NCBI GenBank assembly: GCA_000091205.1
Contig: AP006491.2
From: Cyanidioschyzon merolae
Taxonomy: Eukaryota
Direction: 5' to 3' (one strand)
DNA length: 64,000 bases
Of this stretch, positions 1 through 64,000 are shown piece after piece. Every line of letters begins with the position of its first letter. Within the stretch, counting starts at the first letter, position 1. The notes under the pieces are model-generated. The model did no database searches. It was not told the origin of the DNA and saw only the letters and a program-made list of their open reading frames with translations. Made by a program: the position numbers and the translations under genes.

Positions 1-249
1 CGCGCATCGCAAGCTACACATTTCTTTACTTTTTTGAATATAACGGTCAGTTCGATGTTGGACGCTACGATCGCCATCAGGCGTCTGAGAGGCGCGCCTG
101 CGCGTGCGCAGCGGCTGGCTACCGGCCGGCACGCGTCACGCGTCACGCGTCACGCGCATCCCGATCGCCAGCGCATCGCCATTGCGAGCGTTTCGATTGT
201 GCGTCTCGCGCTTGCGCTGTGACGTCCAGCCAGGTACGAACTCGTAGCC

Positions 250-969
250 ATGACCACAGACCCGAGTAGCAGCGATCGCACAACACCGGAGAACGGTATT
301 CATATAAAGGCAAAAGAGATGGTTCAGCGTCTCGACGAAGAGTTTTCGCGTTTTCCGCGGATCGAACCAGCCTATACGACGGTTAAGCGGCGCGTTCAGC
401 GGGTAGTCGACGATCCTCGCGTGCGCACGGCGTACGAGACCGAGGTCAAGCCACGCGTCAGGGCGGCGGTGACGCGCCTCGAGGGCGTTGAGCTTTTCAC
501 CCTGCGCGTGTTTGTGGCGCTTCTGTACCAACTGGAAAGCGTGCTGGACGGTATGCTGCACCGGTTCGGGGAGAGCGCGCCTGCCTCTCATGCCGCACAG
601 CAGTCGTCCGGTGCAGGAGCGGAACCAGACGAATGTAGTCCTGTTTCAGCAGCGGACTCATTGGATACAGCTATTCGCAAGTTGAGAGCACGGGCGTGCC
701 GTGTGCGCGTCCAGGTCGTGGAGCTGCTGAACGCCTCAGTTGCTGGCGCTCGTCGCGTGGGCGACCAGGCGGGCACTTTCTTGGCCGATGAACGCACAGT
801 TCTCTACCGCTACGCCAAGTCGCTGGTCGTCCGTCTCCTCTCGATGCTGAGGTCGCTCGCTGACTACGGCTTGAACGCTCTGGGTAAGGAGTATACACCG
901 GTATCGGTACCGGTACCTCCGGGGCAGAGCGGCGCAGCAGAGGCAAGTCAAGCGTCGGGCGTGCTATGA
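250..969 (+). CDS. hypothetical protein, 239 aa, no recognisable family
   Basis: ATG-initiated ORF with complex, non-repetitive composition (MTTDPSSSDRTTPENGIHIKAKEMVQRLDEEF...). The overlapping minus-strand ORF 136..591 looks like GC-driven noise. No family assigned from memory. Confidence 0.45.
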   Translation: MTTDPSSSDRTTPENGIHIKAKEMVQRLDEEFSRFPRIEPAYTTVKRRVQRVVDDPRVRTAYETEVKPRVRAAVTRLEGVELFTLRVFVALLYQLESVLDGMLHRFGESAPASHAAQQSSGAGAEPDECSPVSAADSLDTAIRKLRARACRVRVQVVELLNASVAGARRVGDQAGTFLADERTVLYRYAKSLVVRLLSMLRSLADYGLNALGKEYTPVSVPVPPGQSGAAEASQASGVL

Positions 970-2202
970 GGCGCCGTTTTCTGCGTATATGGCAGATTTC
1001 GTAGCTGTTCTTCGCTGCAGACATTCCTGTGTACGAAAAGCCGCCAATTGTTTCTGTAATCTCTGTAATGTAATCGATGTTATCCGTGCGCTTGTTGGTG
1101 TCGTACGTGACCAAATCTAGTCCCTTGTAAAGTCGATATCTATGTCACCGGGAAAACCGAAAAGAAAGCCCTGCGTATCGCACCTGCTCAAGCGATTCTC
1201 CGAACGATATCGATCGCTGTGGTCAGTGAGCGTCCACGAACGCAGCAACAGCGTGTTCACTCTCCGAGCAACGCACAAGCTCCTCGGGAGTGCCTCACGT
1301 CATCGACCTGATTCAGGTGCATGCAGCGGGAGTCCTCGATGCATTCGCGTTTTTCGGATAGAGCACGCGTTCCAGTGACCAGGTGGCTCTCAGATGCACA
1401 GCTCCATCGTGCACATGTCGAATGCGGCATCGTGAACATCGTGATGATTCATTTTGCACCATGATGCACAGTCGACGCCTGACCGTACCAGCAATCCGGG
1501 TTTTCTGGGCCGCGGTCACCTCAGCTGGCGACCAGCATCGATACAGTACCGTGATCCTGGCGCCTGCGTCGAGGCACTGACCGCCGTACCGGTCGTGTGC
1601 GCATCCGCCAGTCTGCTGGACAGTGCGCGTGCATCTCGAAGCCGAGTAATCAAAACAGTATGCGTCTCTCTGGTATCCGGCGTATTCTGGAAGCGTCTGT
1701 TGCGCTCCTGGATACATGCCCCCAGGCGCCCGACACCTCCGTATCGCTCGATATCCCGCCCGAAAAGCTAAACACCCGCAAAGCACCTCAATACCGCTCG
1801 CGCGCTGTGTGGCACCAGACGCAAGCGCACTGCACTCCATGGATTGCAGGCTCCATCACGCCTCTGTGCCTAGGGATCGCATCTGTCGACGAAATGCGAT
1901 TGCTGCCCAGGTCACTGGGCACCGCGCACGCCCGTCCAGAGGATCCCTGTGCGATGCCTCGATGCGCGGCGTTGCAAGATCGCCTGGACACGAACCGCCG
2001 GCGATCGGGCCAGCTGCCCGCTGCGCTGCACGCATGTGTCACGCGTGCAATGTGACATCGCACCGCGGCGCCCACGCCGTCGCTTCAGCGCCATCCCGCG
2101 ATATCACTTTTCGCATGGTAGGGCACGGCTTTCGCGCTCTGTAGCAGCTGCGGTGCTGTGAAGCGAGCGCACGTTCGGTAGTGCGAGGGAGCGTTTGGAA
2201 AC

Positions 2203-2373
2203 ATGGGCCACGCAGATATATGGAATAGCCATCCGAAGGATCATTGCAAGGGATCCCGTCGTTGTCGGGTGTGTAAGGCGCACCAGGGACTCATCCGCAA
2301 GTACGGACTGAACATGTGTCGACGCTGCTTCCGCGAGCACGCGAACAAGATCGGCTTCCAAAAGTATCGCTGA
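2203..2373 (+). CDS. RPS29: 40S ribosomal protein S29 (uS14), 56 aa
   Basis: Hand translation of ATG 2203 to TGA 2371 gives [56 protein letters not shown]. The CxxC...CxxC zinc knuckle and the [12 protein letters not shown] motif are diagnostic of eukaryotic S29. Absent from the ORF track because it is under 60 aa. Confidence 0.9.
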
Positions 2374-2806
2374 GCAGAACGACGAGCGCGTTTCCATGTC
2401 GATCGGAGGACCATTCATTCCTATAGTTTTGGGATAGAATAAAACCTGTTTCAGTTCTGGTGTAATAGGCACCAGGACTCGCACACGAACGGCTGCCGCT
2501 GCTGCTATGTATTTACGACTTGTGTGTGCGTATTTGAGGCAACCGGGGTCGGTACGGCCTCGCTGCCGAATCGAACGCGGTGAACGAAAGCGTTTCGGAG
2601 CTGTTCGTAGGGCGGGTGCGACCTTGGTCGTGCGCAGAGCACGCGTGCATGCTAGTGCGCAGACATATCGACAGTTGAACGCTGCTGGTGCATATCTAGT
2701 ATAAAATCAAAGCGTTTACGAGATTCAATAGTGCTTTCCTCTGGTCTGCGCGTCGCGTTGTTTCCGCTCGCAGACCCAGCCTTCCGCCGTGCGTGGATCC
2801 GCTCGC

Positions 2807-5800
2807 TTATGCGCTGGTGCTGGTGCTGGTAGTGTTCACGAGCTGTTGCACGGATACTGCCGTCACCGTACCGTTCGGTGGAAATACAGACCTAACCATC
2901 CCAAAGACGAATAAGACACTCATGAGGTTCTCAACAGGTTTCGTGTTGTTTGGCAGTGTCAGTAGCTGAACAGCACCGGTGGTTGTCACATTAAGCGGAA
3001 CACGTAATGCGTATGGGATCGTTCCATTCGCACTTGCCGCTTGCGTGACATTCACGTCCTGGATACCTGTGATGTTGCGCACAGCCGATACGAAGCGATC
3101 ACGGAAGAGAGCGTTTCGGGTGGCGTTTGTAAAGTCCTCCACGGAGACGCCCTCCATCTGGAAGGCCACATTGATCGCTGCTTTGCCTGCTGGTGGTGAC
3201 GGGAAAGCGGCCAGGTTCGCCGGCCCCGGAACCGGGGATGCTGCCGGCGTTGGCGATGCTTCGCAGAGCAGACCCGAAAAGCCCGGCACACAGTAGCAAA
3301 CGCCATTGATGCAGGCACCATTACCGTTACAGCAGGTTGCGGTCGTCGCGTTCTCCGCCGTTATGCCCGCCGGTCGGCACGAGCTGACGCAAAGTGTTCC
3401 ATTCAAGTCGAATAGGCGACTTGGCTGTGCCAACGAGTACAGAGGAGGAAGCTCCGATGGTCTACCCAAAAAGTCCAGGGAGGTAATGTTCTTGGTAGGC
3501 GTGACCCGAACGGTGATATTCGGGCTCGATGCTGCCCTCGCGACACTGATGTACGTCTCCGTGGAGACGCTCGTGGTCGTCTCCAGCCGAGTATACTCGC
3601 TCGCAACAACCTGTCCAAATGAACCGGACTGCACTGTGCTTTGCAGCGTCGAGTAAACGGATAAGTACTCCACCACAGACGACATGACACGTACAGAGAT
3701 GCGATTGGCGTGCCAGCGCACACCAGTCGCGGAGCTTGACGAGCTCGTGTAGGTCACGAGGCCATTGCTCTGGGCCTGAACTCCATTGCAACTAGAAGGA
3801 GCGCTGCCGCCTGTGGAAGTCGAGAGACATTCGCAGTTGGTGATCTCGACCGCAGTGGGCACCAGACCACACGAGCTTGCTAATGTGTTCTGCACGATAT
3901 ACGAAATCTGGTCACACGTCCAAACGTTGATCTGCTCGACGACCTCGACGTCAATCTGCCATTCATACCAAACAATGCAGACAGGAGGCCGTTTGACGAC
4001 CACCTCGACCCATTTCACGGGAGCCGGAGCAACCGCAGATACGTATTCAGCGGTCGAGGTTACCAGCTGCGAGTACTGAACGATATCGGTATAGAGTTCG
4101 CCACCGCCACACTTGGACTGATACAGCTGAACACGTTGCCAAAAGTAGTTATTCACGAAGTTGTCACGAATTGCATACGTGTACTGGATCGTGTACGTGG
4201 AAAACGTCTCCAAGCGGATGTGGACGACTGCATTCCAGGTATCGATTTGCTCACACGAATGGATCGTTACGATTTCGCTCGGTATGCCAATATCGTTGCA
4301 CGAGTTCAGGATCGCCACTTTGACATCATTGCAGCTCAGAACCTGCGTACCAAAGAATGCAGATCGACAGTAAAACGCTGTCTCAATGAAGACTCGCCGC
4401 GGATAGATCTGTACTGGGACATAAATGATGCTGGTGCTCTGTTCCAGGACAACGGACGTTACTTGCTCGTATTCGACGGTGCTCACGGTGAGCGACGGCG
4501 AGATTACTGTCGTCGTCTCGCTAGCGCTGACATACAAACTCTGCAGATACACGTAAGCCTGGTACATCCGTTCTTGCCAGTTTGCCGGTGCATACTCGGG
4601 AACGATCGAGCAGGCAACGTAGATAGAGCACTCTGTCTCGATAGACAAATGCAAACTGCCCTTGCGTGGCTGGCTATAAAGCAGACTTTGGCTGCCATCA
4701 TCCTGCACCATGAGCAGAGGTTGTGCGGAACGCCGACTTGTGCCGGAGCCAGAGCTCGCCAGATTCACCACAACATCTGTCTCCGTGAAAGACTCGACAT
4801 CCAAAAAGGCATAGTAGTAGACGCGCTGTGCTGTGGATATAACTTCCGAGCAACTCGCACTCACGCCGACCGCGATCCGAATGGTCGGATTGTCTGGCAA
4901 GACTATCTTGTTGGTCGGAAGCGGACTACCATTCGGGAGCGCTGTGAGGTTGGGGGTTGGTGTTGGCGGAGGTACTGGCTTTCCCGCGCCGCTCGGCAGA
5001 TTAAGTGTAGTGATACTCGTGACAGAGAGTAAGCTCGCGAGTTTCACCTGCACAGTGCTGGCCTCTGAAACTGCCACGACCACAAAGACGGTGAATTGAA
5101 TATTCACTGCGACTGTAGTCGATGTGGTAACGCGCATCTTGGTAGAATCTCGATCCCCCATGAATTCCGAGAACCATCTCAGAGGAGCCAACAGTCCCAA
5201 ACGTGAGGAACTCGTTGAGGTCGGAGCAGCAGCACAGTTGTTCGAGACGGTAACATTGGATGCCGGCACGCCGAGAGCAGATGCAACTGCAGCGGCGATC
5301 GCTGACGCTGCAGACTGACAAACCTCTGCGGAGGTGACAGAAAGGTACGTGCCCTGAGATACTGTTGTAATAGCGGGTGTCGGTGGTGGCGTCGGTGCTG
5401 ATGTCGGAGTAAAGGTTGCCGACACGCTCGGGGACGTGCTCGGTGATACCGAGGTACTCGGTGAGCTCGTTGGCAAATGCGACGCACTTGGTGAAGGGCT
5501 CGGTGATACCGATGTACTCGGTGAGCTCGTTGGCAAATGCGACGCACTTGGTGAAGGGCTCGGTGATACCGAGGTACTCGGCGAGCTCGTTGGCAAATGC
5601 GACGCACTTGGTGAAGGGCTCGGTGATACCGAGGTACTCGGCGAGCTCGTTGGCAAATGCGACGCACTTGGTGAAGGTGTCAGTGGTTCCGAACTCGGAG
5701 ACGGTGCCGCGGTAACCGGCGAGCTTATGCTTGATGATGGATGCAATGTAATGCTCGGTGATGCGTGGAACGTTGCGCTGCTTCCAGCCGAGGCTGAACG

Positions 5801-6571
5801 AGAGGGGCTCAACGTCCCAGTCAGCACAGTCGATATCGATGGCGAAGGCACTACTGAGCTAAATCCAGTGCTTGTCGATGACGGCATTGGTGTCAAGGTT
5901 TCCGCGGCACCAGAACTCGGTGAAGGGCTTCCAATGCTCGAGGGTGATACGGCGTGAGTTGGTAGTGTGCTCCCTGGAATCGTTGTTGTCGACGACGGCG
6001 TTGGCACCACAGTTGGTGTCCCCGCAGACGCAGAGGCATGTGTCGATGTCGGTGTCAGCAATGATGTAGGTGTAGGTGAAGGCGTTGGAGTCGGCGTCGG
6101 CGTCGGTGTCGGTGTCGGTGTCAGCAACGGCGTAAGTGTAGGTGTAGGTGTAGGTGTAGGTGTAGGTGTAGGCGTTGGAGTCGGCGTCGGCGTCGGTGTC
6201 GGTGTCGGTGTCAGCAACGGCGTCGGTGTCGGTGTCGGTGTCAGCAACGGCGTCGGCGTCGGTGTCGGTGTCAGCAATGATGTAGGTGTAGGTGTAGGTG
6301 AAGGCGTTGGAGTCGGCGTCGGCGTCGGCGTCGGTGTCAGCAACGGCGTAGGTGTAGGTGTAGGTGTAGGTGAAGGCGTTGGAGTCGGCGTCGGCGTCGG
6401 TGTCGGTGTCGGTGTCAGCAACGGCGTCGGCGTCGGTGTCGGTGTCAGCAATGATGTAGGTGTAGGTGTAGGTGAAGGCGTTGGAGTCGGCGTCGGCGTC
6501 GGCGTCGGCGTCGGTGTCGGTGTCAGCAACGGCGTAGGTGTAGGTGTAGGTGTAGGTGAAGGCGTTGGAGT

Positions 6572-6608
<37 letters not shown>

Positions 6609-6832
6609 ACTGACACCGAGGGTAACGGTCTCACAACGTCCGGAACTTGGGGAAACTCCGTCTCCCCCTCAGCCTGGTGTGGCTCTGCGAGCACCAACAA
6701 TGACCCCCGCTCAGCTCTCCCTGTGTGCTTACCCCATAACTTCCAGTTGAGCGGTAAGCTGCCACCTAGCAAAAGGAGAATAAAAAACGTGAACAAAAAG
6801 TGACGGAGCGCAGCTTTTTGAAAAGCCGCCAT
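2807..6832 (-). CDS. secreted mucin-like Thr/Pro/Ser-repeat protein with Cys-rich ectodomain and EGF-like module (paralog B)
   Basis: The track ORF starts at a TTG (6856). The first in-frame ATG is at 6832 and gives [26 protein letters not shown], a signal-peptide-like N-terminus. There are long (TP)n runs, 20-aa [20 protein letters not shown] repeats, a Cys-rich block ([15 protein letters not shown]...) and an EGF-like [25 protein letters not shown]. It is collinear with the ectodomain of the 11830..18837 ORF but stops (TAA) just before the position of that paralog's transmembrane helix. Confidence 0.7.
5430..5680. repeat. 60-bp tandem repeat x4 (coding, 20-aa Ser/Pro repeat of mucin paralog B)
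   Basis: The unit ggtgataccgaggtactcggtgagctcgttggcaaatgcgacgcacttggtgaagggctc repeats almost perfectly, head to tail. Confidence 0.85.
6060..6600. repeat. hexamer/12-mer microsatellite-like arrays (GGTGTA/GGTGTC/GGCGTC)n encoding (TP)n on the minus strand
   Basis: Visible long runs of gtgtaggtgtaggtgtcggtgtcggc. The plus-strand GVGVGV ORF 5967..6803 is the antisense of these runs. Confidence 0.85.
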
Positions 6833-8216
6833 CTCCGTTTTGCTATTAGTCTGCAATGCAATTGAAACTCAACGATATGAAATTCTACTTTTCCCAACGT
6901 CTTACAGCAGCAAACGCGTTGAAAGGGTTCCGGGTCAGCGGGACACGAGCACCACGGGTGTTCATGCAGACACGTGGAGCAGCCAAATCTGGATCGACGG
7001 GACACGTGTCCTGATCCGATCACGTATCGAGCGCCAGACACTGCGCCGCCCGCCAAACAACTGCGGTTTGCATTTCGTCGCTCGATACGCGACCTCGCCT
7101 GCAGAGGGTGTACGCGGAGCCTGGACCCGGTGTCCTCGGGGGCTGGTCATGTCTGTCTCTGACAATCTGGGGAGGACACAGAATTGCATACGTTATGTAT
7201 GGATTGAATAGGTGGATGGAAAAGTGCAGCTTACTTGGATAAAGAAGACTAGGAGAGGTTCGCGAAGCAACTTACCGGATAAACGATCACGTGAGTCTCA
7301 CATAGGAGAAGCATACATCAATACCTGTCAAAAGTCAGTTGCGTTGCATGGTCCAACGAAAAGCGTGTTTCACCTAGCGCCGTGTAAGTTCCTGGGAATT
7401 TAGAAGGAAAAATTATGATGGACCCAGAGATTCGGATGGTTGCGCTGCACGCGGCGCGCGCGGCTGATGTGTCTGCGTTGCAGCGAATGATCGGCGAGCG
7501 CTTCAGGGACACCTGATTTCTGCAGCCACGCAGCGGCCGAGGCGAGGACGAAAACAACAACGAATGACGATATTCTAAAGTGGAGTCACATCCCGGTGTA
7601 GTCGAAGCTGTCTCGAATATCTCGATTCAGGACATCTACCAGGCATCCATCGGCGCGGACAAGCAGATGCAGCGTTGTAGGGCAGCTACCTGTCATATCC
7701 TGTGCACGACCCCGCTGCCATCTGGTGACAACACGGAACCACTTGGCCGGGAGCTGAACATGAACTCTAGAATGATGGCTGTTCCCCAACGCCCATGGAT
7801 GCGTGCGCAGCATAGAACCACAGCGATGTTCAATTCGAGTGTTCAGGTCCTCTTGACCTGGAGAAAGAACGCTCCGTAAACAGGCATCTAAAGCTCCAAA
7901 GGACCCTTGAGCGCCACTTAAAGAACGCATGGGCTCTCGATTGGCGGTTTTCATCCCGACACATTGCTTGGACATGGAGGATTCGTTCTTCTTCCCGCTT
8001 TTGCACCAGTGCAACGCATGCGATGTCTGGCGATCACGAGCGCCTCCGCCGTATTGACGATCACGAAAATCACGATGAGCCACCGCCAAAGGAAGCTGCT
8101 TGCTTCCATATTCGCTGGAAAGCAAAATACTCCACCTGGAAGAACCGGACGATTCTGATTTCCTGAAAGATCGGTACCTCTGCGGAAGCATCTCAAGGTA
8201 ATCATAGACGCGGGTT

Positions 8217-8918
8217 TTATAGATCCACGTAACTATCGACCGGTTCGGCATTTCCACCACCGCAATCCCCACATTTTTTGACAAGACCAAAGCAGGCCCT
8301 CCCGCACATGCAGGTGCCTCGGAGTACAAGTAAAAATATGATCAAAATGAGAAGCAGAACCGCACCCACAGGAGCTACAATAAAGATGATTATCGAATCT
8401 CCCTGCGAGCCGGAGTTGGACGTACTTGGCACCTGCGGAGTCGGCGACACCGTGATCGACGCTAGAGCGAATGAAGTCATATGCAGGTTCGACACCGCTC
8501 TTGTGACCTGCGCCGACGCCGTCGCCGCATAGGACGCGGGAAAAGGCACCAGCGTTGGCAATTGCTCCGCTGTCGGTAGGGGTGAGGTTTCTGCGGGTGT
8601 TGGCGACGGCAACGACCGCGATGGCGAAGACTCCGCCGATGGCGACGGCGATGGCGATGGTTCCGTGTGCGCAAAGCGTCCGACCCCTGGGTACCTCTCT
8701 ATCAAAATCCCACCGTTTTCAGCGGGAACAGCGCGGAATGATGCGCGCGGTTCGAGACCTCTCATGAAAACCGCGACTTGCTCCGCGTTGTGAGACACGG
8801 CTGAAATCGACACTGGGACTGTCGGCTTCGTTGTTGTGGATAACAGTGACCTGCGACGCTGGTGCCTCGCAACGAGCCGCCGCGGCTGCCAAGCACTTTT
8901 CCGAAAGTGAGCACACAT
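8217..8918 (-). CDS. small Ser/Pro-rich single-pass membrane protein (hypothetical)
   Basis: ATG start. Has an [29 protein letters not shown] region, one strongly hydrophobic helix IIIFIVAPVGAVLLLILIIFLLVL, and a Cys-rich tail CMCGRACFGLVKKCGDCGGG. No signal peptide at the annotated start, so the 5' end is uncertain. Confidence 0.3.
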   Translation of the reverse strand: MCAHFRKSAWQPRRLVARHQRRRSLLSTTTKPTVPVSISAVSHNAEQVAVFMRGLEPRASFRAVPAENGGILIERYPGVGRFAHTEPSPSPSPSAESSPSRSLPSPTPAETSPLPTAEQLPTLVPFPASYAATASAQVTRAVSNLHMTSFALASITVSPTPQVPSTSNSGSQGDSIIIFIVAPVGAVLLLILIIFLLVLRGTCMCGRACFGLVKKCGDCGGGNAEPVDSYVDL

Positions 8919-11829
8919 ATCGTTTCAATATACGCAAGACCAAGACTTTTTCTCGTTCTAAAGGCGGTACTAGCCCAAAAAAGCTAAGGAAACACGATCC
9001 AAAAGAAGCGCTTCGCACAGCGCTATCCGGTGTGCAGCGAAGAAGATACAGCGCCCGCAGCGTGGTGTTGTGATCTTCGACGCAATGCACGTGCTCGTGA
9101 CATACAATTCAACGGGAGCTGACGCGCTGCGGCCCCAACGGAGCTGCCGCATCATCACGTCGCTGTGCGGTGCAATGTGACACCCTGTAACGCGGTGTGC
9201 AGGATTTCGACGCCCCCGCACAGCACCGTTGGCACGAACGCTACCGAGCGACGCTTCGTCGATTGCATCGACTTTCCATGGCACGTCGAAGCGCAGCTTT
9301 TAAATTGAGTCATTTAGGGATGATACGGATACGGACATTTCGATCTCGCATCGCCGTCGCGTGTCGATCCTGTATCTTGCATTCGACGCTGGCGCGATTG
9401 CTGACGGGAAGCCCGTTTGCCGTCAGTCGCGTGCTAGAAACGGCATTCTGCAGGCTTGATTGCCACATACCAGCGTGCACAGGTGATCAGCGCCTTTTCT
9501 GATGAAAACGTAAAGTTCGAGTACCTTGTCCAATGGTATCTTCTGTCTGGAGACGCCTGCGCTGAACCGCGTTGTGCCGAAGCGGTGCCCCGATATGCAG
9601 GCACACGCGACACGGCGGATACGTATTCGGGCCGGGCGAGGTCATCTCTTCCGTGATCTGGCGTCCGATGGACGAAAGTCCGCTTATCGCCGCCACGAGC
9701 GCTCGGAATCAACGGAGCGGAAGCAGCAGTTTGCGGAGACCGGCCAGCGGGCAACCCTAGTCCAATCTGCGTCTGTGATACGGCATGGTCGGTGTATCCG
9801 ATCAGCGCTTTGGGCTATGCATTTGCGGGATAGTCTTCAAAGCGCCGCTGTTGATGCCACAGCCCGAGTGTCCCCACTGAAGCGATTCGAAGGGAGGATT
9901 CTTCCGCTCTGGACAAGTTCAGTGCTCGCTGGGACGCTGTACAGATTATCTCCTCGGGTTTTATGAAAAAGAAGCACCAGCGTTCAAGTCTTTTAAAGAG
10001 TGCACCGCTCATGTGGACGATGTCCAGATTCTTGGTTGCAATTGCAACGGTACTGAAGACCAGCGGCTGTTGCACGCGAGCACGCACCTCTAGAGCAAAC
10101 AACGAATGAGGCGGTATGGACCGGCTCGACTGGAGAAAACTTTCCATCCTCCGTAACGCTGTCAGATTAAAATGATATACAGAACAAGTTGCTCTGTTCC
10201 TGCCATGACAATCTTTTCCGAGCTTTTTCCCAGATGTACCGCCTCCACATTCGAAGTGCAGCAATAGGGCTAGGGGATGCATACGTGGTATTTGGATTCT
10301 CGGTTGTCTTTTTTTCCGACTAGTTCCGTAGGTTCTTTCGTGCTGGAATTCGTTATGTCATCGGAATCGAGATGACTCGAGACGTCCTCGAACTAGCTTT
10401 CGTACCATGACGGACATCATTATCCTACGCATATGTAGACGTCTACACGCTTCTCCATTGCTCACCTGGAACATACGGAATTCACGTTTTCTTCGAGTCT
10501 TCGATCTTTCTGGACCAAGGCGAATTGTGGGCGCAGCGATTCTCGCTACCGGATTGACGAAGAAAAACACTTCACAACGTTTGTGGACGACTTGTTCACA
10601 TGCTCATGCCGAGTATTCGCTCAGCTTGACGCGTTACATAATCGATGAAGATCCAAAGAAAAATCCCCCCTCTTTGTATCCATCGACGAATCCACATTCA
10701 ACGACAGCATGAACCCTCACAGATGGTCTGCTTTCAGAGACGTCCATCTCTTCCGTTTCCACGGAAAAAGGGTCTCGGACTCGGACTTGAGCCATCATAG
10801 CGATCGCTTCCTGTGGATGGTGCGTCACCGCTGTACACGAAGGACCCGCGATCCAATCGAGATTTCTCAACGCGATCTCTAGCCTGGATGCTTCTTCGTT
10901 AATTGTTTCATCATAGACAAAATCGCGTTGCACATACTCCCTATCGAACGGAAGAGTGTACGCGAGCGTCTGCAGCGGACAGAGTACTCGTTGTGAGGAT
11001 TGCCCAGAAGACGCCGGTGATCTTTGCGTATGGCACAGGTCGTGTCAACGGAGGCGGGTATCGAGACGCGTCTCGCATATCCGTCAAGGGCATGTACCCA
11101 GCGATGAAGCACACCTGAACGCACCACTCGTCGACCCTCGGAGCAGGAAACGAAGTGGTGAACATACGGAAACACATGACCGCAGCCAGGTATCGCTGCT
11201 GCAAAAGGCCGCACCGAGGTCGTACACAAAACGGATGAAAATGACAAGCGAAGCGTCAATCGCAACTACCGTGTCTGCCTGAAAAGCGTCGACAACAGCC
11301 AGACGCAACGAAACCGGGACTCGAACGCTACCACCAACATCCGTCGACTGTAGATGCTGGAACCGAAGAGTGAGGAGACACCGACGCATGTAAAACCGGA
11401 TACAAGGAACATCAAAAGAAAGCAGTCGAAAAAAGCACCCAAATGCCAGTCTGGACGACAACGCGAATACACAGCAACAAGAGCGTGTGTGCGCGAGTTG
11501 GACGACCTGCTCTTCTCTATTCTGGCATTGGTGTCATTTACGAATACCCGTCGCTTTTGTACATGAAAAACGGATGATTCGTGTACTTATGACTTCAATT
11601 CCCTAGTTGCCACCAGAGCAACGTCCATCAATGAACCCAGCGGGGAACGTCAACTTCCGAGCGCTTGTACCGCAACCTCCACGGTCGGCAGCACGATGTG
11701 CACGCGAGTCGATACGCGCTCCCAGTGCATACATTCAAGGACTCCATTGCATCAATGAACTACCGTACACGATCCGTACGCTTCGTGTGAACAAACCAGA
11801 CGCGTAATGAGTCCGGGCCTGTGTCAGCG

Positions 11830-14016
11830 TCAGCGCGTCACCGAGGTGCTGCGCGATCGCGAGCGCTTTCGCTGAGACAATACACTCAGTGCAGCAGCGG
11901 AACTCGAACGCACCAGCTTTGTACTCGAGGGCGGCAAGGCCCCTGGCATGCTTCCCTCGAGAGCGCCCTTGCCCGCGAGCATGTCCGACGCTGTAGGCAC
12001 GAGAGCTTCAATGAATGCACGAGCGTCGAGCATACAACTTCCACCAAAGAACACCTGCGTGCCGCTCGACTCCGAAAGATCATAGGCGTACCGCGTCTCA
12101 TTCCACGAGAGGCCGCCAATGACAAAGATAATGATGCGACGCGTCGCAGACTCGTCTACGCTGCCAACCGATGACGAAGAGGAACGTCGACGATTGCGAC
12201 GACCGAGAGACGACTCACGGATTGCCGACGACGAACGACGCCTGCGAAGACTTCGACTCGTGCGGCGAATACCGCTCTCCTCGTCATCGGTAGAGAAATC
12301 GGAGAGCTCACCGGCTGACGAGTCGTCGGACATGTACGCGCGATCGAAGTGGCGGCTCTCGCCGGCATACGGGAACGCGGACTCACCGAGGCGACGCTCG
12401 ATAAGCAATGTCGCAAGTTTCGCGAGCCGTCCATGGGTCTGTTGCATGGCTTGCATCTCCGATGGCGTCTTCCGCAACGGCACTCCGTAGGCGATGCACA
12501 AACGCTCAATGACAGCGGTCAGCTGCGGTGCAGTCCGGATATCCGATGCTGTGGTAGAGGTTCCAGTCGATGCACTCGACCCTGCCGAAGTACTCGAAAG
12601 CGCCGCCGATCCCTGTGACGATCCCCATGACTGGTGCTCCCCGAATGAAGAGCGAGCAAATGCCATCGAGACCAGCTCCTGAATCTCAGCTGTGCTCGTA
12701 TTCTGCGTGAGCGCAAACAATACAATCAGACGAGCTTTGTCCACCAGGCGAATATTGTCCTCGTCGAGCAATTGTCGCAGCTGTCCTCGGACACGCGTTT
12801 CAGCATCGGTACCGACGACACGCTGCGCATTGAGCATGTCTCGTTCGAGAGCAGCAATCCTGGCGATTTGCGCATTCTCCCAGAGATCCTGCGCGCGACG
12901 AGCCAGGCGCTGGTGACGCTCCAGTGACGCAGCGTCGGCATCGCTAGGCAGCAAAACGTTCGAGTCGGAGGTGCTCGTGGCGAGCGCGCCTCGTTTCGCG
13001 GTCCGGAGGCGCCCGACCTGCTCCACTGGGCGATAGCGCACGAGGCTCCAGACATCGTCAGCGTACTCATCGAGCACCAGCTGGGATCCAGCACCGCTAT
13101 CAGCCTCCAGCAACGAAGGGAATTCCTGCTTCAGCACCGTCTGATACGTATCATCGTGCAACAGGGGCGTCAACAGATCGCAGTCTCTGTCAACAATGAG
13201 GAGCACCGTCCGAGAAGCTCCAGCTCGAGGAGCGGATCCCGCTCTTGTCGGCAGAATGAGAGGACCGTACTCGTCGAGTATCCTGACGAGCTCCTCTGCG
13301 ACGGCTGCGGGTGCGCCCGTGAACGAGTCTCGCGCGAAACGGATACGCGGTCGCTCCTGCAGTACGGAGCACAGCGTCAACAAGGACTCGGCAATGGTTT
13401 GCGGCCGCACCGGCTGCAGATCCGCAGGATAACGGCCGAGATGAAACAGGCGCTGCTCGAATGCACAGAAATCGATGTTGAGTTCCGTGAACTGCGCAAG
13501 CCGTTCGACGAGCTGCGATGCCGCCCGAACTCGATCAAGATACGTTTCGTCGACGCGAGATGTCGCGAAAACTTCAATGATGGTCTTGCTGGAGACCTTG
13601 GGCGTCTCCGAGTCATCGTGTTCTCCGCTTCCTCTGTCAGACGCTTTGGTCACATGTTCAAGCGACGCAATCAGCGTATTCACCGCGTTCGACGTCGGCT
13701 TGAAGAGGTACACGAGACGCCGACCTTGGTCGCTTGGCGGCAACGCGTTGAGCGTTGGCGGCTGCTGACCAAGTTCCTCAACAAGGAACACACCATTGCC
13801 CACGAGGTCACTCATGCGGCACGCTGCAGACAATACCTGGATGCCGCGATCGTCTGCTACTAGCATTCCGGGAGCGCGACGCTGATCAGCGGAGCTGCCG
13901 CGGGAGTCTTCCGCACCGGCAAGCGACGACCTTGCTGTGCCCGCCAGCATGCCGTACAGCAGGCGCTCTCGCGCGAGTTCGCGCAGTGTGGCGTTCGGGC
14001 CCACAACCAGAGGCAT
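11830..14016 (-). CDS. Sec1/Munc18 (SM) family-like protein module, ~729 aa (possibly Vps33/Vps45-like)
   Basis: Begins [24 protein letters not shown]. Contains [24 protein letters not shown], which matches the SM-family LLILDRxxDxxTPLLHxWTYQA motif, and C-terminal [20 protein letters not shown], which matches the SM C-terminal iivFviGGvTysE motif. It has low-complexity S/R-rich inserts. It is in the same uninterrupted reading frame as the upstream mucin-like module, with no stop codon between them. Confidence 0.6.
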
Positions 14017-17000
14017 GGTAACCACATTGGCGCTGTCGACTGTGCCCAGTGCGGCAGCTGTGCTGCCAGTTGGTCTCAACGCTGCCACATCAACGGTATC
14101 GTTCTGGGAGACTCGGGATCCGGGAGCTATTCCCGCGAGTGCCGCTGACGACGGCACTGTGCCTGTTCGGTTGCGCTGGCGTTGCTGTCGACGTCGCCTT
14201 CGCCGCAAGAAAAGCCATACAGCCAACACGGCGAGAATCAGGGCAGCAGCACCGGCCACAGCGCCTCCAATGATTGCCCCCAGAGGTGCACCCGAGCCAG
14301 ATCCGCTGCCGGAAATCTGAGAGGGGTCACCTGTGGCGACACGTCGCACCTCCACTGATACCACGGATCCATTTGGAGGGAACGCCTGTCGAACTTGCTC
14401 ATAGAGGAACACAGTGCTTAGCAGACGGGTGACCACATTCACATCGCTCGGTTTCAGGATCAACTGTACGGCGCCGGTAGTGGTGACACTCGTCGGTGCC
14501 CGCATCAACATGTAATGCAGGGAATTATAGGACTCGCTGCCGCCGACCACGTGAATGCGTACCAACGAGATCTGCGCAATGGACTGGATGCTTTGCATCA
14601 GCAAATCGCGGAAGCGGGCGTTGTTGGTGCTGTTGTAGAACTGACTATACGACACGCCACGCAATTCCATCAAGAGATCCACGGCATCGTAGCCCGAAGG
14701 AGGCGGCGGAAAGCTCGGTAACGCCAAACTGGATGGCGAAGGCGACGCAGACGCTGTCGACGACGACGACGACGATGATGATGAAGGCGCATTCTGGCAC
14801 AGCAAACCTCGATAGCCACCAACGCAGTAGCAGACGCCACTGACGCATACCCCGTTTCCACTGCAGCAGTTTGCCGGCGAGACGTCCGAATCGTTGATGC
14901 CAGGCGGCCGGCACGAAGCGGTGCATATCCTTCCACTGAGATCATACAATCGCCCGGGCTGGACGACGGAATAGAGCGGCTCCAATGTCGACGGTTTGCC
15001 CAAAAAGTCCAACGAGACTAGACTCCGGTTCTGGGAAATCTGAATGCTCACATTTCCATTCGTACTGGAATTGTGATGGCTACGCTGATGACGAAGCTCA
15101 CGAAGCTTCCTCGCAAAGGTGTTCTTGATGTGTGCCGAGTGGTACGCAGTGGTCATATTTTGGCTCACATTCTGTGCCTGGAAAGCATTCGTCAGCACTC
15201 GACCGGAAACACGATTGTAGTGCCATTGCACTGCGCCAGCTGACGTGTTCGTACCGGCAGGTGTTGGGCTCGCGGTTGGCATCGGCGTCTCTGTACCTGA
15301 CCGCACAGGTGCTGATGTTACCGTCTCTGGAGGCGACGCGGTTGCACTCGCAACAATGGCGTTCGCTGTCGGGGTGACAAGCACCGCAGATGGCGTCGGC
15401 GCAACGCTTGAACTGAGCGGCAAGACTGTGCTCGTGGGAGTTGTCGTCGACATTGGTGCCGACTCGAAAATGACCTCTCCGCTGCTGGTCGTGGTGAAAC
15501 CGCTGCAGCTCGCCGGAACGCTACCCTGTCCATTGACCGCGATACACTCACAATTCTCGATGACAATTTCGGAGACGAAGACGCCGCAAACCTCGGCGAG
15601 CGTCTGCTGCATCACATACGCAACCTCAGAACACGTCCAGTACTCGACGACGTCCAGTGCCTGACAGTAGTATTCCCATTCGATCCAGACGCCGCCAACT
15701 GCAGGCCGCTCGGTCACGACTTCAACCCATTTCACTGGCGTTGGCGTTGGCGTTGGCGTTGGCGTTGCGGATGGAGCGGCGTAGCTGCTGGTACCGATCA
15801 CGTCGATGTACGAGTATTGCACGATATCGGTGTAAAACTCGACGCTGCCACAACTGGTTTCGTAGGTATTCACCTGCTCAAAGTAGTAGCCATTCTGGAT
15901 ATTGTCTCGCAAGGCGGCAGTGAACCCGGAAGCATACGTCGAGTACGTATCGATTTGGAGGTGCACCACCACGTCCCATTCGTTGACCTGCTCGCAGGAG
16001 CGAATCGTCACCACCTCGGACGGGATTCCGATATTGTCGCAACTGTTCAATATCGCTGTCTGCATCGAGTTACAGCTTAGTCGAACGGAGCCGGGCGACG
16101 CCGAGCCGCAGTACAAGGAGGTCCGAAGGTAGACACGACGAGGATAGACGGGCACCGGCTCGTAGACAAGATTGTCGCTGTTTCCAAGCAACGCCTCCAC
16201 GACACTCTCCTGCTGGGTGTACGTCAGCGAAGTGACGCTTTCAGAGTTCAGCGTCGTCAACGTCACTGTTGTTGATGTTTCGGCTTGCATAATGATCTCG
16301 CTCTGTAGCGTGTATGCTGCTTGATAGTTGCGCTGTTGCCAGTTTGCCGGGGCGTACCTGGGGTAGACTGCGCACGCTACGCTGAATGTATAGGTCGTAG
16401 AATAGCTGAGACGAAGAGCACCCTTACGTGAGCGCCGCCAACTTGTCAAACCGCGTAACCCGTTTTGAACGAGATCGGACGGCGGTGCACCCGCTCGCAT
16501 CACTTGAGACGAAGAGCACGGGCTCAGAGAAACATCCTCCAACGTGAAATCGGGAATGTCCGCGAATGCGTTGTAGTATGCCGTTTTCGCCGCGGCTTGA
16601 ATCGCCTCGCAGGAAATGTTTGCGTTTCCGGGAATCTGTATCGTGGGCTGGTCAGCAAATACAAGTTTTTGCTGAGGGATCGGGCTACCATTCGGAAGCG
16701 TGTTCAGTAGCGGGGTCGGTGTGGGAGGTGGCGACGGAGGTCCGACTCCTTGTGCGAGGCGCTGATGACGCAACGAGGTCGAGCTCAGCAGCTTGTTGAG
16801 TTCTTGCTGAGCTTGACTCGCATTAGATACGGGTACTGTTGCGAAAACAGTAAATTGCACAAGGCCACCGGCCCCAGAGCTCGTCTGACGGAACAGCGTC
16901 GTAAGGAATGGTAAATCGAACGACGCACCCGCTGGGAGAAAGCGCTGGATGCGTTCCTGTAGCAGTACTTCTCGATTCAGCGGCAAGCCTGAAGAGAAGC

Positions 17001-18837
17001 ATCCATCGGACACGGTGACAGCACTCGGCGATATGCCCAAGGCGGATGCAACTGACGCAGACAGAGCAAGCGATGCGGACGAGCATGAAGCCTCAGTTCG
17101 AACAGAGAGGAAGGCGCGCCCAACAATGGACGTCGTAGCGGGTGTTGGTGATGTTGACGGTGCAGGCGTGCTTGTCGCGTTGCTCACAACAGGCGTCGAT
17201 GATACAGAAGGCGACGGTGCAGGCGTGCTTGTCGCGTTGCTCACAACAGGCGTCGATGATACAGATGGCGACGGTGCAGGCGTGCTTGTCGTGTTGCTCA
17301 CAACAGGCGTCGATGATACAGATGGTAGAGGCGTAGGCGTGCTTGTCGCATTGCTCACAACAGGCGTCGATGATACAGAAGGCGACGGTGCAGGCGTGCT
17401 TGTCGTGTTGCTCACAGCAGGCGTCGATGATACAGATGGTAGAGGCGTAGGCGTGCTTGTCGCGTTGCTCACAACAGGCGTCGATGATACAGATGGCGAC
17501 GGTGCAGGCGTGCTTGTCGTGTTGCTCACAACAGGCGTCGATGATACAGAAGGCGACGGTGCAGGCGTGCTTGTCGCGTTGCTCACAACAGGCGTCGATG
17601 ATACAGAAGGCGACGGTGCAGGCGTGCTTGTCGCGTTGCTCACAACAGGCGTCGATGATACAGAAGGCGACGGTGCAGGCGTGCTTGTCGCGTTGCTCAC
17701 AACAGGCGTCGATGATACAGATGGTAGAGGCGTAGGCGTGGGCGTGGGCGTGGGCGTCGGTGTTGGCGTAGGTGTCGGTGTTGGCGTAGGTGTCGGTGTT
17801 GGCGTAGGCGTCGGTGTCGGCGTAGGTGTCGGCGTAGGTGTCGGCGTAGGTGTCGGCGTAGGTGTCGGCGTAGGTGTCGGCGTAGGTGTCGGCGTAGGTG
17901 TCGGTGTCGGCGTAGGTGTCGGTGTCGGCGTAGGTGTCGGTGTTGGCGTAGGAGTAGGCGTAGGTGTCGGTGTTGGCGTAGGAGTAGGCGTAGGCGTCGG
18001 TGTTGGCGTTGGCGTTGGCGTTGCCCGACGGGTAGACGTCATTGCCGGTGTTGAAGAGGCAAGCGAATCTACAAGGCTGTTTCCATGAATGTAACTATCT
18101 CGCGGCCGAGACGTCGGTGTCGCAGAGCCTGTCCCTGAACTCGTTAAACTTGGTGTGAAAATCGCACTCCCACTGTTTGAGCTAATTCCCGTTCCTGTGG
18201 ATGATGCAGAAGCGGAACTAGTCGCGGTATTCACGCCGAAGCTGGGCGATGGTTGCAAAATAGGCTGAACAGTAGGTCCTGTTGTGTGCTGCGTATTCGG
18301 TGATGGTGATGGAGTTGGTGTAGGAGACGGTAACGGTGTCGGTGTAGGCGTCGGTGTAGGTGTAGGTGTAGGTGTAGGTGTAGGCGACCTCATAGGTGTT
18401 GGCGTCAGCGCTACCGTGGGTGTGCTCAGCGCCGGTGTCGAGACGGGACCGGGCGTCGAACTAGTTATGCTGGTTGGTGGCCCAGACACCGCTGAAACCC
18501 CAGAGTCCGTCGAGGTGCCACTCCCGCCTGTCGACGCAGCAGTGCTCGTCCCTGTAGATGTAGGTCCCGTGAAGCTGGTGCCACTACTGCTACTGTCAGT
18601 GAGGCCACCAGGCCCAGAGTTACGCCCGCCCAAAGCAGGACGCAGCATCTCGAACCAGTCGCGTTCCTCGAGTGACACATGGTCACTTTGCGAGGGTGCC
18701 TGTCGCGGACCCGCCGCGCTTGCGCAAGCCCGAATCGGTCCCCAAACTAGCGAAAGCAATAATAATAAAGATAGAACAAGAAAAATTAACGTTCCATATC
18801 TTGATCCTCTCATCGTGCGTAAAGTGCCTTCATTCAT
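14017..18837 (-). CDS. mucin-like type I membrane protein module (paralog A): signal peptide, TP repeats, 19-aa repeats, Cys-rich ectodomain, EGF-like module, TM helix, poly-Arg stop-transfer
   Basis: ATG at 18837. The signal peptide is [25 protein letters not shown]. It has (TP)~60, about ten [19 protein letters not shown] repeats, the EGF-like [25 protein letters not shown], and the TM helix [24 protein letters not shown] followed by [14 protein letters not shown] (fwd ~14185-14290). No stop codon follows. The frame continues into the SM-like module. Confidence 0.65.
17150..17740. repeat. 57-bp tandem repeat x~10 (coding, 19-aa repeat of mucin paralog A)
   Basis: The unit gcaggcgtgcttgtcgcgttgctcacaacaggcgtcgatgatacagaaggcgacggt repeats with a few point variants. 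It is followed (17740-18010) by (GGCGTAGGTGTC)n arrays encoding (TP)n. Confidence 0.85.
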
Positions 18838-19885
18838 CGTTCTAATAAGAAGTCCTTACGGAATATGCCCAGGCTGGACGATACGCGTTGCGGGAGGAAT
18901 GCCACCGGCGGATGCGCACGCCAAATTTGGCGCGAACACGTGTCGTGTACACGGATCGGGAGCTCACAGATAGACACGTGTTGCGATGACACGTGTCCTC
19001 GACGCATAACGCTGCGATTGCGTGCTCGCCACAGAGCATCGGTGATCTCGGGTCCATCGCCATTGCGCGGATATGTAGGGATACGGGATCGGTGAATCGT
19101 ATCGGATTATTCTAAAAATTCAAACGCTAGAACAAGTCTGAAGGAGCGTGATCTCAGATACCGCGAGACGCATCTACGTTTCACCGAGTACACAACAAAT
19201 CCGTTCAGGCGCATAAACTCGATCGATAAAACGACGTAGGTTTTCCGGACTCCGTGTCTTCCGAGGTGCCTTGTGGTGGCGCTGTCGGTGCGGCTGCGGA
19301 CGCCGCGTGAAGGCACGACGACTTGGACGTAGACTTATGGGAGTCGGTGCAAGCAACGAGCGCTGTGAAGTATGGTCGCTCGCTCGAACCAGAGGACCTT
19401 CTGATCGATCTAGTGTGAGACGTTCCCCGTCCAGTCAGGGGACCTCCTCAAGCTCCGCGTTCAGTCTCAATGGTATCGCTGGGACACGCCATGGAGAGCT
19501 GCGATTCAGTCTTTTATCGCGCAGTGCACATTCATCGCTGACAATTGTGGTCTGAGGCTCTTTCGAGAAGAATCAGGACTCCATCCCAGGTCTTCATGGT
19601 CGGTCACCCCTTTAGGGGTCGACTTGTTACTCCGACGCACAAATCCGTAGCAAATCGAGAATCAACGGATCGTGAAGGTTTTCTCGAGTTGCAACGTGCC
19701 CTGGAAAATCTCATGCAACAGCTGCGAAAATCTGGATATAAAATTGCCCCAAGCAGCGACTTTGCGTGAACACAGACGCAGCTCATCCACCAGCGAGTTT
19801 CAGGGAAAACTCGCAATATGAGGCTACCGTCGCACCGAGCAGGTAACGAGCGCGGGCGCAAACGTACCTCGCTCGTCAGCTAGTT

Positions 19886-20224
19886 TCAGGGACGGGACCG
19901 CCCCAGCCGCCTCGGCTGCAGCGAAGTGCGACGAGAAGAGTCCCGCTTCCATTCTTTCAAAATCATGGTGCACCTCGGAGGGCTCCTGTTCGACCATTGT
20001 CCATCGTTCGCGTACAGCACCTGCTCGGGAGCAGCAACCACGTCCGATTGCACGTGTGCGACGAAGTCTTCAATCACCTCGTACTTTTGCATCGCACACG
20101 AATCCCCCGCGTTCCGTACGTACTCGGATGCACCGTATTTTGCAGCAGAGCACGCTGAAGCCAGAGGGCAAGCGCCCTGCCACGCCTGTAGGAAATCCTT
20201 CCGTCGAGGTTGCTGCGCACGCAT
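19886..20224 (-). CDS. small hypothetical ORF (112 aa) downstream of AOX
   Basis: ATG ORF 158 bp downstream of the AOX stop, same strand. Composition is only moderately protein-like. No family recognised. Confidence 0.2.
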   Translation of the reverse strand: MRAQQPRRKDFLQAWQGACPLASACSAAKYGASEYVRNAGDSCAMQKYEVIEDFVAHVQSDVVAAPEQVLYANDGQWSNRSPPRCTMILKEWKRDSSRRTSLQPRRLGRSRP

Positions 20225-20381
20225 AAAAGTCCACGATCATTTGAGTTTATTTGCCAATACTATACAACTCATACTCCCGTGCATCATACATCGACTGATG
20301 GATGCGAGAGCTTTCCAGAATGCAACTTTCCATGAATAAGCGACACACGCGCTGTACTGCCAAATACTTGAACAACATGTC

Positions 20382-21533
20382 TCAGCTTCCGTATTGACTG
20401 GGATCCACCTCGCCGTGCTTCAGAGCAGCGTAGGGCGCCGGGTCCCCGCGATGCGCTTTAATGAGGTTAGCGCGCAAGTGATTCACATCCCGGTGGTGCG
20501 CCTCATCTGCGCGCGTCGCCAGGACGACGTCCCGTAAACGCGCATTCGGGTCCAGCTGCCAATAGTCAATCGCAATGGGTGGCGCGGGAATATTCGGGAT
20601 GCGGCCGTCGTCGATGTCCTTCAAATATTCCGTGTAGGATACAATCGCCTCCTCTTCGAGATAACCAACCAATCGATGTGCGGTCTTTGGTGATATTGTG
20701 TACAGCAATGTATAGAAACTGAAAAAGCCAGCCTGGGCGAGGATCACGAGCGCGCGCTCCAGCGCCCTTGGTTGTGCAATCGACATGTAAACCATGAGGT
20801 GCATACGCTCGTTTTCGGCCTCCTCGAGCAAGACTCGAATCCAGCCGCCAGACTGACGGAAACGACGCAGGCACTGCAGATGGAGCATCATGCCACCTAC
20901 CATACCAGGAACGGCTGCAACGGTCTCGAGCACAACTGCACGGTGGCCATAACGTCTTTGGAAGAAGGCATCGGCAAAAAAGCGCAGAAACTTCACCGTA
21001 TAGTATGCAAAGCGGTCACTAAATCCTGTTGGTTGCACGTGTCGCTTCAGATCGACGTTCAAGTTTGGTTTATAGGTGTGCTCGGGCAGGAAGCTGTGCC
21101 ACTTCCACGGGTAGTTCGGGTCGCTCTTGGGCGGTGCGTCTCTAACTGGCTGGTATGGTGTCTCGTCCGGCCTTCCAGTCGCGTCGGTTATTGTTGTTGT
21201 TGAAGACGTATCTGGCTGTGGCTGTGTACTAAGCGCCCGCGCACCCGTGCGCCAAAGAGGGGCGGCGGCAAGCCCAACTGGTGGCAAACGAGGTTCCGAC
21301 TCCCGCACACCTCTCGCGGTATAGGTTGCGCTCCAGGTAGTTAAAGACTTGGAACTCAGGCAACCAGCTAGTGACCAGTCTCGACAAGGCAAGTGCGGAG
21401 CATTTCCCGGAACGTTGCGCCACAGCCCCTGCTGACGCGCTAGCAAGTCGCCCACTCCGGTGGCGCGCACAGCCCGTCCAACTACTCTACAGTAAATACT
21501 CGTGACTTTCGGCACAATCCCTGCACAGACCAT
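20382..21533 (-). CDS. AOX: alternative oxidase, mitochondrial (ubiquinol oxidase, di-iron carboxylate protein)
   Basis: ATG at 21533. Has the diagnostic motifs [42 protein letters not shown] and [12 protein letters not shown] (the four-helix di-iron ligands E/ExxH of AOX). The N-terminal ~100 aa are Arg/Ser-rich and presequence-like. Confidence 0.92.
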
Positions 21534-22642
21534 ACACTCAAGGTTGCAAGCACGAAAAGCTGGGGAAGTACTTTTTCGAAAACCGATCGCTTGACACCTG
21601 CGTTTGTGATCCGAGACTCAGCGGATAGTTGGTAATCCAGAATGAGGAACGTCTGCGCCACGCGCGAAGTGGCGCTCGCGCGCATCATGGCAGCCGGTGC
21701 GCCCGCTTCTAGAGCTGCACTACGCCCGCAACGCTGCGCACTGAATGAGCGTCGTCGCAGCTTGCGGCAGCGCTCAGCGGGATGCGTTTGCAGGCGCGCG
21801 CTGGCGCTCGTTGCGATCTGTGCACCGAGATGCCTCGCCCAGCGCCAAGCCGCTCAGAACAGGAAAGAGAGCAGGCAATCCATCGATGAAGGGGTACCTA
21901 CCCGTTGTGTCCAGTGTTCGGGTACGGATCGGTGTCGACCGTTACGGCTCGCGCGAGAATATAGAGCGGGCGAGGTGGATGCATTGCACCTGTTTGCTGC
22001 GGATGCGCGAATATTATCAGTCCGTATGGACTTGGCCGCCGCTAGACTCCAGACGCTTCCACGCTCCAGGAAGACGAGAACAGTTTTTCCGTGCGGAAAC
22101 GAACTTTGATCAGTCGAGGAACCCTGCGGGTGCCGAGGCTTTGGTGGGCGCTTCCTTCGGCACCGAATGCTCCTTCGTGGATATCTCGCGGAGACGAAGC
22201 GGCTTCTCGCCCGTAAGCAGCACGCTGCAGCGAGCGGCCTCGGCCATGCGCGAGTTGATAGCGTCGCGCAAATTCCGGTGACTGTTTTGATCATAATTTA
22301 CAAGAAACCTCCCATAGCGTCGATCTCCAGCACGTTACCGCGGTGGAATCTGGCAGCTCCGAGGGACGCGCCTCGGATAGCTGAGGAGCTAATGCGCTTC
22401 CGTCGGCGGGTGACGCAGCTCCAGCTCAACCTCTGTGCCGTTCTCGCTGCCGGATGCGAAGAGAACTCCTGGAGGCCACCGCTGGTCAGCCACTAGTTTC
22501 TAAAGACTCATCAAATCGAGCCTCATGTTCGTACCCGTGGTTTTTGAGAAAAAGAAAAGTAGGATTCATGCCGGCCGCGTTCATCGTAGGCAACTGCTCA
22601 CGAACCTGGCACTCGGTGCTCGCTGCGCGACGCACCTCTACG

Positions 22643-23125
22643 ATGAACTCTTTTCTAGGTAAAAGCAGCCCAGTGCTGCGACGCAGCATGCGCTTCAGGC
22701 TGGCCCTTGGGGCAGGCGGCGGTCGGAGCCTGTGCGTGAGGTCGAACTGCGAGGGACGAGCTCGACCCGGCGAACCCGAGCCGCCAGACTACGGCAAACA
22801 GTCCAAGGGGCCTGGTGGAAGCAATATCCCAGGAAGCGGCAGACCTGAGGAGCTCCCCGAAGAGGATCGGCCGCCGAGCTTTGAAGAGCAGTCTCCATAT
22901 GAGTTGACTCTGTCGCAGCAGCTGCTTCTTCAGCAATACATCGCGGAAATTGAGCAAACTAGCGCAGAGACCTGCCGTGAAATGTGCGCGGCCATCATGT
23001 CGCAGATGATGATGAAAGAGAATTTGATTAAGGAGCTCTTGGGGCGTGACGACATCCAGTTTCCGCCGATGCCCCAAATTCCGGGCTCTGATGATCCACC
23101 GCTCGATAGCGGGCCGAGGCGGTAA
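22643..23125 (+). CDS. hypothetical protein (~160 aa) with presequence-like N-terminus
   Basis: The track ORF starts at 22454, but an internal ATG at 22643 gives MNSFLGKSSPVLRRSMRFRLALGAGGG (basic and hydroxylated, like a mitochondrial presequence). It is followed by an acidic/coiled segment YELTLSQQLLLQQYIAEIEQTSAETCREMCAAIMSQMMM. No family assigned. Confidence 0.35.
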   Translation: MNSFLGKSSPVLRRSMRFRLALGAGGGRSLCVRSNCEGRARPGEPEPPDYGKQSKGPGGSNIPGSGRPEELPEEDRPPSFEEQSPYELTLSQQLLLQQYIAEIEQTSAETCREMCAAIMSQMMMKENLIKELLGRDDIQFPPMPQIPGSDDPPLDSGPRR

Positions 23126-25099
23126 CATCTATGCTTGGAACTGTCGTTCGCGTTATTCGGGCCTTAATCCAGCATGCGCAAGGATAGCATCACCAGGGAA
23201 CCGGGGTTTGCTACCTCGTCAGTACCTGCTCGAACCGAAACGCTTCGTCGTATGTGTAGAAGTGGCATGGATTTTTCGTGCATACGGCTCGACCGCTGTA
23301 GATGCGATCCTATTCCTGGTGCCCGCAGTTTCGCACAGGTCTACGAGACGGAAAGCACCATAAAACATTTCGAGTTTTGAGGTGTCACCGCACGCAGCGA
23401 TCACGCACCGGGCACGCGGTATTTTGGAAAGCACAACAACGCTGCGCGTTGTTGGTTTCACTGGAAAACTTGAACTGCACGAGGGTGCACATGAACGGTC
23501 AAGTAGCGTGGCATGGATGCAGGCGCTAGCAGGCCATTCCGCCTTGAGAAAGGTATGCGGGAGGAATCATTGCATAGGTTCGAGCTCATTGCAAGCTTCA
23601 CGTGAAGCGCACATTCCAGCAGTTTTGCGCTGAATCACGCCAGTATCGCACGATATCCCAGCCGCTGCTTCGTACCGCACACAGGCCTCTGTGATGAAGC
23701 GTTGCAACTTTTTGATGAAAAAGCGATTCTGTCTCTGGGGTAGGTTTTGTCGGAATATATACAGGCGTCCACCGCGTGGGAACTGTAGATTTTTGCGCTG
23801 CGATGGCCCCGGGTGCGCGTGCATCTGAGAATTCCTGCGGAAAAATTGCGGGACACTGCAAAGCTCCGCTGCAGAAAGCTCCACGCTTTTCGTTTCTTGC
23901 AACTCGTCCAGAAAAGGGATGCCGCTGAGCACGTAGCCAAGCTGGACGACAATACATGGATATACTGCAGAATGTTTCCGTGCTCTCCACCGCGTCCGGA
24001 AAGATGCTTCAGAGCCGGGCGCATACGGAAACGTGTGCTCATTCTTTACCAGTAGAAGAGCAGAATCGATTAGGTTTCTGTGAATTACCAGGAATGGACA
24101 TCCCCTGGTGGAAAGACTTTATTGCAACGCCCGCAATGAGTAGCAAAGACATTGGTTTTCGAAATCGTATCAACCCTGCCGTGCTGTTCCATACCAGGTC
24201 ATAGAGAACGCTGCAACGCAAATCGAACATCTCATTCGCGACCTGAATCGTAGCCAAGCGGAAACCGCAACACCCGTCGATATTGATTGAAAAAAGGTGG
24301 GGCCGCGCATTTCAGGGAGAGAACCTCGGGGCCCGCTTCAAGCATTCACTCGCGCTAAACCCAATGTATGCTCTCAGCTGGTGCCCTGGTTCGACCATCT
24401 TGAAGGCCAGCGAACGCAATCATACTTTGCCTCGTGATTGCCCGATGACAAGGCATCTCTGACGGCCTAAAAAAGGCAGTACGGCAGTGGCAGTTTCAGA
24501 TGTAGACCGCCGATTTCTTCCAGAGTCAGCTCCAGGCTGAGCTCGTCTTTCACCGGTGCCCAGATGCACCAGAAATACGTGTCAGCTCCGTTATGTGCAT
24601 TGCCACGAGTAGTTATCAGTTTATTGGTAAACTCGCGCTCAGGAAGGCACGCTCCGAATACGACACAAATGAATAACGTGCCTGCTCGTACGGGGCTCTG
24701 TACCCGTTTCAGATTAACCTGGAACACTGAAGTGCTCGCGCGTGCTCAGTCTTGCGATATTCTCCGTCTTTTTTTTCATATGTACACCCTCGACATTCGC
24801 ATTCCAGAAATAAACGATTATGATTCGTAAATAGTTTCGGGGTTGTCCGTCGGTGTTTCGGAGTCGCCCCTTCCACTCGCTCTAAAGCTAGAATTCAATG
24901 ACATTGCAGGAATCAAGATGATTCGAAACGCTGGCAAACGAGGCTTTGTGAGCTAACGCGAAACACCCTCAAATTCATAACCATATGCATGCACGCTTCT
25001 CTTTTCCCCTCGGGTTGCATGCTGAAATCAGGCATTCTTCACGTTTTCGATCTCCCTGGTTCAAGGCAACTCGAGGTGCAGCAATTTGCACCAATGGAT

Positions 25100-25450
25100 T
25101 GACGACGATCAAAACTCGACCTCGCTGCTCGACAACTTGTTCATGTGCGCATGCGGAAAGTGCGCTGAAGTTGTCACTTCAAATAATCGATTCCGTTCGA
25201 AGGAGAGATGCTCACCCCTTCGTAGCCATCGACGAAGCGGCATTCGAATGCAGCATAATACCTCTGATAGGATACGCTTCTAGAGGCTTCCGTCTCTTCT
25301 GTTTGGATACAGGGCTCTTGGACTCGAACCTGAGTCACTGCAGTGATCGCTTACAGTGGAGACTGCGTCACCGCCGTGCACGGACACAGCGTAGACGATA
25401 CAAAGTTTCTCGACTTGTCCTCCAGCTTGGATTCTCCTGTCGGGGCTCGC
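25100..25450 (-). repeat. partial inverted copy of dispersed repeat family R2
   Basis: aaataatcgattccgttcgaa at ~25181 is the reverse complement of ttcgaacggaatcgattattt in the R2 copy at ~39910. The conceptual translations of 24985..25491(+) and 39507..40049(-) share AHAES.L..S.QIIDSVR and RLQWR blocks. Confidence 0.4.
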
Positions 25451-26139
25451 TTCATCATGGGCGAGGTTACGAGGCACAAATCTCCTACTGAATGCGACCG
25501 TATGCGCATGCGCGCGCTGTGGATAAAGTACTTGCAGAGGGTATCGTCGCAAAGAAGCCCAGGATATTCGCGTACGGAACAGGACATAGAAAGGGAGGGA
25601 GGCACTGAGGTTCGCCTTCTCTATATGTGAAGGGCATGTAGCGAGCGATGAAGCAAGCTTCTGACGCCTCAAGGCGGTGCTTGGAGGAGGCGCTGTCGTG
25701 GACGTACGGTAATACCCGAACACAGCCAAGTGTTACCGCTGCGAACGGTGCACCGCGGCTGTTTACACAGAAGATTTAAATGGAAAGAGAAGCGTCCACC
25801 CCAGCAATTGTTTGTGCACAAACTGCATTGCCAGCAGCCAAACTCAGTGATACCTGGACAAGAACAACGTCATCAACATCCTGCGACGGCTTACAGCAGA
25901 GCTGGAGAGAATGCAGATGCCGGCGTTCGTACAGTCAGAGATTCCGAGTTCAAAGGAAAGCGATCACAGAAACAAGAACACGTGGCTGGTGCTGATGTCA
26001 GTAGAGAGTGACCCAAGCCTTCGATGGTCCACCCAAGGCATCCATTTTTTCCGTGTCGCTGTATTCCAGTCTAGGCATAGGCCAGTTGCGCGTACTCTTG
26101 TTGCTGAACCATACACGTACATCGTTGTCCGCTACGCAG

Positions 26140-26195
26140 ACAGCGCGTGCGTGCGTGCGTGCGTGCATGCGTGCGTGCGTGCCATGCCGTCCGCG
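26140..26195. repeat. (GTGC)n / (ACGC)n microsatellite
   Basis: cgcgtgcgtgcgtgcgtgcgtgcatgcgtgcgtgcgtgcc. Confidence 0.8.
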
Positions 26196-26579
26196 ATGCG
26201 GAGGCGCATCGCAGCGTGAACTGCTGGACGCGTGCGGCGATCGGAGGCGCTTCCGCCTTCCGCATCCGCACCACTCGCTGCGCCAGTGCTCTGCGAAGAA
26301 GGTTCGTGTTCACCGGCTCACAGCGTGAACGCGTGATCATCGTTTCCAGTCATCATACGTGCAAAGCGTTCGTTCCAGAAAGCTTTAGAAAACGTCGAAA
26401 GCAACAGTAAACCAGACGCACAGTAATTGGGTGCGAAAACGTATGCCCTACTTCGGAAAGCGGTTTCAAAAGAGTTACGTGCACGGAGGCACCGTTGTTT
26501 GAGCACTTGTTCTAGACAGAGCGGTTGCACAATTTTTGCAGCCAGTTATCTAGATAGAACGTAGGCTATTGCGAAAAAG

Positions 26580-28685
26580 ATGCGGCGGGCGAACTCTTGT
26601 TCAGTTCTGACAGAGAAAGACGAACCGAGCCACTGGAAAGCGCCGGCTCTGTCCCCGCTTCAGCATATGCCCCTCGGAGTGGCGTTCTGCGAGCGCCAGA
26701 CGGGCGTTCTTCGGAGTCAGGATAGTGCAACGGTTCGGGCGTTATTAGCCGACACTGTCCTTGGAACAAAGGTGACGAGCCAGCCAAAGTTTATGATGCC
26801 TGGCATGGCATCGGCGGATCCCAGCGCTGGGTCCAAAAAGCTCGCGCAGCTGGGTGATGAGGGTTTTGCGCGCTCCAGAAGCGCTTCGAGTGAGGAGCTT
26901 TCAAGAAGTGATAGCGGCGAGGAGAATGAGTTGGCGGTTCCAAACATGGATGATAACTGTTCCACCAGTGCCGTGGTACGGCGCGCTCGCGAGTTCGCAC
27001 AGAAAAAGCATCTGACACTCGATGAAATCTACCGTATCATCGAGCTTTTGTTCCGACACGCAGGTCTTGGCGATTCGAGTTCACCGGATGAGGTCGTGGA
27101 AGCACTCGGAGAGGATGGTCTCGAGCTTTTGCTTCGCTTTTATACCAGTGCGACGGAATACTACCTTAAGCAGCGTATTGAATCGGGACTGGGACGCTCG
27201 GAGCGCCTGAAAAGGGCGATGAGAGAATGGGAGGTTCATCTGCATGAAGAGGACAGCACAGAGAACGTTTCTGATAAGGAAATCGGGCAGACAGTAGGGA
27301 AACATGGAATCGATATCCCCCAGGAAAGAGCCTTTACCGAGCAGTCAGAAAAGATTCCCTCTCTGGAAGGGCTTCATCAGGAAGTCACAGAGCCGCATGC
27401 GAAACGACAGCGCACTGAGTCTGAAGGCATGTCGGCGTGCAGCTCGGGAGAGTCCTCCGAGGAACTTGATCCTCCAATGACCCTGAAGTACAAAGCCGAC
27501 ACCGAGATCGCCGTCTCGCGCATTTTCGCCTTGGGTTCGGTGGTGCCACCTCGAAATCCGCTCATCAAGCCAGACGATCCGTATGATGGACCTCCTGTGG
27601 TGACCATGACTGGATTCGGAGAACTTGGTCGCTGGGGAAACCAAATTCTGCAGTACGCCTTCCTGCGCATTTACGCGAGCAAATGCAACGCGGGTATTCA
27701 AGTCCCGGACTGGGTGGGTAAGGCCATTTTCGGTCTCAAGGATCAACCAGTCGAGCGTGCATTTCCCGCTGTGGTTGAATATGCTGAAGCAAAGGCCAAC
27801 TCTACCTTTACCTCGCAATTTCTGGACTACATTCGAGCATCGAACGCCGGCGCACCAGTCCCCGAGGTGAAAGAGTCAGACCTGGCGCCCAGCGTGGAGC
27901 CGCGTTTCGTGAATCGCGACTTTTGGGGCTGGTTCCAGTGGCACACGAGTGTCTATCGTCCGTACCGTGAGCTGCTTCGCCAGACTTTCACAGTGGTTCC
28001 GGAACTTGCCGCACATCTAGACAATGTGATTGCACGCACGTTACGTAAGACTGGCAGACGCGGCCCTGTGACGCTTGTAGGCCTACATCTTCGCCTCGGA
28101 GACTACAAGAACATTGCCGCTTCATCCTTCGGATACTGCGCCCCGACCGCGTGGTACCTCGAGTGGCTTGAGCAAATATGGCCGACGCTCTCAAATCCGG
28201 TGCTTTTCGTAGCCTCCGACGATATCGATGCAGTGCTTCGGGATTTCCGCGAGTTCAACCCGGTCACCTGCGATATGCTCGGTATCGAAATGCCACCCGC
28301 CTGGCAGGGTCTAGGTGCTGGTTTTTTCCCCGACTGGTATGTTTTGACCCAGTGCGACGTGTTGGCGATCAGCAACTCCACCTTCAGCTTCACTGCTTGT
28401 ATGTTCAACCAACGAGACGGAAGCGCAGTCGGCGGGAGGCCTCGCTTCTATCGCGCGCACTACAGCCAGCGCATGATCCCCTTCGACCCGTGGGACGCTG
28501 AACCCATCCTCCATCGCCCGGGCGGGACCTGGGACACCTTACAGCTTCTGTACCAGACACAAGGAACACGAGGGCTAGTTCGCAACGTCCTCTACGAACT
28601 ACCGTACTACCGGCTGCGGGACGTGATCATAAGGACAGTACTGCGAGCGCGAGCTCTCCGGAAGCGAGTGACGGCAAGTGCCTGA
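26580..28685 (+). CDS. GT11-like fucosyltransferase (alpha-1,2-fucosyltransferase family motifs) with a ~330-aa hydrophilic N-terminal extension
   Basis: ATG at 26580. The catalytic region carries GFGELGRWGNQILQYAFLRIYASK, matching the GT11 motif (R/K)LGNQMxQYA. It also carries VGLHLRLGDYKNI, matching the fucosyltransferase HxRRGDY motif. No transmembrane helix is visible in the N-terminal 330 aa. Confidence 0.75.
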   Translation: MRRANSCSVLTEKDEPSHWKAPALSPLQHMPLGVAFCERQTGVLRSQDSATVRALLADTVLGTKVTSQPKFMMPGMASADPSAGSKKLAQLGDEGFARSRSASSEELSRSDSGEENELAVPNMDDNCSTSAVVRRAREFAQKKHLTLDEIYRIIELLFRHAGLGDSSSPDEVVEALGEDGLELLLRFYTSATEYYLKQRIESGLGRSERLKRAMREWEVHLHEEDSTENVSDKEIGQTVGKHGIDIPQERAFTEQSEKIPSLEGLHQEVTEPHAKRQRTESEGMSACSSGESSEELDPPMTLKYKADTEIAVSRIFALGSVVPPRNPLIKPDDPYDGPPVVTMTGFGELGRWGNQILQYAFLRIYASKCNAGIQVPDWVGKAIFGLKDQPVERAFPAVVEYAEAKANSTFTSQFLDYIRASNAGAPVPEVKESDLAPSVEPRFVNRDFWGWFQWHTSVYRPYRELLRQTFTVVPELAAHLDNVIARTLRKTGRRGPVTLVGLHLRLGDYKNIAASSFGYCAPTAWYLEWLEQIWPTLSNPVLFVASDDIDAVLRDFREFNPVTCDMLGIEMPPAWQGLGAGFFPDWYVLTQCDVLAISNSTFSFTACMFNQRDGSAVGGRPRFYRAHYSQRMIPFDPWDAEPILHRPGGTWDTLQLLYQTQGTRGLVRNVLYELPYYRLRDVIIRTVLRARALRKRVTASA

Positions 28686-29149
28686 ACGGCGACACGTGCA
28701 GCGAAACATGAGTATCGTGCTGGCGTTGTGCTGGCGCAATTGGAACGCAAGAATCGACGATTTGAAAGCCGGTATGTGTACTTAAACGTTATTGTGCATT
28801 ATGTTTCCTAGTTCGAACCAGACGCGTCTCATGAGTATCAGGCGCTTTTTCATAAACTGGGTCCCGCTGTGCGGTTTTCTTATCACCTGAAGCTCAGCGG
28901 AATTCTGCATGGCATCAGTCTCGCTTGCCGCAGCAGCAGGCTATGCTCTACTCGCCGCACCTGTGCTTCGTTGCGCATCCCCGGTGACCATGTTCCCCGA
29001 AACAGCACCCAAAGTAGTATCGGGTGGCGAAAGCCACCGGAGTACCGAGAAGTCGATCGACGGAGCTGCGGGTATTTGTACAGCAGCGATCAACGATCTC
29101 TTGCACATGCCTTACAGAATGAGATCATGGAATGTGAAGCGGTCCTTTC

Positions 29150-30560
29150 GCGTCAACGCTTTTCATCTGCATTCAGACCAACGACAAACAAAAATAGAAC
29201 GATTCCGGTTAGCGTACTCGGGCATAGACTCTAAAATTGGGTCGCTTCCACGGTCATCAACACCAGCCTCTGCGAGCTTTTTCTAAGACGACTACGTATG
29301 CCCCTCCCTGATCTCTGTCTTTACGAAAGCTGGTTTCTCCCGTCGCTCCAGCTTCGTTGTCCGCAGTCGAAGGATGTTCATCACAACGTTAAAGCCCCGA
29401 TCTCGTCGCCTTCGGCTGTTATCGACGCATTTTGACCCGTAGGGAAAAGTTGCGAGCCACCTTCGGCTTGCCGTTCTCCTTTTCTTCGCATACAGCATGG
29501 GAGCGCCATTCGTATCGTTGACACCTGGTTATGTTCAGGTATTCCCATATTAAAGTCCACCAAAACGCCTCCTAGGAGCGCCGCTCTGTGACAAGTGAAA
29601 GCTCGCTTCGTCGCTCGGTACATGCTCTTCATGGGTACAGAAGGCTGGCCTCGATGCGCGCCTCGGTAACCGCGCCTGATGCCGTTCCTTGCGATCACAT
29701 ACTTCTTCAAGCCGATGCATTCGGCGACTGCTCTCTTCGCCGGGTGCGCATGTTCCCGTTATTGCAGGTGCTAAAGCATGTGTGGATCGCGATGTTGTTC
29801 ATGATGAAACAAATGCTGGAATGAAAATCCAGTCTGGAGAGCACGTCGAGAAATCGCAATTCGCCAAGGCTCCGTTCACGCAAACCGGTAACGCAGGCTC
29901 CGTTGGAGGCGATCGCTGCGATCGCTCAAGCCCGAGTCGAAGACCCTTTCCACTCGTACAGAACAGAAGAGAGTGGAGCCTATGGGAACCTATCGTCTGA
30001 AAGGTACCCTGTTGCTTTGGAATACAGTTCCGTCGATGGCCACAAATAGAAAATCTTTTGTCCTTCGAACGGACCTGATTATTTTTATTAGACAATTGCG
30101 GTGAAATTTTGGCATGCACATAGGTAAAAGTCATCGAGGGATAGAGTCGAATGATCTATTTCGCCGTCACTCCAGGAGCGCGAACTGATCCACCCACAAG
30201 TTGTCGCCAAACTGAAAGATCGAAGACTTGAAGCATTCGTAATTTGAGCACGATGCAATTCAGCGAAGGGGAATAGCGGAGGATCGTATATTTGAACTGG
30301 ATAATGATATCGGTTATTTTACCAAACCTTTTTCGGGGATGTCGCAAGTCATCTTGATTCCGATCTCGCAAAAGAATCGCAGCGACTTAGAGTCGCAGGA
30401 GCCACTCCGAAAAGACGACCGAGAATCCTAAGGGAATGTACAGACCCGTTAGCCCTTATTGCTGCACTTGGAATGTCGAAGCTGTCCATGCGAAAAATGC
30501 TCGGAAAAATCTCAAGGCAGGAACCGAGCAAGCAATTCGGTGTTCAATTTTTATCTGACA
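29150..30560 (+). repeat. dispersed repeat family R2, copy 1 (~1.4 kb)
   Basis: Shares a string of conserved blocks with the copies at ~39030-40300 and ~44850-46200. The core is ATCAACACCAGCCTCTGCGAG at 29253, 39104 and 44934. Other shared blocks are ttcaggtattcc, ttcgaacgga..attattt, ccgaaaagacgaccgaga and aaaaatctcaaggcaggaaccgagcaagca. Identity is roughly 70-80%. Confidence 0.55.
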
Positions 30561-30879
30561 CTAGTTGAGCAGCAACCGCCAGTCTGCACCAGGCATGATT
30601 TCATTCTGCGCTGCTTGCCAGAACACTGAAAACCTGTTCGGCGCGTGTGTACCAAACGCAACACACGTTCCACTGGGCAGCAGTTGGCGGGTTATCGACG
30701 CCCTTGCTTGTGAGGCACTGGACGACACCTTTGTGAGGCACTGGACGCCTCGAGCGCCAACACCAGAACTGGACGCGGGCGTTGCACTTGTAAGTACCTG
30801 TACGCAGGTGCTTTCTTCGAGCTGGGCTCGAGCGCTGCGCACGCCTTCGTAACGTGCACTGAGACCGAACACGAGGAAA

Positions 30880-32106
30880 ATGGCTGCGACATTCGGTACA
30901 GGAACACCATTTGGATCGGGATCGTCTACGGCTTTCGGAAACAGCAGCAACTTCGGAACTGCTGCCTCTGGGGGCGCTCTGAACACCGCGACACTCAACC
31001 CGAACAACGACTTTATGGTAAGTGATCCGCCAAATGATACCATTTCATCGGTGCACTTTTCACCGGCAGCGCTACTGCCCCGTAACTTTATCATCGCAAC
31101 AACCTGGGACAATGAGGTACGCCTCTGGGAAGTTCATTCCAATGGCAGTACCCAAGGTCTGGGTATGATACGCCACGAGGCTCCGGTGTTGGCGTCCGCC
31201 TGGAAGAGTGACGGCACCAGAATCTTCTCAGCCGGTTGTGATCGCATATGCAAGATGTGGGACCCAGCTACTAATGCAGTCGACACTGTCGCCTACCATG
31301 ACGGACCTATCCGTCACTGTGCGTTCGTCGGCGAGACCAGCGGCGTTGCCGGCACTCCGTTTCTGATGACAGCGGGCTGGGATCGAACCCTCAAGTACTG
31401 GGATGTGCGCGCTCCGCCCAATCCGGCACAAGGTGGTGGCGGTGCCATGGGAACCGTGTCGCTCCCGGAGCGCTGCTACGCAATGGATGTGAATGGGTCG
31501 CTCGTCGTGGTCGGAACTGCGGATCGTGAGGTGCTCTGGTTCGATCTCCGACAGCCGCTGCAGCCGGCAGGTCGAAAGACATCGCCACTGCGTTACCAGA
31601 CGCGTTGCATCTCGATCTTTGCGGATCGTACTTGCTACGCGATCTCGTCCGTAGAAGGGCGGTGCGGAATCGAGTACCTGCAGGATACTTCGAAATCCTT
31701 CGCCTTCAAGTGCCATCGCATTGATCAGGGTGCAGGCGGTCAGGAGCGGATCACTCCAGTCAACTGTGTGACGACGTACCCGTCGACCGCACCAGAGCTG
31801 GTGGACGTGCTTGCAACCGCCGGCGGCGACGGTCGGGTGAATATCTGGAATAAAGCCGCGAAAGTGAAGACCAAGGGCCTCAAAGAGGTTCCTTTGCCGA
31901 TCGTTGCCCTTGAGTTTAATGCGAATGGTGCTATCTTGGCCTACGCTATGGGCTATGACTGGAGTCAGGGAGCCAGCGGATACGCACGATTTCAGTCGGT
32001 GCCTCCCGAGCAGCGCAACCTTATTTTTCTGCACGCCGTTCAGGACGACGAGATTCGTAGCAAGAGCGCTGGGGCTCGACCGCCGGTTCGCAAGGGCCTC
32101 TTCTAA
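30880..32106 (+). CDS. RAE1: mRNA export factor Rae1/Gle2 (WD40 repeat protein)
   Basis: ATG at 30880, TAA stop. Has the FG-like N-terminus typical of Rae1 (FGTGTPFGSGSSTAFG). WD40 blades carry SVHFSPAALLPRNFIIATTWDNEVRLWEV, TAGWDRTLKYWD, RKTSPLRYQTRCISIF and FAFKCHR, closely paralleling yeast Gle2 and human RAE1. Confidence 0.9.
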   Translation: MAATFGTGTPFGSGSSTAFGNSSNFGTAASGGALNTATLNPNNDFMVSDPPNDTISSVHFSPAALLPRNFIIATTWDNEVRLWEVHSNGSTQGLGMIRHEAPVLASAWKSDGTRIFSAGCDRICKMWDPATNAVDTVAYHDGPIRHCAFVGETSGVAGTPFLMTAGWDRTLKYWDVRAPPNPAQGGGGAMGTVSLPERCYAMDVNGSLVVVGTADREVLWFDLRQPLQPAGRKTSPLRYQTRCISIFADRTCYAISSVEGRCGIEYLQDTSKSFAFKCHRIDQGAGGQERITPVNCVTTYPSTAPELVDVLATAGGDGRVNIWNKAAKVKTKGLKEVPLPIVALEFNANGAILAYAMGYDWSQGASGYARFQSVPPEQRNLIFLHAVQDDEIRSKSAGARPPVRKGLF

Positions 32107-33780
32107 GGATCGCACAGGCCAACCGCTATCCTAGGATCGCTTTCGTCGAGGTGCACAGCATCGCGGATCATTCGAGTGGCTGCAGCGTCGTTCGTGGAGC
32201 GGCAGCAGGCGGCGCATGCGCGCAGCGAGGCGTTCCACTCACAAAGTGGTGCGTTCTGGAATACCTATACCAGCATGAACGTTATGATTTTGTTTTGGTT
32301 TTCTCGTAGGCATTCAGAAATAGGAATGGAGCGCGTGGCTTCGAGAAAGATCGCGGTAAAGCTTCATGCTGTGACTGCTAGCTTGCGAATAACGGCATGA
32401 ATTCTGCAAGTTCGTCATTCTTTAGTCAGTGGATGGATGCGCCATCGCTTCACTAGTCCGTATTTCGAACATTGTGCACCAAAAGCAGAAGTTCTCAAAG
32501 CATACTTACACGACTACCTCCTCGCGAATCCATTCGACTCTGTCCGTCTTATCCGGAATACTACAAATGAAGTCGTAGGATTTGAAGTTTTCGTATCGTT
32601 CAGACAAACGGTGATGACGAGATGCAGATGGACAATGTGAAAGACGCCATCACCAAGATTGAAGCACCCAGAATTGGATGCCATGAACAGCAGCCGAACG
32701 CTACGCTCTGCAGCGTACTCAATGACCGCTTTTGCGTGATGAAAAGCGATGTTGTCTAAGGGCCGGAAAAGAGATTTTGGGAAGCAGCAGCCGCTGCATG
32801 CCTCATCGAAGAATGAGGTGATGAGTGATTCCCTCCGTTCGGCGCGTTCTAGGCGGCGAAACGATCGCGTCGCAACCAGTGCTGACGTTGGCGCCACTCC
32901 CGCTGGCCTCCTCTAAAAGAGCAGCGTTCAGCAGCTCTCTGAGTAGCGAATAATCCTGTACCATTTCTTCCAAATGAAGTCTTATCGAGTGAGGCGAGCA
33001 CCCGTTTTTCCTGGAGTAAGCGTCCGCGTTACATGACGAAACCGACAGTATGTTGTTCAACGCATGAGGGTCCCCCGTAGACGCGTGCTGCTTCATTCGT
33101 TCATCCGTGTTACTTGACCACCGTTCGGCTCGAGGGTACGGGAACTTCATATCACGAGGATTGTGCAGAAGTTTTTATTAGAAAACGTGTGCGTTGGAAT
33201 CAAATTGACATCGTGACAGTCTTTTGTATATAGTTTGATAAATACTGATTTTGGGGTGCACGAGGTTCACGATGAGGACTAGAAGAGCGGCGATTCATCC
33301 AGCCGCTGGCCCAAGGAATCGCTTGGATTCGTAAGGCGGCTTTTGCGTAAGCTAGCGGTGACAGCATATAAATGGTCTTCCCGGGCAATGCTCTCGTCCA
33401 CGAACAAGACTCGTTGTCGAATACCTGCAAGAAAAATAAACAAAAACAAAAAGAGAGTGCTTCTGCAAGTGTTCCAGAAGTAACTGCTTCGAGTTATACG
33501 AGCTTGGCTGAGCCCTGAGCAGGGCCAACAGCAGCGCTGTCGTGCGCTAGCGGCGGCACTTTTCGGCGCAGAAGTGCCGGCAGCCGTCGAGCCTGCGCTG
33601 CTGGCCGCTAAAGGAGAGTGTTATGGAGCGGACAGGTTGCCAAAGGGTCCGTGCGAGCCGCGACGCACCTGCCTTCGCACACTCCTTCTCCCGGGTGTTC
33701 CAGGTGCGGACGAAAAAAAGTCAGATCGGTAGTTTTGCAGCTTCGGAGGTATGCATGTTGAGTGTGGGTGGCAACAAGAA

Positions 33781-33884
33781 AGCCCTGTCCGCGATTCGAA
33801 CGAGATCCCTCGGAGGGTTCGGCTGTTCCGAGTCGGGACCTTCTGTTTACAAGACAGATGCTCTAACCGCTGAGCTAACAGGGC
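33781..33884 (-). tRNA. tRNA-Thr(UGU)-like gene with a 31-nt hairpin insertion between the anticodon arm and the T arm
   Basis: The minus-strand reading is GCCCTGT TA GCTC AGCGGTTA GAGC A TCTGT CTTGTAA ACAGA ... TCTCG TTCGAAT CGCGG ACAGGGC T. It has a perfect 7-bp acceptor stem, canonical D arm (A box), a perfect anticodon arm with UGU, a TTCGAAT T-loop (B box) and discriminator T. But 36 nt, instead of ~5, lie between the anticodon stem and T stem. These 36 nt form their own hairpin (CTCGGA...TCCGAG). Confidence 0.5.
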
Positions 33885-33949
33885 GGTAGTGAAATCGTTC
33901 GCAATTCCGCATATAAAGACCAAAATCCCGGTCGATGAGCAGATTTCAA

Positions 33950-34880
33950 CTCAAATGCGTTCCGCATCTCGGTGCGTGTCATTGAACGCTTTTCCGTAGT
34001 GTATAGCAGGAGCTGGAAATCACGATACAATATACCCCATATTTCGTGGACGAACGGCCTTTAGGATGTATTCTTTACCGAGGAGTGCAAGGAGGATAGC
34101 ATGCGTCCTTCAGGTCAGTTATTGCCCAGTACTCAGATGGTGAAGAACCCTGAAAGAAAGCAGGATACGCGCTCCGCGCCAAAAACCGATATGCTCACAG
34201 CGTGCTTGTGGTAAATAGTAGGAAACGAGTCGTTGATCACTGTGTAAGGTAAGCAAAGGCGGCGATAGCGGCCGCCACGTGCGTCTGTGTCGCTCAACAG
34301 CTTATTCGTGTGGTCCTGAAAACACTGGTATACAGGCGCAAAAACGTTGTAGTTTACGAACGGTCATCTTCCATCGAAATCGCACCTACAACGTTCCGAG
34401 AACGTTGCGATGAGTATGGAGCGCAGGGGCGTCGATATGTTTTTTTTCAGTCGATGAGGCCTTCTTCGGATGAATCGGTCGGGGTGTATATGGGTATTCG
34501 CGGGGTAGGCAGCCCGTTCTACGAAAGATCGAACCCGAGGTGAACGACGACATCATCATCATTATCTGCTCCAGCTGCAGTGGGTTCATTTGACGGCCTC
34601 AGTTTCGCTCGTCGAGAAGGCTGATACCACAGCATCGATCACTTTGTCGAATCATTAAAGACTTTTCCCTGGAGTCTCGCGACGTTCCTCAATTGGTAAA
34701 CGTGGTATTTCATCATTCCCGTTGCGTTCGAGCTTTTGCCGATTCTATCGCAGTAGAGCTGTTTATCATTCCTGCATGTTTTACTTGGTTCAAGCCCATT
34801 AAAAAGAATGTTTTCTATTGTGGAACTTGATGCTCGCTTCACCGGGCGAATTTGTCTGTTTGATAGAACGTTTACGCTGT
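33950..34880 (+). repeat. dispersed repeat family R1, copy A (~0.9 kb)
   Basis: Collinear ~70-75% identity with 43480..44360. Example blocks: tccttcaggtcag, gcgctccgcgccaaaaa, catcttccatcgaaatcgca, ctcagtttcgctcgt..ataccacagca..ttgtcgaatc. No long ORF. AT-richer than the flanking genes. Confidence 0.6.
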
Positions 34881-34919
34881 ACTTGGGATCTAGATTGCGC
34901 GATGGATATACGCTTTCGG

Positions 34920-35525
34920 GAAAGCGTCCATAACGCTCCACCTACCTCCAAGTTCCATTACTCATACCTCTTCTTGGATACACTGGTCACTTCGCACGTT
35001 CTTTCGCACTCCGAGTGCCCGCCCTGATCGTCCGCGATAGCGCTTATACCGCTGGTGCGGGTACAGCACAGAGTCAGAACGGCTTTGCCATACCACTGAG
35101 GATATCGGACCGAGGAATGCTTCACCTGACACGGAGTCGGGGCTCATAATCAATCTAGGAACGAGCAAGTTGTGCTGATAGCCTTACTGCTCGCAACAGC
35201 GCGATGCGATGTTACAGGAGCCCACTGTAACCAGGATGACCTCAGGACGCATTATACGCGCTCCGGGTCTAAGGATAAACTGCGTTTCGGACGAGTTTCT
35301 GCTCAGATCTCGCCACAGCACCCGCCAATCTGGAGAGCATAAAGCACGAACCTTGCAGACTCGTCCACATCGCGGGACCTTACGCCTAGAAGGTGAACTT
35401 TCGACCGTTCGGAAAGCTTTCCCCCTTCAATGCTTACCGTTCGAGGGGGAAAGAAATTGTTATCTCGTTGCTAGTTCGCGGCTCGTTTCTGTACTCTTTT
35501 TTCTGCGTTACGCTCGATCACAAAG
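34920..35525 (+). repeat. dispersed repeat family R3, copy E (~0.6 kb), ends ~10 bp before the ABCG start region
   Basis: Collinear with 52140..52730. Shared blocks: gtccgcgatagcgc.tata.cg, agcacga.cc.tggcagactcgt and a conserved hairpin (tcccccttcaatgcttaccgttcgaggggga, 35420..35450). The latter is matched by ttccccttttaatgtttaatgtagacggggaa at 52634..52665. Confidence 0.55.
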
Positions 35526-35663
35526 ATCGCGATGCGTACGAATTCGCGCGTGAGTGTCGAGCCTCCACGCACATGGCGGGTCAGCGTTTCAGTTTGCAGC
35601 TTCTTGTTCATAGTGCACATATCGGTGTGGAGGTTGGAGCAAAGTGTTTCTTGTTTTCGCTGG

Positions 35664-38345
35664 ATGGCGAAAACACAAGCGCGGCAAGGGCAGCGGAACG
35701 CGGGGACCGACACAGCGCAGGGTCTTGGTCAAACTGTCGCTCCAGCGGCGGAGCCCGAACCGAACGATGCTCGAGAAGCACCAGCTCCGCAGCTGGAGAC
35801 TTCTTTATATGATAACGACTGGACCCATCGAACACATGCACTCGATGTGTTACGGTGGCTTGGATTTGGTGACTCTGTTGAGGCGCGCAGGCTCCGACGG
35901 TCGTTTGTTGCGCGGAAGCGTTCGCACTCGCCGGGTCAGCAGCGAGCCGGCGCACCGCCTTCGGGCCAGAATCGTTTTGACGGTCACCGTCGGAGTGCCG
36001 AGGACTCTACCTTTGCAGATCTTGAGAACGCTCGCGACGCTGGCGCCGAAAGTTCGCCGCACTGTGTGCGATGTGGCACGGAGTATCACGGTGAGGTGAT
36101 CGTGCGCGACGTTACGTTCTGCGTGCCGAAGCGAGGCACGGGCTTCCTTCATCTTGGCTTCTGTGGCGCTGAGGTGGCGCCTTTGCTCGAGCACGTCTAC
36201 GCGTACTTTCCACCGGGCAAGCTGTCCGGCATTATGGGCCCTTCGGGTTCAGGGAAAACTACGCTCCTAAATCAGATCGGGGGACGCATCCGTACCCTGG
36301 GAGCGACCGTCGCCGGGGAGATTCTCATTGACGCACATCAAAGGCCGAAAAAGGCAAAACGCTTCGTCGGCTACTGTGAACAGAACGACGTCCTGCCCGG
36401 TGACTTAACCGTCCGAGAGGCGCTCTGGTACGCTGCCCAGTTGAAACTACCGGAGCACTTATCGGACGAGGAGCGTTGGCGACGCGTAGAAGAGGTAATT
36501 GAAATTCTGAGTCTCGAGAAAATAGCGGATCAGCGCATCGGCGCTGATAACGATCGACAAATCAGTGGCGGTCAGGCGAAGCGGGTCAGCATCGCACTGG
36601 AAGTCATTGGCGATCCCCCAATATTCCTTGCTGACGAGCCAACGAGTGGGCAGGATACGCGCACCGCTTACTCTGTATGCCAAGCTTTACAGAATGTGGC
36701 ACACATCGGAGGCCAAACGGTCATTGCGACGATTCACCAGCCCTCGGTGGATGCCTGGGCCCTCTTCGATAATTTGGTGATCCTGGCGGCAGGTCGGGTG
36801 CTGTACAGTGGACGCGCGCAGCGTTTCCGCGACTACCTTATGCGAATAGAATTCCCGATTCCGGACAACCTCCATATAGCTCTACCTGACTACTTTATTG
36901 CCGTTGGTGTCAAGGCCGAAAAGAAGGAGCATCGCCTGAAAGGCAAAGGAGCAAGGAACTTTGATGACGAACAGGAGGACGAGGATCAGGACTTCGAAGG
37001 TGATGGTAACGACAACACCGTACAAGGCAATTTTGCTGAAATGAACATAACGGCCCACAAAAGATCCACTCGCGGTCAGCGTCGTGCGAAAACCTGGATA
37101 TCGGGGCTCACGCTTCCCTTTGCTGCACAGGAGTCAAGTCTGCGGTCCAGACGAATGACACGTGAGCGCAGTTGTACAGCATCAAACATGGACAACATTG
37201 CCGAGGTAGCTCGCCGCACCTTCGAGCAGCGTCAATTGTCCCATTATTCCGCAGTGAACGCTAGTCTGCCAGAGGAACACGAGCGAGCCATCAGGCAACG
37301 CACTGATGGCGACGACGCCCTCGTCGAGTCGATACTCGAGCGGCAGCGCTCTCAGTCACCAATGATGACATTTCGCCGCACCCCACAGGAATGGCGTGAG
37401 ATCTGGGAGCAGACTACCGAATACAAACGCCTTCGCTATGTTGCTGAGAGCCGCGCGAAATGCCTCGGGGAGTGCGGACTGCCGTACGCGTTCGGTGAAC
37501 CGACGTACATCACGAGCTGGTGGCGACAATTCCGGACGCTAACGGTACGCGCGTTTCAAGGCGAGGCGACGTCGCCACGTTTTCTCGCTTATCGCCTCAT
37601 CCTGGTGATCCTCGTGAATCCCGCAGGTCTGGCTACGATTTTTTGGCCTGCTCTGCGGCATCATTCGTCGTTGGCTCAGAACACTGCAGCAGCATCCTTT
37701 GTCGTGGCTGTCGCCAGTTGCATGGCGATTATGCGCACCTCCGTCGCGTTTTTGGAAGGGCGTGCGCTCATGTATCGTGAACGCTCTAGCGGTGCGTATC
37801 GCTCCTCCGCGCATTACCTGTCGACAATCGCCATGGAGGCACCGTTCAACGTATTAACCGCGATTGTTTTCTCCATTCTGGACTACTGGGCATTTGGTTA
37901 CCGCAAGAACGTCGGAGCGTTCTTTTTCTTCCTTTTCATCGTATACTTGAGCAATGCTTGTGCAGTGGGTATTGGACAGGGCCTGGCAGCGATTGCCCCG
38001 GACATAACGTTCGCATCGTCCTTTGCACCGGTTGTCTACATGACGTTTGCGGTTCTCGCGGGCTATCTGCTGCCACAGAGCCTCATCCCAATTTACTGGA
38101 AAGTTCTTCTGTACTACGCGAATCCGATCAGCTGGGCGTTTCGAGCGATCCTTCTGAATGAGTGGCAGCCGTACCTGGACGGAGCAACGCCGCCACCCTA
38201 CTTAGACTATCGTTCGGAACTGCGAACGCTTGGTTTGGAAAATCAGAGCAGATGGACAAGTGTCTACGTGTTGGTGGGCATTTATGCCGGCGCACGGCTC
38301 GTGACCTACGTCTTTCAGCGTTTCCTGAAATACGCCCATAACTAG
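35664..38345 (+). CDS. ABC transporter, G family (White-type half transporter: NBD then TMD)
   Basis: Walker A GIMGPSGSGKTTLLNQIGG, ABC signature plus Walker B ISGGQAKRVSIALEVIGDPPIFLADEPTSGQD, H-loop ATIHQPS, then an ABC2-type 6-TM domain. The ORF opens at ATG 35532 but has a hydrophobic leader. ATG 35664 (MAKTQARQGQ...) is the more plausible start. There is an unusually long acidic/basic linker between the NBD and TMD (~36950-37450). TAG stop. Confidence 0.9.
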   Translation: MAKTQARQGQRNAGTDTAQGLGQTVAPAAEPEPNDAREAPAPQLETSLYDNDWTHRTHALDVLRWLGFGDSVEARRLRRSFVARKRSHSPGQQRAGAPPSGQNRFDGHRRSAEDSTFADLENARDAGAESSPHCVRCGTEYHGEVIVRDVTFCVPKRGTGFLHLGFCGAEVAPLLEHVYAYFPPGKLSGIMGPSGSGKTTLLNQIGGRIRTLGATVAGEILIDAHQRPKKAKRFVGYCEQNDVLPGDLTVREALWYAAQLKLPEHLSDEERWRRVEEVIEILSLEKIADQRIGADNDRQISGGQAKRVSIALEVIGDPPIFLADEPTSGQDTRTAYSVCQALQNVAHIGGQTVIATIHQPSVDAWALFDNLVILAAGRVLYSGRAQRFRDYLMRIEFPIPDNLHIALPDYFIAVGVKAEKKEHRLKGKGARNFDDEQEDEDQDFEGDGNDNTVQGNFAEMNITAHKRSTRGQRRAKTWISGLTLPFAAQESSLRSRRMTRERSCTASNMDNIAEVARRTFEQRQLSHYSAVNASLPEEHERAIRQRTDGDDALVESILERQRSQSPMMTFRRTPQEWREIWEQTTEYKRLRYVAESRAKCLGECGLPYAFGEPTYITSWWRQFRTLTVRAFQGEATSPRFLAYRLILVILVNPAGLATIFWPALRHHSSLAQNTAAASFVVAVASCMAIMRTSVAFLEGRALMYRERSSGAYRSSAHYLSTIAMEAPFNVLTAIVFSILDYWAFGYRKNVGAFFFFLFIVYLSNACAVGIGQGLAAIAPDITFASSFAPVVYMTFAVLAGYLLPQSLIPIYWKVLLYYANPISWAFRAILLNEWQPYLDGATPPPYLDYRSELRTLGLENQSRWTSVYVLVGIYAGARLVTYVFQRFLKYAHN

Positions 38346-39029
38346 AGATAATACGGGGTATGCAAGGGCGCGCCAGCGCGGCCCCTGCGGGCGCGTAACG
38401 CCGACGACTGCAACGAACAGTGTACCAGGTGCTGCAGTGGCGACTGAGCTGAGCATTTCGAAAGAGACGCCAAACAAGTTTGACCGATGCTGCAGTTTCA
38501 CACAGAGCAGTTATTTGGTTTCAAAGGAAACGAACAAGACCCGAGGCTGCAGGCAAAGTGAACGTGACTGCAGGCGGTTGCCGTAACTCGTGGAAACAAG
38601 CCGCTTCAGCACGGTTCGGAGACGCGTATCATTTCGTCCTTTGGGGATTGCGGTAAAAGACGCGTCCTAGTCTTGTAGGCATAGCATATGCGTACAGTTC
38701 GAACACAAATGTAAATGCATCCCTACTGACTCTGTGGGAAAGGCATCGACTGATTCATGCAAGCTCTCCCCTGAGGAACGTTCAGGTTCGAAGCGGTGCT
38801 CGCAGGGATCCGGACTCGAACACCGACGAATGCAGTCGGGCGTCAAGCGTTTGTGTCGGATCCCGCCCTCCGAAAGATTCTGTATAACGTTTGATCCGGT
38901 TTGGAGCCTGCTCTGTTTTTCGCAACCATGACGTACCAGTGGATGTCAGACGCAAGATCGGAATCGAAGAGCATCTAGGTTGCACGTGCGCAAGGCGGCA
39001 AGGGATCGTCGGCGTCCTCTTCACACACA

Positions 39030-40300
39030 TGACAGGTTCAGGTCGAATGGGTCTACGATCCTAACTCGCGGGTAGACTCGAAAATGCTGCTCTCTGTCTG
39101 TCTCGATCAACACCAGCCTTTACGAGATTTTGCTGTGACTGTTTCTTGATCTCGCTCTCGAACCTTTGGCTTTCATTACGCATGGCTCTTATGACATGCC
39201 GGGTCCGCTGTTAGTAGTTAAAAGATGTTGACTGCAGCAACAGTTTAGATTTCGGTGCTTCTGGTTGTTGTCGAAGCATTTGATTCACAGGCGCAAGTCG
39301 CGATCTCAGCATCGCTTGCCATGTTCATCTTCTTTGTATACAGACGTGGTACGCACTTCGTAGCGATAAAACTTGGGTATCTTCAGGTATTCCTTTTTCG
39401 CTGGCACATCACATGCTCCGAAGGCTGCACTGCAACGCTTGAACGTTTGCTTCATCTCTTGGTACATGTCCATGACGGGTACAGGGCAATGCCCTCGATA
39501 TTCTCATTAGAGTCCGCGCCCGGTGCCGCACCCAGTGATTACGGGCCTGTTCCTGGCGATACCGTCGGCGAGTGCTCTGGGCGCTACACTTGCAGGTACA
39601 CGCTGTCCCATTCGACAGACGATTCGTGAGACGCGATATTGCCCATGATAAAACAAGCACCGGAGAGGAAGTCCAGGATGCGGCTCAAGTCGAGAGATTT
39701 CGATCCATATACGCCTCCTTTCTGCAAAGTCGTGATGCATTCTCCACTGCAAGCGAGCGCTGTGATATCTAGGTCCGAGTCCGAGAACTTGCCACGTACA
39801 AAGAGAAGAGAGAGACGAATATCCAGGAGCGCGTTCTATGACAGGTGCCATGCTGCTTCGGAATGGTGTCTTGTCGATAGTGACGCAGACCTGAAGACAT
39901 GACTTTCGAACGGAATCGATTATTTGATGTGACACGCTCAGCGAACTTTCAGCATGAGCTTGTGACGGATTCGTCGAGGGACGACATCGATCTTTCTCGT
40001 CGTCAGTCCAATGTTGTGCATAATCGCCTCTGCGGATTGCCTTTAACACAGAAGGATTGAAACTTCAAGAATGTTTGATTTAAGCACTCTGCGTCTGAGT
40101 AACAGGGAAGAGTGGAGGCTTGTACGCACAGATTGGAGAAAAATCGTTCCAGGTACGAGCCTTGTTCACGGGCATCGCGATTGATCCTGATTCCGGTGAC
40201 GTAACCAGTTCCAGTGTGAAAGCGTCAAATGAGGTACTCCGAAAGCACTACCGAGCATCCTAAATCTATAAAAAAGTCTGCAAGTCCTTGGTACGAGACT
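39030..40300 (+). repeat. dispersed repeat family R2, copy 2
   Basis: See the R2 copy 1 evidence. Core ATCAACACCAGCCTTTACGAG at 39104. ttcgaacggaatcgattatttgat at ~39910. Confidence 0.55.
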
Positions 40301-40899
40301 GCGAACGTCGAGACAGTCCATCTAAACTAATTTCGGAGAGAATTCCAAGTTAGGAACAGAGCCATTCGTTGTGTGTTCTACATAGGTCTGATGCGCTCTC
40401 TACAGTACCTGGGTGGCCCGCTTACAAAGCAGGTGCTACTTCACCAGAGACACGTTAGCCTAGATGTTGACTTTGTGAGGACGCGGAGCTGTAATGCAAC
40501 TCGGCCGGTCATGCAAGCGGGGCCTGGGAATCCACCCATTTTATCGGTAGAATGACCTCAGCATGTGCCGAGACTTTCCATCACAACTTCTGTCTGTCGC
40601 ACGTTCCCGAATGCCTGTATTCATTCATTCATCCATTTTCACGGTATAACGCCCTCATCTTGGGCTAAATGTTTCCAAAGCAAACTGCGTCAGCTGCGCA
40701 CTCCAGAGAGTCTGTATCCGCGTTGCATGTTGCGTTCGTGTGGAGCCGTTCGCGCCAAGCGCCCCTCTCAAGTTATTGTCATTGTTGTTATTGTTGCCAC
40801 CTGACTCTGGAGACTTCGTTTGCGTGCAGCCCTCGGTTTTCCGGGATGGGGCACTCCACCATCGTGGCTGTTGCGATCGGCGCTGCTGCTTCGCGCTAG

Positions 40900-42417
40900 T
40901 CACTGCCTCCGCAACAAGAGCATAGACGGTGTGCCAAGATGGGTCGGAACGAAGAGCCAAGAATACCGCGCTGCGCTTATGACCACCACCGCTACCCCCA
41001 AGGCAACCATGCTCGAAAGCAGCAAGAGACTCGCGCTGCTGACGCACGGTCGCTGCAGCAGCAACGACCTGGCTTTGCCGCTACCGCCACCAACACTGTA
41101 AACGGATGCCGAGGCCCAAGTGCTCTCGGCAGCAGCACTTATTGCTAGACTCTTGAGCGTGGAAACTTTGGAATGTGCCGCATCGGGCACCTTCGATACC
41201 CAAAATCCGTTTCCATGTTGGCGCTCTGGAACTCCTTTCCTGTTCGCGCCTGTATCGACTGAAGCAGCGGCGGCGGCGGCGACAGCGGCTGGATCCATTC
41301 GTACGGTGGAGCGCATTCTCCGATACCGAAAGAGCGTCGCAAACAAGTGGATGCGGGCCACCTGGAATATCTCATCACCGCTGCGCAAGTCCAGCATGGC
41401 CGCACAGAAGCGGTTACAGCGCTCGTCGCGATAGCGACTTGTCGGTAAGCCGTCGGCCTTGATGAAGACGGCAGCCCCGCCGCCCGCTGCCTGGTTACTA
41501 CCACGTACAACGAAAACACCATCATCGAAGACGGCGTTCCTGCTGCAACCGAATTCGTCTCGATACCTGGAGAGGATAAAACGTGCAATATCCACGTGGA
41601 AGGTCGAACGCGGAATCCGTCCCAAATAGTCGGGGAAGGCGTCCAAGAAGTAGTCGCAGACAGCCCCGATTCCGGCAGGCGACGCGCCAATATTCGTAAC
41701 GGTGAAAGTGCATCTCCGCTGGTTCAGAAGTGGCAGCATCAAACACTTGCTGAAGACTGGTGACTGTATCCGGCGCCCGCGATGCTTCATAGAGATCATG
41801 GTGAGCCCGAGATGGATGACAAAGGGGTACGCTCCGTGTGCGCCTCTTTCGGAGCCCAGGCCAGACGTGTCCAGATACACCATTGCGGTGAAGGCGCACG
41901 GTTCACCGTCAGGAGCGAATGCAACCGTCACAATACGATTAGCGAGTGCTGCACGCGGTCTAGGCCCAAATACACCGTAACTCGGGAGTGCGTCCATGGA
42001 ATTGCGTCCAACGTGCTCGATCAGGCGAACGAGCGCGCTGAGCTCACGGTTGGTCATCCATCGCCCCGGCTGGTCGTATGTGCAGGTTCGATACCCAGCT
42101 TGCAACGTTGAGTGCCAGGCTAACACCAGCGGGTCACGCAAGTACCCTAACCTTGTCCGAAATTGACGTGCGTTATCTGCGAGGACGACATCAGTGCCAA
42201 ATATTTTCAGCAAGAACTGCGCAAGAACTAAAGCCGTTTTTCTCCATTCGCGCACAAGAGCAGTATGCTTCAAATCGAGAAATAGTACGGCGAGAATCGG
42301 AGATGAAGCGATCGCAAGTGTGCCTCCTAGCAGGAGCCGAAGACACCACCAGAGGAGCCAAAGCGCAGCGCGTCTTCCCTGGCAGGCCTCAACGCGCTCT
42401 GAAGATAACGATAGCAT
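40900..42417 (-). CDS. hypothetical membrane protein (~505 aa) with N- and C-terminal hydrophobic helices
   Basis: The track start is a TTG (42438). The first ATG is at 42417 (MLSLSSERVEACQGRRAALWLLWWCLRLLLGG...). There is a long, non-repetitive, protein-like ORF. The C-terminus ends in a helix LLLLSSMVALGVAVVVISAARYSWLFV. No family recognised. Confidence 0.5.
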   Translation of the reverse strand: MLSLSSERVEACQGRRAALWLLWWCLRLLLGGTLAIASSPILAVLFLDLKHTALVREWRKTALVLAQFLLKIFGTDVVLADNARQFRTRLGYLRDPLVLAWHSTLQAGYRTCTYDQPGRWMTNRELSALVRLIEHVGRNSMDALPSYGVFGPRPRAALANRIVTVAFAPDGEPCAFTAMVYLDTSGLGSERGAHGAYPFVIHLGLTMISMKHRGRRIQSPVFSKCLMLPLLNQRRCTFTVTNIGASPAGIGAVCDYFLDAFPDYLGRIPRSTFHVDIARFILSRYRDEFGCSRNAVFDDGVFVVRGSNQAAGGGAAVFIKADGLPTSRYRDERCNRFCAAMLDLRSGDEIFQVARIHLFATLFRYRRMRSTVRMDPAAVAAAAAASVDTGANRKGVPERQHGNGFWVSKVPDAAHSKVSTLKSLAISAAAESTWASASVYSVGGGSGKARSLLLQRPCVSSASLLLLSSMVALGVAVVVISAARYSWLFVPTHLGTPSMLLLRRQ

Positions 42418-42754
42418 GAAACGTTCTTTGCTATCCAAGGTCTTGTTCTAGTGCATGCAGGTCAATACCAAACCGTGCACGAATTTTGTCGAGCGCGTAG
42501 TACCTGATACAGCATAGGCACGAAACACGATACATGTAGAATCTTACGTTTCTTGGAAGCGATGTAGGATGTCCACGCGCGAACTCCGTTGCCGGCGGGA
42601 ATCTGGAGAATCTCCCGCATCCGCCCTGAGGCGTGCGCTGGCGTAAACGCGCCGCTCCGAATTCTTCCTGATCGATAGCTCGTTGACAAGAGCCGGAGAT
42701 CCCCAATTATGACCATGATTTCATCGATTGGAGAAGCATCCATCGTTTGGGGAC

Positions 42755-43138
42755 CTAGCTCCAAGCGCCGTTCCATGTGCTCAGCAAAATGGAAAACGTG
42801 TCGCGATCATACGGTAAATGAATACCGATGTGGAGGCGGATTCTAGTCGTTTTCGACCGGCCCATTGCTATCGACTTCAGCTTATCTTTGCATTCATCGA
42901 GTCTGAGAGGTTGCCCCACAAAGTTCGCTCGTGTTTGTTCCTCGGGCCTCGTCTTGAACACCGCACATCTCCTGGTATTGATGGTAGGGTTAAAGTCTTG
43001 GTTTACGAACTGCATGCATTCAATGACGCTTATTGATCGCACCGGTGCAAAGAGTCCTCGAACCGGTATCCTCTGTGCCACGACACTCTCGTTATTGTCC
43101 CGTCGGCAAAGCACCTCTTCTCGCGTATCTCCCCTCAT
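42755..43138 (-). pseudogene. degenerate fragment of a Fanzor/TnpB-like RuvC nuclease gene (second copy)
   Basis: The translation ...IECMQFVNQDFNPTINTRRCAVFKTRPEEQTRANFVGQPLRLDECKDKLKS... aligns with the RuvC-III region of the 55135..56133 ORF (EFVNRDFNAVINLRRCAVLEKRSPDSTRGNFVGQPIQVELYEKKLEA). The catalytic R-D is changed to Q-D. The upstream parts of the gene are missing or unrecognisable. Confidence 0.55.
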
Positions 43139-43479
43139 GTTGTTCTCCTGCGCCGCTTGCGCTTCTCTGTTCGCTGGTCAGCGAGAGGAGGATTTTTCGT
43201 TTTTTCTTCGACAGCCCGACAAGGCTGCCTTCCAGGATCCCCGACCGACGAACCCAATCCTTTCCCCAGGATTTTTGTTTTTTCAAATGAACACCCTACT
43301 AACGCATCAGCTATAACCACGAAAAAGCATTCGATGGCTTGCATTTAGGGGCGGAACACAGCTGAGGTGAAAGACAAAACACGGCAGATGGTGCCACTGC
43401 CAGACGTACGCGAGAGGCGTCACGGTTTCACTGGACGCCACGGATCACAGCTTCGTATGATCTTTCAACTCATTTTTGT

Positions 43480-44360
43480 TTCACCCGAGCTGTGGTGAAT
43501 AGCAGGAGATAAAAATCACGATGCCATCTACCCTGTAGATCGTAGGCGATTTGGCTATAGGATAGCTTCTTTAATGAACAGTGGAAGGAGGACTGCTTTC
43601 CTCCTTCAGGTCAGTCATACGACGGTTCGCAGATAGCTGAGGAGCACTGAAAGAAAGAAACAAATAGATGCGCTCCGCGCCAAAAAAAACCGGTACTTTC
43701 AAGGCGTGCTTGCGGTCAAAGGAAGAAAACGATCCGCTGATCGCCTTAGTGAAAGCAAAAGCGACGGTAATAGCCACCACGGGCGTCTGTATTACTCAGA
43801 AACTTATTTGTGTGATCCTGAAACCACTGGAATATGGTAGGAATAGAGTCCAATCTCATTCACGGCCATCTTCCATCGAAATCGCAAATATCGCATTCCT
43901 GGAACGTCGCGACCGGTATGAAGCAAAGTGAAGTGGGTTTGTTTTCTCACTCGATGAACCTTTATTCTGGCGATACGCTCGGAGCGTATGTGGGTACTCG
44001 CGGAGCAGGGAGCCCATTGTATGTGCGGTCGAATTCGAAGAAAACGAGGGCATCGTCTGTTCTAGCGGCGATGGATTCATTCGGAAGTCTCAGTTTCGCT
44101 CGTGGAAAAGGTGCATACCACAGCAGAGACCACGTTGTCGAATCGTTGAACAATTTTCCCATGACGTCTACTTACTTTCTTCTATTATACAACGTCGCAT
44201 TTCAGCATTCCGCTTGCGTCCGAGCTTTGTCGATGCTATCAGAATAAAGTTACTTCTCATTCCTCCATACTATCCGTGATTCAAGCTCATTGAAGGAGAG
44301 TTTTCTATCGTAAAATATGTTGATCGCTCCACTAGGCGAACCGCTGAGGGTGTCACCTTA
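43480..44360 (+). repeat. dispersed repeat family R1, copy B
   Basis: See the R1 copy A evidence. Confidence 0.6.
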
Positions 44361-44849
44361 CAGTGAAACCGGTGCATTTTTTCGTCTTTCTTATGCAAAT
44401 CCTAGTCCCTCCGTGTAGGTCCTCACACAACGGCATCAACAATTGCTTTCATTTTAAAAAATAAGGAATGAGCATGAATGCACAATTCAGGAGATCGGAA
44501 TGCAGAAAAGCCAGCGGAGCGCTGACAGAGCAGCAAATGATACTGAGAGCGCGAGTTCGAGGACTCCTTGCACTAATGAGTTCAGAAAACGCCTAGAAAT
44601 GGAGGGAGGTAGCGAACCGAGACTTTAACACCGCCACTAATATCAGGACATGTGCGATGCTGACGACGATACCCGAGATGCTGAGGCGATCTAGTTTTGT
44701 GAGACAGCCTCTCAGGGTTAGAGCGTACAAGGAGAAGCGAAAACCGATAGCAAGCGGCTGGTCAAGAAACGTCGGGAGGCACCTGCGAGTGGGTAGATAT
44801 ACTTACTCTCTATCATTGTGAAGCGTTTTTTTGTTTCACTGACGATCTC

Positions 44850-46200
44850 TGCACATCATTCACCCATATAAGAATCAAATCGAACGGGTCTGCGGACACG
44901 GGCAAACACACTAAAATTCCGAGTCTCTTCCATCTGTGATGAACACCAGCATCTGCGAGGTTTTTCCTCATCAATCTCCGTTTCCCGTCTCGTATTCCTC
45001 GAGTTACGTACGCGAGTCTCTCCTGCTCTTCCAGCTCCGTGGTAAGCAGTCGAGGGGCGTTGATGGCACTGTGCAAGCCCCGATACCACAGCTTCTAGCG
45101 CTTGTCTACGCATTCTGTCCACGAGCCAAATTTGCAAGATACGCCTCGATTGCCAATTTCATCTCCTTTGTAAAGAGCATTGGTGCGTCCTTCGTGGCGG
45201 TAACGCTTTGCCATGGCCAGATGCGCCCATGTCTCCACCAGAGCTCCTCCGAGAGCGGACCTGTGAGATGTGAACGCTTGCTGCGTCGCTCAGCTCATGC
45301 CCTGGATGGCTAGAGAAGGATTCGTTCGATGTCCTTCTCCGTTTTCGTGCCTGATGCCGTACCCTACGATCACGAGCTTCTTGCACCCGATCCCTTTGGC
45401 AAGCACGCTGCCCGCTGCATGCCCATGCGCATGCTCTTCCCTTTGGTAGAGGATTTCTGGAACGCGGTGTTGCTCTTGATGATACAAGGCCTGGAAGGAA
45501 AATCCAGGCTGGAGGAATACATTCGGAAGTTTTAGATTTTTCGGCGCTCCCTCGATGCCAAAGCAGTAAGGCGCGCTCCATTGGAGGCGATTCCTGCGAT
45601 GACTCACGTCCGAGTCCAAGACCTTTTCCCATGCAACAGAACGGACAGGAGCCTCTGTTAGCATGTTCCGTGAGAAGTATCATGGCGCTTCGTCGATCGC
45701 CACAAAAATGGAAAAATTCGTGTTTCGAACGGAATCAATACATTTCCATGAGAAGCCATGTGAAAGCTCCGCATGATCTTACGAAGAATTCTTCAACAGT
45801 TGATGTCGAATTTTTTTGCTCGTCAGTCCATCGGCGCGAATGAATGAATGAACCCACGAGTTGCCTTGAAATCGAACGTTTTATGAACTGGAGAATGCGT
45901 GATCCGAGTATGCTAAACGTAAGGAATGGAGCAGCGTGGTGGTTTGTGCTCTAGAGTTGGGTGAGGAAAAAATCGTTTCCTTTTTCGAGTCCTCGTTCGA
46001 GAGCCTCGTGGTCCAACTTGATTTCGGTGACGTAACGAATTCCTGCGACACAGCGTCGAAAGAGCCATCCCGAAAACACGACCGAGACTCATGATGCTGC
46101 ATATGAAACCGTGCGCCCCTATTACTGCAACTTGAATCTCGAGGCCGTCCAGAAAAATTTCGAAAAAATCTCAAGTCAGGAACCGAGCAAGCACTTTAGT
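44850..46200 (+). repeat. dispersed repeat family R2, copy 3
   Basis: See the R2 copy 1 evidence. Core atgaacaccagcatctgcgag at 44934. aaaaatctcaagtcaggaaccgagcaagca at ~46165. Confidence 0.55.
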
Positions 46201-46962
46201 GCTCCATTTTCAGCTAACACAAGTGCTAAGCAGGGCGTGCCGACGCTGGAGCAGTGCGCACACCCACGGACAATGCGAGAAGCGAACGCTGTGGGCTCTT
46301 TCCAGCGCTACTGCGAGCGCACTGGGCAGTCGCTATTGCCGCACCTCACACTGTATACAAGCGACCTGGACGGACGTACACGCAACTTCCAGAAAACGTA
46401 CACTTGGGGCGTTGGATGGGTGCCCGTCACCAGCGGTGTGTAGCGGCTCAAGCTGAGCCTAGTCCTGGGAACGCCAGACGCATTCGCAGCGGAGACTCTA
46501 TGCGTACCGCTACCGCTCGTTTCTTCCCAGCGATGACTGATCAAGCCGCGGCACTGCGACGCCGGCTGACGAGACCCCAGCGCTCCCAACTCTGGTTCAA
46601 ATGCCAAAGCGGGCTATGAACCTCATACCGGGCAGTGCCAGTCTGGTTCCTGCTGGCATTCCAAAGGCCTCCTTCTCCGCGCTAGTGTGTTCTATCTTTC
46701 CCCACGCACACTAGTCATCTCTGCTCTCCTGACCGGAACGCTCGATCGCTTGAGCGCAAGCAGCAACCAACAGCGTACCCGCTCCTTTTCAGCACGTGAC
46801 AGTAGCGTTTCTGACACCAAGCGGCTATGTTCGCTCTTCCTCCAGCAACCGACAGTCCACGGGCTGTTCGGGTCAGAAGCGCGCACAGCGAGGAATCCGC
46901 TTTGCCGATGCGCTGTGGTGTTCGCGCGAGCTAACACAAGTACATAGATCGAGCTTCGATAC

Positions 46963-49131
46963 TTGCTGCGAATGATGACAAGCTCGCTAGGACTAGGATT
47001 TTCATTTGTATATCACCCTCCGCACAGTTTATATCAATGGGTAGATGAGCGGTCCTTAGTACGAACAGACACGCTGGCAGCGACGCGTACGTCACGGTTC
47101 GACGCTGGGCAGCACTGGCGAGCCAGTAGCGTACGCAAAACGAACTCGCGAAGCGTTCACTTGCTGTACAGATCTTTGACAGCGAACGCGAACTCAGCAA
47201 GCGCTGCAACCACGCACGTGCGGAGGGAGTCCTCGGTTTTCTGGAACTCGTGGCCTCGGCGGCGAAGCGTTTGTGGCAAGCCACCGGAGCAGCCTCGAGC
47301 GATTGCTGCTGTGTGGCTTTACGATGCGCCCGGAAACGAAGTCGAAAACCTCGCTGCACTTCAGTTGGCACTAGAATGTCACGGTTCGCGGCAGTTGCGG
47401 GTCTTCTGGATACGCACTGGCGCCTCACAACTGCGACAGGGACTGCGTTGGCGTCCCGCGGCACGCCAGCGTCACAGGGAGGCAGCTGACGCCGCCCTGA
47501 GGGCATTACTGTATTCTCAACACCACCTTTGCCTCGAAGTCATCGAGAACGATACGGATAAGCGCCAGCTCTTGGACGATGGTCAATTGTACCGAACGTT
47601 GCTCTTCAAGCTACGCATGCTCGCACCCCATTACCTCTATGTATCCGCGGGATGTCGGTTGCTCGTTGAGCGCGTTTTCCCATGGGGCAGCGGTATCCAG
47701 CACTGGCAACAGGTGATCCGGCAGCATGTCCGGGAGGCTTCCTGCTCGTGTTGGGTGATCTTCCCGCATGGAAACAAGTGCATATCTTCGCATATTTTCA
47801 TGCTCGGTGCCGGGCCCCTGGTGCCGGCGGCACCCAACTTGGTTCTCGAAGAGATCCAGGCCCGGGGTCAAGTGCGCATTTTCCGGGAACCCGACTGTTC
47901 TGAGAATGACCCTGCGGAGCAACCCTTCATCATGAGCGCCGACTCCAGTGAGCGGTCGCTGGTAGAGCGCCTGCGCAACTGGTTGATCCAGGTGTACCTT
48001 CCGCACGGCTACCCGCACACGGTAACGCAGGACTACCTGGCTTTCACTTTGTGGCGTCTGCTACAGAATACCGCGGCATCGGTGATGGGGGTCTTCTCCA
48101 CCGAGGCCCTTCTCCTGGGTCTCGGTCTCGGGAAAAACGTGTCTGGCACCGCCCAGGCTGTGCAGTGGATCCTCAAAGACGGTTTCGGTCACGCCGGAAA
48201 GATCGCCTACGCAGCCGTTGCCGGGAAGCAGTTCGACATGGATCCACGAAGCTGGCGAATCATGAGCGACCTCCTCGAAGATCTAGCCGGCGTTCTCGAG
48301 ATCATCACACCGATTTTCAGCGGTCAGTTCCTGGTCCTGGCATCTATTGCCACTACCATGAGAGCGATCGCTGCCATGACAGGAACGGCAACCCGTCATG
48401 CGATTTTCAAGAGCATGGCTTTGGCTGAAAATCAGGGTGACCTCGCTACCAAGGGGGAATCCCAGGGTGTTACCACCAAACTAATCGGGCTTGGCCTCGG
48501 TATTACCCTCAGCAAACGAATAGGCCAAGATTACACGAATCTCCTAATCGCGTATGGCATTGCAGCTGTTATTCACTTGGCTGCAAATTTCAAAGCCATG
48601 CAATGCGTCGAGTTCTCGACGCTCAACCGTCAACGAATGGCGCTTCTTCTGGACGCCTTCATGTCAGCGCGCGCGCAGACGTCTCGCCAGGCGTCCAGGC
48701 AACTGACACTCCCAACTCCACGAGAAATCTGTGCAAAGGAGCGCTTTATGATTCCACCTTGGCGGGACTACCGTCCTGAAATCGTTTTCGGAGCGAGTCT
48801 GCAAAGAGTCAAACACGCTCGACACTTTCTCCACTGCGCGGCACTGTATCGGAATGAGCGTTACATTATCTACGCTGAGCCTTCAACAAAGCATGTCTTG
48901 GTTTTCCTGCGGGACGGTGCAACCGTCAAGGACCAGCTCAAAGCTTTCATGAATGCGCAACGATACCTGCTGGATCGAGATGCCGAACGTGCGTACAACT
49001 TCACACAACGCGAATTCTCCACTTTCCTGCAGGCTACCGTCGCGAGCGGCTGGAGCACCAACGTTTCGCTGTTGAACCCCACATCGTACCGGATTCGTTA
49101 CCGTGGCGACAGGCACCTCGTACGCTCCTGA
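46963..49131 (+). CDS. RUS (root UV-B sensitive) / DUF647 family protein
   Basis: Has the conserved core LIQVYLPHGYPHTVTQDYLAFTLWRLLQNTAASVMGVFSTEALLLGLG ... ILKDGFGHAGKI.AYAAVAGKQFDMDPRSWRIMSDLLEDLAGVLEIITPIF, typical of DUF647 (C16orf58/RUS1 homologs). The track start is a TTG at 46963. Upstream of the domain are ~320 codons of GC-rich open frame of doubtful reality. ATG 47932 (MSADSSERSLVERL) gives a ~400-aa protein of the usual size. Confidence 0.8.
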   Translation: MLRMMTSSLGLGFSFVYHPPHSLYQWVDERSLVRTDTLAATRTSRFDAGQHWRASSVRKTNSRSVHLLYRSLTANANSASAATTHVRRESSVFWNSWPRRRSVCGKPPEQPRAIAAVWLYDAPGNEVENLAALQLALECHGSRQLRVFWIRTGASQLRQGLRWRPAARQRHREAADAALRALLYSQHHLCLEVIENDTDKRQLLDDGQLYRTLLFKLRMLAPHYLYVSAGCRLLVERVFPWGSGIQHWQQVIRQHVREASCSCWVIFPHGNKCISSHIFMLGAGPLVPAAPNLVLEEIQARGQVRIFREPDCSENDPAEQPFIMSADSSERSLVERLRNWLIQVYLPHGYPHTVTQDYLAFTLWRLLQNTAASVMGVFSTEALLLGLGLGKNVSGTAQAVQWILKDGFGHAGKIAYAAVAGKQFDMDPRSWRIMSDLLEDLAGVLEIITPIFSGQFLVLASIATTMRAIAAMTGTATRHAIFKSMALAENQGDLATKGESQGVTTKLIGLGLGITLSKRIGQDYTNLLIAYGIAAVIHLAANFKAMQCVEFSTLNRQRMALLLDAFMSARAQTSRQASRQLTLPTPREICAKERFMIPPWRDYRPEIVFGASLQRVKHARHFLHCAALYRNERYIIYAEPSTKHVLVFLRDGATVKDQLKAFMNAQRYLLDRDAERAYNFTQREFSTFLQATVASGWSTNVSLLNPTSYRIRYRGDRHLVRS

Positions 49132-49300
49132 TCAAAGTGCGACGCGCTTTCTCTGCTATTGAAAGATGCAGTCGATAATTCCTGATGCAGCAAATGCGGC
49201 TACGGTAGCCGCTGATGAAAAAACGGTTCCAGAGTCGAATGACGTGCTTTCGCGGAAGCGCAGCACCGCTGTCTCTGGGTGCCGTTCCCCTGGTACGGCA

Positions 49301-49855
49301 TTAGACGGGCGCTTGACCGCTGTCTCTGGGTGCAGTCTCCGCAGAAGCCCTCTGTCCGGGGTGTTGCTCGGGTTCGGCAGCCGGCTGCAGCGGTTTCAAG
49401 TCTAACACTCGTTGCGACCAGTGCGTCTGCCAGTCTTCGATACTGAGTCGCACCTCCGCCGCCAGGTGTGAGTTCGGAAGTCGCAAGATACGCTCCAAGC
49501 AGCTGGGCACCGTGCTCAGCGCTCCAGCGTAGCCGCTCACCCCAGCAGTGGCGACAATAGCGAGCACCCGCAACCAGGCTGGAACGCGCGCACGCCAACT
49601 ATCCTGGAAAAAGCGTGTCGAGCCAGGACGAGCCCGCCATGGTAAACCGTAGAGCACCAGACTAGAGAGCAGTGCGCCGCCGACAAGTGCCCCTGTTCCT
49701 CGAAGAGCTGCCTGTCGTGCGCAGTCCCGAAGCACCAGCTGCTCATCCGGACGCATGCTGGACCAGTTCAGCACCAGCGACTCTGATTTTCGGCCTGTGT
49801 TAGCTTTCTGCCGTCTGGTATCAGGGGTCTCAGCTCGAGGCTGCTCAGTTGTCAT
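49301..49855 (-). CDS. hypothetical small membrane protein (184 aa), weakly HIG1-domain-like
   Basis: ATG start. Has two predicted helices (LRGTGALVGGALLSSLVLYGL and VPAWLRVLAIVATAGVSGYAG) separated by an Arg-rich loop. The pattern loosely recalls the HIG1/Rcf1 fold. The region is GC-rich and overlapped by other frames, so it could be a spurious ORF. Confidence 0.3.
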   Translation of the reverse strand: MTTEQPRAETPDTRRQKANTGRKSESLVLNWSSMRPDEQLVLRDCARQAALRGTGALVGGALLSSLVLYGLPWRARPGSTRFFQDSWRARVPAWLRVLAIVATAGVSGYAGALSTVPSCLERILRLPNSHLAAEVRLSIEDWQTHWSQRVLDLKPLQPAAEPEQHPGQRASAETAPRDSGQAPV

Positions 49856-50613
49856 TGGGGGTTTTCATCAAAAGAAGCAGCAACAGGAGCAGCGGCGACG
49901 AGCGCAGCCCCGTGCCTTGAACGCACGTGCCTGCGCTGGATGGACAAACCTCGTTTCCTCGTTGCGACGAGAGGTCGCCATACAGCACTGCATTGAACGG
50001 GAGAATATCGGGTGCGTATGCGTAGAAACATCGACTGACGACTCTGTGCGATAGTGTTCAACCCAAATCCTTTAGTGAAACGTCAACAACTGAGATTCTG
50101 CTAAATGTGCTCCATTTCCGTAAGCGACGTACGTTGCGTCGCTCGAACTCCAGCCGCAGCTAACGCTCACCATTGCTGCTACAGGCTGTGAACGAGGTGA
50201 CCACTGTTGAAGCTGTCGTGGCTCACGCTTCTCTACTGCCTTTTCCTGCTGCTTTGAACAGCTTTTCCGACGGAAACTAAACAGAAACTCGGAGACTTGT
50301 TCCAGTCCGTGAACCTGTTTGCATCTGTAGCAAAGGCCTGGCGTCCTCAAGCGTGAAAGCATCCGGCGCGCTTGCCACAGTGGCGACACGTCACGCTTCA
50401 ACAACGGGTATTGTAACGCTTTCCATGTGTTATTGAAGCTCCAGTCTGGCGGCTGCACACGGCCGATGCACTCCCTCCGAGTCGTATGCGAAAACGCGGC
50501 ATCGAGCGATCCCTCCCCAGAGAAGAGCAACGACGCTCGGTACTACCAGGAGAGCGTGCCCACTGAATTCGATGTGCATCGGCTCTGGATGACCCTGTCC
50601 AGCGGGTTTCTAC

Positions 50614-51378
50614 CTAACCACGAGTTGAAGACCGGACACAAATGGAGCCCAATTCGTTCCCGAATTCACTGTAGACGGCAACAGGTCTTCGCGCGGCCCG
50701 GATTTCATCGATAGCGGCTTTGTAGTCCTTGGCACCAAACACTGCTGAACTGGCTACCAGGGCGTTCGCACCCGCCTCGACAACACGCCAGGCGTTGGAG
50801 CCCTTCACGCCGCCGTCGACCTCGAGCCAGAGATCATGCTTGCCGAGGCGATCAGCCATCTTCCGTATCTCGGTGATTTTCGGCAACACCTCGTCAATAA
50901 ATGCTTGCCCGCCGTACCCCGGATTTACGCTCATCACCAGCACCAGGTCCACGATAGGTAGGACGTACTCAATTGCCATTGGTGGCGTGGCCGGGTTCAG
51001 AACGACACCGGCACGACACCCGAGGCTTCGAATCATCTGCAGCGTTCGATGCAGGTGGATCGTCGACTCGCCCTCGCAATGCACGCTGATGATGTCAGCG
51101 CCTGCTTTGGCAAAGGCGGGGATGTGTTGGTCTGGATTCACGACCATCAAGTGAACGTCAAGCGGCCGCTGTGTAACCGGACGCAGCGCCTCCACGACGC
51201 CTGCGCCGATGGTTATTGGCGGTACAAAGTGCCCGTCCATAACGTCAACATGTATCCAGTCTGCACCGAAACGGTCTACGGCGCTTACCTCTTCACCGAG
51301 TCGGGCAAAGTTTGCCGACAGAGTGGAAGGTGCAACCACAACTTGCCCCGGTTTGGGCGTGGGGTACCCTTTCCACAC
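50614..51378 (-). CDS. RPE: ribulose-phosphate 3-epimerase (start codon unresolved)
   Basis: [19 protein letters not shown]...[14 protein letters not shown]...VHLMV...[18 protein letters not shown]...LEVDGGV all match RPE. The track start at 51378 is GTG. Reading upstream reaches a TAG at 51439-51441 with no in-frame ATG anywhere before the conserved N-terminal strand. The real initiator is therefore in an upstream exon or is non-AUG. Confidence 0.88.
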
Positions 51379-52139
51379 CCATGCGCAGGGGACGACCCTT
51401 TGCTGTGCTGCTGCGCGGTTTTGGTCCCCGCCTGCACGCTACCGTCTCTTACGTCCAGACATTTGCTTGCGCTCGAGAGCACTGTGAACCAGTTACTATA
51501 AACGCGCACATGGAACGAGTTCCAAGCGCCGGTGCAGCTCGCCTTGTCGTAGACACAGATGAGCGCTGGAGCGTACAGCGCTCGGTGGTACCTAGCGGCG
51601 TCGGTGGCGGCGGTGATGAAGCGTCTGAGACAGGCGTCGATGGCCGTCCAGTGACGGGTGTCAAATTTGATCTAAAACTGGAATGAGTGTTCAAGATTCA
51701 AAGGTTGCCGTTGCGGCAGCGGTGCCAGGCTGCTCTCTCGCAGGGATACTATTTACGTAGCTACGATCAATATCCAGAGCTGCATCTAGGATGCCTCCGA
51801 ACAGGCTCGCTTTGATCATATGTGGACCGTTTCGACGGGAACGCTTTCGACAGCACCACACGGACCTGGAAGGTCGTTCACCTATCTGTTGAGAAAAAGC
51901 GCATATACGGCACATGAACTGGCTGGTCCACGGACACGTCAGTGACAACTCATTTTCGCAATGCGTTGTGATATATCGAGTGAACCGTCGGAAAAACGTC
52001 TTTACCACTGAACGAGTTGAGTATACCTGACTAGCGGCGCGCGTGAAGGACACACTCGATTCCTTTTCGTTGGACGAAACGTTGACCCACAGAGCAGCAA
52101 TCCCTGAGAGCGTGCTCGGTAACCGCGCGTTGTGGGGTT

Positions 52140-52730
52140 TCCATCGTTCCGCGCCCTCCTCGCAAGTTCCGCTTCCCATACGTTCCCTCGGAGGTACCGA
52201 TTATTTTCAAGTTCGACCGTGTGCCGACTGCCCGTCGCGAGCGTCCGCGATAGCGCCTATAGCGGCGGCGCGGTCGTAGCATAGACAGAGAGAACCGACA
52301 TGCCATACCAGAGAGCGCATCGACTCGAGGAATGTCACGGCTGAGTCACGGTCGAGGTTCATGATCATTCTGGGAGCCTGCAAGCTGCGCTGGCAGACCT
52401 ACTGCCTGCGACAGCGCGAATCGATATCCTAGGAGTCCACTGCGACCAGGGCGACGCCCAGATGCAGCTTAACTGTCCCTAGTCCCAGAATGAATTGCTT
52501 TGTGGACGAGTAGCACAGGTTTCTTTCAAGAACGCGCCGCTGGGAGGGGCATGAAGCACGAGCCTGGCAGACTCGTTCGGCTCGCGCTACTTTCCGCCTA
52601 GACGTTAAACTTTCGGAAATACGGAAAAAATTTTCCCCTTTTAATGTTTAATGTAGACGGGGAAAGAAATCGATAGCTCGTTGCTCGTGACTCGTGAGTC
52701 TCTTTCCTTTTTTTTCTAAATAGCGCGGTT
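52140..52730 (+). repeat. dispersed repeat family R3, copy F (immediately 5' of the Fanzor-like element)
   Basis: See the R3 copy E evidence. Confidence 0.55.
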
Positions 52731-53355
52731 GAGACGCGCAATTCAGAGATCTGGCAGTCATGAGATATGACGCGCTTGTCGCCGTTGAAGGGAGACACGA
52801 TCCAAACCTTTATGATCCAGCAGTAAAGTAAAAGTTCTATTTCCGTTGAAGTCGTAGCAAACTGCAGTTTTCAGTTGAATCGTGTTTCAACCCTCAAATA
52901 AGTGTATTCAAGTCCTTTTTCGCGGTTTATAGGAGAAGCGTTCAAAGAGCGCCCTTTTTCAAAAAAAATAAAAAAGGAAATGTTATCAAAAACCAAGTCG
53001 ACGATCCTGGAGGCCAAGTGTCGCTGGCTGCCAGAAAAAACAAAAAACAGTACCGAGTCCAGAAGAAAAGAAAGAGAAGAAGGACCGAAAGGAGGGAGGT
53101 CCTACGTCGAAGGCTGCAAGAAAGACCACACTACAACGAACTGGTTATGAAAGCCTGTCTTCTTGAACAGATCAAGGTTCCGTGCAAGAAAAAGTTACGA
53201 GAGTCCATTCGAAACCGTTTTGAGCCGAACTCCATGACTATAATACAGGTGTCGTCAGGACTAATGCATTTGGCGGGGGAGATGTATCGCGAAGTGACGC
53301 ACATGGAAACGGTCCAGCTTCCGAACGAGTTTTCGACGAGACCTTTATTCGTCAC

Positions 53356-56133
53356 ATGACGATTGGTACAGCGGAAGCGCGGAGGGAAAATGAACGCGTG
53401 CACGTCCTGCACGAAAAACACCTCTTTTACAGCTTCGAGGGTACTCGGTATACAGGTGACGCGGATATTTACATGTACGGGGCGATGAAGTACCTGACGA
53501 ACCTGAAGAACCATGTGACGATGAACCTCGAACGTTTCATGATACGCGCCGTGTTTGCGCTGTACCCGGGAATCTCACGCAAGGGGATATGGGCGATTAT
53601 CAATGGCGCCACGAACGATCGCAGGCATGAAGATGAGGTCGAATTTGTCGAGAAGAAGGCGTCAAACGAGAGCACGAATGAAGCTTCTGTAATCCGTGCG
53701 GCTATGCAAGAGCACGGCGCAGTCATGGGGCTACCGAATCCAACAGAAAAGATGTCAGAGTTAAAAAAAGATAAGGAAAGGTACTATCGCCTCATCCTGC
53801 GCTATTTTGTGTTTCTGAATCGTGAACTCGAACGCAAGGCGGAGATGAAGCTGAGTGAAGAGACAAATGAAGAGTGGGAGAGACGGAAGGCTTTCCTAAT
53901 GGGGAAGCAGTTAAACGTGGTTCCGTTGTGCAACATCAAGTAGTATTTTGTGAGTATCGATTCAGGCGTCCTTTACGGCATCATGAAGGAGATCAGTCCG
54001 GGGTTCAATGTTAGCAGGGAGGACTTCATCGGTGAAAACCGGGAGACGTACTGGAAGAGTATCTTCGATTTCAAACGTCTCAAAGTCAGCAAACAAAAGT
54101 TATTCACTGGGATGATCGAAACCGATGGCGTAGCCATGTGTGCACACTATCGGCGGTTGAAGAAAGAGTGTCCAGTTCCACCCTCGGCTGCACCCGTGAC
54201 GAAGGATGAAGAAAACAAAGAAGAGGATCCTGCGATGCAGGAGGTGGAGGATAACGACTTTGTCGTTGACATTACGAAGGATGAAGATGAGAAGACGGCG
54301 GATCCTGCGACGCAGGAGGTGCAGGATAACGGCTTTATCATTGGCGCGGCGAAGCATGAAGAAAACAAAGAAGAGGATCCTGCGACTCAGGAGGTAGAGA
54401 ATAACGACCTTGTTGTTGACATTACGAAGGATGAAGATGAGAAGACGGCGGATCCTGCGACGCAGGAGGTGCAGGATAACGGCTTTATCATTGGCGCGGC
54501 GAAGCATGAAGAAAACAAAGAAGAGGATCCTGCGACTCAGGAGGTAGAGAATAACGACCTTGTTGTTGACATTACGAAGGATGAAGATGAGAAGACGGCG
54601 GATCCTGCGACGCAGGAGGTGCAGGATAACGGCTTTATCATTGGCGCGGCGAAGCATGAAGAAAACAAAGAAGAGGATCCTGCGACTCAGGAGGTAGAGA
54701 ATAACGACCTTGTTGTTGACATTACGAAGGATGAAGATGAGAAGACGGCGGATCCTGCGACGCAGGAGGTGCAGGATAACGGCTTTATCATTGGCGCGGC
54801 GAAGCATGAAGAAAACAAAGAAGAGGATCCTGCGACTCAGGAGGTAGAGAATAACGACCTTGTTGTTGACATTACGAAGGATGAAGATGAGAAGACGGCG
54901 GATCCTGTGATGCAGGAGGTGCAAGATAACGACCTTGTCGTTGACGCGACGAAGCATGAAGAAAACAAAGAAGAGGATCCTGCGACTCAGGAGGTAGAGA
55001 ATAACGACCTTGTTGTTGACATTACGAAGGATGAAGATGAGAAGACGGCGGATCCTGTGATGCAGGAGGTGCAAGATAACGACCTTGTCGTTGACGCGAC
55101 GAAGCATTAAGAAAACAAGAAGGCGGATCCTGCGATGCAGAATGTGCAGGATAACGACTTTGTCGTTGGCGCGGACCCTGGGAATACGAATATCATAACC
55201 ATCGCTGTACCCAAGCGTGCGGAAGATGGTACTGAAGGTAATTTACGTCAGAAAGACATGCGTCTTTTGAGATTCTCGAGGGCAAGATATTACCGAGAAT
55301 CCGGTATAATGAATGCGAGGAAGAAAATCGAGACTTGGAATTCAGGAATGAAAGAGCGCCTGGAAGCTTTGAGCGAGGTGACGAGCCGCGGAGCGGATTA
55401 TGAAGCTTTTCGGAGATTCATGGAAGTTCGTGTTGCCCATTGGGATGCGCTGTGGAAGGAGTATACAAAGCCCAGTTGGGCTCGTCTGCGAATGAATCTG
55501 TACGGTGTGAAGCAGCGGGCGTTTGCGAATTTTTTCAATCAGTTGAGCGCCCTGAAGGAGGATGAAAGTCAGAGGCTCGTAGTAGCATACGGAGCAGGGC
55601 GATGGAAGACCCAAAAAGGGACTACGCCAGCTCCAACGACAAGAACGTATAAGGAGTGCGCACGGCGTTTTGCCTCGATACCTATAGACGAGTTTCAAAC
55701 ATCGTATACACACCATGAACTGAGGTGCACACTCCAGAGGGCCGAGATGGAAAAGTGCCAGACGAACCCTGAGGATATGAAAAAGTACGGACCGCTGACG
55801 GAAGAGCAAATGGAAAGGAGGACGAAAGTTCGAAGATTATTTGTATTAGTAAGTACAACCGATGACGGCAAGAAACGCATGGAATTCGTGAACCGTGACT
55901 TTAACGCCGTTATCAATCTAAGGAGATGTGCGGTGCTGGAGAAAAGATCTCCAGATTCGACAAGAGGGAACTTTGTTGGACAACCTATCCAAGTCGAACT
56001 ATATGAGAAAAAGTTGGAAGCAGTAGTGAGTGGCTGGTCCATAGAGACGGGGAGGCGTCTGTACGTCAGTTGGAGACTTCTTGTCAAGGGCGGGTTTCTC
56101 GCCACTACTGTACACTGCTGTCGTTCGACTTAG
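53356..56133 (+). pseudogene. Fanzor/TnpB-like RNA-guided RuvC endonuclease gene (~920 codons in one frame) interrupted by two in-frame stops (TAG 53941, TAA 55108)
   Basis: Three consecutive track ORFs (53356..53943, 53950..55110, 55135..56133) are all in the same frame, each separated by a single stop. The last carries RuvC-I VGADPGNTNIITIAV (GxDPGxxN), the hallmark IPIDEFQTSYTHHELRC (vdEyyTSkxC, the RuvC-II region / start of a degenerate zinc ribbon) and RuvC-III EFVNRDFNAVINLRR (RDxNAAxNI). The TAA sits exactly where sister repeat units have GAA (..KHEENKEEDPA.. versus ..KH*ENKKADPA..), so it is a point nonsense mutation. Confidence 0.65.
54200..55180 (+). repeat. 150-bp tandem repeat x~6.5 inside the Fanzor-like ORF (50-aa acidic repeat)
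   Basis: attacgaaggatgaagatgagaagacggcg recurs at 54271, 54421, 54571, 54721, 54871 and 55021. The unit encodes TKDEDEKTADPATQEVQDNGFIIGAAKHEENKEEDPATQEVENNDLVVDI. The last unit runs directly into the RuvC-I strand QDNDFVVGADPG, so the array is a serial duplication of the segment just upstream of, and including the start of, RuvC-I. Confidence 0.85.
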
Positions 56134-56249
56134 AACGGCGGTGGTGGCTTGTCCATTAGCACGCGTCAACGCAGACTTAGGTGCCCGACGCTTCTTGGAT
56201 ACGCGCGCCGCCTGTAATGAACTGAGGAAACACCAGCAGCACTGGCGTC

Positions 56250-57563
56250 ATGCTTGAACGCGGTACGCTAGAAGCGGCGAAGACTGAAACGCCCGCCTCT
56301 CAAGCGGTTGTTTCGGATCACTCGGAAATAGATCGCGTCCGCGTAACGGTAACAAGCCGGGATCGACCGGGTATCACCGCAGCTATTACAGCTGTGGTGG
56401 CGCGATGCTCCTGTGAGATCCTCTCCGTGCGTCAAGTATGCGTGCGTCGACGTCTAACCTTGATGTTTGAGCTTCTAGTGAAGAACGCGTTTCCACAACA
56501 GTCTATCTTTCGTGAGCTTCTATTAGTCAGCAAGCGTATCGGAGTGTCCGTCGATTTCTCGCTACAGCCGTCAACAGAAATATCTTCCGCTGAGGCTTGC
56601 ATGCTGCAGCACGCGTCAGAGCAGTACGTCATTACCGCTATCGCGGCGGACTCGATTACTCCGGCGTTTCTCGCTGATCTTGGGCAGAAATTGCAAGAAC
56701 GGAACTTTGTTCTCGAGTCGGTGAACAAGTTGAGCCAGCATCGCCTCGGCTGCATTGAACTGGTGGTTTCATCCCCGGCGTCCTCGTCGTCCAGCGACAT
56801 TCAACAGTTTCGCTCGGAGATGTTTGTGCTTGGGCGCAAGTACGCGACCGATGTCGCCGTGCAAAAAGAGAGTCTCATCCGCAAAAGCAAACGCCTCGTG
56901 GTCATGGATATGGATAGCACGCTGATCCAACAGGAAGTGATTGATGAGCTCGCTCGCTATGCAGGCAAATTCGAGGCGGTGCAGGAAATCACGCACCGAG
57001 CCATGTGCGGGGAACTCGACTTTAGAACAAGTCTGTACAAGCGCGTGGAATGCTTGAAGGGAACGCCCGCCACCGTCTTTCAAAAGGTGATCGATCATCT
57101 GGTGTACACGCCTGGTGCGCATTTCCTGGCACATTCCTTGAAACGACTCGGGTACAAACTGGCAGTCATTTCCGGGGGCTTCGCTCCGATTGCCCAGCAC
57201 GTGCGACAGACGCTCGGACTTGATTATGCGTACGCGAACCAGCTGGAAGTTGGTCCGGACGGGTGTTTTACGGGCCGAACGGTGGGCCCCATTGTCGACG
57301 GCCAACGCAAGGCAGACCTCTTGATGGCCATCGCCCAACAGGAGCAGATCGACCTCGAGCAGACAATCTGCATTGGTGATGGAGCCAACGATTTGCCAAT
57401 GTTATCGATGGCGGGTCTCGGCATCGCCTTCAATGCAAAGCCTGCTGTCCAGGAGCGGGCAGCTTTTCGTCTCAATCGCCAAAGCCTCGACTCTGTCCTC
57501 TATTTTCTCGGTATTCCAGAATCTGAGCAGATTCAGTTACGAGAGCACAACGATGCATCGTAG
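56250..57563 (+). CDS. serB: phosphoserine phosphatase (SerB-type HAD hydrolase with N-terminal ACT-like domains)
   Basis: ATG 56250. HAD motifs: VVMDMDSTLIQQEVIDELA (DxDxT), ISGGF (motif II region) and ICIGDGANDLPMLSMAGLGIAFNAKP (motif IV). The N-terminal ~200 aa have ACT-like RVRVTVTSRDRPGITAAITAVV. Confidence 0.9.
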   Translation: MLERGTLEAAKTETPASQAVVSDHSEIDRVRVTVTSRDRPGITAAITAVVARCSCEILSVRQVCVRRRLTLMFELLVKNAFPQQSIFRELLLVSKRIGVSVDFSLQPSTEISSAEACMLQHASEQYVITAIAADSITPAFLADLGQKLQERNFVLESVNKLSQHRLGCIELVVSSPASSSSSDIQQFRSEMFVLGRKYATDVAVQKESLIRKSKRLVVMDMDSTLIQQEVIDELARYAGKFEAVQEITHRAMCGELDFRTSLYKRVECLKGTPATVFQKVIDHLVYTPGAHFLAHSLKRLGYKLAVISGGFAPIAQHVRQTLGLDYAYANQLEVGPDGCFTGRTVGPIVDGQRKADLLMAIAQQEQIDLEQTICIGDGANDLPMLSMAGLGIAFNAKPAVQERAAFRLNRQSLDSVLYFLGIPESEQIQLREHNDAS

Positions 57564-58841
57564 AGGCATCGGTACGTATTGGAAGAGACGCCGCACATCC
57601 TCCAAACGTGATTCGTTCCGGGGATCAGCGATTGCATTTGCGGCACGTGCTGCACGCGAAGACGATCTACGCTTCGCTCCCGCACCACGAACTGTTCGCT
57701 GAATGCGAGGGCACCGGCCTGCACCCGCCAAGGTTGTATATGTGTGTGCGCTGTTGAGCAATACCCGGACGCGCGCAACGCCGCTACGGCATATGGTACG
57801 ATGCCGAAGCGCATGCCCAGAGGCAACGAAGTTGCCGACATGCGGCTCACGCTACGTCTGCGCGTATCCTCGGGGCGCTACTGAAGCGGATGCGATGCTG
57901 CTGGGCCCTCATTGTACTGATGAGTATCGTCGACCAGATTTGGGGACGAGGTGCATGCCTGGTTCCGAATACACCTAGCGACACGTGGATGCATTTATCG
58001 CCAGGTGTCCGCCAAGTGTTCCATGTACAGCAGCAGGGCGGCAACGCAACGCGCAAGCGCTTGGGCAGCTCGCGGGAGAGCCACGAGCACGTGACTCGGT
58101 CCGGCAAGAGCCTCTGCGGAACAGCGCGCTATCTGAAGAAGCTGGCACTACGGGAATGCTCCTGGGATCACGGAATGCGGGCATGTGCATGTTGTAGCTT
58201 CTTTTGCAGCAGGCACCTGTCTCGCGATCGAGGCGCATCACAAGCGCACTAGAAATTGGAACAGCAGTGCAAGGTGATTGTCGCGATACCACGCTATTTA
58301 TCTAGCATTGCACAGTGTTGCGATGGGCGCGTTTTGTGCTTCCTGCCCCGCACTGGCATGTGCAGTTACTAAAATCAGCATGCTTTGCAGATGACTAGGG
58401 AGCCGTTTGTGCACGCTAACGCCTCGCCAGAACGACCACAATAACGAGGCGACAACGCTGCAGCAGACGTCGTCAATACCACGACCACCACCACCACAGC
58501 ACAGACGTGGGAAACCGGCGAACTGGTGGCATGCACGATATAGTGTCCATTGTCCAAGAGCGTGTTACGGAGCGCTGACGGTGTGTCGTATCTTGGCAGG
58601 AAACGCACGAATACTGATCTACACTGCCATCCTGTTCTGCGGAACGAGCTGCAGTTGGCGCCCGCACTTTTCGGACATGTACCAACGCCAGAAATTCCAA
58701 AGACGTCACGCTTCGGGTTCATAAGTGACCTGCTTTCAAGAAGCTAGTACGTTCGCCTACTTTACGCAGACGTTCGGCAACGCCACCTCTTAGAGCAGGC
58801 CGCGCGTACAATTCACATCACCCGACGGCTTGCTCCTATTG

Positions 58842-59261
58842 TCAGTCGTGTTCAAGGCCCATTCGCTTCTCCATGGCGAGGTGTACATCCAACACGCGCT
58901 CATCCAAGCTTTCCAGCCGACCAGCGCGTGCGTGAAACTCGCCAGGCTGGAGTGTTTCGATTGCACCGCTTAGTACCTCCCAGCCCAGGCACGAGGAGCG
59001 CATGGTCACTGGACGATAGACTTCTCGCATGATGTGCTCCTCGAACAGCAGCCTCAGCGGCAAGTGTGTTCCGTATACTTGAGCGAGCCAACGCACGCGT
59101 TCCTCGCGGTAACGGGTGCGGTCGCGTTCCTCCAGCACTTGCACGGGGTGGCGCTCGCGACTGATCGAATCCACGGTTTCGTACGGATTCGACCGAAAAC
59201 GGTCTCGAGGAAAGTTTCGCTGCAAGTCCAGATCGTAAAAGTCGTTTTTGCTGCCGCTCAT
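58842..59261 (-). CDS. hypothetical conserved-looking protein (~139 aa)
   Basis: The track start is GTG (59312). The first ATG at 59261 gives MSGSKNDFYDLDLQRNFPRDRFRSNPYETVDSISRERHPVQVLEERDRTRYREERVRWLAQVYG..., a charged, non-repetitive, protein-like sequence. No family assigned. Confidence 0.4.
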   Translation of the reverse strand: MSGSKNDFYDLDLQRNFPRDRFRSNPYETVDSISRERHPVQVLEERDRTRYREERVRWLAQVYGTHLPLRLLFEEHIMREVYRPVTMRSSCLGWEVLSGAIETLQPGEFHARAGRLESLDERVLDVHLAMEKRMGLEHD

Positions 59262-60622
59262 AACCACAGAGTCTGAGTGCGTTGCGTCCGCAAAACGTCC
59301 AAGGTCGCTCACTGCTCTACGCTGCGCGCTGCTTTCGGCGGTTCAGCTGCGCCGACGGTGCACAGCGCGCCTCGCTTGGCGGCGATGTCGAGCGGGAAAA
59401 CATAGTACGCCGCTGCGTCCTCATATTGCCGTCGTTATTCATGGTGCACGCTCGCTGAAAATCTACCGGTGATTATCGGGTGTGCTATGGGTATCAAAAT
59501 GTGGGGAATGCATCCTGGATCGGTTTGTGTTCCGCGCTGGTCCTAGCATGTGCGATGCACGACTCGAATACACACACAGGTATGCATGTGGTATTGTCAT
59601 CGTCGGTGCAGCATTTCAGAGGGCGAATGTGACGATTTCGGTTGAAGCAACGTGGGCAGGGCGTCTGCGGCAACTTTTCTGGATTCGGATCTACAGCTGT
59701 CGGATGGTCCATATGGCGGGGCGCCCTTGGCGATGCAAAGAAAGCGGGTATCGTTGGAGTGCGTTTCAGAAGTTCACTCAAAAGGAAGCTCTCTGACGCA
59801 TGACACATCAATCTGAGAGAACTGCGTCCATACATAGCGCGATGCACGTTCCATATTCAGGGATACGTCTCATTCATAGAGTGCGGGATCGACACATGTA
59901 GCCAGAATCATGTTTATAAGCGATGCTCGGCAGGCAGCGACGAAGCATGCGCGCACAGCACCTCAGCAGATCCTCCCGTATTCGATGCACATGGGACGAT
60001 TTTCCCATTTTTACAGTATAACATGGATCAATCTAACTAGCATCTTCTGTGGACGCCATTCTTTTCGGTAAAAAAGAGAAGCTTGCACCATACTGCTCCA
60101 GAAGCTTCCACGTTCCACGACTCGTATAAGTGGCGTCGGTGCAATGCGTGCGCTGGTGCGCATCGCCGCTTCCACTGGATGCGTCCACAGCAGTTGAGGC
60201 ATGCGGGCACAATAGCTCATGAGGCGGTGCATGGAGACAATTTGCGTGCTTTGAGAGCGTTCTGGTCAGTTCAGTGCCAGCAACTTGCAGACACAATGCA
60301 GGTCTCACGGGACGGTTCACGAACCATCGCGTGATCCCAAATCACTTTGCACGTGCAGGTAAAGCGCCTTCGTTTCGAAATATCGCTTTAGAACTCTTTC
60401 CCGCTAGAAGAGGAAGCCAGCCAACAAAATCCACGGCAGACTCTCACTTCGCTGAACCGTTACCAAGCCACACACTAGTCGCCGAAAACACGCTTTTTCC
60501 CGCTCGGCTATGGCTAGTCGTGGAAACTGAAGCAAAAAAACACAGAAAACGCAAGGGCATGGCCAGTTCACTCAGACGGTTCCGTCAAACAGCGCCAGCG
60601 CTCAAGTGCTTTTTCCCACGAC

Positions 60623-62599
60623 TCACTTGCGCCCAGAGACGAAGAATTGGAGCACGACGTAGCTGCACAGACGGTAGAATGCGATCATTGCGATGAGTAT
60701 GCCCGAGTTCATCCAGATATTCTTGAACTTGACGTCATAGAATTCAAGTACCTGTGCGCCATTCAACTGAATCGTATCCCCGACAACGTTCTCTGAGAAG
60801 CCCGTTTGAGAGCCGAAATTATTTGCCATGAAACTTCCAAACCCGTAGGTGTGTAATGAGATGTAACCAATCCAGCGGACCCACCAGCCGATCTTATTGA
60901 AAGTCGCGAAAAACCCACAGGTCAACATATAGGCACCGTAGACAGCAGCTCCCAGCGCGATTGCCAGGATCGCGATCGGCACGAGGATGCTGATGAGCAT
61001 CATGAGCGCCTCTGCAACCGCAAGCGCTAGGAATAAATTCCAGATGAAGAAGAAGAAACGGCCGGCTGTTGGCGTGAGTCCCACCATCCAGTATACGATG
61101 GACGAGTTCACGAGCGAGATGAGGAAAACCGCAGGAATGGAGACGAGGGTGTTTGCGATCATCCAAGAATCCACGCTATAGAGGCCGTTTCCGCGCTCGC
61201 GCAAGAACACAAGGCGCTCTTCGATGAACATCACGACGGTGCTGACAGACATGAAAGTCAGAAAAGCCGCAACGAAAAACAAGACGCTCACGATATCTCG
61301 AAGCTGGCTTTTGCCCAGCCGCAGGTACACGAGGCCAACGAATATAGACAGAGCCACATACATCGCCATACGCAGCAGGACGGCAGCGGGGTTACGTCGG
61401 TAGTTGAGGGCGTTCCGGCGGGTAAGCACTTGCACCTGATGCCAGCGAGGCACTGGCTTCACCTCAATACTCTGGCTCTGCTGCTCAGTCTGCGTCGTTG
61501 CGCGCAGTTTCTCAAGTTCCGCATCGAGAACCTTCTTCTCTTCCGACTGTGTCCACGCGTTGCTAATCTTTTCCACTTGCTCCTCGCTCGCAAAGTCTGA
61601 ATTGATACAGTCCAAGAAAAAGTCGGCTGGATTCTCAAGGTTTGGAAGTGGATACCCAATTTTCTCGAAATACTTCACAGCATGGCTGGTTGGCCCAAAG
61701 TATACAGTGCGCCCTCGAGAAAGGAGCATGAGCTTATCGCTCAGTGCCAGAACTCGGGCAGCCGGCTGGTGGATCGTGGCAACAATGGTTACGCCCATGG
61801 CAGCGAGGTTCCGAATCGAGACCATGAGATGAAAGGCGGCGGCTGAATCGAGGCCAGAGGTCGGTTCATCGAGAAAAAGGATGCTGGGCAGGCGAAGAAT
61901 CTCTACACCGATTGACAGGCGCCGCTTTTGGCCACCAGAGATACCTCGGAAAAAAGGCGAGCCCACCAACGTATTCTGCGCATCCTCTAAACCGAGTGTA
62001 CGCAGCATCTGGTCAACGCGGTCTTCGAGTTCAGACTTGGACACACTTGGACCCAGCTGCAAGGTTGCTGCGTAACGAAGCGATTCGCGAACTGTCAGTG
62101 AACCATACAGTGCATCTTCCTGCTCGACAAAGGCGTGAATCTGACGCCAGTTGGTTTGCTCACGGGGTATGTCGTTGACATAAACCGGAGTCTGGAGGCC
62201 AACCTGGTGCTCTATTCTGTCAGACAATGCAGATAAAAGGGTAGTTTTTCCGCTTCCACTCGGTCCCATGACGAAAAGCACTTCGCCGGGGCGCACCACA
62301 CCGCCAACGTTGTTAAGCAGTACCTTTTTGGTTGGCGAAGCCGACTCTATATCCGTTTTGGACACCTTCTTGCCAATCTTGAGAGGGACCTCGAAGTAAA
62401 CGTCCCGCCACCAGAGTATAGCACGTTCGTCTTCAGGAAGCTTGTCTCCATGTTGACCGAGAAATACGGGAAGTCTGGTGATGTACTGCGAAGTCCCTGT
62501 ACCGTGGCTGGACAGGGAAGCGAGACGCGCTTCGATATCATCTCGCTCCGAGATTTCCCGCCCCCTTTCGATGCCTTTGTTTTGATCTAAGAGTGTCAT
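60623..62599 (-). CDS. ABC transporter, G family (White-type half transporter), second copy
   Basis: Walker A VMGPSGSGKTTLLSALSDR, signature ISGGQKRRLSIGVEILRLPSILFLDEPTSGLD, H-loop ATIHQPA, then an ABC2 TMD. The track start at 62620 is GTG. The first ATG is at 62599 (MTLLDQNKGIERGREIS). Confidence 0.9.
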   Translation of the reverse strand: MTLLDQNKGIERGREISERDDIEARLASLSSHGTGTSQYITRLPVFLGQHGDKLPEDERAILWWRDVYFEVPLKIGKKVSKTDIESASPTKKVLLNNVGGVVRPGEVLFVMGPSGSGKTTLLSALSDRIEHQVGLQTPVYVNDIPREQTNWRQIHAFVEQEDALYGSLTVRESLRYAATLQLGPSVSKSELEDRVDQMLRTLGLEDAQNTLVGSPFFRGISGGQKRRLSIGVEILRLPSILFLDEPTSGLDSAAAFHLMVSIRNLAAMGVTIVATIHQPAARVLALSDKLMLLSRGRTVYFGPTSHAVKYFEKIGYPLPNLENPADFFLDCINSDFASEEQVEKISNAWTQSEEKKVLDAELEKLRATTQTEQQSQSIEVKPVPRWHQVQVLTRRNALNYRRNPAAVLLRMAMYVALSIFVGLVYLRLGKSQLRDIVSVLFFVAAFLTFMSVSTVVMFIEERLVFLRERGNGLYSVDSWMIANTLVSIPAVFLISLVNSSIVYWMVGLTPTAGRFFFFIWNLFLALAVAEALMMLISILVPIAILAIALGAAVYGAYMLTCGFFATFNKIGWWVRWIGYISLHTYGFGSFMANNFGSQTGFSENVVGDTIQLNGAQVLEFYDVKFKNIWMNSGILIAMIAFYRLCSYVVLQFFVSGRK

Positions 62600-62723
62600 A
62601 CGAAGATTAATAGTATCCACGACGATTTAACTTTCGTAGAAGGAACGTATGTGTTGTGCACAGTATTGGACACGGAATCAAAACACAGTAAAAAAATCAG
62701 ATTTGAGAACCGGGGGTGCTATG

Positions 62724-62870
62724 TGATAGTGTGAGACACCGGGGCGCGCGCGGAGGTACTGTGAGACTCCGGGGTGCGCGCGGTGGAGTCAAGCGTCGCG
62801 CGCGATCCGCCGCCGTCGATCCGCCGCCGTCGATCCGCCTCCATCGATCCGCCTCCATCGATCCGCCTCC
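62724..62870. repeat. 29-bp direct repeat x2 followed by 14-bp tandem repeat x~4.5, in the 5' flank of the second ABCG gene
   Basis: gtgagacaccggggcgcgcgcggaggtact / gtgagactccggggtgcgcgcggtggagtc, then gccgccgtcgatcc gccgccgtcgatcc gcctccatcgatcc gcctccatcgatcc gcctcc. Confidence 0.75.
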
Positions 62871-64000
62871 TCCGGCGCGTCTCGTGAGGCACCGAACAAA
62901 ACAAACTAGTCACAAACTATTTATTAAAGAACAACTATCTTAAACACCCACACACCACGCCTGCCTAAGAGGTCTAGCTTTTTCCGGAGAAGCTCTGAAA
63001 GTGGGTTAACGCGGGGTGTCTAAGCGACGGGGAAGGAAGCCGACGACACGGACCTTGACCGCAACGAACGAAGGCGCGGAAGCAGTAGCACCAGAAAATA
63101 TTGACGAGCATTCTGAGCAGTCATCCGCCCCTCCCGAAACAACGCTGCAGGTTCGGGCGCAAATACTGGATCCATCCTTGAATTCGGGCTCAGTTTCACC
63201 TTCTACCTTGAGTACCTACCTCAACTTTGGAAACAATCTCGGCGGATACTTTGGAAGACAGCTGGCAGTATGCTCACTGTCGAAAGTGGAATAAGCGACT
63301 TGCCCGCCTATGTGTTTGGGGAGCGGATACGAAGCCGCTGAAAGGCGGTTTGCAGACTGTTCCCAATGGTTAAGGGTAGCTTCACGCGTCCGGCAAGATA
63401 AAGGTCGCATTCGAATCGACCTTGACTAATGTACTTTTGATGCTAACTTCGTGCTGCGGCAGACACGCAGTGAACGACTGGAATGCAGGAGGCAATGGTG
63501 GCATGTGCTCTCACACACCCCGTGGAAGCTGCGTCTAAATCGACAATGTATCTCTGGAGTACCGCGGCGTTACTGCTATTCGGTTATGCGCTACGACTCG
63601 ATAGGTTTCGCATCATGGAATATTAGCGGGATCGCCTCGGTATTGAACTACGAGATATCGAATTACCAGTACAGTAATGAAGAACTGATACAAGTCGAGG
63701 ACTCTACAATAGGAAAAGAGACCCAACGGGATACGGAGAAGGAGACACAAAGGCCTCATGATCCACCTAGATGCAAAATAACCAGAGAAAGCAGCTCCGG
63801 AAAGAGCGCGAGGAAGAAGACCAACAAGGAAAAACAGAAGAATAGAAAAAAGAACGCCCAAACGAGCCCATCACGAGTGATCCCCCGAAAAAGCACCCCT
63901 GCGGGAACTCAAGAAAGCCGTCGCCAAACCCAGTCACCTACTCACAGCGCTGAAGATCCGAAAAGCCGTGCATGCAAATCTGTAGACCAACTGGCACGCG

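Follow-up and report, generated by a model that had tools for sequence, protein, structure and literature searches.

A mucin-like type I membrane protein and a complete Sec1/Munc18 domain share one conserved open reading frame in Cyanidioschyzon merolae

Introduction

Few components of the eukaryotic membrane-fusion machinery are as conserved as the Sec1/Munc18 (SM) proteins, whose recruitment by syntaxins is seen as part of their regulation. To our knowledge, known members are universally described as soluble or peripheral cytosolic proteins without a signal peptide or transmembrane (TM) segment. CMI070C, on chromosome 9 of C. merolae 10D, departs from this description in having an N-terminal signal-like segment and a TM helix ahead of its SM domain. 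Does this locus encode one membrane-tethered SM protein, or two genes that happen to share a frame? We addressed this within a 64,000-nucleotide stretch (the window, to which all coordinates refer).

Layout of the CMI070C reading frame

The ORF has an ATG start and spans 2335 codons plus a stop; the ORF listing reproduces exactly the uninterrupted frame reported in the first-pass annotation, and the elements named there (signal peptide, TP repeats, Cys-rich region, EGF-like module, TM, poly-Arg and SM motifs) are all present in the translation. The annotated product, BAM79972.1, is named "similar to syntaxin binding protein". Neighbouring genes were named via exact protein matches, and the published gene order is CMI068C–CMX064C–CMI070C–CMI072C(AOX) (PMC13353863 Data Set 8). 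No exact-sequence database match was found to the full ORF or to variants starting at M9, M1390, M1608, M1630 or M1658. The features are as follows.

11830..18837, minus strand: whole ORF CMI070C (ORF listing and translation)
18715..18837, minus strand: signal-peptide-like N-terminus, aa 1–41, with a basic n-region, a hydrophobic core, then ACA followed by SA (translation, hydropathy)
17128..18615, minus strand: mucin-like Ser/Thr/Pro-rich region of (TP)n tracts and ~10 copies of a 19-aa repeat (translation, Tandem Repeats Finder)
14872..17127, minus strand: Cys-rich ectodomain without a Pfam family, 37% identical to the secreted paralogue CMI068C
14779..14871, minus strand: EGF-like Cys module, aa 1323–1353, CxCxxGxxGxxC (sub-threshold Pfam matches; Cys pattern kept in CMI068C and the related locus L001)
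14338..14682, minus strand: juxtamembrane ferredoxin-fold (SEA/MAD-like) domain, aa 1386–1500
14206..14280, minus strand: single TM helix, aa 1520–1544 (hydropathy 2.64; AF2 helix pLDDT 81–92)
14170..14205, minus strand: poly-Arg/basic stop-transfer segment, aa 1545–1556 (translation)
13990..14169, minus strand: cytosolic linker of ~60–70 residues, predicted disordered (AF2 pLDDT <50)
12007..13989, minus strand: complete SM domain, aa 1617–2277 (Pfam PF00995, PDB sequence matches, AF2, Foldseek)
11830..12006, minus strand: low-complexity C-terminal tail, then stop (translation; pLDDT <50; basic S/R end conserved in relatives)
2807..6832, minus strand: paralogue CMI068C, secreted mucin-like protein (alignment to CMI070C)

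The order is thus a signal peptide, S/T/P repeats, Cys-rich and EGF-like regions, a ferredoxin-fold domain, TM, poly-Arg, linker and SM domain, laid out as one type I protein.

Ectodomain and membrane anchor

The hydrophobic core of the N-terminus covers aa 17–35 (Kyte–Doolittle 2.63), and relatives have N-termini equivalent to this segment; a published table does not flag a SignalP signal peptide in BAM79972.1 (PMC13353863). Within the mucin-like region, Tandem Repeats Finder resolves a 57-bp unit in 9.9 copies (17156–17721) and TP units of 12, 18 and 36 bp (17729–18021 and 18317–18386), and repeat length differs in frame between wild strains through 6-bp and 57-bp indels. A wild-strain contig carrying the neighbouring AOX gene stops ~2 kb past AOX, at the expected start of the repeat-rich 5′ end of the ORF. 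The EGF-like module gives Pfam matches in the range E = 0.008–0.09 (EGF_Teneurin, 0.008; EGF_2, 0.088), all below the curated cut-offs (best scores 16.6 bits against 24.3, and 13.6 against 22.1). The juxtamembrane fold is only weakly assignable to SEA, and a Pfam search of CMI070C returned neither a SEA nor a mucin match. A MUC1-like GSVVS autoproteolysis site was considered and rejected on position: NGSVVSVEV (model residues 113–121) falls where the last strand begins (strand 116–125) rather than in the SEA β2–β3 turn, and is missing from Cyanidiococcus-type relatives. As read from its sequence, CMI070C has the predicted layout of a transmembrane mucin, with a signal peptide, Pro/Thr/Ser tandem repeats, a single TM and type I topology.

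The poly-Arg segment lies directly after the TM helix; under the positive-inside rule this predicts a cytosolic C-terminal side, in keeping with the proposed topology of an outside ectodomain and a cytosolic SM domain. All relatives likewise have basic residues clustered after the TM, and the TM segment itself is constrained (pN 0.12 against pS 0.72 between the window and L001).

CMI068C shares the ectodomain and juxtamembrane domain, its 37% identity extending to ORF residue 1500, and ends ~10 residues later without a TM. The suggestion that the TM and SM tail are specific to the CMI070C copy thus stands against this paralogue, which does end before the TM, but not beyond it, as other cyanidiophycean species have the same architecture (below). 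A duplication of only the ectodomain is the better reading of CMI068C.

A complete SM domain resembling Munc18

The C-terminal ~720 residues of CMI070C are a full-length SM domain. PF00995 matches aa 1659–2277 over profile positions 3–574 of 575 (E = 9.9e-50; 170.7 bits against a curated cutoff of 30.7), and the motifs include the family N-terminal motif at 13986, LLIVDRDCD at 13203 and IIIFVIGGL at 12135. Sequence searches of the PDB rank Munc18-1 (E = 1e-22) and Sec1 (1e-19), with Munc18-2 and Munc18-3, far above Vps45 (1e-5), and yielded no match to Sly1 or Vps33. In the AF2 model (pTM 0.74) the SM core is mostly above pLDDT 90, the TM is helical and the linker disordered. All 32 significant Foldseek matches in the PDB are SM proteins, headed by Munc18-1 and Munc18-2 (E ~1e-27, TM-score (target) 0.69–0.73), and this fold ranking agrees weakly with the sequence ranking of Sec1/Munc18 above other SM clades. 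The completeness proposed for this part of the protein is therefore confirmed by both profile coverage and a Munc18-1-like fold. The domain carries an S/R-rich insertion (RRRRSSS...) before its last β–α–β unit, and its domain-3a helix is shorter than in Cyanidiococcus and Munc18, so SNARE-templating activity may be altered. A quick neighbour-joining tree of SM proteins, which contained no outgroup clades, was star-like and did not resolve whether the TM-anchored SM proteins all form one clade; Koumandou et al. 2007 give a supported position for 'the' C. merolae Sec1 but no gene ID.

The fused architecture is conserved in Cyanidiophyceae

Whether relatives carry the SM gene fused to a mucin-type gene was a check that the first-pass annotation had proposed. 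They do: TM and SM lie in one open segment at 15 of 15 loci (all fetched loci with the gene), and the open frame is kept in relatives from at least four genera. In the first three relatives identified (67%, 25% and 27% identity) a single ORF runs from the juxtamembrane domain through TM, basic cluster and linker to the SM domain, and its upstream extension reaches a Met and signal peptide; locus L012 has a clean ATG-to-stop ORF of 1355 aa. An exhaustive HMMER search retrieved 12 proteins with a TM 44–80 aa upstream of the SM start (73 aa in CMI070C, in the same conserved ORF), whereas in the other 140 best matches the SM domain starts no more than 60 aa from the N-terminus.

The fused set includes the Logan/ENA proteins P0057, P0081 and P0187 and four annotated proteins, from Galdieria sulphuraria (GJD10261.1, XP_005708010.1), G. 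partita (GJQ08927.1) and Cyanidiococcus yangmingshanensis (KAF6001990.1). These four share with CMI070C the signal peptide, S/T/P-rich stalk, juxtamembrane domain, TM and basic cluster, a linker of ~45–80 aa and an SM start of the form (S/T)LR(E/Q)L.R.R(L/I)(L/F). Compared with CMI070C, the ectodomain in these proteins is much reduced in length or of another kind, and a lectin-like domain occurs in some; the large Cys-rich region of CMI070C and CMI068C is absent from all four. SM-domain identity of the annotated homologues to CMI070C is only ~24–27%, so that some may be paralogues rather than orthologues. Published tables add two Cyanidium homologues flagged with a signal peptide, one TM and a Sec1 domain, both diploid-specific, and the G. 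partita genes g718 and g1423, with a signal peptide, a TM and a Sec1 domain and diploid-enriched (PMC13353863). Judged by sequence, then, the fused architecture is a family in Cyanidioschyzon, Cyanidiococcus and Galdieria, and by the published tables in Cyanidium. Its presence across these genera implies that the TM-anchored SM protein is old: a conserved cyanidiophycean family with several paralogues per genome.

The junction evolves as coding sequence

The linker holds a conserved NDT(V/I)DV(A/G)AL(R/K)P motif. Its divergence in CMI070C is biased towards synonymous change (pN 0.34 against pS 0.67, p = 2.7e-4), as is that of the orthologous linker in a Cyanidiococcus-type pair, where it is the most constrained segment (pN 0.11 against pS 0.81, p = 1.5e-21); synonymous sites are saturated in these tests. 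These substitution patterns indicate that the TM-to-SM linker is under purifying selection and evolves as coding sequence, and Ka/Ks stays well under 1 over the full length of the protein. Across nine environmental contigs (99.3–99.6% identity), indels inside the ORF are all multiples of three (3, 6, 12 and 57 bp); in one (L008), adjacent gaps of 5 bp and 1 bp sum to 6 and leave an intact 2305-aa ORF, and a 2-bp indel among the wild strains sits just outside the ORF. Logan contigs across the junction run up to ~1.1 kb past the stop and look like DNA, not transcripts. A promoter/terminator scan of the region, using a bacterial model on this eukaryotic host, gave nothing usable, and scans of codon-position GC and poly(A) motifs across the junction gave no informative signal.

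These data decide between one protein and two tightly packed genes, the first-pass alternative, in which a mucin gene happens to be followed in frame by an SM gene with its ATG at 14016 or 13866. The other two frames of the ORF contain 55 and 72 stops per 2335 codons, which puts the chance of an open in-frame junction of ~63 codons at ~0.06 in a single genome. This is not negligible, hence the need for comparative evidence, and an ATG is present at 14016 (Met1608, codon 14014–14016). The frame is nonetheless kept at all 15 loci, two independent pairs show coding-type substitution in the linker, and wild-strain indels are in frame only. Moreover, a mucin transcript terminating within the ORF would lack a stop codon, a start at 13866 (Met1658) would delete the first SM helix, and the published annotation gives a single gene at the locus. 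We therefore reject two genes as highly improbable. That an assembly artefact or a decaying pseudogene joins unrelated sequences is next to inconceivable: the repeat-rich N-terminal part does break many metagenome assemblies, but the junction lies in unique sequence and recurs in other species as well as in the nine independent environmental contigs, Ka/Ks shows constraint throughout, and the gene is transcribed (~40 TPM).

A single ORF could still give two products, the SM part being mostly soluble if transcription or translation began internally, at Met1608, or if proteolysis cut the linker, with the mucin–TM part acting separately. Met1608 and the residues after it are identical in the 67% relative and resemble a canonical SM N-terminus (Munc18-1 MAPIGLKAVVGEKIM), and a disordered linker would be accessible to proteases. 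However, conservation of Met1608 does not extend to Cyanidiococcus-type or Galdieria proteins, and strong purifying selection acts on the stretch of linker that precedes it (as in the Cyanidiococcus pair), which would be unexpected for a discarded spacer or 5′ UTR; we regard this arrangement as unlikely. With an open frame conserved in diverged relatives, a linker of protein-coding pattern and exclusively in-frame indels, the evidence supports the fusion put forward in the first-pass annotation, a single type I mucin-like membrane polypeptide with a cytosolic SM domain.

Annotation and expression

CMI070C appears as one gene with a Sec1 domain and one TM in a 2026 supplementary table (PMC13353863); the Phobius '1 TM' label there is also given to soluble proteins such as SLY1, so that the flag alone is weak. 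The same source reports ~39 TPM in diploid MS1, ~1.4 in the MS1-derived haploid and ~40 in 10D, and 8–10 SM genes in Cyanidiophyceae against the usual four. A literature search for the locus tags and for descriptions of membrane-anchored SM proteins returned engineered constructs only, and no natural integral-membrane SM protein. The novelty claimed for the architecture accordingly holds in that no searchable text discusses a membrane-anchored SM protein, but not for the gene model, since CMI070C/BAM79972.1 was already annotated as a single gene and tabulated with its Sec1 domain and TM.

Discussion

The sequence evidence shows that CMI070C encodes one type I membrane glycoprotein reaching from a signal peptide to a complete SM domain, and we consider it likely that this tethered SM domain couples delivery of a surface glycoprotein to membrane fusion. 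The protein would travel the secretory pathway, so that its SM domain would stay anchored throughout, facing the cytosol first from the carrier and in the end from the plasma membrane. From there the flexible linker could let the SM domain reach and template exocytic SNAREs (a SYP1-type syntaxin and a VAMP7-type R-SNARE), and delivery of a cell-surface or extracellular-matrix glycoprotein might thereby be coupled to the fusion machinery. The function is thus probably SNARE assembly coupled to surface-glycoprotein export, while SNARE binding and the membrane of residence we purely infer. No VAMP7-like SNARE gene lies in the 64-kb window; Cyanidiococcus loci have one.

Expression of most family members falls in the diploid phase, when the cell is walled, in keeping with a part in surface or wall construction; that CMI070C is also expressed in the haploid, wall-less 10D weakens a strictly wall-building role. 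More tentatively, and at somewhat less than even odds, the family may represent an undescribed class of integral-membrane SM proteins in Cyanidiophyceae that act while anchored, each combining, through its extracellular mucin or lectin domain, a surface or matrix component with its own fusion catalyst. Such proteins would provide cargo- or surface-state-coupled exocytosis, and the family would have expanded and been put to life-cycle-phase-specific use in building the diploid surface.

A natural type I membrane SM protein would remove the syntaxin-recruitment step and place a large glycosylated domain across the bilayer. It raises the questions of whether an anchored SM domain still chaperones or templates SNAREs, whether it sits on the vesicle or the target membrane, and whether the ectodomain reports on or contributes to the cell surface. 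An anchored family may also explain the 8–10 SM genes of Cyanidiophyceae, whose trafficking machinery is otherwise minimal. C. merolae offers efficient homologous recombination, and its haploid and diploid stages can now both be cultured.

Comparison with known systems

The best sequence and fold matches of CMI070C are exocytic SM proteins with a full-length Sec1 domain: Munc18-1/STXBP1, yeast Sec1p, squid s-Sec1 and Arabidopsis KEULE/SEC11. They share with it the motifs VLSAACR, FTELN.DF, LL(I/L)(V/L)DR..D...P(L/F)LH..TYQ and (I/V)(I/V)F(V/I).GG...E.R.(A/S)Y(D/E). Unlike CMI070C, they are soluble or peripheral, syntaxin-recruited and without a signal peptide, ectodomain or TM, and it differs from them further in its S/R-rich insertions and shortened domain-3a helix. 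Animal transmembrane mucins of the MUC1/MUC16 type resemble CMI070C in general arrangement, with a signal peptide and PTS tandem repeats, an EGF-like module, a ferredoxin-fold domain beside the membrane, a single TM and a cytosolic tail; there is no detectable sequence homology, and the mucin tail is of a short signalling type whereas that of CMI070C is a 720-aa SM domain. The engineered counterparts are a TMD-anchored SNARE-like peptide of Munc18c, which stimulates fusion in cis with t-SNAREs (PMC9547204), and TM-anchored Sec17 (PMC5540461). Both, like CMI070C, use a TM anchor to attach an SM-derived or SNARE-cofactor element to the bilayer, but these constructs are artificial and used in liposome assays, whereas the anchor of CMI070C is natural, lies N-terminal to a whole SM domain and carries a large luminal or extracellular domain.

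Architecture of CMI070C

CMI070C is a single ATG-to-stop ORF of 2335 codons (11830..18837, minus strand) in the ORF listing of the window, and its translation contains, in every particular, the mucin-like, membrane-spanning and Sec1/Munc18 (SM) elements that the first-pass annotation had reported within one uninterrupted frame:

aa 17-35 (core), minus strand: N-terminus, basic then hydrophobic (Kyte-Doolittle 2.63)
17729-18021 and 18317-18386: (TP)n tracts (TRF)
17156-17721: 19-residue S/T/P repeat, ~10 copies; 57-bp unit x9.9 (TRF)
14206-14280, minus strand (aa 1520-1544): hydrophobic helix (TM), with a basic stretch directly after it
~60 codons past the TM/basic stretch: complete Sec1/Munc18 domain (PF00995, 170.7 bits, E=9.9e-50, profile 3-574 of 575)

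The Cys-rich region matches no Pfam family, and the EGF-like Cys module reaches sub-threshold Pfam scores only. In-frame Met codons near the junction lie at 14016, 13950 and 13866. Alignment with the paralogue CMI068C (2807..6832) extends to ORF residue 1500 at 37% identity; the paralogue ends after ten more residues, with no TM, confirming that it stops before the TM position.

The C. merolae genome is ultra-compact and almost intron-free. Four neighbouring ORFs match C. merolae 10D proteins exactly (AOX, BAM79973.1; CMI076C, BAM79975.1; RAE1, BAM79976.1; phosphoserine phosphatase, BAM79981.1), placing the window on chromosome 9; six start variants of CMI070C itself gave no exact match in protein-sequence look-ups. 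Published gene order is CMI068C, CMX064C, CMI070C, CMI072C (AOX), with CMI070C flagged for a Sec1/Munc18 superfamily domain and one Phobius TM segment (PMC13353863, Supplementary Data Set 8). Public annotation thus treats the locus as a single gene.

The fusion is conserved and its linker is coding

The two other frames of CMI070C contain 55 and 72 stops per 2335 codons, from which a 63-codon junction would be open and in frame by chance with a probability of ~0.06 in one genome; a single sequence is therefore not decisive, and we compared relatives. Searching a word index with only the SM part as query retrieved three metagenome ORFs (67%, 25% and 27% identity), all of which run upstream through the TM-to-SM linker, basic cluster, TM and juxtamembrane domain and, when extended on their contigs, reach a Met with a start resembling a signal peptide, plus an S/T/P stalk. 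One Cyanidiococcus-type locus (L012) carries the entire plan in a clean ATG-to-stop ORF of 1355 aa. An HMMER search for SM domains, run exhaustively over 1.84 billion representatives, gave 12 proteins among its best matches in which a TM-like segment precedes the SM start by 44-80 residues; in the remaining 140 best matches the SM domain begins <=60 residues from the N-terminus. Independently annotated fused proteins come from Galdieria sulphuraria (GJD10261.1, XP_005708010.1), Galdieria partita (GJQ08927.1) and Cyanidiococcus yangmingshanensis (KAF6001990.1). Published tables extend this to two Cyanidium caldarium homologues with a signal peptide, one TM and a Sec1 domain, and to G. partita g718, g1423 and g1424, which have TM segments, with a signal peptide also in g718 and g1423 (PMC13353863). 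Fusion in related genomes is thus borne out in Galdieria and Cyanidiococcus proteins and, by those tables, in Cyanidium. The TM-plus-basic motif and SM start share one open segment in 15/15 loci holding the gene.

Synonymous sites are saturated between the window and its 67% relative (pS ~0.67-0.8), and the linker between them shows pN 0.34 against pS 0.67 (49 aligned codons; Fisher p=2.7e-4). In the Cyanidiococcus-type pair the linker is the most constrained segment of the protein (pN 0.11 against pS 0.81, 68 codons, p=1.5e-21); one of its peptides is given here:

LTSGAGRPIPPPLPQDGYAMDDALSR: Cyanidiococcus tryptic peptide (predicted), TM-to-SM linker

Nine environmental contigs from wild strains (99.3-99.6% identity to the window) carry, within the ORF, only indels of 3, 6, 12 or 57 bp. 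One of them (L008) has neighbouring 5-bp and 1-bp gaps that sum to 6 bp, and its ORF is intact from ATG to stop (2305 aa). Of all indels seen, just one breaks the multiple-of-three pattern: a 2-bp insertion relative to the window at 10666, ~1.2 kb downstream of the stop, present in all wild-strain contigs reaching there and consistent with non-coding sequence. Together, the relatives' open frame, the constrained linker and the in-frame indels rule out both two adjacent genes lying in frame by chance and an assembly artefact, and uphold the one-polypeptide reading; what is established is the plan of the protein, that this plan is conserved, and that its linker is coding sequence.

An additional soluble SM isoform, made besides the fusion by internal initiation at Met1608 (14016) or by linker cleavage, is unlikely. 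In the 67% relative the context of this Met is unchanged, and it is reminiscent of an ancestral SM N-terminus, but the Met is not kept in Cyanidiococcus or Galdieria, and strong constraint acts on the linker upstream of it.

The SM domain

In sequence searches the SM domain matches Munc18-1 (E=1e-22), squid Sec1 (1e-19), Munc18-2 (2e-17) and Munc18-3 (4e-14), with Vps45 at 1e-5 only and no match to Sly1 or Vps33; by sequence it appears closest to the exocytic clade. An AF2 model of residues 1510-2335 (40-sequence alignment, pTM 0.74) predicts the TM and basic stretch as one long helix, pLDDT <50 at ORF residues ~1559-1608 and a confident SM core from ~residue 1618, with low-confidence S/R-rich insertions and a disordered tail. 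Significant Foldseek matches in the PDB are all SM proteins, with Munc18-1 and Munc18-2 ranking first (E ~1e-27, TM ~0.7).

One S/R-rich insertion (window 12100-12330, aa ~2170-2245) precedes the last beta-alpha-beta unit of the domain; its RRRRSSS core and the basic S/R C-terminus are invariant in four aligned fused proteins, and possible functions of the insertion are a cluster of phosphosites for basophilic kinases or a patch that binds membrane.

Origin and neighbourhood

TM-anchored SM proteins of Galdieria and Cyanidiococcus have short or different ectodomains. From their shared plan we infer that the anchored SM protein is ancestral to the class Cyanidiophyceae. The first-pass view that the TM and SM tail are specific to this copy thus stands with respect to CMI068C, which lacks the TM, and fails against Galdieria and Cyanidiococcus. 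The large Cys-rich ectodomain is common only to CMI070C and CMI068C, and in Cyanidium a CMI068C-like gene likewise adjoins a CMI070C-like gene (PMC13353863); CMI068C therefore looks like an old ectodomain duplicate, and CMI070C does not look like the outcome of a mucin's recent acquisition of an SM gene.

Cyanidiococcus-type loci pair the TM-anchored SM gene head-to-head with a gene for a VAMP7-like (longin/synaptobrevin) R-SNARE:

L003 192-1025, minus strand: VAMP7-like R-SNARE gene, upstream of SM gene
L004 7019-7843, minus strand: the same
L012 4102-4935, minus strand: the same

G. partita g1422 (VAMP71) adjoins g1423 (Sec1, signal peptide and one TM; PMC13353863), and tblastn found no VAMP7-like gene in the C. 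merolae window (E>0.9). A marine-type metagenome contig from an AT-rich organism (L014) holds an SM ORF (1303-2916) with an internal start, MGCQQS, resembling an N-myristoylation/palmitoylation motif; this may be a different, lipid-based form of SM anchoring.

Elsewhere in the window, the small S/P-rich protein of a 233-aa ORF (8217-8918, minus strand) has a TM helix and a cytosolic tail rich in Cys. The ORF is probably the newly added gene CMX064C, whose expression is very strongly diploid-specific (TPM ~700 vs ~1; PMC13353863). A 150-bp tandem repeat (54198-55168, x6.5, 96% matches) shows a strong purine bias (GC skew 0.25, AT skew 0.24) and sits within overlapping long ORFs, 53950..55110 (+) and 54100..55107 (-).

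Topology, expression and comparison with known SM proteins

A cleavable signal peptide and a single TM with the poly-Arg cluster after it imply type I topology, which by established rules leaves the ectodomain luminal or extracellular and the SM domain cytosolic. The SM domain would then be constitutively tethered to a glycoprotein-carrying membrane, its disordered linker of 60-70 residues allowing it to reach SNAREs of the same membrane. Its candidate targets, given the domain's Sec1/Munc18 affinity, would be SYP1-type syntaxins at the plasma membrane.

CMI070C is expressed at ~39 TPM in diploid MS1 and ~40 TPM in 10D, against ~1.4 TPM in the haploid derived from MS1; diploid enrichment holds for its counterparts in Cyanidium and Galdieria and for the secreted paralogue next to it, CMI068C (PMC13353863). 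A surface-building role fits these data. The gene is silent in the MS1-derived haploid yet reaches its diploid expression level in 10D, a haploid laboratory strain; a phase-specific model does not explain this strain difference. The same study puts the number of SM genes at 10 in each genome, or 8 in Galdieria, and ties SM/SYP1 expression to extracellular-matrix differences; membrane anchoring of SM proteins is absent from its text (PMC13353863).

The architecture had been called novel. Its gene models are public, and a 2026 supplementary table shows the signal peptide, TM and Sec1 flags side by side (PMC13353863); what stands is that in the open-access literature we found no account of an SM protein that is naturally an integral membrane protein, with earlier mention elsewhere possible.

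In Munc18-1 the domain-3a helical hairpin is the SNARE-templating element; CMI070C and its 67% relative have a shorter version of this segment (window ~12830-12930, aa ~1969-2004), with two deletions (9 and 6 residues) when compared with Cyanidiococcus-type proteins and Munc18-1. For anchoring there is an engineered precedent: in vitro, fusion is stimulated by a Munc18c peptide that a TMD holds on liposomes, only in cis with t-SNAREs (PMC9547204), and thus an SM-derived element can be active when membrane-anchored.

Follow-up and report, generated by a model that had tools for sequence, protein, structure and literature searches.

A degenerate Fanzor1 transposon copy, very probably of the CMe-1A family, lies upstream of serB in Cyanidioschyzon merolae

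We analysed a stretch of 64,000 nucleotides of Cyanidioschyzon merolae DNA (contig AP006491.2, assembly GCA_000091205.1), here called the window; all coordinates refer to it. Upstream of serB, whose product is identical to BAM79981.1 of C. merolae 10D, lies a region with a GC content of 0.49, compared with 0.54-0.57 in its surroundings, and a strong purine skew. A preliminary description of this DNA had called the region an AT-rich insertion. This holds in so far as its GC is lower than that of the surroundings; the enrichment is relative only. The following features were located.

52059..52720, plus strand: 5' module (about 660 bp); nhmmer/alignment boundary at ~52059; fits the description of TE-N2_CMe
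52723..52739, plus strand: hairpin GCGCG-N7-CGCGC with which the core opens; all subfamilies converge here, and the hairpin exists in two sequence versions
52850..53333, plus strand: N-terminal coding remnant, in a different frame from ORF1-3; tblastn with P0150/P0151 matches frame 2
53330..53333, plus strand: 1-bp deletion in a T-run; frameshift at which tblastn changes frame
53356..53943, plus strand: ORF1, N-terminal (REC/WED-side) part of a Fanzor1 protein; homologues P0141 and P0313 run on into ORF2/ORF3
53944..53946, plus strand: in-frame TAG; Ser in family proteins (NIKSHF)
53950..55107 (TAA to 55110), plus strand: ORF2, conserved FTGMIETDG segment, then an expanded acidic 25-aa repeat linker
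54193..55167, plus strand: tandem repeat (array of 75/150-bp units spanning 54198-55168), 13 x 75 bp or 6.5 x 150 bp, 96% identity; linker just N-terminal of RuvC-I
55108..55110, plus strand: in-frame TAA; GAA in all six sister 150-bp units
55135..56133, plus strand: ORF3, RuvC nuclease half
55174-55176, plus strand: D14 of ORF3, RuvC-I Asp; profile column of SpuFz1 D383
55690-55692, plus strand: E186 of ORF3, RuvC-II Glu; profile column of SpuFz1 E541
55897-55899, plus strand: D255 of ORF3, RuvC-III Asp; profile column of SpuFz1 D606
56030..56142, plus strand: conserved 3' end; candidate for an omegaRNA scaffold, for the right end of the transposon, or for both
56086..56088, plus strand: AAG at the site of the family's normal stop, which is TAG or TAA in 25 of 36 copies
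56143..56162, plus strand: host DNA outside the element, a possible guide source should an omegaRNA arise from the 3' end (by analogy with SpuFz1)
56250..57563, plus strand: serB, host phosphoserine phosphatase with ACT and HAD domains (Pfam); outside the element

The three ORFs were recovered exactly as described before, i.e. at 53356-53943, 53950-55110 and 55135-56133, all in the same frame and parted only by single stops, a TAG (53944-53946) and a TAA (55108-55110). The proposal that they constitute one gene was borne out. In the homologues P0141 (716 aa) and P0313 (752 aa) a single ORF spans all three, and in P0313 no stop breaks it over at least 752 aa. In metagenomes, gene callers have annotated numerous short proteins, each limited to a single part, as might be expected if the three were separate genes with independent functions. 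However, tblastn crossed both stops in one frame without a break and the alignment to solved Fanzor1 proteins spanned the ORF2/ORF3 junction. Together with the joined ORFs of P0141 and P0313 this refuted the separate-genes reading, to which we assign practically no probability.

Judged from sequence profiles and a predicted fold, the gene is of the Fanzor1 type, the eukaryotic kin of the RNA-guided nucleases TnpB and Cas12 of bacteria, in agreement with the preliminary description. A family profile retrieved 1348 relatives. The broad profile A3, which was built from the wider family and has ORF3 as its first row, matched PpFz1 from Parasitella (9cf0; E=5.4e-21, in two stretches), SpuFz1 from Spizellomyces (8gkh; E=3.8e-14) and GtFz1 (9cer; E=2e-7). 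The similarity to these bona fide Fanzor1 proteins covered the REC/WED part as well as the RuvC part. With the broad profile the ORF1 region was alignable to PpFz1, and in the profile alignment the FTGtieTDG segment of ORF2 aligned to PpFz1 and SpuFz1. Neither ORF3 alone (phmmer) nor the close-family profile had a match in the PDB; thus the link to Fanzor1 depends on the wider profile. A Pfam search with the three ORFs and full-length relatives returned no Fanzor/TnpB domain and only chance-level matches in the repeat region; one distant relative gave a weak TNB match (E=0.0023).

The nuclease part was also modelled, as had been proposed. An AlphaFold model of ORF3 (pLDDT 86; residues 298-332 disordered) predicts a TnpB/Cas12-type RuvC fold and matched SpuFz1 (Foldseek E=1e-10) and Cas12/TnpB. 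With a shallow family alignment AlphaFold2 gave no usable model (pLDDT 34.6). The blocks GADPGNTN, IDEFQTSYTHHELRC and NRDFNAVINL occur in ORF3 in that order, and the earlier assignment of RuvC-I, -II and -III to a catalytic D, E, D triad was confirmed in that D14, E186 and D255 fall into the columns of D383, E541 and D606, the catalytic residues of SpuFz1 (PMC10432273). In A3 the three residues are invariant or nearly so. The variability at the three codon positions in the coding part of the family, 0.093/0.072/0.181, implies past purifying selection on the protein.

The zinc ribbon had been described as degenerate, and correctly so. A C4 zinc finger between RuvC-II and RuvC-III is absent from ORF3; TSYTHHELRC...C and VRRLFVLVSTT stand where PpFz1 and SpuFz1 carry CxxC...C...C. 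In the C. merolae (CMe) family His193 stands in place of Cys1 and Leu/Val in place of Cys3, and the broad-clade consensus is likewise devoid of CxxC pairs. The Fanzor motif of 2013, D-X-[TS][TS]-X-X-[C4]-X-RD, includes the C4 zinc finger (PMC3627910). Because those who defined Fanzor nevertheless list C. merolae as a Fanzor1 carrier (PMC3627910), we regard the finger as typical rather than clade-defining.

The window copy is a pseudogene, unable to make a full Fanzor1 protein. An uninterrupted ORF with a start codon is not present at the locus: a frameshift at 53330, the TAG at 53944 and the TAA at 55108 interrupt it, and a usable start is missing. The preliminary description had seen no frameshifts. 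This is true for 53356-56133; however, the upstream coding part is joined via the 1-bp deletion at 53330-53333. Within GAGTTTTTCGA the window has TTTT and eight family copies have TTTTT, and at this site the family reads GAGTTTTTCGAC and the window GAGTTTTCGAC. The N-terminal remnant upstream of it (52850-53333) contains a basic, NLS-like stretch, KKRKRRRTERRE. Its sole in-frame ATG is at 53147, and none precedes the basic stretch; the remnant was also covered by a family-wide translation. The TAA indeed occupies the place where all six sister 150-bp units read GAA, as had been noted before. Because AAG stands for the normal stop at 56086-56088, the window ORF also extends 15 codons too far.

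The view that this is a very young pseudogene could not be maintained. The frameshift is a third lesion, an upstream ATG is lacking, and the insertion and the TAA are common to contigs of environmental strains, whose DNA shows 98.5-99% identity where aligned (the same TAA occurs in the orthologous contigs L001 and L002). The insertion is very probably old and fixed, about 105 bp upstream of serB. Expression by readthrough had been offered as an alternative; it found no support, and the frameshift speaks against it. In its full form, a functional Fanzor1 translated through the stop codons with the ribosome shifting frame at the T-run, it could draw on the fact that there are only three disabling lesions in ~3.3 kb, that the catalytic D, E, D are intact, and that third codon positions are over-represented among the differences from the family consensus (19/14/36). 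However, it would take independent readthrough at two stops, a shift of frame and initiation at a codon other than ATG, the linker is inflated to 13 repeats and the normal stop codon is mutated too. Moreover, most family copies are equally or more broken, a pattern expected of neutral decay. We consider continued production of the protein highly improbable and treat the coding part as dead.

The element belongs to a multi-copy mobile family: 242 proteins are close homologues, and genomic copies with common sharp boundaries lie at more than 80 loci. Homology to the repeat family stops at 56140-56148; therefore 56150-56250 is host DNA. The core common to all subfamilies begins at ~52721. The extent given earlier, 52730-56250, was close at the core start but too long on the right, and it omitted the 5' module from ~52059. 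Other subfamilies have different 5' modules, with a constant 3' end, and a solo copy of the 5' module of this element is located at 34848-35475 of the window. The other ORFs in the element had no Pfam match reaching the family threshold, and no transposase and no HUH/Rep was detected among them. The earlier conclusion, a pseudogene within a mobile-element insertion adjoining serB, stands.

Bao and Jurka described a Fanzor1 family in C. merolae, CMe-1A, with ~150 copies of ~80% identity to the consensus (Bao and Jurka, 2013; PMC3627910). It is ~3 kb long without terminal inverted repeats (Bao and Jurka, 2013, Mob DNA 4:12; PMC3627910) and was left unclassified; TE-N2_CMe corresponds to its 5' 635 bp (PMC3627910). 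Very probably, 52059-56145 (approximate bounds) is one degenerate copy of this non-autonomous CMe-1A, with Fanzor1 as its sole gene, in an old, fixed insertion. The assignment is a fit to the published description, together with the single Fanzor1 family listed for C. merolae. Organism, multiple copies diverged by ~20%, a single Fanzor1 ORF and a length of ~3 kb plus repeats agree, as do the absence of terminal inverted repeats and the 5' ~635 bp that also exists as a separate short element. In contrast to CMe-1A the window copy is a pseudogene and longer (~4.09 kb), the latter due to its 13 linker repeats. Relatives have ~3-6 repeat units, and the array of the window copy very probably expanded after insertion. 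The paper which first described Fanzor includes C. merolae in its table of Fanzor-bearing species (PMC3627910). Thus the call of a Fanzor1 in C. merolae is right, but it has been known since 2013, and the implied novelty of an unusual host lineage falls away.

An intact member comprises, from N to C, the basic stretch, REC/WED, the acidic 25-aa repeat linker and the RuvC half with its D-E-D. Among 84 loci examined none had an ORF of more than 594 aa with both RuvC-I and RuvC-III motifs; the 752-aa ORF of P0313 came from the protein database and occurs in several hot-spring metagenome samples.

The conserved 3' end contains hairpins at 56089-56103 and 56117-56142, and conservation halts directly after GAACGGCG(T/G)T. 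Its variability is without codon periodicity (0.122/0.131/0.124 vs the values of the coding part given above). It is plausible that this conserved non-coding tail with its terminal hairpin is an omegaRNA scaffold. The hand-drawn hairpins had no covariation above shuffles, RNAalifold, applied to the 3'-terminal 218 nt in 36 copies, produced no meaningful consensus, the z-scores of the folds gave a weak, mixed signal (-0.6 to -2.7, in one case +0.1) and an Rfam search gave a chance-level miRNA match only. The preliminary description had placed the omegaRNA at 56000-56250, abutting serB. This was not supported: the element ends ~105 bp before the serB ATG. Any scaffold would sit at ~56030-56142 with the guide just beyond; in SpuFz1 the guide reaches 14-15 nt past the conserved scaffold (PMC10432273). 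Following the characterised Fanzor1 proteins, an intact protein would take up a transcript of the conserved 3' end as its omegaRNA; the 3' extension of this RNA, derived from flanking DNA, would guide cleavage of matching DNA beside a short adjacent motif. Such cleavage would aid persistence or spread of the element.

Two further readings concern this 3' end. Possibly the coding part is dead and the 3' end is still transcribed as a candidate omegaRNA, acting in trans for intact Fanzor1 proteins of other copies. The tail is well kept in the window copy (nhmmer E=1e-28), the family's terminal hairpin is present, and the tail is more conserved than third codon positions while lacking codon periodicity; SpuFz1 ghost elements which retain the ends only are known (PMC10432273). 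On the other hand, covariation is absent from the tail and within the window no intact copy of strain 10D was shown, and we consider a role in trans rather unlikely, at about one chance in a few. Slightly less unlikely, but still the lesser possibility, the hairpins at the 5' start of the core and at the 3' end are recognition ends for a transposase, as in IS200/IS605 or Helitron2, and not an RNA scaffold. Hairpins at both ends in the absence of terminal inverted repeats, and 5' modules that vary by subfamily next to a constant 3' end, fit such a role, as does the precedent of the Chlamydomonas Helitron2 elements, in which Fanzor1 is found between hairpins at both ends (PMC3627910). In the element, however, no HUH/Rep transposase was detected. 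Also, the two roles are compatible, since the IS200/IS605 right end serves both.

Compared with SpuFz1 (8GKH), PpFz1 (9CF0) and GtFz1 (9CER) the family has the same domain order and RuvC fold at an identity of only 10-19%. Shared with Fanzor1 nucleases are D-P at RuvC-I, DE(F/Y)xTS at RuvC-II, NRD at RuvC-III, the FTG-x-ETDG segment ahead of the linker and a conserved 3' end overlapping and downstream of the stop codon. Unlike these three proteins the CMe family lacks the CCCC zinc finger of the NUC/TNB domain, and the element of the window has a large acidic tandem-repeat linker. The 30-nt inverted repeats which flank the SpuFz1 locus are also missing. An IS200/IS605 TnpB was considered and rejected: neither ORF3 nor full-length relatives match OrfB_IS605 or Cas12f1-like_TNB in Pfam, and the element has no second gene. 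Compared with ISDra2 TnpB (8H1J) there is no TnpA and no zinc finger, and the protein is much larger with an NLS-like N-terminus. The Chlamydomonas Helitron2 elements CRe-1, -2 and -3 are similar in that they are non-autonomous, carry Fanzor1 as cargo and have hairpins at both ends. Helitron termini are 5'-TC ... CTRR-3'.

The locus itself is of little import: a housekeeping gene is preceded by a fixed, dead transposon whose family was published in 2013. Modest interest remains in the family since the zinc finger of the solved Fanzor1 structures is missing throughout the clade and apparently intact copies are present in environmental relatives. Tentatively, and at somewhat less than even chances, the CMe-1 lineage with its more than 1000 metagenomic relatives may represent a Fanzor1 clade which lost the zinc finger but stayed active. 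In that case P0313 (752 aa) and other intact members would be RNA-guided nucleases whose omegaRNA derives from the 3' tail, ~110 nt long and ending in a hairpin, and their source would be a eukaryote known as a thermoacidophile. The hairpin-bounded core with swappable 5' modules would then point to IS200/IS605- or Helitron2-like movement. Among the characterised Fanzors considered here, SpuFz1, PpFz1, GtFz1 and the Fz2 proteins, none is from a red alga or from a heat- and acid-adapted eukaryote. An intact copy plus the 3' tail would be a reasonable candidate for a heat-tolerant compact nuclease. As a minor observation, the 5' flanks of the copies were weakly enriched for GCG[CT]T (8 of 28, compared with 4 of 56 control windows).

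The Fanzor1 gene beside serB belongs to a dead copy of a transposon family that is already published. The paper naming Fanzor lists Cyanidioschyzon merolae with one Fanzor1 family, CMe-1A (Bao and Jurka, 2013; PMC3627910). It comprises about 150 copies with about 80% identity each to a consensus of about 3 kb that has no terminal inverted repeats; a target-site duplication was undetermined there, and an intact copy was reported in strain 10D itself. All findings on the window element fit this description, and the novelty claimed in the preliminary description is not supported. The features are (window coordinates):

34848-35475, + strand: solo copy of the 5' module, about 630 bp, 69% identical to 52224-52688
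from about 52059: 5' module of the window copy
52723-52739: hairpin at the start of the shared core
about 52850-53333: upstream gene remnant, in another frame than ORF1-3 (tblastn)
53330-53333: 1-bp deletion in a T-run, joining the upstream frame to the ORF1 frame
53356-53943: ORF1
53944: TAG, in-frame stop, ORF1/ORF2 break
53950-55110: ORF2, same frame as ORF1
54198-55168 (54193-55167 for the 13 units): tandem repeat array, period 75/150 bp
55108: TAA, in-frame stop, ORF2/ORF3 break
55135-56133: ORF3, same frame as ORF1 and ORF2
56086-56088: AAG at the family's usual stop position
56117-56142: 10-bp hairpin closing the 3' end
56250-57563: serB, phosphoserine phosphatase with ACT and HAD domains (Pfam matches)

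The GC content of 53-56 kb is 0.49 versus 0.54-0.57 on both flanks, with a strong purine skew. The 55% GC and the long intron-free ORFs of the window fit the C. merolae genome. The serB product matches BAM79981.1 / XP_005536267.1 of strain 10D exactly, and the window is therefore nuclear DNA of this red alga.

ORF3 has 242 close homologues, nearly all from JGI metagenomes. Neither ORF3 alone nor the close-family profile matched anything in Pfam or PDB. When the family profile was used in an exhaustive HMM search, 1348 relatives emerged, many of 600-700 aa. A broad profile, i.e. an alignment of 96 sequences with ORF3 as row one, matched three solved Fanzor1 proteins and practically nothing else: those of Parasitella parasitica (PpFz1, 9CF0; E=5.4e-21, two stretches), Spizellomyces punctatus (SpuFz1, 8GKH; E=3.8e-14) and Guillardia theta (9CER; E=2e-7). 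The original identification as Fanzor was therefore correct; the Pfam part of the profile search proposed with it returned nothing, and the positive result came from matching the broad profile to solved Fanzor1 structures. Precomputed annotation assigns Pfam PF26935.1 to the homologues P0003, P0006 and P0313, to many other family members and to distant relatives.

The profile alignment takes in the FTG-x-ETDG segment of ORF2 and the three RuvC blocks, GADPGNTN, IDEFQTSYTHHELRC and NRDFNAVINL, all located in ORF3 as first described. Its columns for D, E and D correspond to residues 777, 935 and 1000 of 8gkh_P, counted along the printed alignment; a 394-residue tag offset turns these into SpuFz1 D383, E541 and D606, which Saito et al. 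(2023; PMC10432273) name as metal-binding. D14, E186 and D255 of ORF3 occupy these columns and are invariant or nearly so among the 96 sequences. As judged from the alignment, the zinc finger is the one typical Fanzor1 feature that fails here. PpFz1 and SpuFz1 have CxxC...C...C, whereas in the CMe family those places are taken by H193/H194 and Leu/Val, which agrees with the degenerate zinc ribbon noted before. The broad-clade consensus also lacks the Cys pairs.

ORF1-3 are one gene, not three, because several homologues join the parts and tblastn with joined homologues crosses both stops without leaving the frame. P0141 (716 aa) and P0313 (752 aa) carry the N-terminal region, the repeats and the RuvC-III motif on single proteins. 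The only breaks between the three same-frame ORFs are the TAG and the TAA, as initially reported, and all six sister 150-bp repeat units indeed read GAA at the position of the TAA. The damage exceeds the preliminary account, in which no frameshifts were noted across about 2.8 kb: the gene extends upstream in another frame, and the T-run junction is GAGTTTTTCGA in eight family copies versus GAGTTTTCGA in the window. An ATG was sought in the upstream frame 5' of the basic stretch KKRKRRRTERRE and none is present; the earliest in-frame ATG is at 53147. At the 3' end the family's normal stop, TAG or TAA in 25/36 copies, is mutated to AAG, which extends ORF3 by 15 codons.

The locus had been considered either very recently inactivated or expressed by stop-codon readthrough. 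Expression would demand reading through two stops, shifting frame once and starting at a non-ATG codon, which argues against it. The same insertion is present at the same site in four metagenome contigs with an identical serB protein and 98.5-99% DNA identity; the two that extend to the TAA position both have TAA. Insertion and TAA are therefore older than the divergence between 10D and those strains. Divergence of the copy from the family majority consensus is 7.9% for the RuvC part and 10.4% for ORF1. These differences are third-position biased (19/14/36 and 13/11/36, respectively), and a large share of them therefore accumulated before selection on the lineage ceased. The copy is lightly decayed (three lesions in about 3.3 kb) but not very young.

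In the repeat array an acidic 25-aa unit occurs 13 times, versus about 3-6 in relatives, and the final unit leads straight into the RuvC-I strand. Because its 150-bp units are 96% identical among themselves, its expansion is recent, after the insertion. In metagenome assemblies the orthologous locus breaks within the array (contig ends of L001-L002).

Compared with 80 related loci, family homology ends sharply at 56140-56148, directly after ...CGTCGTTCGAC(T)T(T/-)(C/A)GAACGGCG(T/G)T. The core common to the copies begins at about 52721, close to the start first proposed, and is preceded by at least four different, unrelated 5' modules. The hairpin at this junction is kept in two versions, GCGCTC-N3-GAGCGC or, as in the window, GCGCG-N7-CGCGC. 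The solo 5' module agrees with what was published on the short element TE-N2_CMe. No other ORF of the element has a Pfam match at its family's threshold, and the element therefore is without its own transposase.

An omegaRNA had been placed at 56000-56250, abutting serB; this did not hold since host DNA occupies 56150-56250. A candidate omegaRNA scaffold is the conserved tail at about 56030-56142. Its nucleotides are conserved among copies although the stop-codon position differs, and more so than third codon positions. Codon-position variability is flat in the tail (0.122/0.131/0.124; RuvC part 0.093/0.072/0.181), the predicted ORF3 structure is disordered across the tail-encoded stretch, and the fold energy is -38.8 kcal/mol in sense versus -23.4 in antisense. 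The varying stop, flat variability, model disorder and strand-dependent folding point to a non-protein role. For the tail, RNAalifold gave no consensus structure, covariation in hand-drawn helices was no greater than in shuffles, fold z-scores were weak and an Rfam search of the tail returned nothing. It is equally possible that the 3' and core hairpins serve as ends recognised by a transposase, which is compatible with an omegaRNA role. The guide of the putative omegaRNA would be taken from the sequence beginning at about 56143; SpuFz1 uses a 75-nt scaffold and a 14-15-nt guide past the conserved region (PMC10432273).

Among 28 family copies (loci L005-L080; window flank 52040-52058), the final 18 nt of the 5' flank contain GCG[CT]T in 8/28 copies versus 4/56 control windows. 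This sequence is similar to the 3' terminus of the element itself, ACGGCGTT. The signal is weak and could reflect a target or TAM-like motif. About 20 nt past the usual 3' end, GTTTG(C/T)TTC(C/A)AGG(G/A)GTG, are common to the loci L029 (~1340), L046 (~514) and L051 (~7008), which suggests an extended-end subfamily or repeated insertion into another repeat.

Two diverged Fanzor C-terminus fragments, 42755-43138 (-) and 44489-44794 (+), lie head-to-head about 1.4 kb apart, with about 45-50% aa identity to the CMe family and NQDFNPTIN in one. Because neither has the canonical CMe 3' end, an older or a second Fanzor family may have left them as relics. In 84 fetched loci the longest ORF with both RuvC-I and RuvC-III motifs has 594 aa. 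In the protein database P0313 is an uninterrupted ORF with all three catalytic motifs and recurs across several samples, on long contigs. A deletion derivative from metagenomes (P0150, P0151, P0154), in which the REC part is joined directly to the post-RuvC-I region with loss of the first catalytic Asp, also recurs in several samples.

Follow-up and report, generated by a model that had tools for sequence, protein, structure and literature searches.

A coding minisatellite at the WED-RuvC junction of a degenerate CMe-1A Fanzor1 copy in Cyanidioschyzon merolae

The window, a stretch of 64,000 nucleotides of Cyanidioschyzon merolae DNA, harbors a coding minisatellite within a copy of CMe-1A that is no longer functional; CMe-1A is a known red-alga transposon encoding a homologue of the RNA-guided nuclease Fanzor1. 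According to the reading that we favor, at a probability of roughly 85%, this array grew by misaligned copying, underwent a late amplification and encodes a neutral spacer. The locus is a case of ordinary repeat instability, in which the array can be traced from about 3 to 13 units and bears no sign of function.

The degenerate CMe-1A copy extends over 52140..56123 on the plus strand and covers positions 70-3145 of the published 3169-bp consensus. In blastn alignments, consensus 70-2190 matched 52140-54268 with 82.6% identity and consensus 2122-3145 matched 55100-56123 with 89.6% identity; the divergence of the element from the consensus is ~10.5%. The interval 51800-56600 contained no terminal inverted pair, and Bao and Jurka (2013, PMC3627910) describe the CMe-1A family as devoid of terminal inverted repeats. 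The preliminary description had called the ORF Fanzor-like, an assignment borne out by its origin from a published Fanzor1 element and by profile and fold matches to solved Fanzor1 proteins. Searching the PDB by hmmsearch with a profile of our broad alignment A3 retrieved PpFz (9cf0, E = 1.4e-18), SpuFz (8gkh, 3.4e-10) and GtFz (9cer, 2.8e-5). The fold test was carried out on the homologue P0015, which is ~76% identical to the RuvC part of the window copy, and not on the broken window protein itself. The AlphaFold model of P0015 (pLDDT 77.6, pTM 0.71) yielded Fanzor1 proteins as its top seven Foldseek PDB matches (E 4.6e-11 to 9.1e-7), with Cas12 and TnpB ranking next, and a model computed with an alignment of close family members only had a pLDDT of 41 and was set aside. 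No nuclease was retrieved when the homologue P0003 was run by phmmer against PDB sequences or when the shallow profile A1 was used in hmmsearch; for the ORF pieces of the window and for close homologues, Pfam and NCBIfam returned nothing or spurious low-complexity matches. The family PF26935 is precomputed for several homologues and was not reproduced by our Pfam scan. Cas12f1-like_TNB matched one distant relative at a sub-threshold E = 0.0023. An Rfam scan of the element gave no match and identified no omega RNA. The codons of the catalytic triad are kept in the window copy (Asp 55174-55176, Glu 55690-55692, Asp 55897-55899). In alignment A1, none of these residues varies; alignment A3 likewise shows no variation at the DPG Asp and the DEF Glu, and the RDxNA Asp (RuvC-III) is nearly invariant. 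Between RuvC-II and RuvC-III, at the place where a four-Cys zinc ribbon (CxxC...CxxC) is expected, the CMe-1 family carries THHELGC...EKC.

Despite its preserved triad codons, the window copy is a pseudogene. When aligned to the consensus CDS, the N-terminal (REC/WED) coding remnant (52980..54201, plus strand) consists of ORF pieces in three frames, with a start that the alignment places at the ATG at 52980, and is disrupted by 1-bp indels near 53035, 53087 and 53323. It further contains an in-frame TAG at 53941..53943 in place of the consensus TCA (Ser320), a premature stop upstream of the array, and ends with the non-repeated linker start KECPVPPSAAPVT (54163-54201). A second nonsense codon, TAA, is located within the last repeat unit at 55108..55110, where alignment gives a consensus GAA (Glu409), precisely the GAA>TAA change noted before. 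The RuvC-type nuclease domain remnant (55174..56133, plus strand) retains the catalytic codons, and its frame continues to 56133 owing to loss of the consensus stop. With three 1-bp indels, the TAG and the TAA, no intact ORF is present at the locus; as a correction to the preliminary description, the array is thus one lesion among several, in an ORF that is broken upstream as well. As to the surroundings, the neighboring phosphoserine phosphatase matches BAM79981.1 (C. merolae 10D) exactly. A C-terminal Fanzor remnant of ~73% identity lies on the minus strand at 42755-43138, where consensus 2850-3019 aligns with 42897-43063, and a further Fanzor fragment is seen at 44515-44714. The fragment at 42755-43138 had been proposed as a clock; it is without an array and does not help in ordering the events. 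A 335-aa antisense ORF at 54100-55107 was judged to be a by-product of the stop-free repeat.

The array itself was recovered both by TRF and by cutting the sequence in codon register. TRF reported a single array at 54198/54200..55168 with a period of 150, 6.5 copies, 96% matches, 0% indels and a score of 1670, as well as a nested period of 75 (12.9 copies, 73% matches). In codon register, the array comprises 13 units of 25 aa at 54202-55173, twelve of them 75 nt long and the last 72 nt. Five unit types follow one another in the order A(BC)x4(DC)DE, with A representing U1, B U2, 4, 6 and 8, C U3, 5, 7, 9 and 11, D U10 and 12, and E U13; copies within B, within C and within D are 100% identical. 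All of these features are on the plus strand. Unit A (KDEENKEEDPAMQEVEDNDFVVDIT; 54202..54276) is present once and shows 7/75 differences from C. It precedes four perfect 150-bp B+C blocks at 54277..54876 (B, KDEDEKTADPATQEVQDNGFIIGAA; C, KHEENKEEDPATQEVENNDLVVDIT) with 0 differences among the copies, and the units D, C, D at 54877..55101 (D, KDEDEKTADPVMQEVQDNDLVVDAT). The array closes with unit E, the original last unit (55102..55173; 72 nt, KH*ENKKADPAMQNVQDNDFVVGA), which terminates in the genuine beta-1 strand of RuvC-I. Having head-to-tail units of high identity, the array classifies as a coding minisatellite and probably as a VNTR. Its translation of 324 aa, with 33% D+E and 8% K+R, agrees well with the ~320-aa acidic spacer described initially, and 299 of these residues are contributed by the 12 extra units. 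Every unit is in frame with the downstream RuvC ORF, again as described, an automatic consequence of lengths (75, 150 and the 3-bp deletion in E) that are divisible by 3.

Regarding the origin of the unit, the earlier proposal that it derives from the junction into the catalytic core proved correct: each unit duplicates the linker together with RuvC-I beta-1 and carries a copy of the segment encoding DNDFVVGA. The unit aligns to CMe-1A consensus 2122-2196, which represents the WED-RuvC linker and the beta-1 strand, and its end, ...GTCGTTGGCGCGG, takes in the first base of the GAC codon (55174-55176) for the catalytic Asp of RuvC-I. In the structure model of the homologue, FLVGAD of the last unit constitutes beta-1 (strand 171-176). 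The published CMe-1A consensus DNA and the 734-aa consensus protein contain one unit, and eight distant homologues that we inspected (six of full length) possess one linker each, ending in ND.VVG.DPG. A spacing survey of distant relatives agrees with a single linker; for this regex survey of linker length, the main mode alone was used, the upper end being noisy from mis-anchoring. As judged from these sequence comparisons, a single unit is probably the ancestral state. The 75-bp primary unit would thus have originated when, in the CMe-1 lineage, the stretch that begins with the acidic WED-RuvC linker and closes on the first base of the RuvC-I catalytic Asp codon was duplicated in tandem. Because the unit stops at this very base, each extra unit supplies a spare linker and an Asp-less beta-1, and only the last unit is joined to the real catalytic core.

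Counting the units in other copies, as the preliminary description had advised, revealed a wide range of 1 to 7. Among 39 non-redundant loci, eight had one unit, five had two, eleven had three, six had four, five had five, three had six and one, the window copy, had 13. Besides the window copy, this set thus comprises 38 copies with 1-6 units; a 39th allele has 7. The complete 10D genome contains roughly 150 CMe-1A copies. We did not find an identical unit number combined with no relation to the RuvC-I strand, the pattern that would have spoken for an ancestral domain. Array length also differed between orthologous alleles with 99% identical flanks, namely 5 units in L016 vs 3 in L017, and 3 units in L041 vs 7 in L080. 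The variation among copies and between alleles supports the suggested growth by misaligned copying, whereas the idea of a purely local origin does not hold, as the 75-bp repeat is family-wide. Comparing units A, B and E of the window with units 1, 2 and 3 of a separate copy (L023) gave 9-11 differences, and comparing A, B and E among themselves gave 8-15, the closest pair being A-E with 8; the window units are thus nearer to their L023 counterparts than to one another. These values suggest that the master element already had an array of ~3 units. We therefore envisage that masters with about 2-5 units transposed, such that most copies would have inherited an array. After insertion, the length and sequence of each array would have been altered by misaligned homologous copying, for which unequal sister-chromatid exchange, template switching at the replication fork and gene conversion are candidate routes.

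For the window locus, the sequences point to two local steps only. The copy would have inherited a three-unit array, A B E, and an older two-unit duplication, AB->ABCD, would have yielded A B C D E. In a recent step, amplification in the 150-bp register would have extended the array to 13 units, and conversion may have reshaped D and E as well. Units two apart (A/C, B/D) have 7-9 differences vs 18-23 between neighbors, and a misalignment in the 150-bp register should therefore be favored. The extra copies of the amplified block show 0 differences across 600 bp, compared with ~1% between strains in the flanks of the locus and ~10.5% between the element and the consensus. The amplification thus appears to be very recent, though the identity of the copies could partly reflect ongoing homogenization besides recent duplication. 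Unit D probably represents a recombinant or converted unit (a B/D' chimera), because its first 31 nt are identical to B; the environmental allele L001 carries an unconverted D' (KHEDEKEADPVM...). Unit E and its counterpart E' have 7/72 differences, while the flanks differ by 1.3%, and this divergence, together with the chimeric D, points to conversion. The L001 state reads A-B-C'-D'-E' and suggests a 5-unit allele, although the single contig showing it might have been collapsed or be a chimera.

Perfect 150-bp copies might also be produced by an error in the reference assembly, the true array being shorter. Perfect tandem copies are hard to count, and short-read environmental contigs all break inside the array, with none from another strain spanning the window array and 10/10 contigs bearing the neighboring phosphoserine phosphatase ending in or after the element. 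Nevertheless, we consider an assembly artefact hardly credible. The whole array is under 1 kb and part of the 10D reference genome, which was finished with Sanger reads, and comparable recent expansions were assembled through at L016 and L080. Unit B is reproduced base for base in L001, and the first unit of contig L082, right at its start, is a D identical to that of the window. A break at this unit is expected if C-to-B and C-to-D junctions both exist in a wild strain.

Taking the 13-unit array as genuine, the order of its expansion and the TAA can be addressed. The preliminary description held that the full array formed while the gene was intact and that the TAA came later as the inactivating event, thereby dating inactivation after expansion. 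This order would fit the presence of the TAA in only 1/13 units, and the older 75-bp duplications (A to E) are indeed older than the TAA, or in any case did not spread it. However, unit E with its TAA is not contained in the (BC)/(DC) blocks that were amplified and could not have spread the codon at any timing; the uniqueness of the TAA orders nothing, because unit E was never part of the amplified block. Moreover, four further lesions, the three frameshifting indels and the TAG, are located upstream. The TAA is common to all three environmental alleles that reach it (L079, L081 and L082), which are ~1% diverged in the flanks, and one TAA-bearing allele has D' and E' units unlike those of the window, while the amplified copies have remained identical. 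Given this evidence, we regard an expansion completed before the TAA as highly unlikely, and the dating argument is not supported. For the recent step, the reverse is more likely, with the TAA arising first and the amplification later, in which case the gene would already have been dead by the time of amplification.

According to our preferred reading, the 299 extra residues would form a neutral, disordered acidic spacer rather than a new domain. In the P0015 model, residues 92-158, representing the extra units, had a pLDDT below 50 and were without secondary structure, and the extra units are accordingly predicted to be disordered. Differences by codon position amounted to.164/.122/.119 in the arrays,.088/.059/.19 in RuvC and.126/.099/.164 upstream; an excess at the third position was thus not seen in array units, unlike in the flanking domains. 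A structured repeat domain resulting from true domain duplication was rejected on account of the unfolded units in the model and the lack of a third-position excess.

Alternatively, selection could have made the acidic repeat a functional part of the CMe-1 Fanzor1 protein, with an adaptive unit number and the present locus as a decayed relic of that system. Its role might be that of a tunable disordered linker or of an auto-inhibitory tail that mimics DNA and lies between WED and RuvC. Several family-wide observations are compatible with selection. In the star-like, midpoint-rooted tree, basal copies have 1-2 units and arrays of 3-6 units dominate the main burst, array length is divisible by three at 32/39 loci, and the linker varies among distant relatives (P0204, for example), where it is often acidic. 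Furthermore, open frames of 772-778 codons span arrays of 3 and 4 units in L032 and L003, and because these long frames run through the arrays, mobile masters evidently carried multi-unit arrays. That the spacer contributed to the function of their protein is nonetheless improbable. The unit differences are without the third-position excess found in RuvC of the same copies, the extra units are modeled as disordered, and frame preservation is automatic with a 75-bp unit. In addition, the largest array resides in a copy with five disabling lesions, and copies with stops inside units, such as L080, have also expanded. If the repeated linker carried by the transpositionally successful masters were a selected feature, which we likewise think unlikely, the WED-RuvC junction would tolerate, and perhaps benefit from, 50-125 extra disordered acidic residues, with the unit number serving as a fast-evolving tuning knob of nuclease activity or regulation.

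Returning to the neutral spacer, the value of the locus is mostly for annotation and method. Its proper label is that of a CMe-1A pseudogene containing an internal minisatellite, and it should not be taken for a novel nuclease architecture. A length polymorphism present throughout the family is masked by the published consensus with its single unit, and the array provides a clean, datable case of a two-unit register emerging in a minisatellite and then running away. A small possible lead is offered by the long open frames with 3-4 units, which suggest that the junction may tolerate sizeable disordered insertions. Were the linker indeed selected, the junction would be a site at which insertions are naturally tolerated and which could be used in the engineering of Fanzor editors.

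Over consensus 70-3145, the window copy is 83-90% identical to CMe-1A as described by Bao and Jurka (2013, PMC3627910), with which it shares the protein layout, the lack of terminal inverted repeats and the character of an 'old family, about 80% to consensus'. It differs in having 13 units and being a pseudogene, whereas the consensus has a single unit; an internal tandem repeat was not mentioned in the accessible text of that paper, nor in the literature returned by full-text searches. With SpuFz1 (8GKH), PpFz1 (9CF0), GtFz1 (9CER) and the TnpB/Cas12 RuvC superfamily, the copy has in common Asp, Glu and Asp at RuvC-I, II and III. Solved Fanzor1 proteins also show the same succession of a WED strand (F.G.IETDG), a linker and the h-h-G-x-D-P-G strand. 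Their linker, however, is a single stretch of ~40-55 residues in HMMER alignments, whereas it is repeated in the window copy, and a four-Cys zinc ribbon is usual, in contrast to HH...C...C in the CMe-1 family. Among known coding minisatellites, the coding repeats of yeast (bioRxiv 10.1101/339663) and the tandem repeats of Borgs (PMC9879509), as far as the accessible parts of these reports extend, resemble the present array in their unit length as a multiple of three, rapid change in copy number between close relatives, predicted disordered product, two-unit higher-order structure and homogenization. Unlike those repeats, the window array resides in a mostly decayed transposon gene with no sign of selection, and its unit takes in part of a catalytic-core strand besides the linker.

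Tandem repeat analysis (TRF) of the window identified one strong array inside the nuclease pseudogene, at 54198/54200-55168, having a period of 150, 6.5 copies, 96% matches, no indels and a score of 1670, with a nested period of 75 (12.9 copies, 73% matches). Divided according to the downstream ORF's reading frame, the array resolves into 13 units at 54202-55173, 12 of them 75 nt long and the last 72 nt. Only five unit types are present, which we designate A to E, in the order A (BC)(BC)(BC)(BC)(DC) D E. The four copies of B, the five of C and the two of D are identical to the base, and the extra copies, 600 bp in total, show 0 differences. Adjacent unit types differ at 18-23 of 75 positions, whereas types two apart are much more alike (7 differences between A and C, 9 between B and D). 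The array product comprises 324 residues, 33% of them Asp or Glu, and a TAA nonsense codon at 55108-55110 replaces the consensus GAA. In all these respects, the preliminary description of an acidic, 150-bp array carrying a nonsense change was accurate. Further strong coding tandem repeats lie at 5438-5677, 6040-6604, 17156-17721 and 17729-18021, within two very large ORFs on the minus strand (2807-6856 and 11830-18837). They include four copies of a 60-bp unit at 98%, 94 copies of a GTGTCG-type hexamer, 9.9 copies of a 57-bp unit at 93% and 8.1 copies of a 36-bp unit, so that coding minisatellites are no rarity in this part of the genome.

The host of the array is a copy of CMe-1A, one Fanzor1 family described in Cyanidioschyzon merolae (Bao and Jurka 2013, PMC3627910). 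According to that paper, CMe-1A has about 150 copies, each ~80% identical to a roughly 3-kb consensus, and lacks terminal inverted repeats. In a nucleotide alignment to the 3169-bp consensus (Additional file 2 of PMC3627910), the window copy spans 52140-56123 (+), corresponding to consensus 70-3145, with 82.6% identity 5' of the array and 89.6% 3' of it; no terminal inverted repeats of the window element were found. The ORF beside the element, 56250-57563, exactly matches the phosphoserine phosphatase BAM79981.1 of C. merolae 10D. A ribulose-phosphate 3-epimerase ORF at 50614-51378 (-) (Pfam E = 3e-82) lacks an in-frame ATG upstream of the conserved domain, its first possible start after the upstream stop being GTG, and its exact translation was absent from the protein collection searched. 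The sole Rfam match in the window is a tRNA at 33781-33884 (-) (47.7 bits, 104 nt for a 71-position model), presumably an intron-containing gene. A copy of the CMe-1A 5' 635-bp module, the short element TE-N2_CMe of Bao and Jurka, occupies 34861-35504 (+) (consensus 4-641, 79.7% identity) and ends 27 bp upstream of an ABC-G-type transporter ORF, 35532-38345 (Pfam ABC_tran and ABC2_membrane). Two short old CMe-1 fragments, 42897-43063 (-), which lies within a previously noted 127-aa ORF (42755-43138), and 44515-44714 (+), are 73-74% identical to the RuvC-III end (consensus about 2810-3019); they stand in opposite orientation, 1.45 kb apart. The array is absent from both, and a search for repeat pairs of 25 nt or more linking the two found none.

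The ORF had initially been labeled Fanzor-like. Single-sequence and shallow-profile searches of Pfam, NCBIfam and PDB sequences gave no nuclease family match. Sensitive searching across 1.84 billion cluster representatives retrieved 1082 relatives, among them full-length proteins (600-700 aa) sharing 35-49% identity with the query. The broad profile A3, built from distant relatives and family members, matched three solved Fanzor1 chains, namely Parasitella PpFz (9cf0, E = 1.4e-18), Spizellomyces SpuFz (8gkh, E = 3.4e-10) and Guillardia GtFz (9cer, E = 2.8e-5). An AlphaFold model of the homologue P0015 on the A3 alignment reached a pLDDT of 77.6 and a pTM of 0.71 (with close relatives only, pLDDT was 41 and the model unusable), and in a Foldseek search of the PDB its top seven matches were Fanzor1 structures, followed by Cas12 variants and TnpB. 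The window retains the codons of the RuvC-I Asp (55174-76), RuvC-II Glu (55690-92) and RuvC-III Asp (55897-99). All three residues are invariant across the family alignment; in A3, this still holds for the first Asp and the Glu, and nearly so for the RuvC-III Asp. Owing to the profile and fold matches to Fanzor1 and the retained catalytic residues, the label is confirmed. In P0088, a family member of 562 aa, the N-terminal region is complete, and an internal deletion takes the WED end, the whole array and RuvC-I (jump ..EISPEFDIREEF -> SKVTSRGADF..), which may reflect either a real loss from this copy or an artefact of gene calling. P0115, a RuvC-part homologue of 581 aa, carries precomputed methyltransferase Pfam domains (PF13847, PF13649, PF08241 and others) and may represent a fusion, or else read-through into the gene next to it.

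All units align to CMe-1A consensus positions 2122-2196. Each begins at the acidic linker (..AKHEEKKEADPATQEVQEN) and runs through DFVVGA to the first base of the GAC codon for the catalytic Asp. In the published consensus protein the segment is single (...PVAKHEEKKEADPATQEVQENDFVVGA, followed by DPGNTN), and all eight distant homologues examined (six full length) have one linker, bounded by the conserved WED strand (FTGTIETDGVA.C.H) and the ND.VVG.DPG motif. A wider regex survey gave inter-motif spacings of mostly 34-62 residues; within the CMe-1 family, the spacing steps through 54, 79, 104, 129, 154 and 179. In the P0015 model, FLVGAD (residues 171-176) forms a beta strand whose last residue is the invariant Asp176, and the stretch of residues 92-158, which spans the non-repeated linker start, two extra units and the beginning of the last one, is devoid of secondary structure, with pLDDT values under 50. 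Because the segment is single-copy in the consensus, homologues have a single linker and the strand is so placed in the model, we conclude, as initially proposed, that each unit copies the junction leading into the catalytic core. Every extra unit carries a spare beta-1 segment without the Asp. A terminal GG is common to the consensus 5' flank (..CCCGTGG) and the end of the consensus unit (..GGCGCGG); it may be a trace of microhomology and would fit a first duplication of the slippage type.

We compared 80 related loci from hot-spring metagenomes, measuring unit number as the distance between the protein anchors ..YRRLK and DPGNTN. Several have flanks 98.7-99.4% identical to the window's, and the samples therefore hold close relatives of strain 10D. 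Elsewhere the array has 1 to 7 units; 13 are found in the window only. Among the 39 loci left after removal of orthologous duplicates (window included), one unit occurs in 8, two in 5, three in 11, four in 6, five in 5, six in 3 and thirteen in 1, the window. An array of equal size everywhere and unrelated to RuvC-I, named earlier as the sign of an ancestral domain in place of a local expansion, is not what we find: numbers vary, and the unit carries the RuvC-I strand. Moreover, two pairs of orthologous CMe-1A insertions in two hot-spring samples, ~99% identical over 4-5 kb of flank on both sides, differ in unit number (5 in L016 vs 3 in L017; 3 in L041 vs 7 in L080), and the repeat therefore acts as a minisatellite at individual loci. 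The expanded alleles of both pairs contain near-identical adjacent units. Since the L080 units carry stop codons, dead copies elsewhere expand too.

Units A, B and E of the window differ from units 1, 2 and 3 of a separate copy, L023, at 9, 11 and 10 positions, compared to 13-17 for non-corresponding L023 units and 8-15 among themselves (closest pair A-E, 8). This positional likeness indicates that a three-unit array was already in the common master element; the repeat is not private to the window locus. The expansion had been described as local, which holds for the 150-bp run-away but not for the base repeat, which is family-wide. A neighbor-joining tree of the array flanks is star-like, about 10-12% from consensus, with 1-2-unit copies on basal branches and 3-6-unit copies in the main burst, a placement that is suggestive only because the root is a midpoint root. 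At the window locus, an A-B-E array would have been inherited, and an older two-unit duplication would have produced A-B-C-D-E (divergence is 9% for A vs C, 12% for B vs D and 16% for B vs the unconverted D' of the environmental allele L001). A very recent amplification in 150-bp register would then have led to 13 units, the shift being 150 bp because, once A/C and B/D had arisen, units two apart were far more alike than neighbors; the first perfect copies would have eased further misalignment. The environmental allele L001/L081, with flanks 98.7-98.8% identical to the window's, reads (end of A)-B-C'-D'-E', the primes denoting counterpart units. Its B is identical to window B, D' lacks the B-like first 31 nt of window D, and 7 of 72 positions distinguish E' from E. 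As the latter is far above flank divergence, the array is a hot spot for exchange between sequences, and conversion is visible in D' and E' vs D and E. Unequal sister-chromatid exchange, fork template switching and gene conversion are each possible mechanisms.

The TAA had been taken to date inactivation after the expansion, a conclusion that the other lesions, the position of E, the environmental contigs and the perfect copies leave unsupported. Four further lesions are present, namely single-base indels close to 53035, 53087 and 53323 plus a TAG in frame at 53941-53943, consistent with the ORF's frame changes. E never lies inside the amplified blocks, so the TAA could not spread, whatever its timing. 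All three environmental contigs reaching the site (L079, L081, L082) have the TAA, including the allele with D' and E'. The 0 differences in 600 bp set a 95% upper bound of about 0.5% divergence (strains differ by about 1%, and the distance to the family consensus is about 10%), although homogenisation can mimic youth of the amplified copies. For the last step, it is thus likelier that the TAA came first and amplification followed in an already dead gene. Other-strain contigs all break inside the array and none spans it; L082 opens precisely with a D unit identical to that of the window, suggesting that its population has a similarly repeated array. By codon position, the window copy diverges from consensus by.153/.104/.196 and.098/.063/.152; with third positions somewhat enriched, some of the 10-17% divergence predates insertion, having arisen between subfamilies and not through decay.

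In 38 non-redundant loci (window excluded), differences of units from the unit consensus were.164/.122/.119 by codon position, without synonymous-site excess; for the same copies, the values were.088/.059/.19 in the RuvC domain and.126/.099/.164 in the 600 nt upstream. Together with the predicted disorder, this lack of excess argues that the extra units would be a tolerated spacer and not a selected domain. We assign a small probability to the acidic linker mattering to the protein, a reading favored by open frames of 778 codons through a four-unit array (L003) and 772 codons through a three-unit array (L032), neither fully intact in appearance, and by mobile masters that also carried multi-unit arrays. 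A neat detail is that the unit takes in the catalytic core's first strand. The element and its Fanzor1 nature are already published (PMC3627910); no mention of the internal minisatellite was found in the accessible text of that paper or by full-text literature searches. The published CMe-1A consensus has one unit, whereas the window copy has 13, and the array, lying in a transposon pseudogene, is of a well-known kind, a coding minisatellite whose product is disordered.
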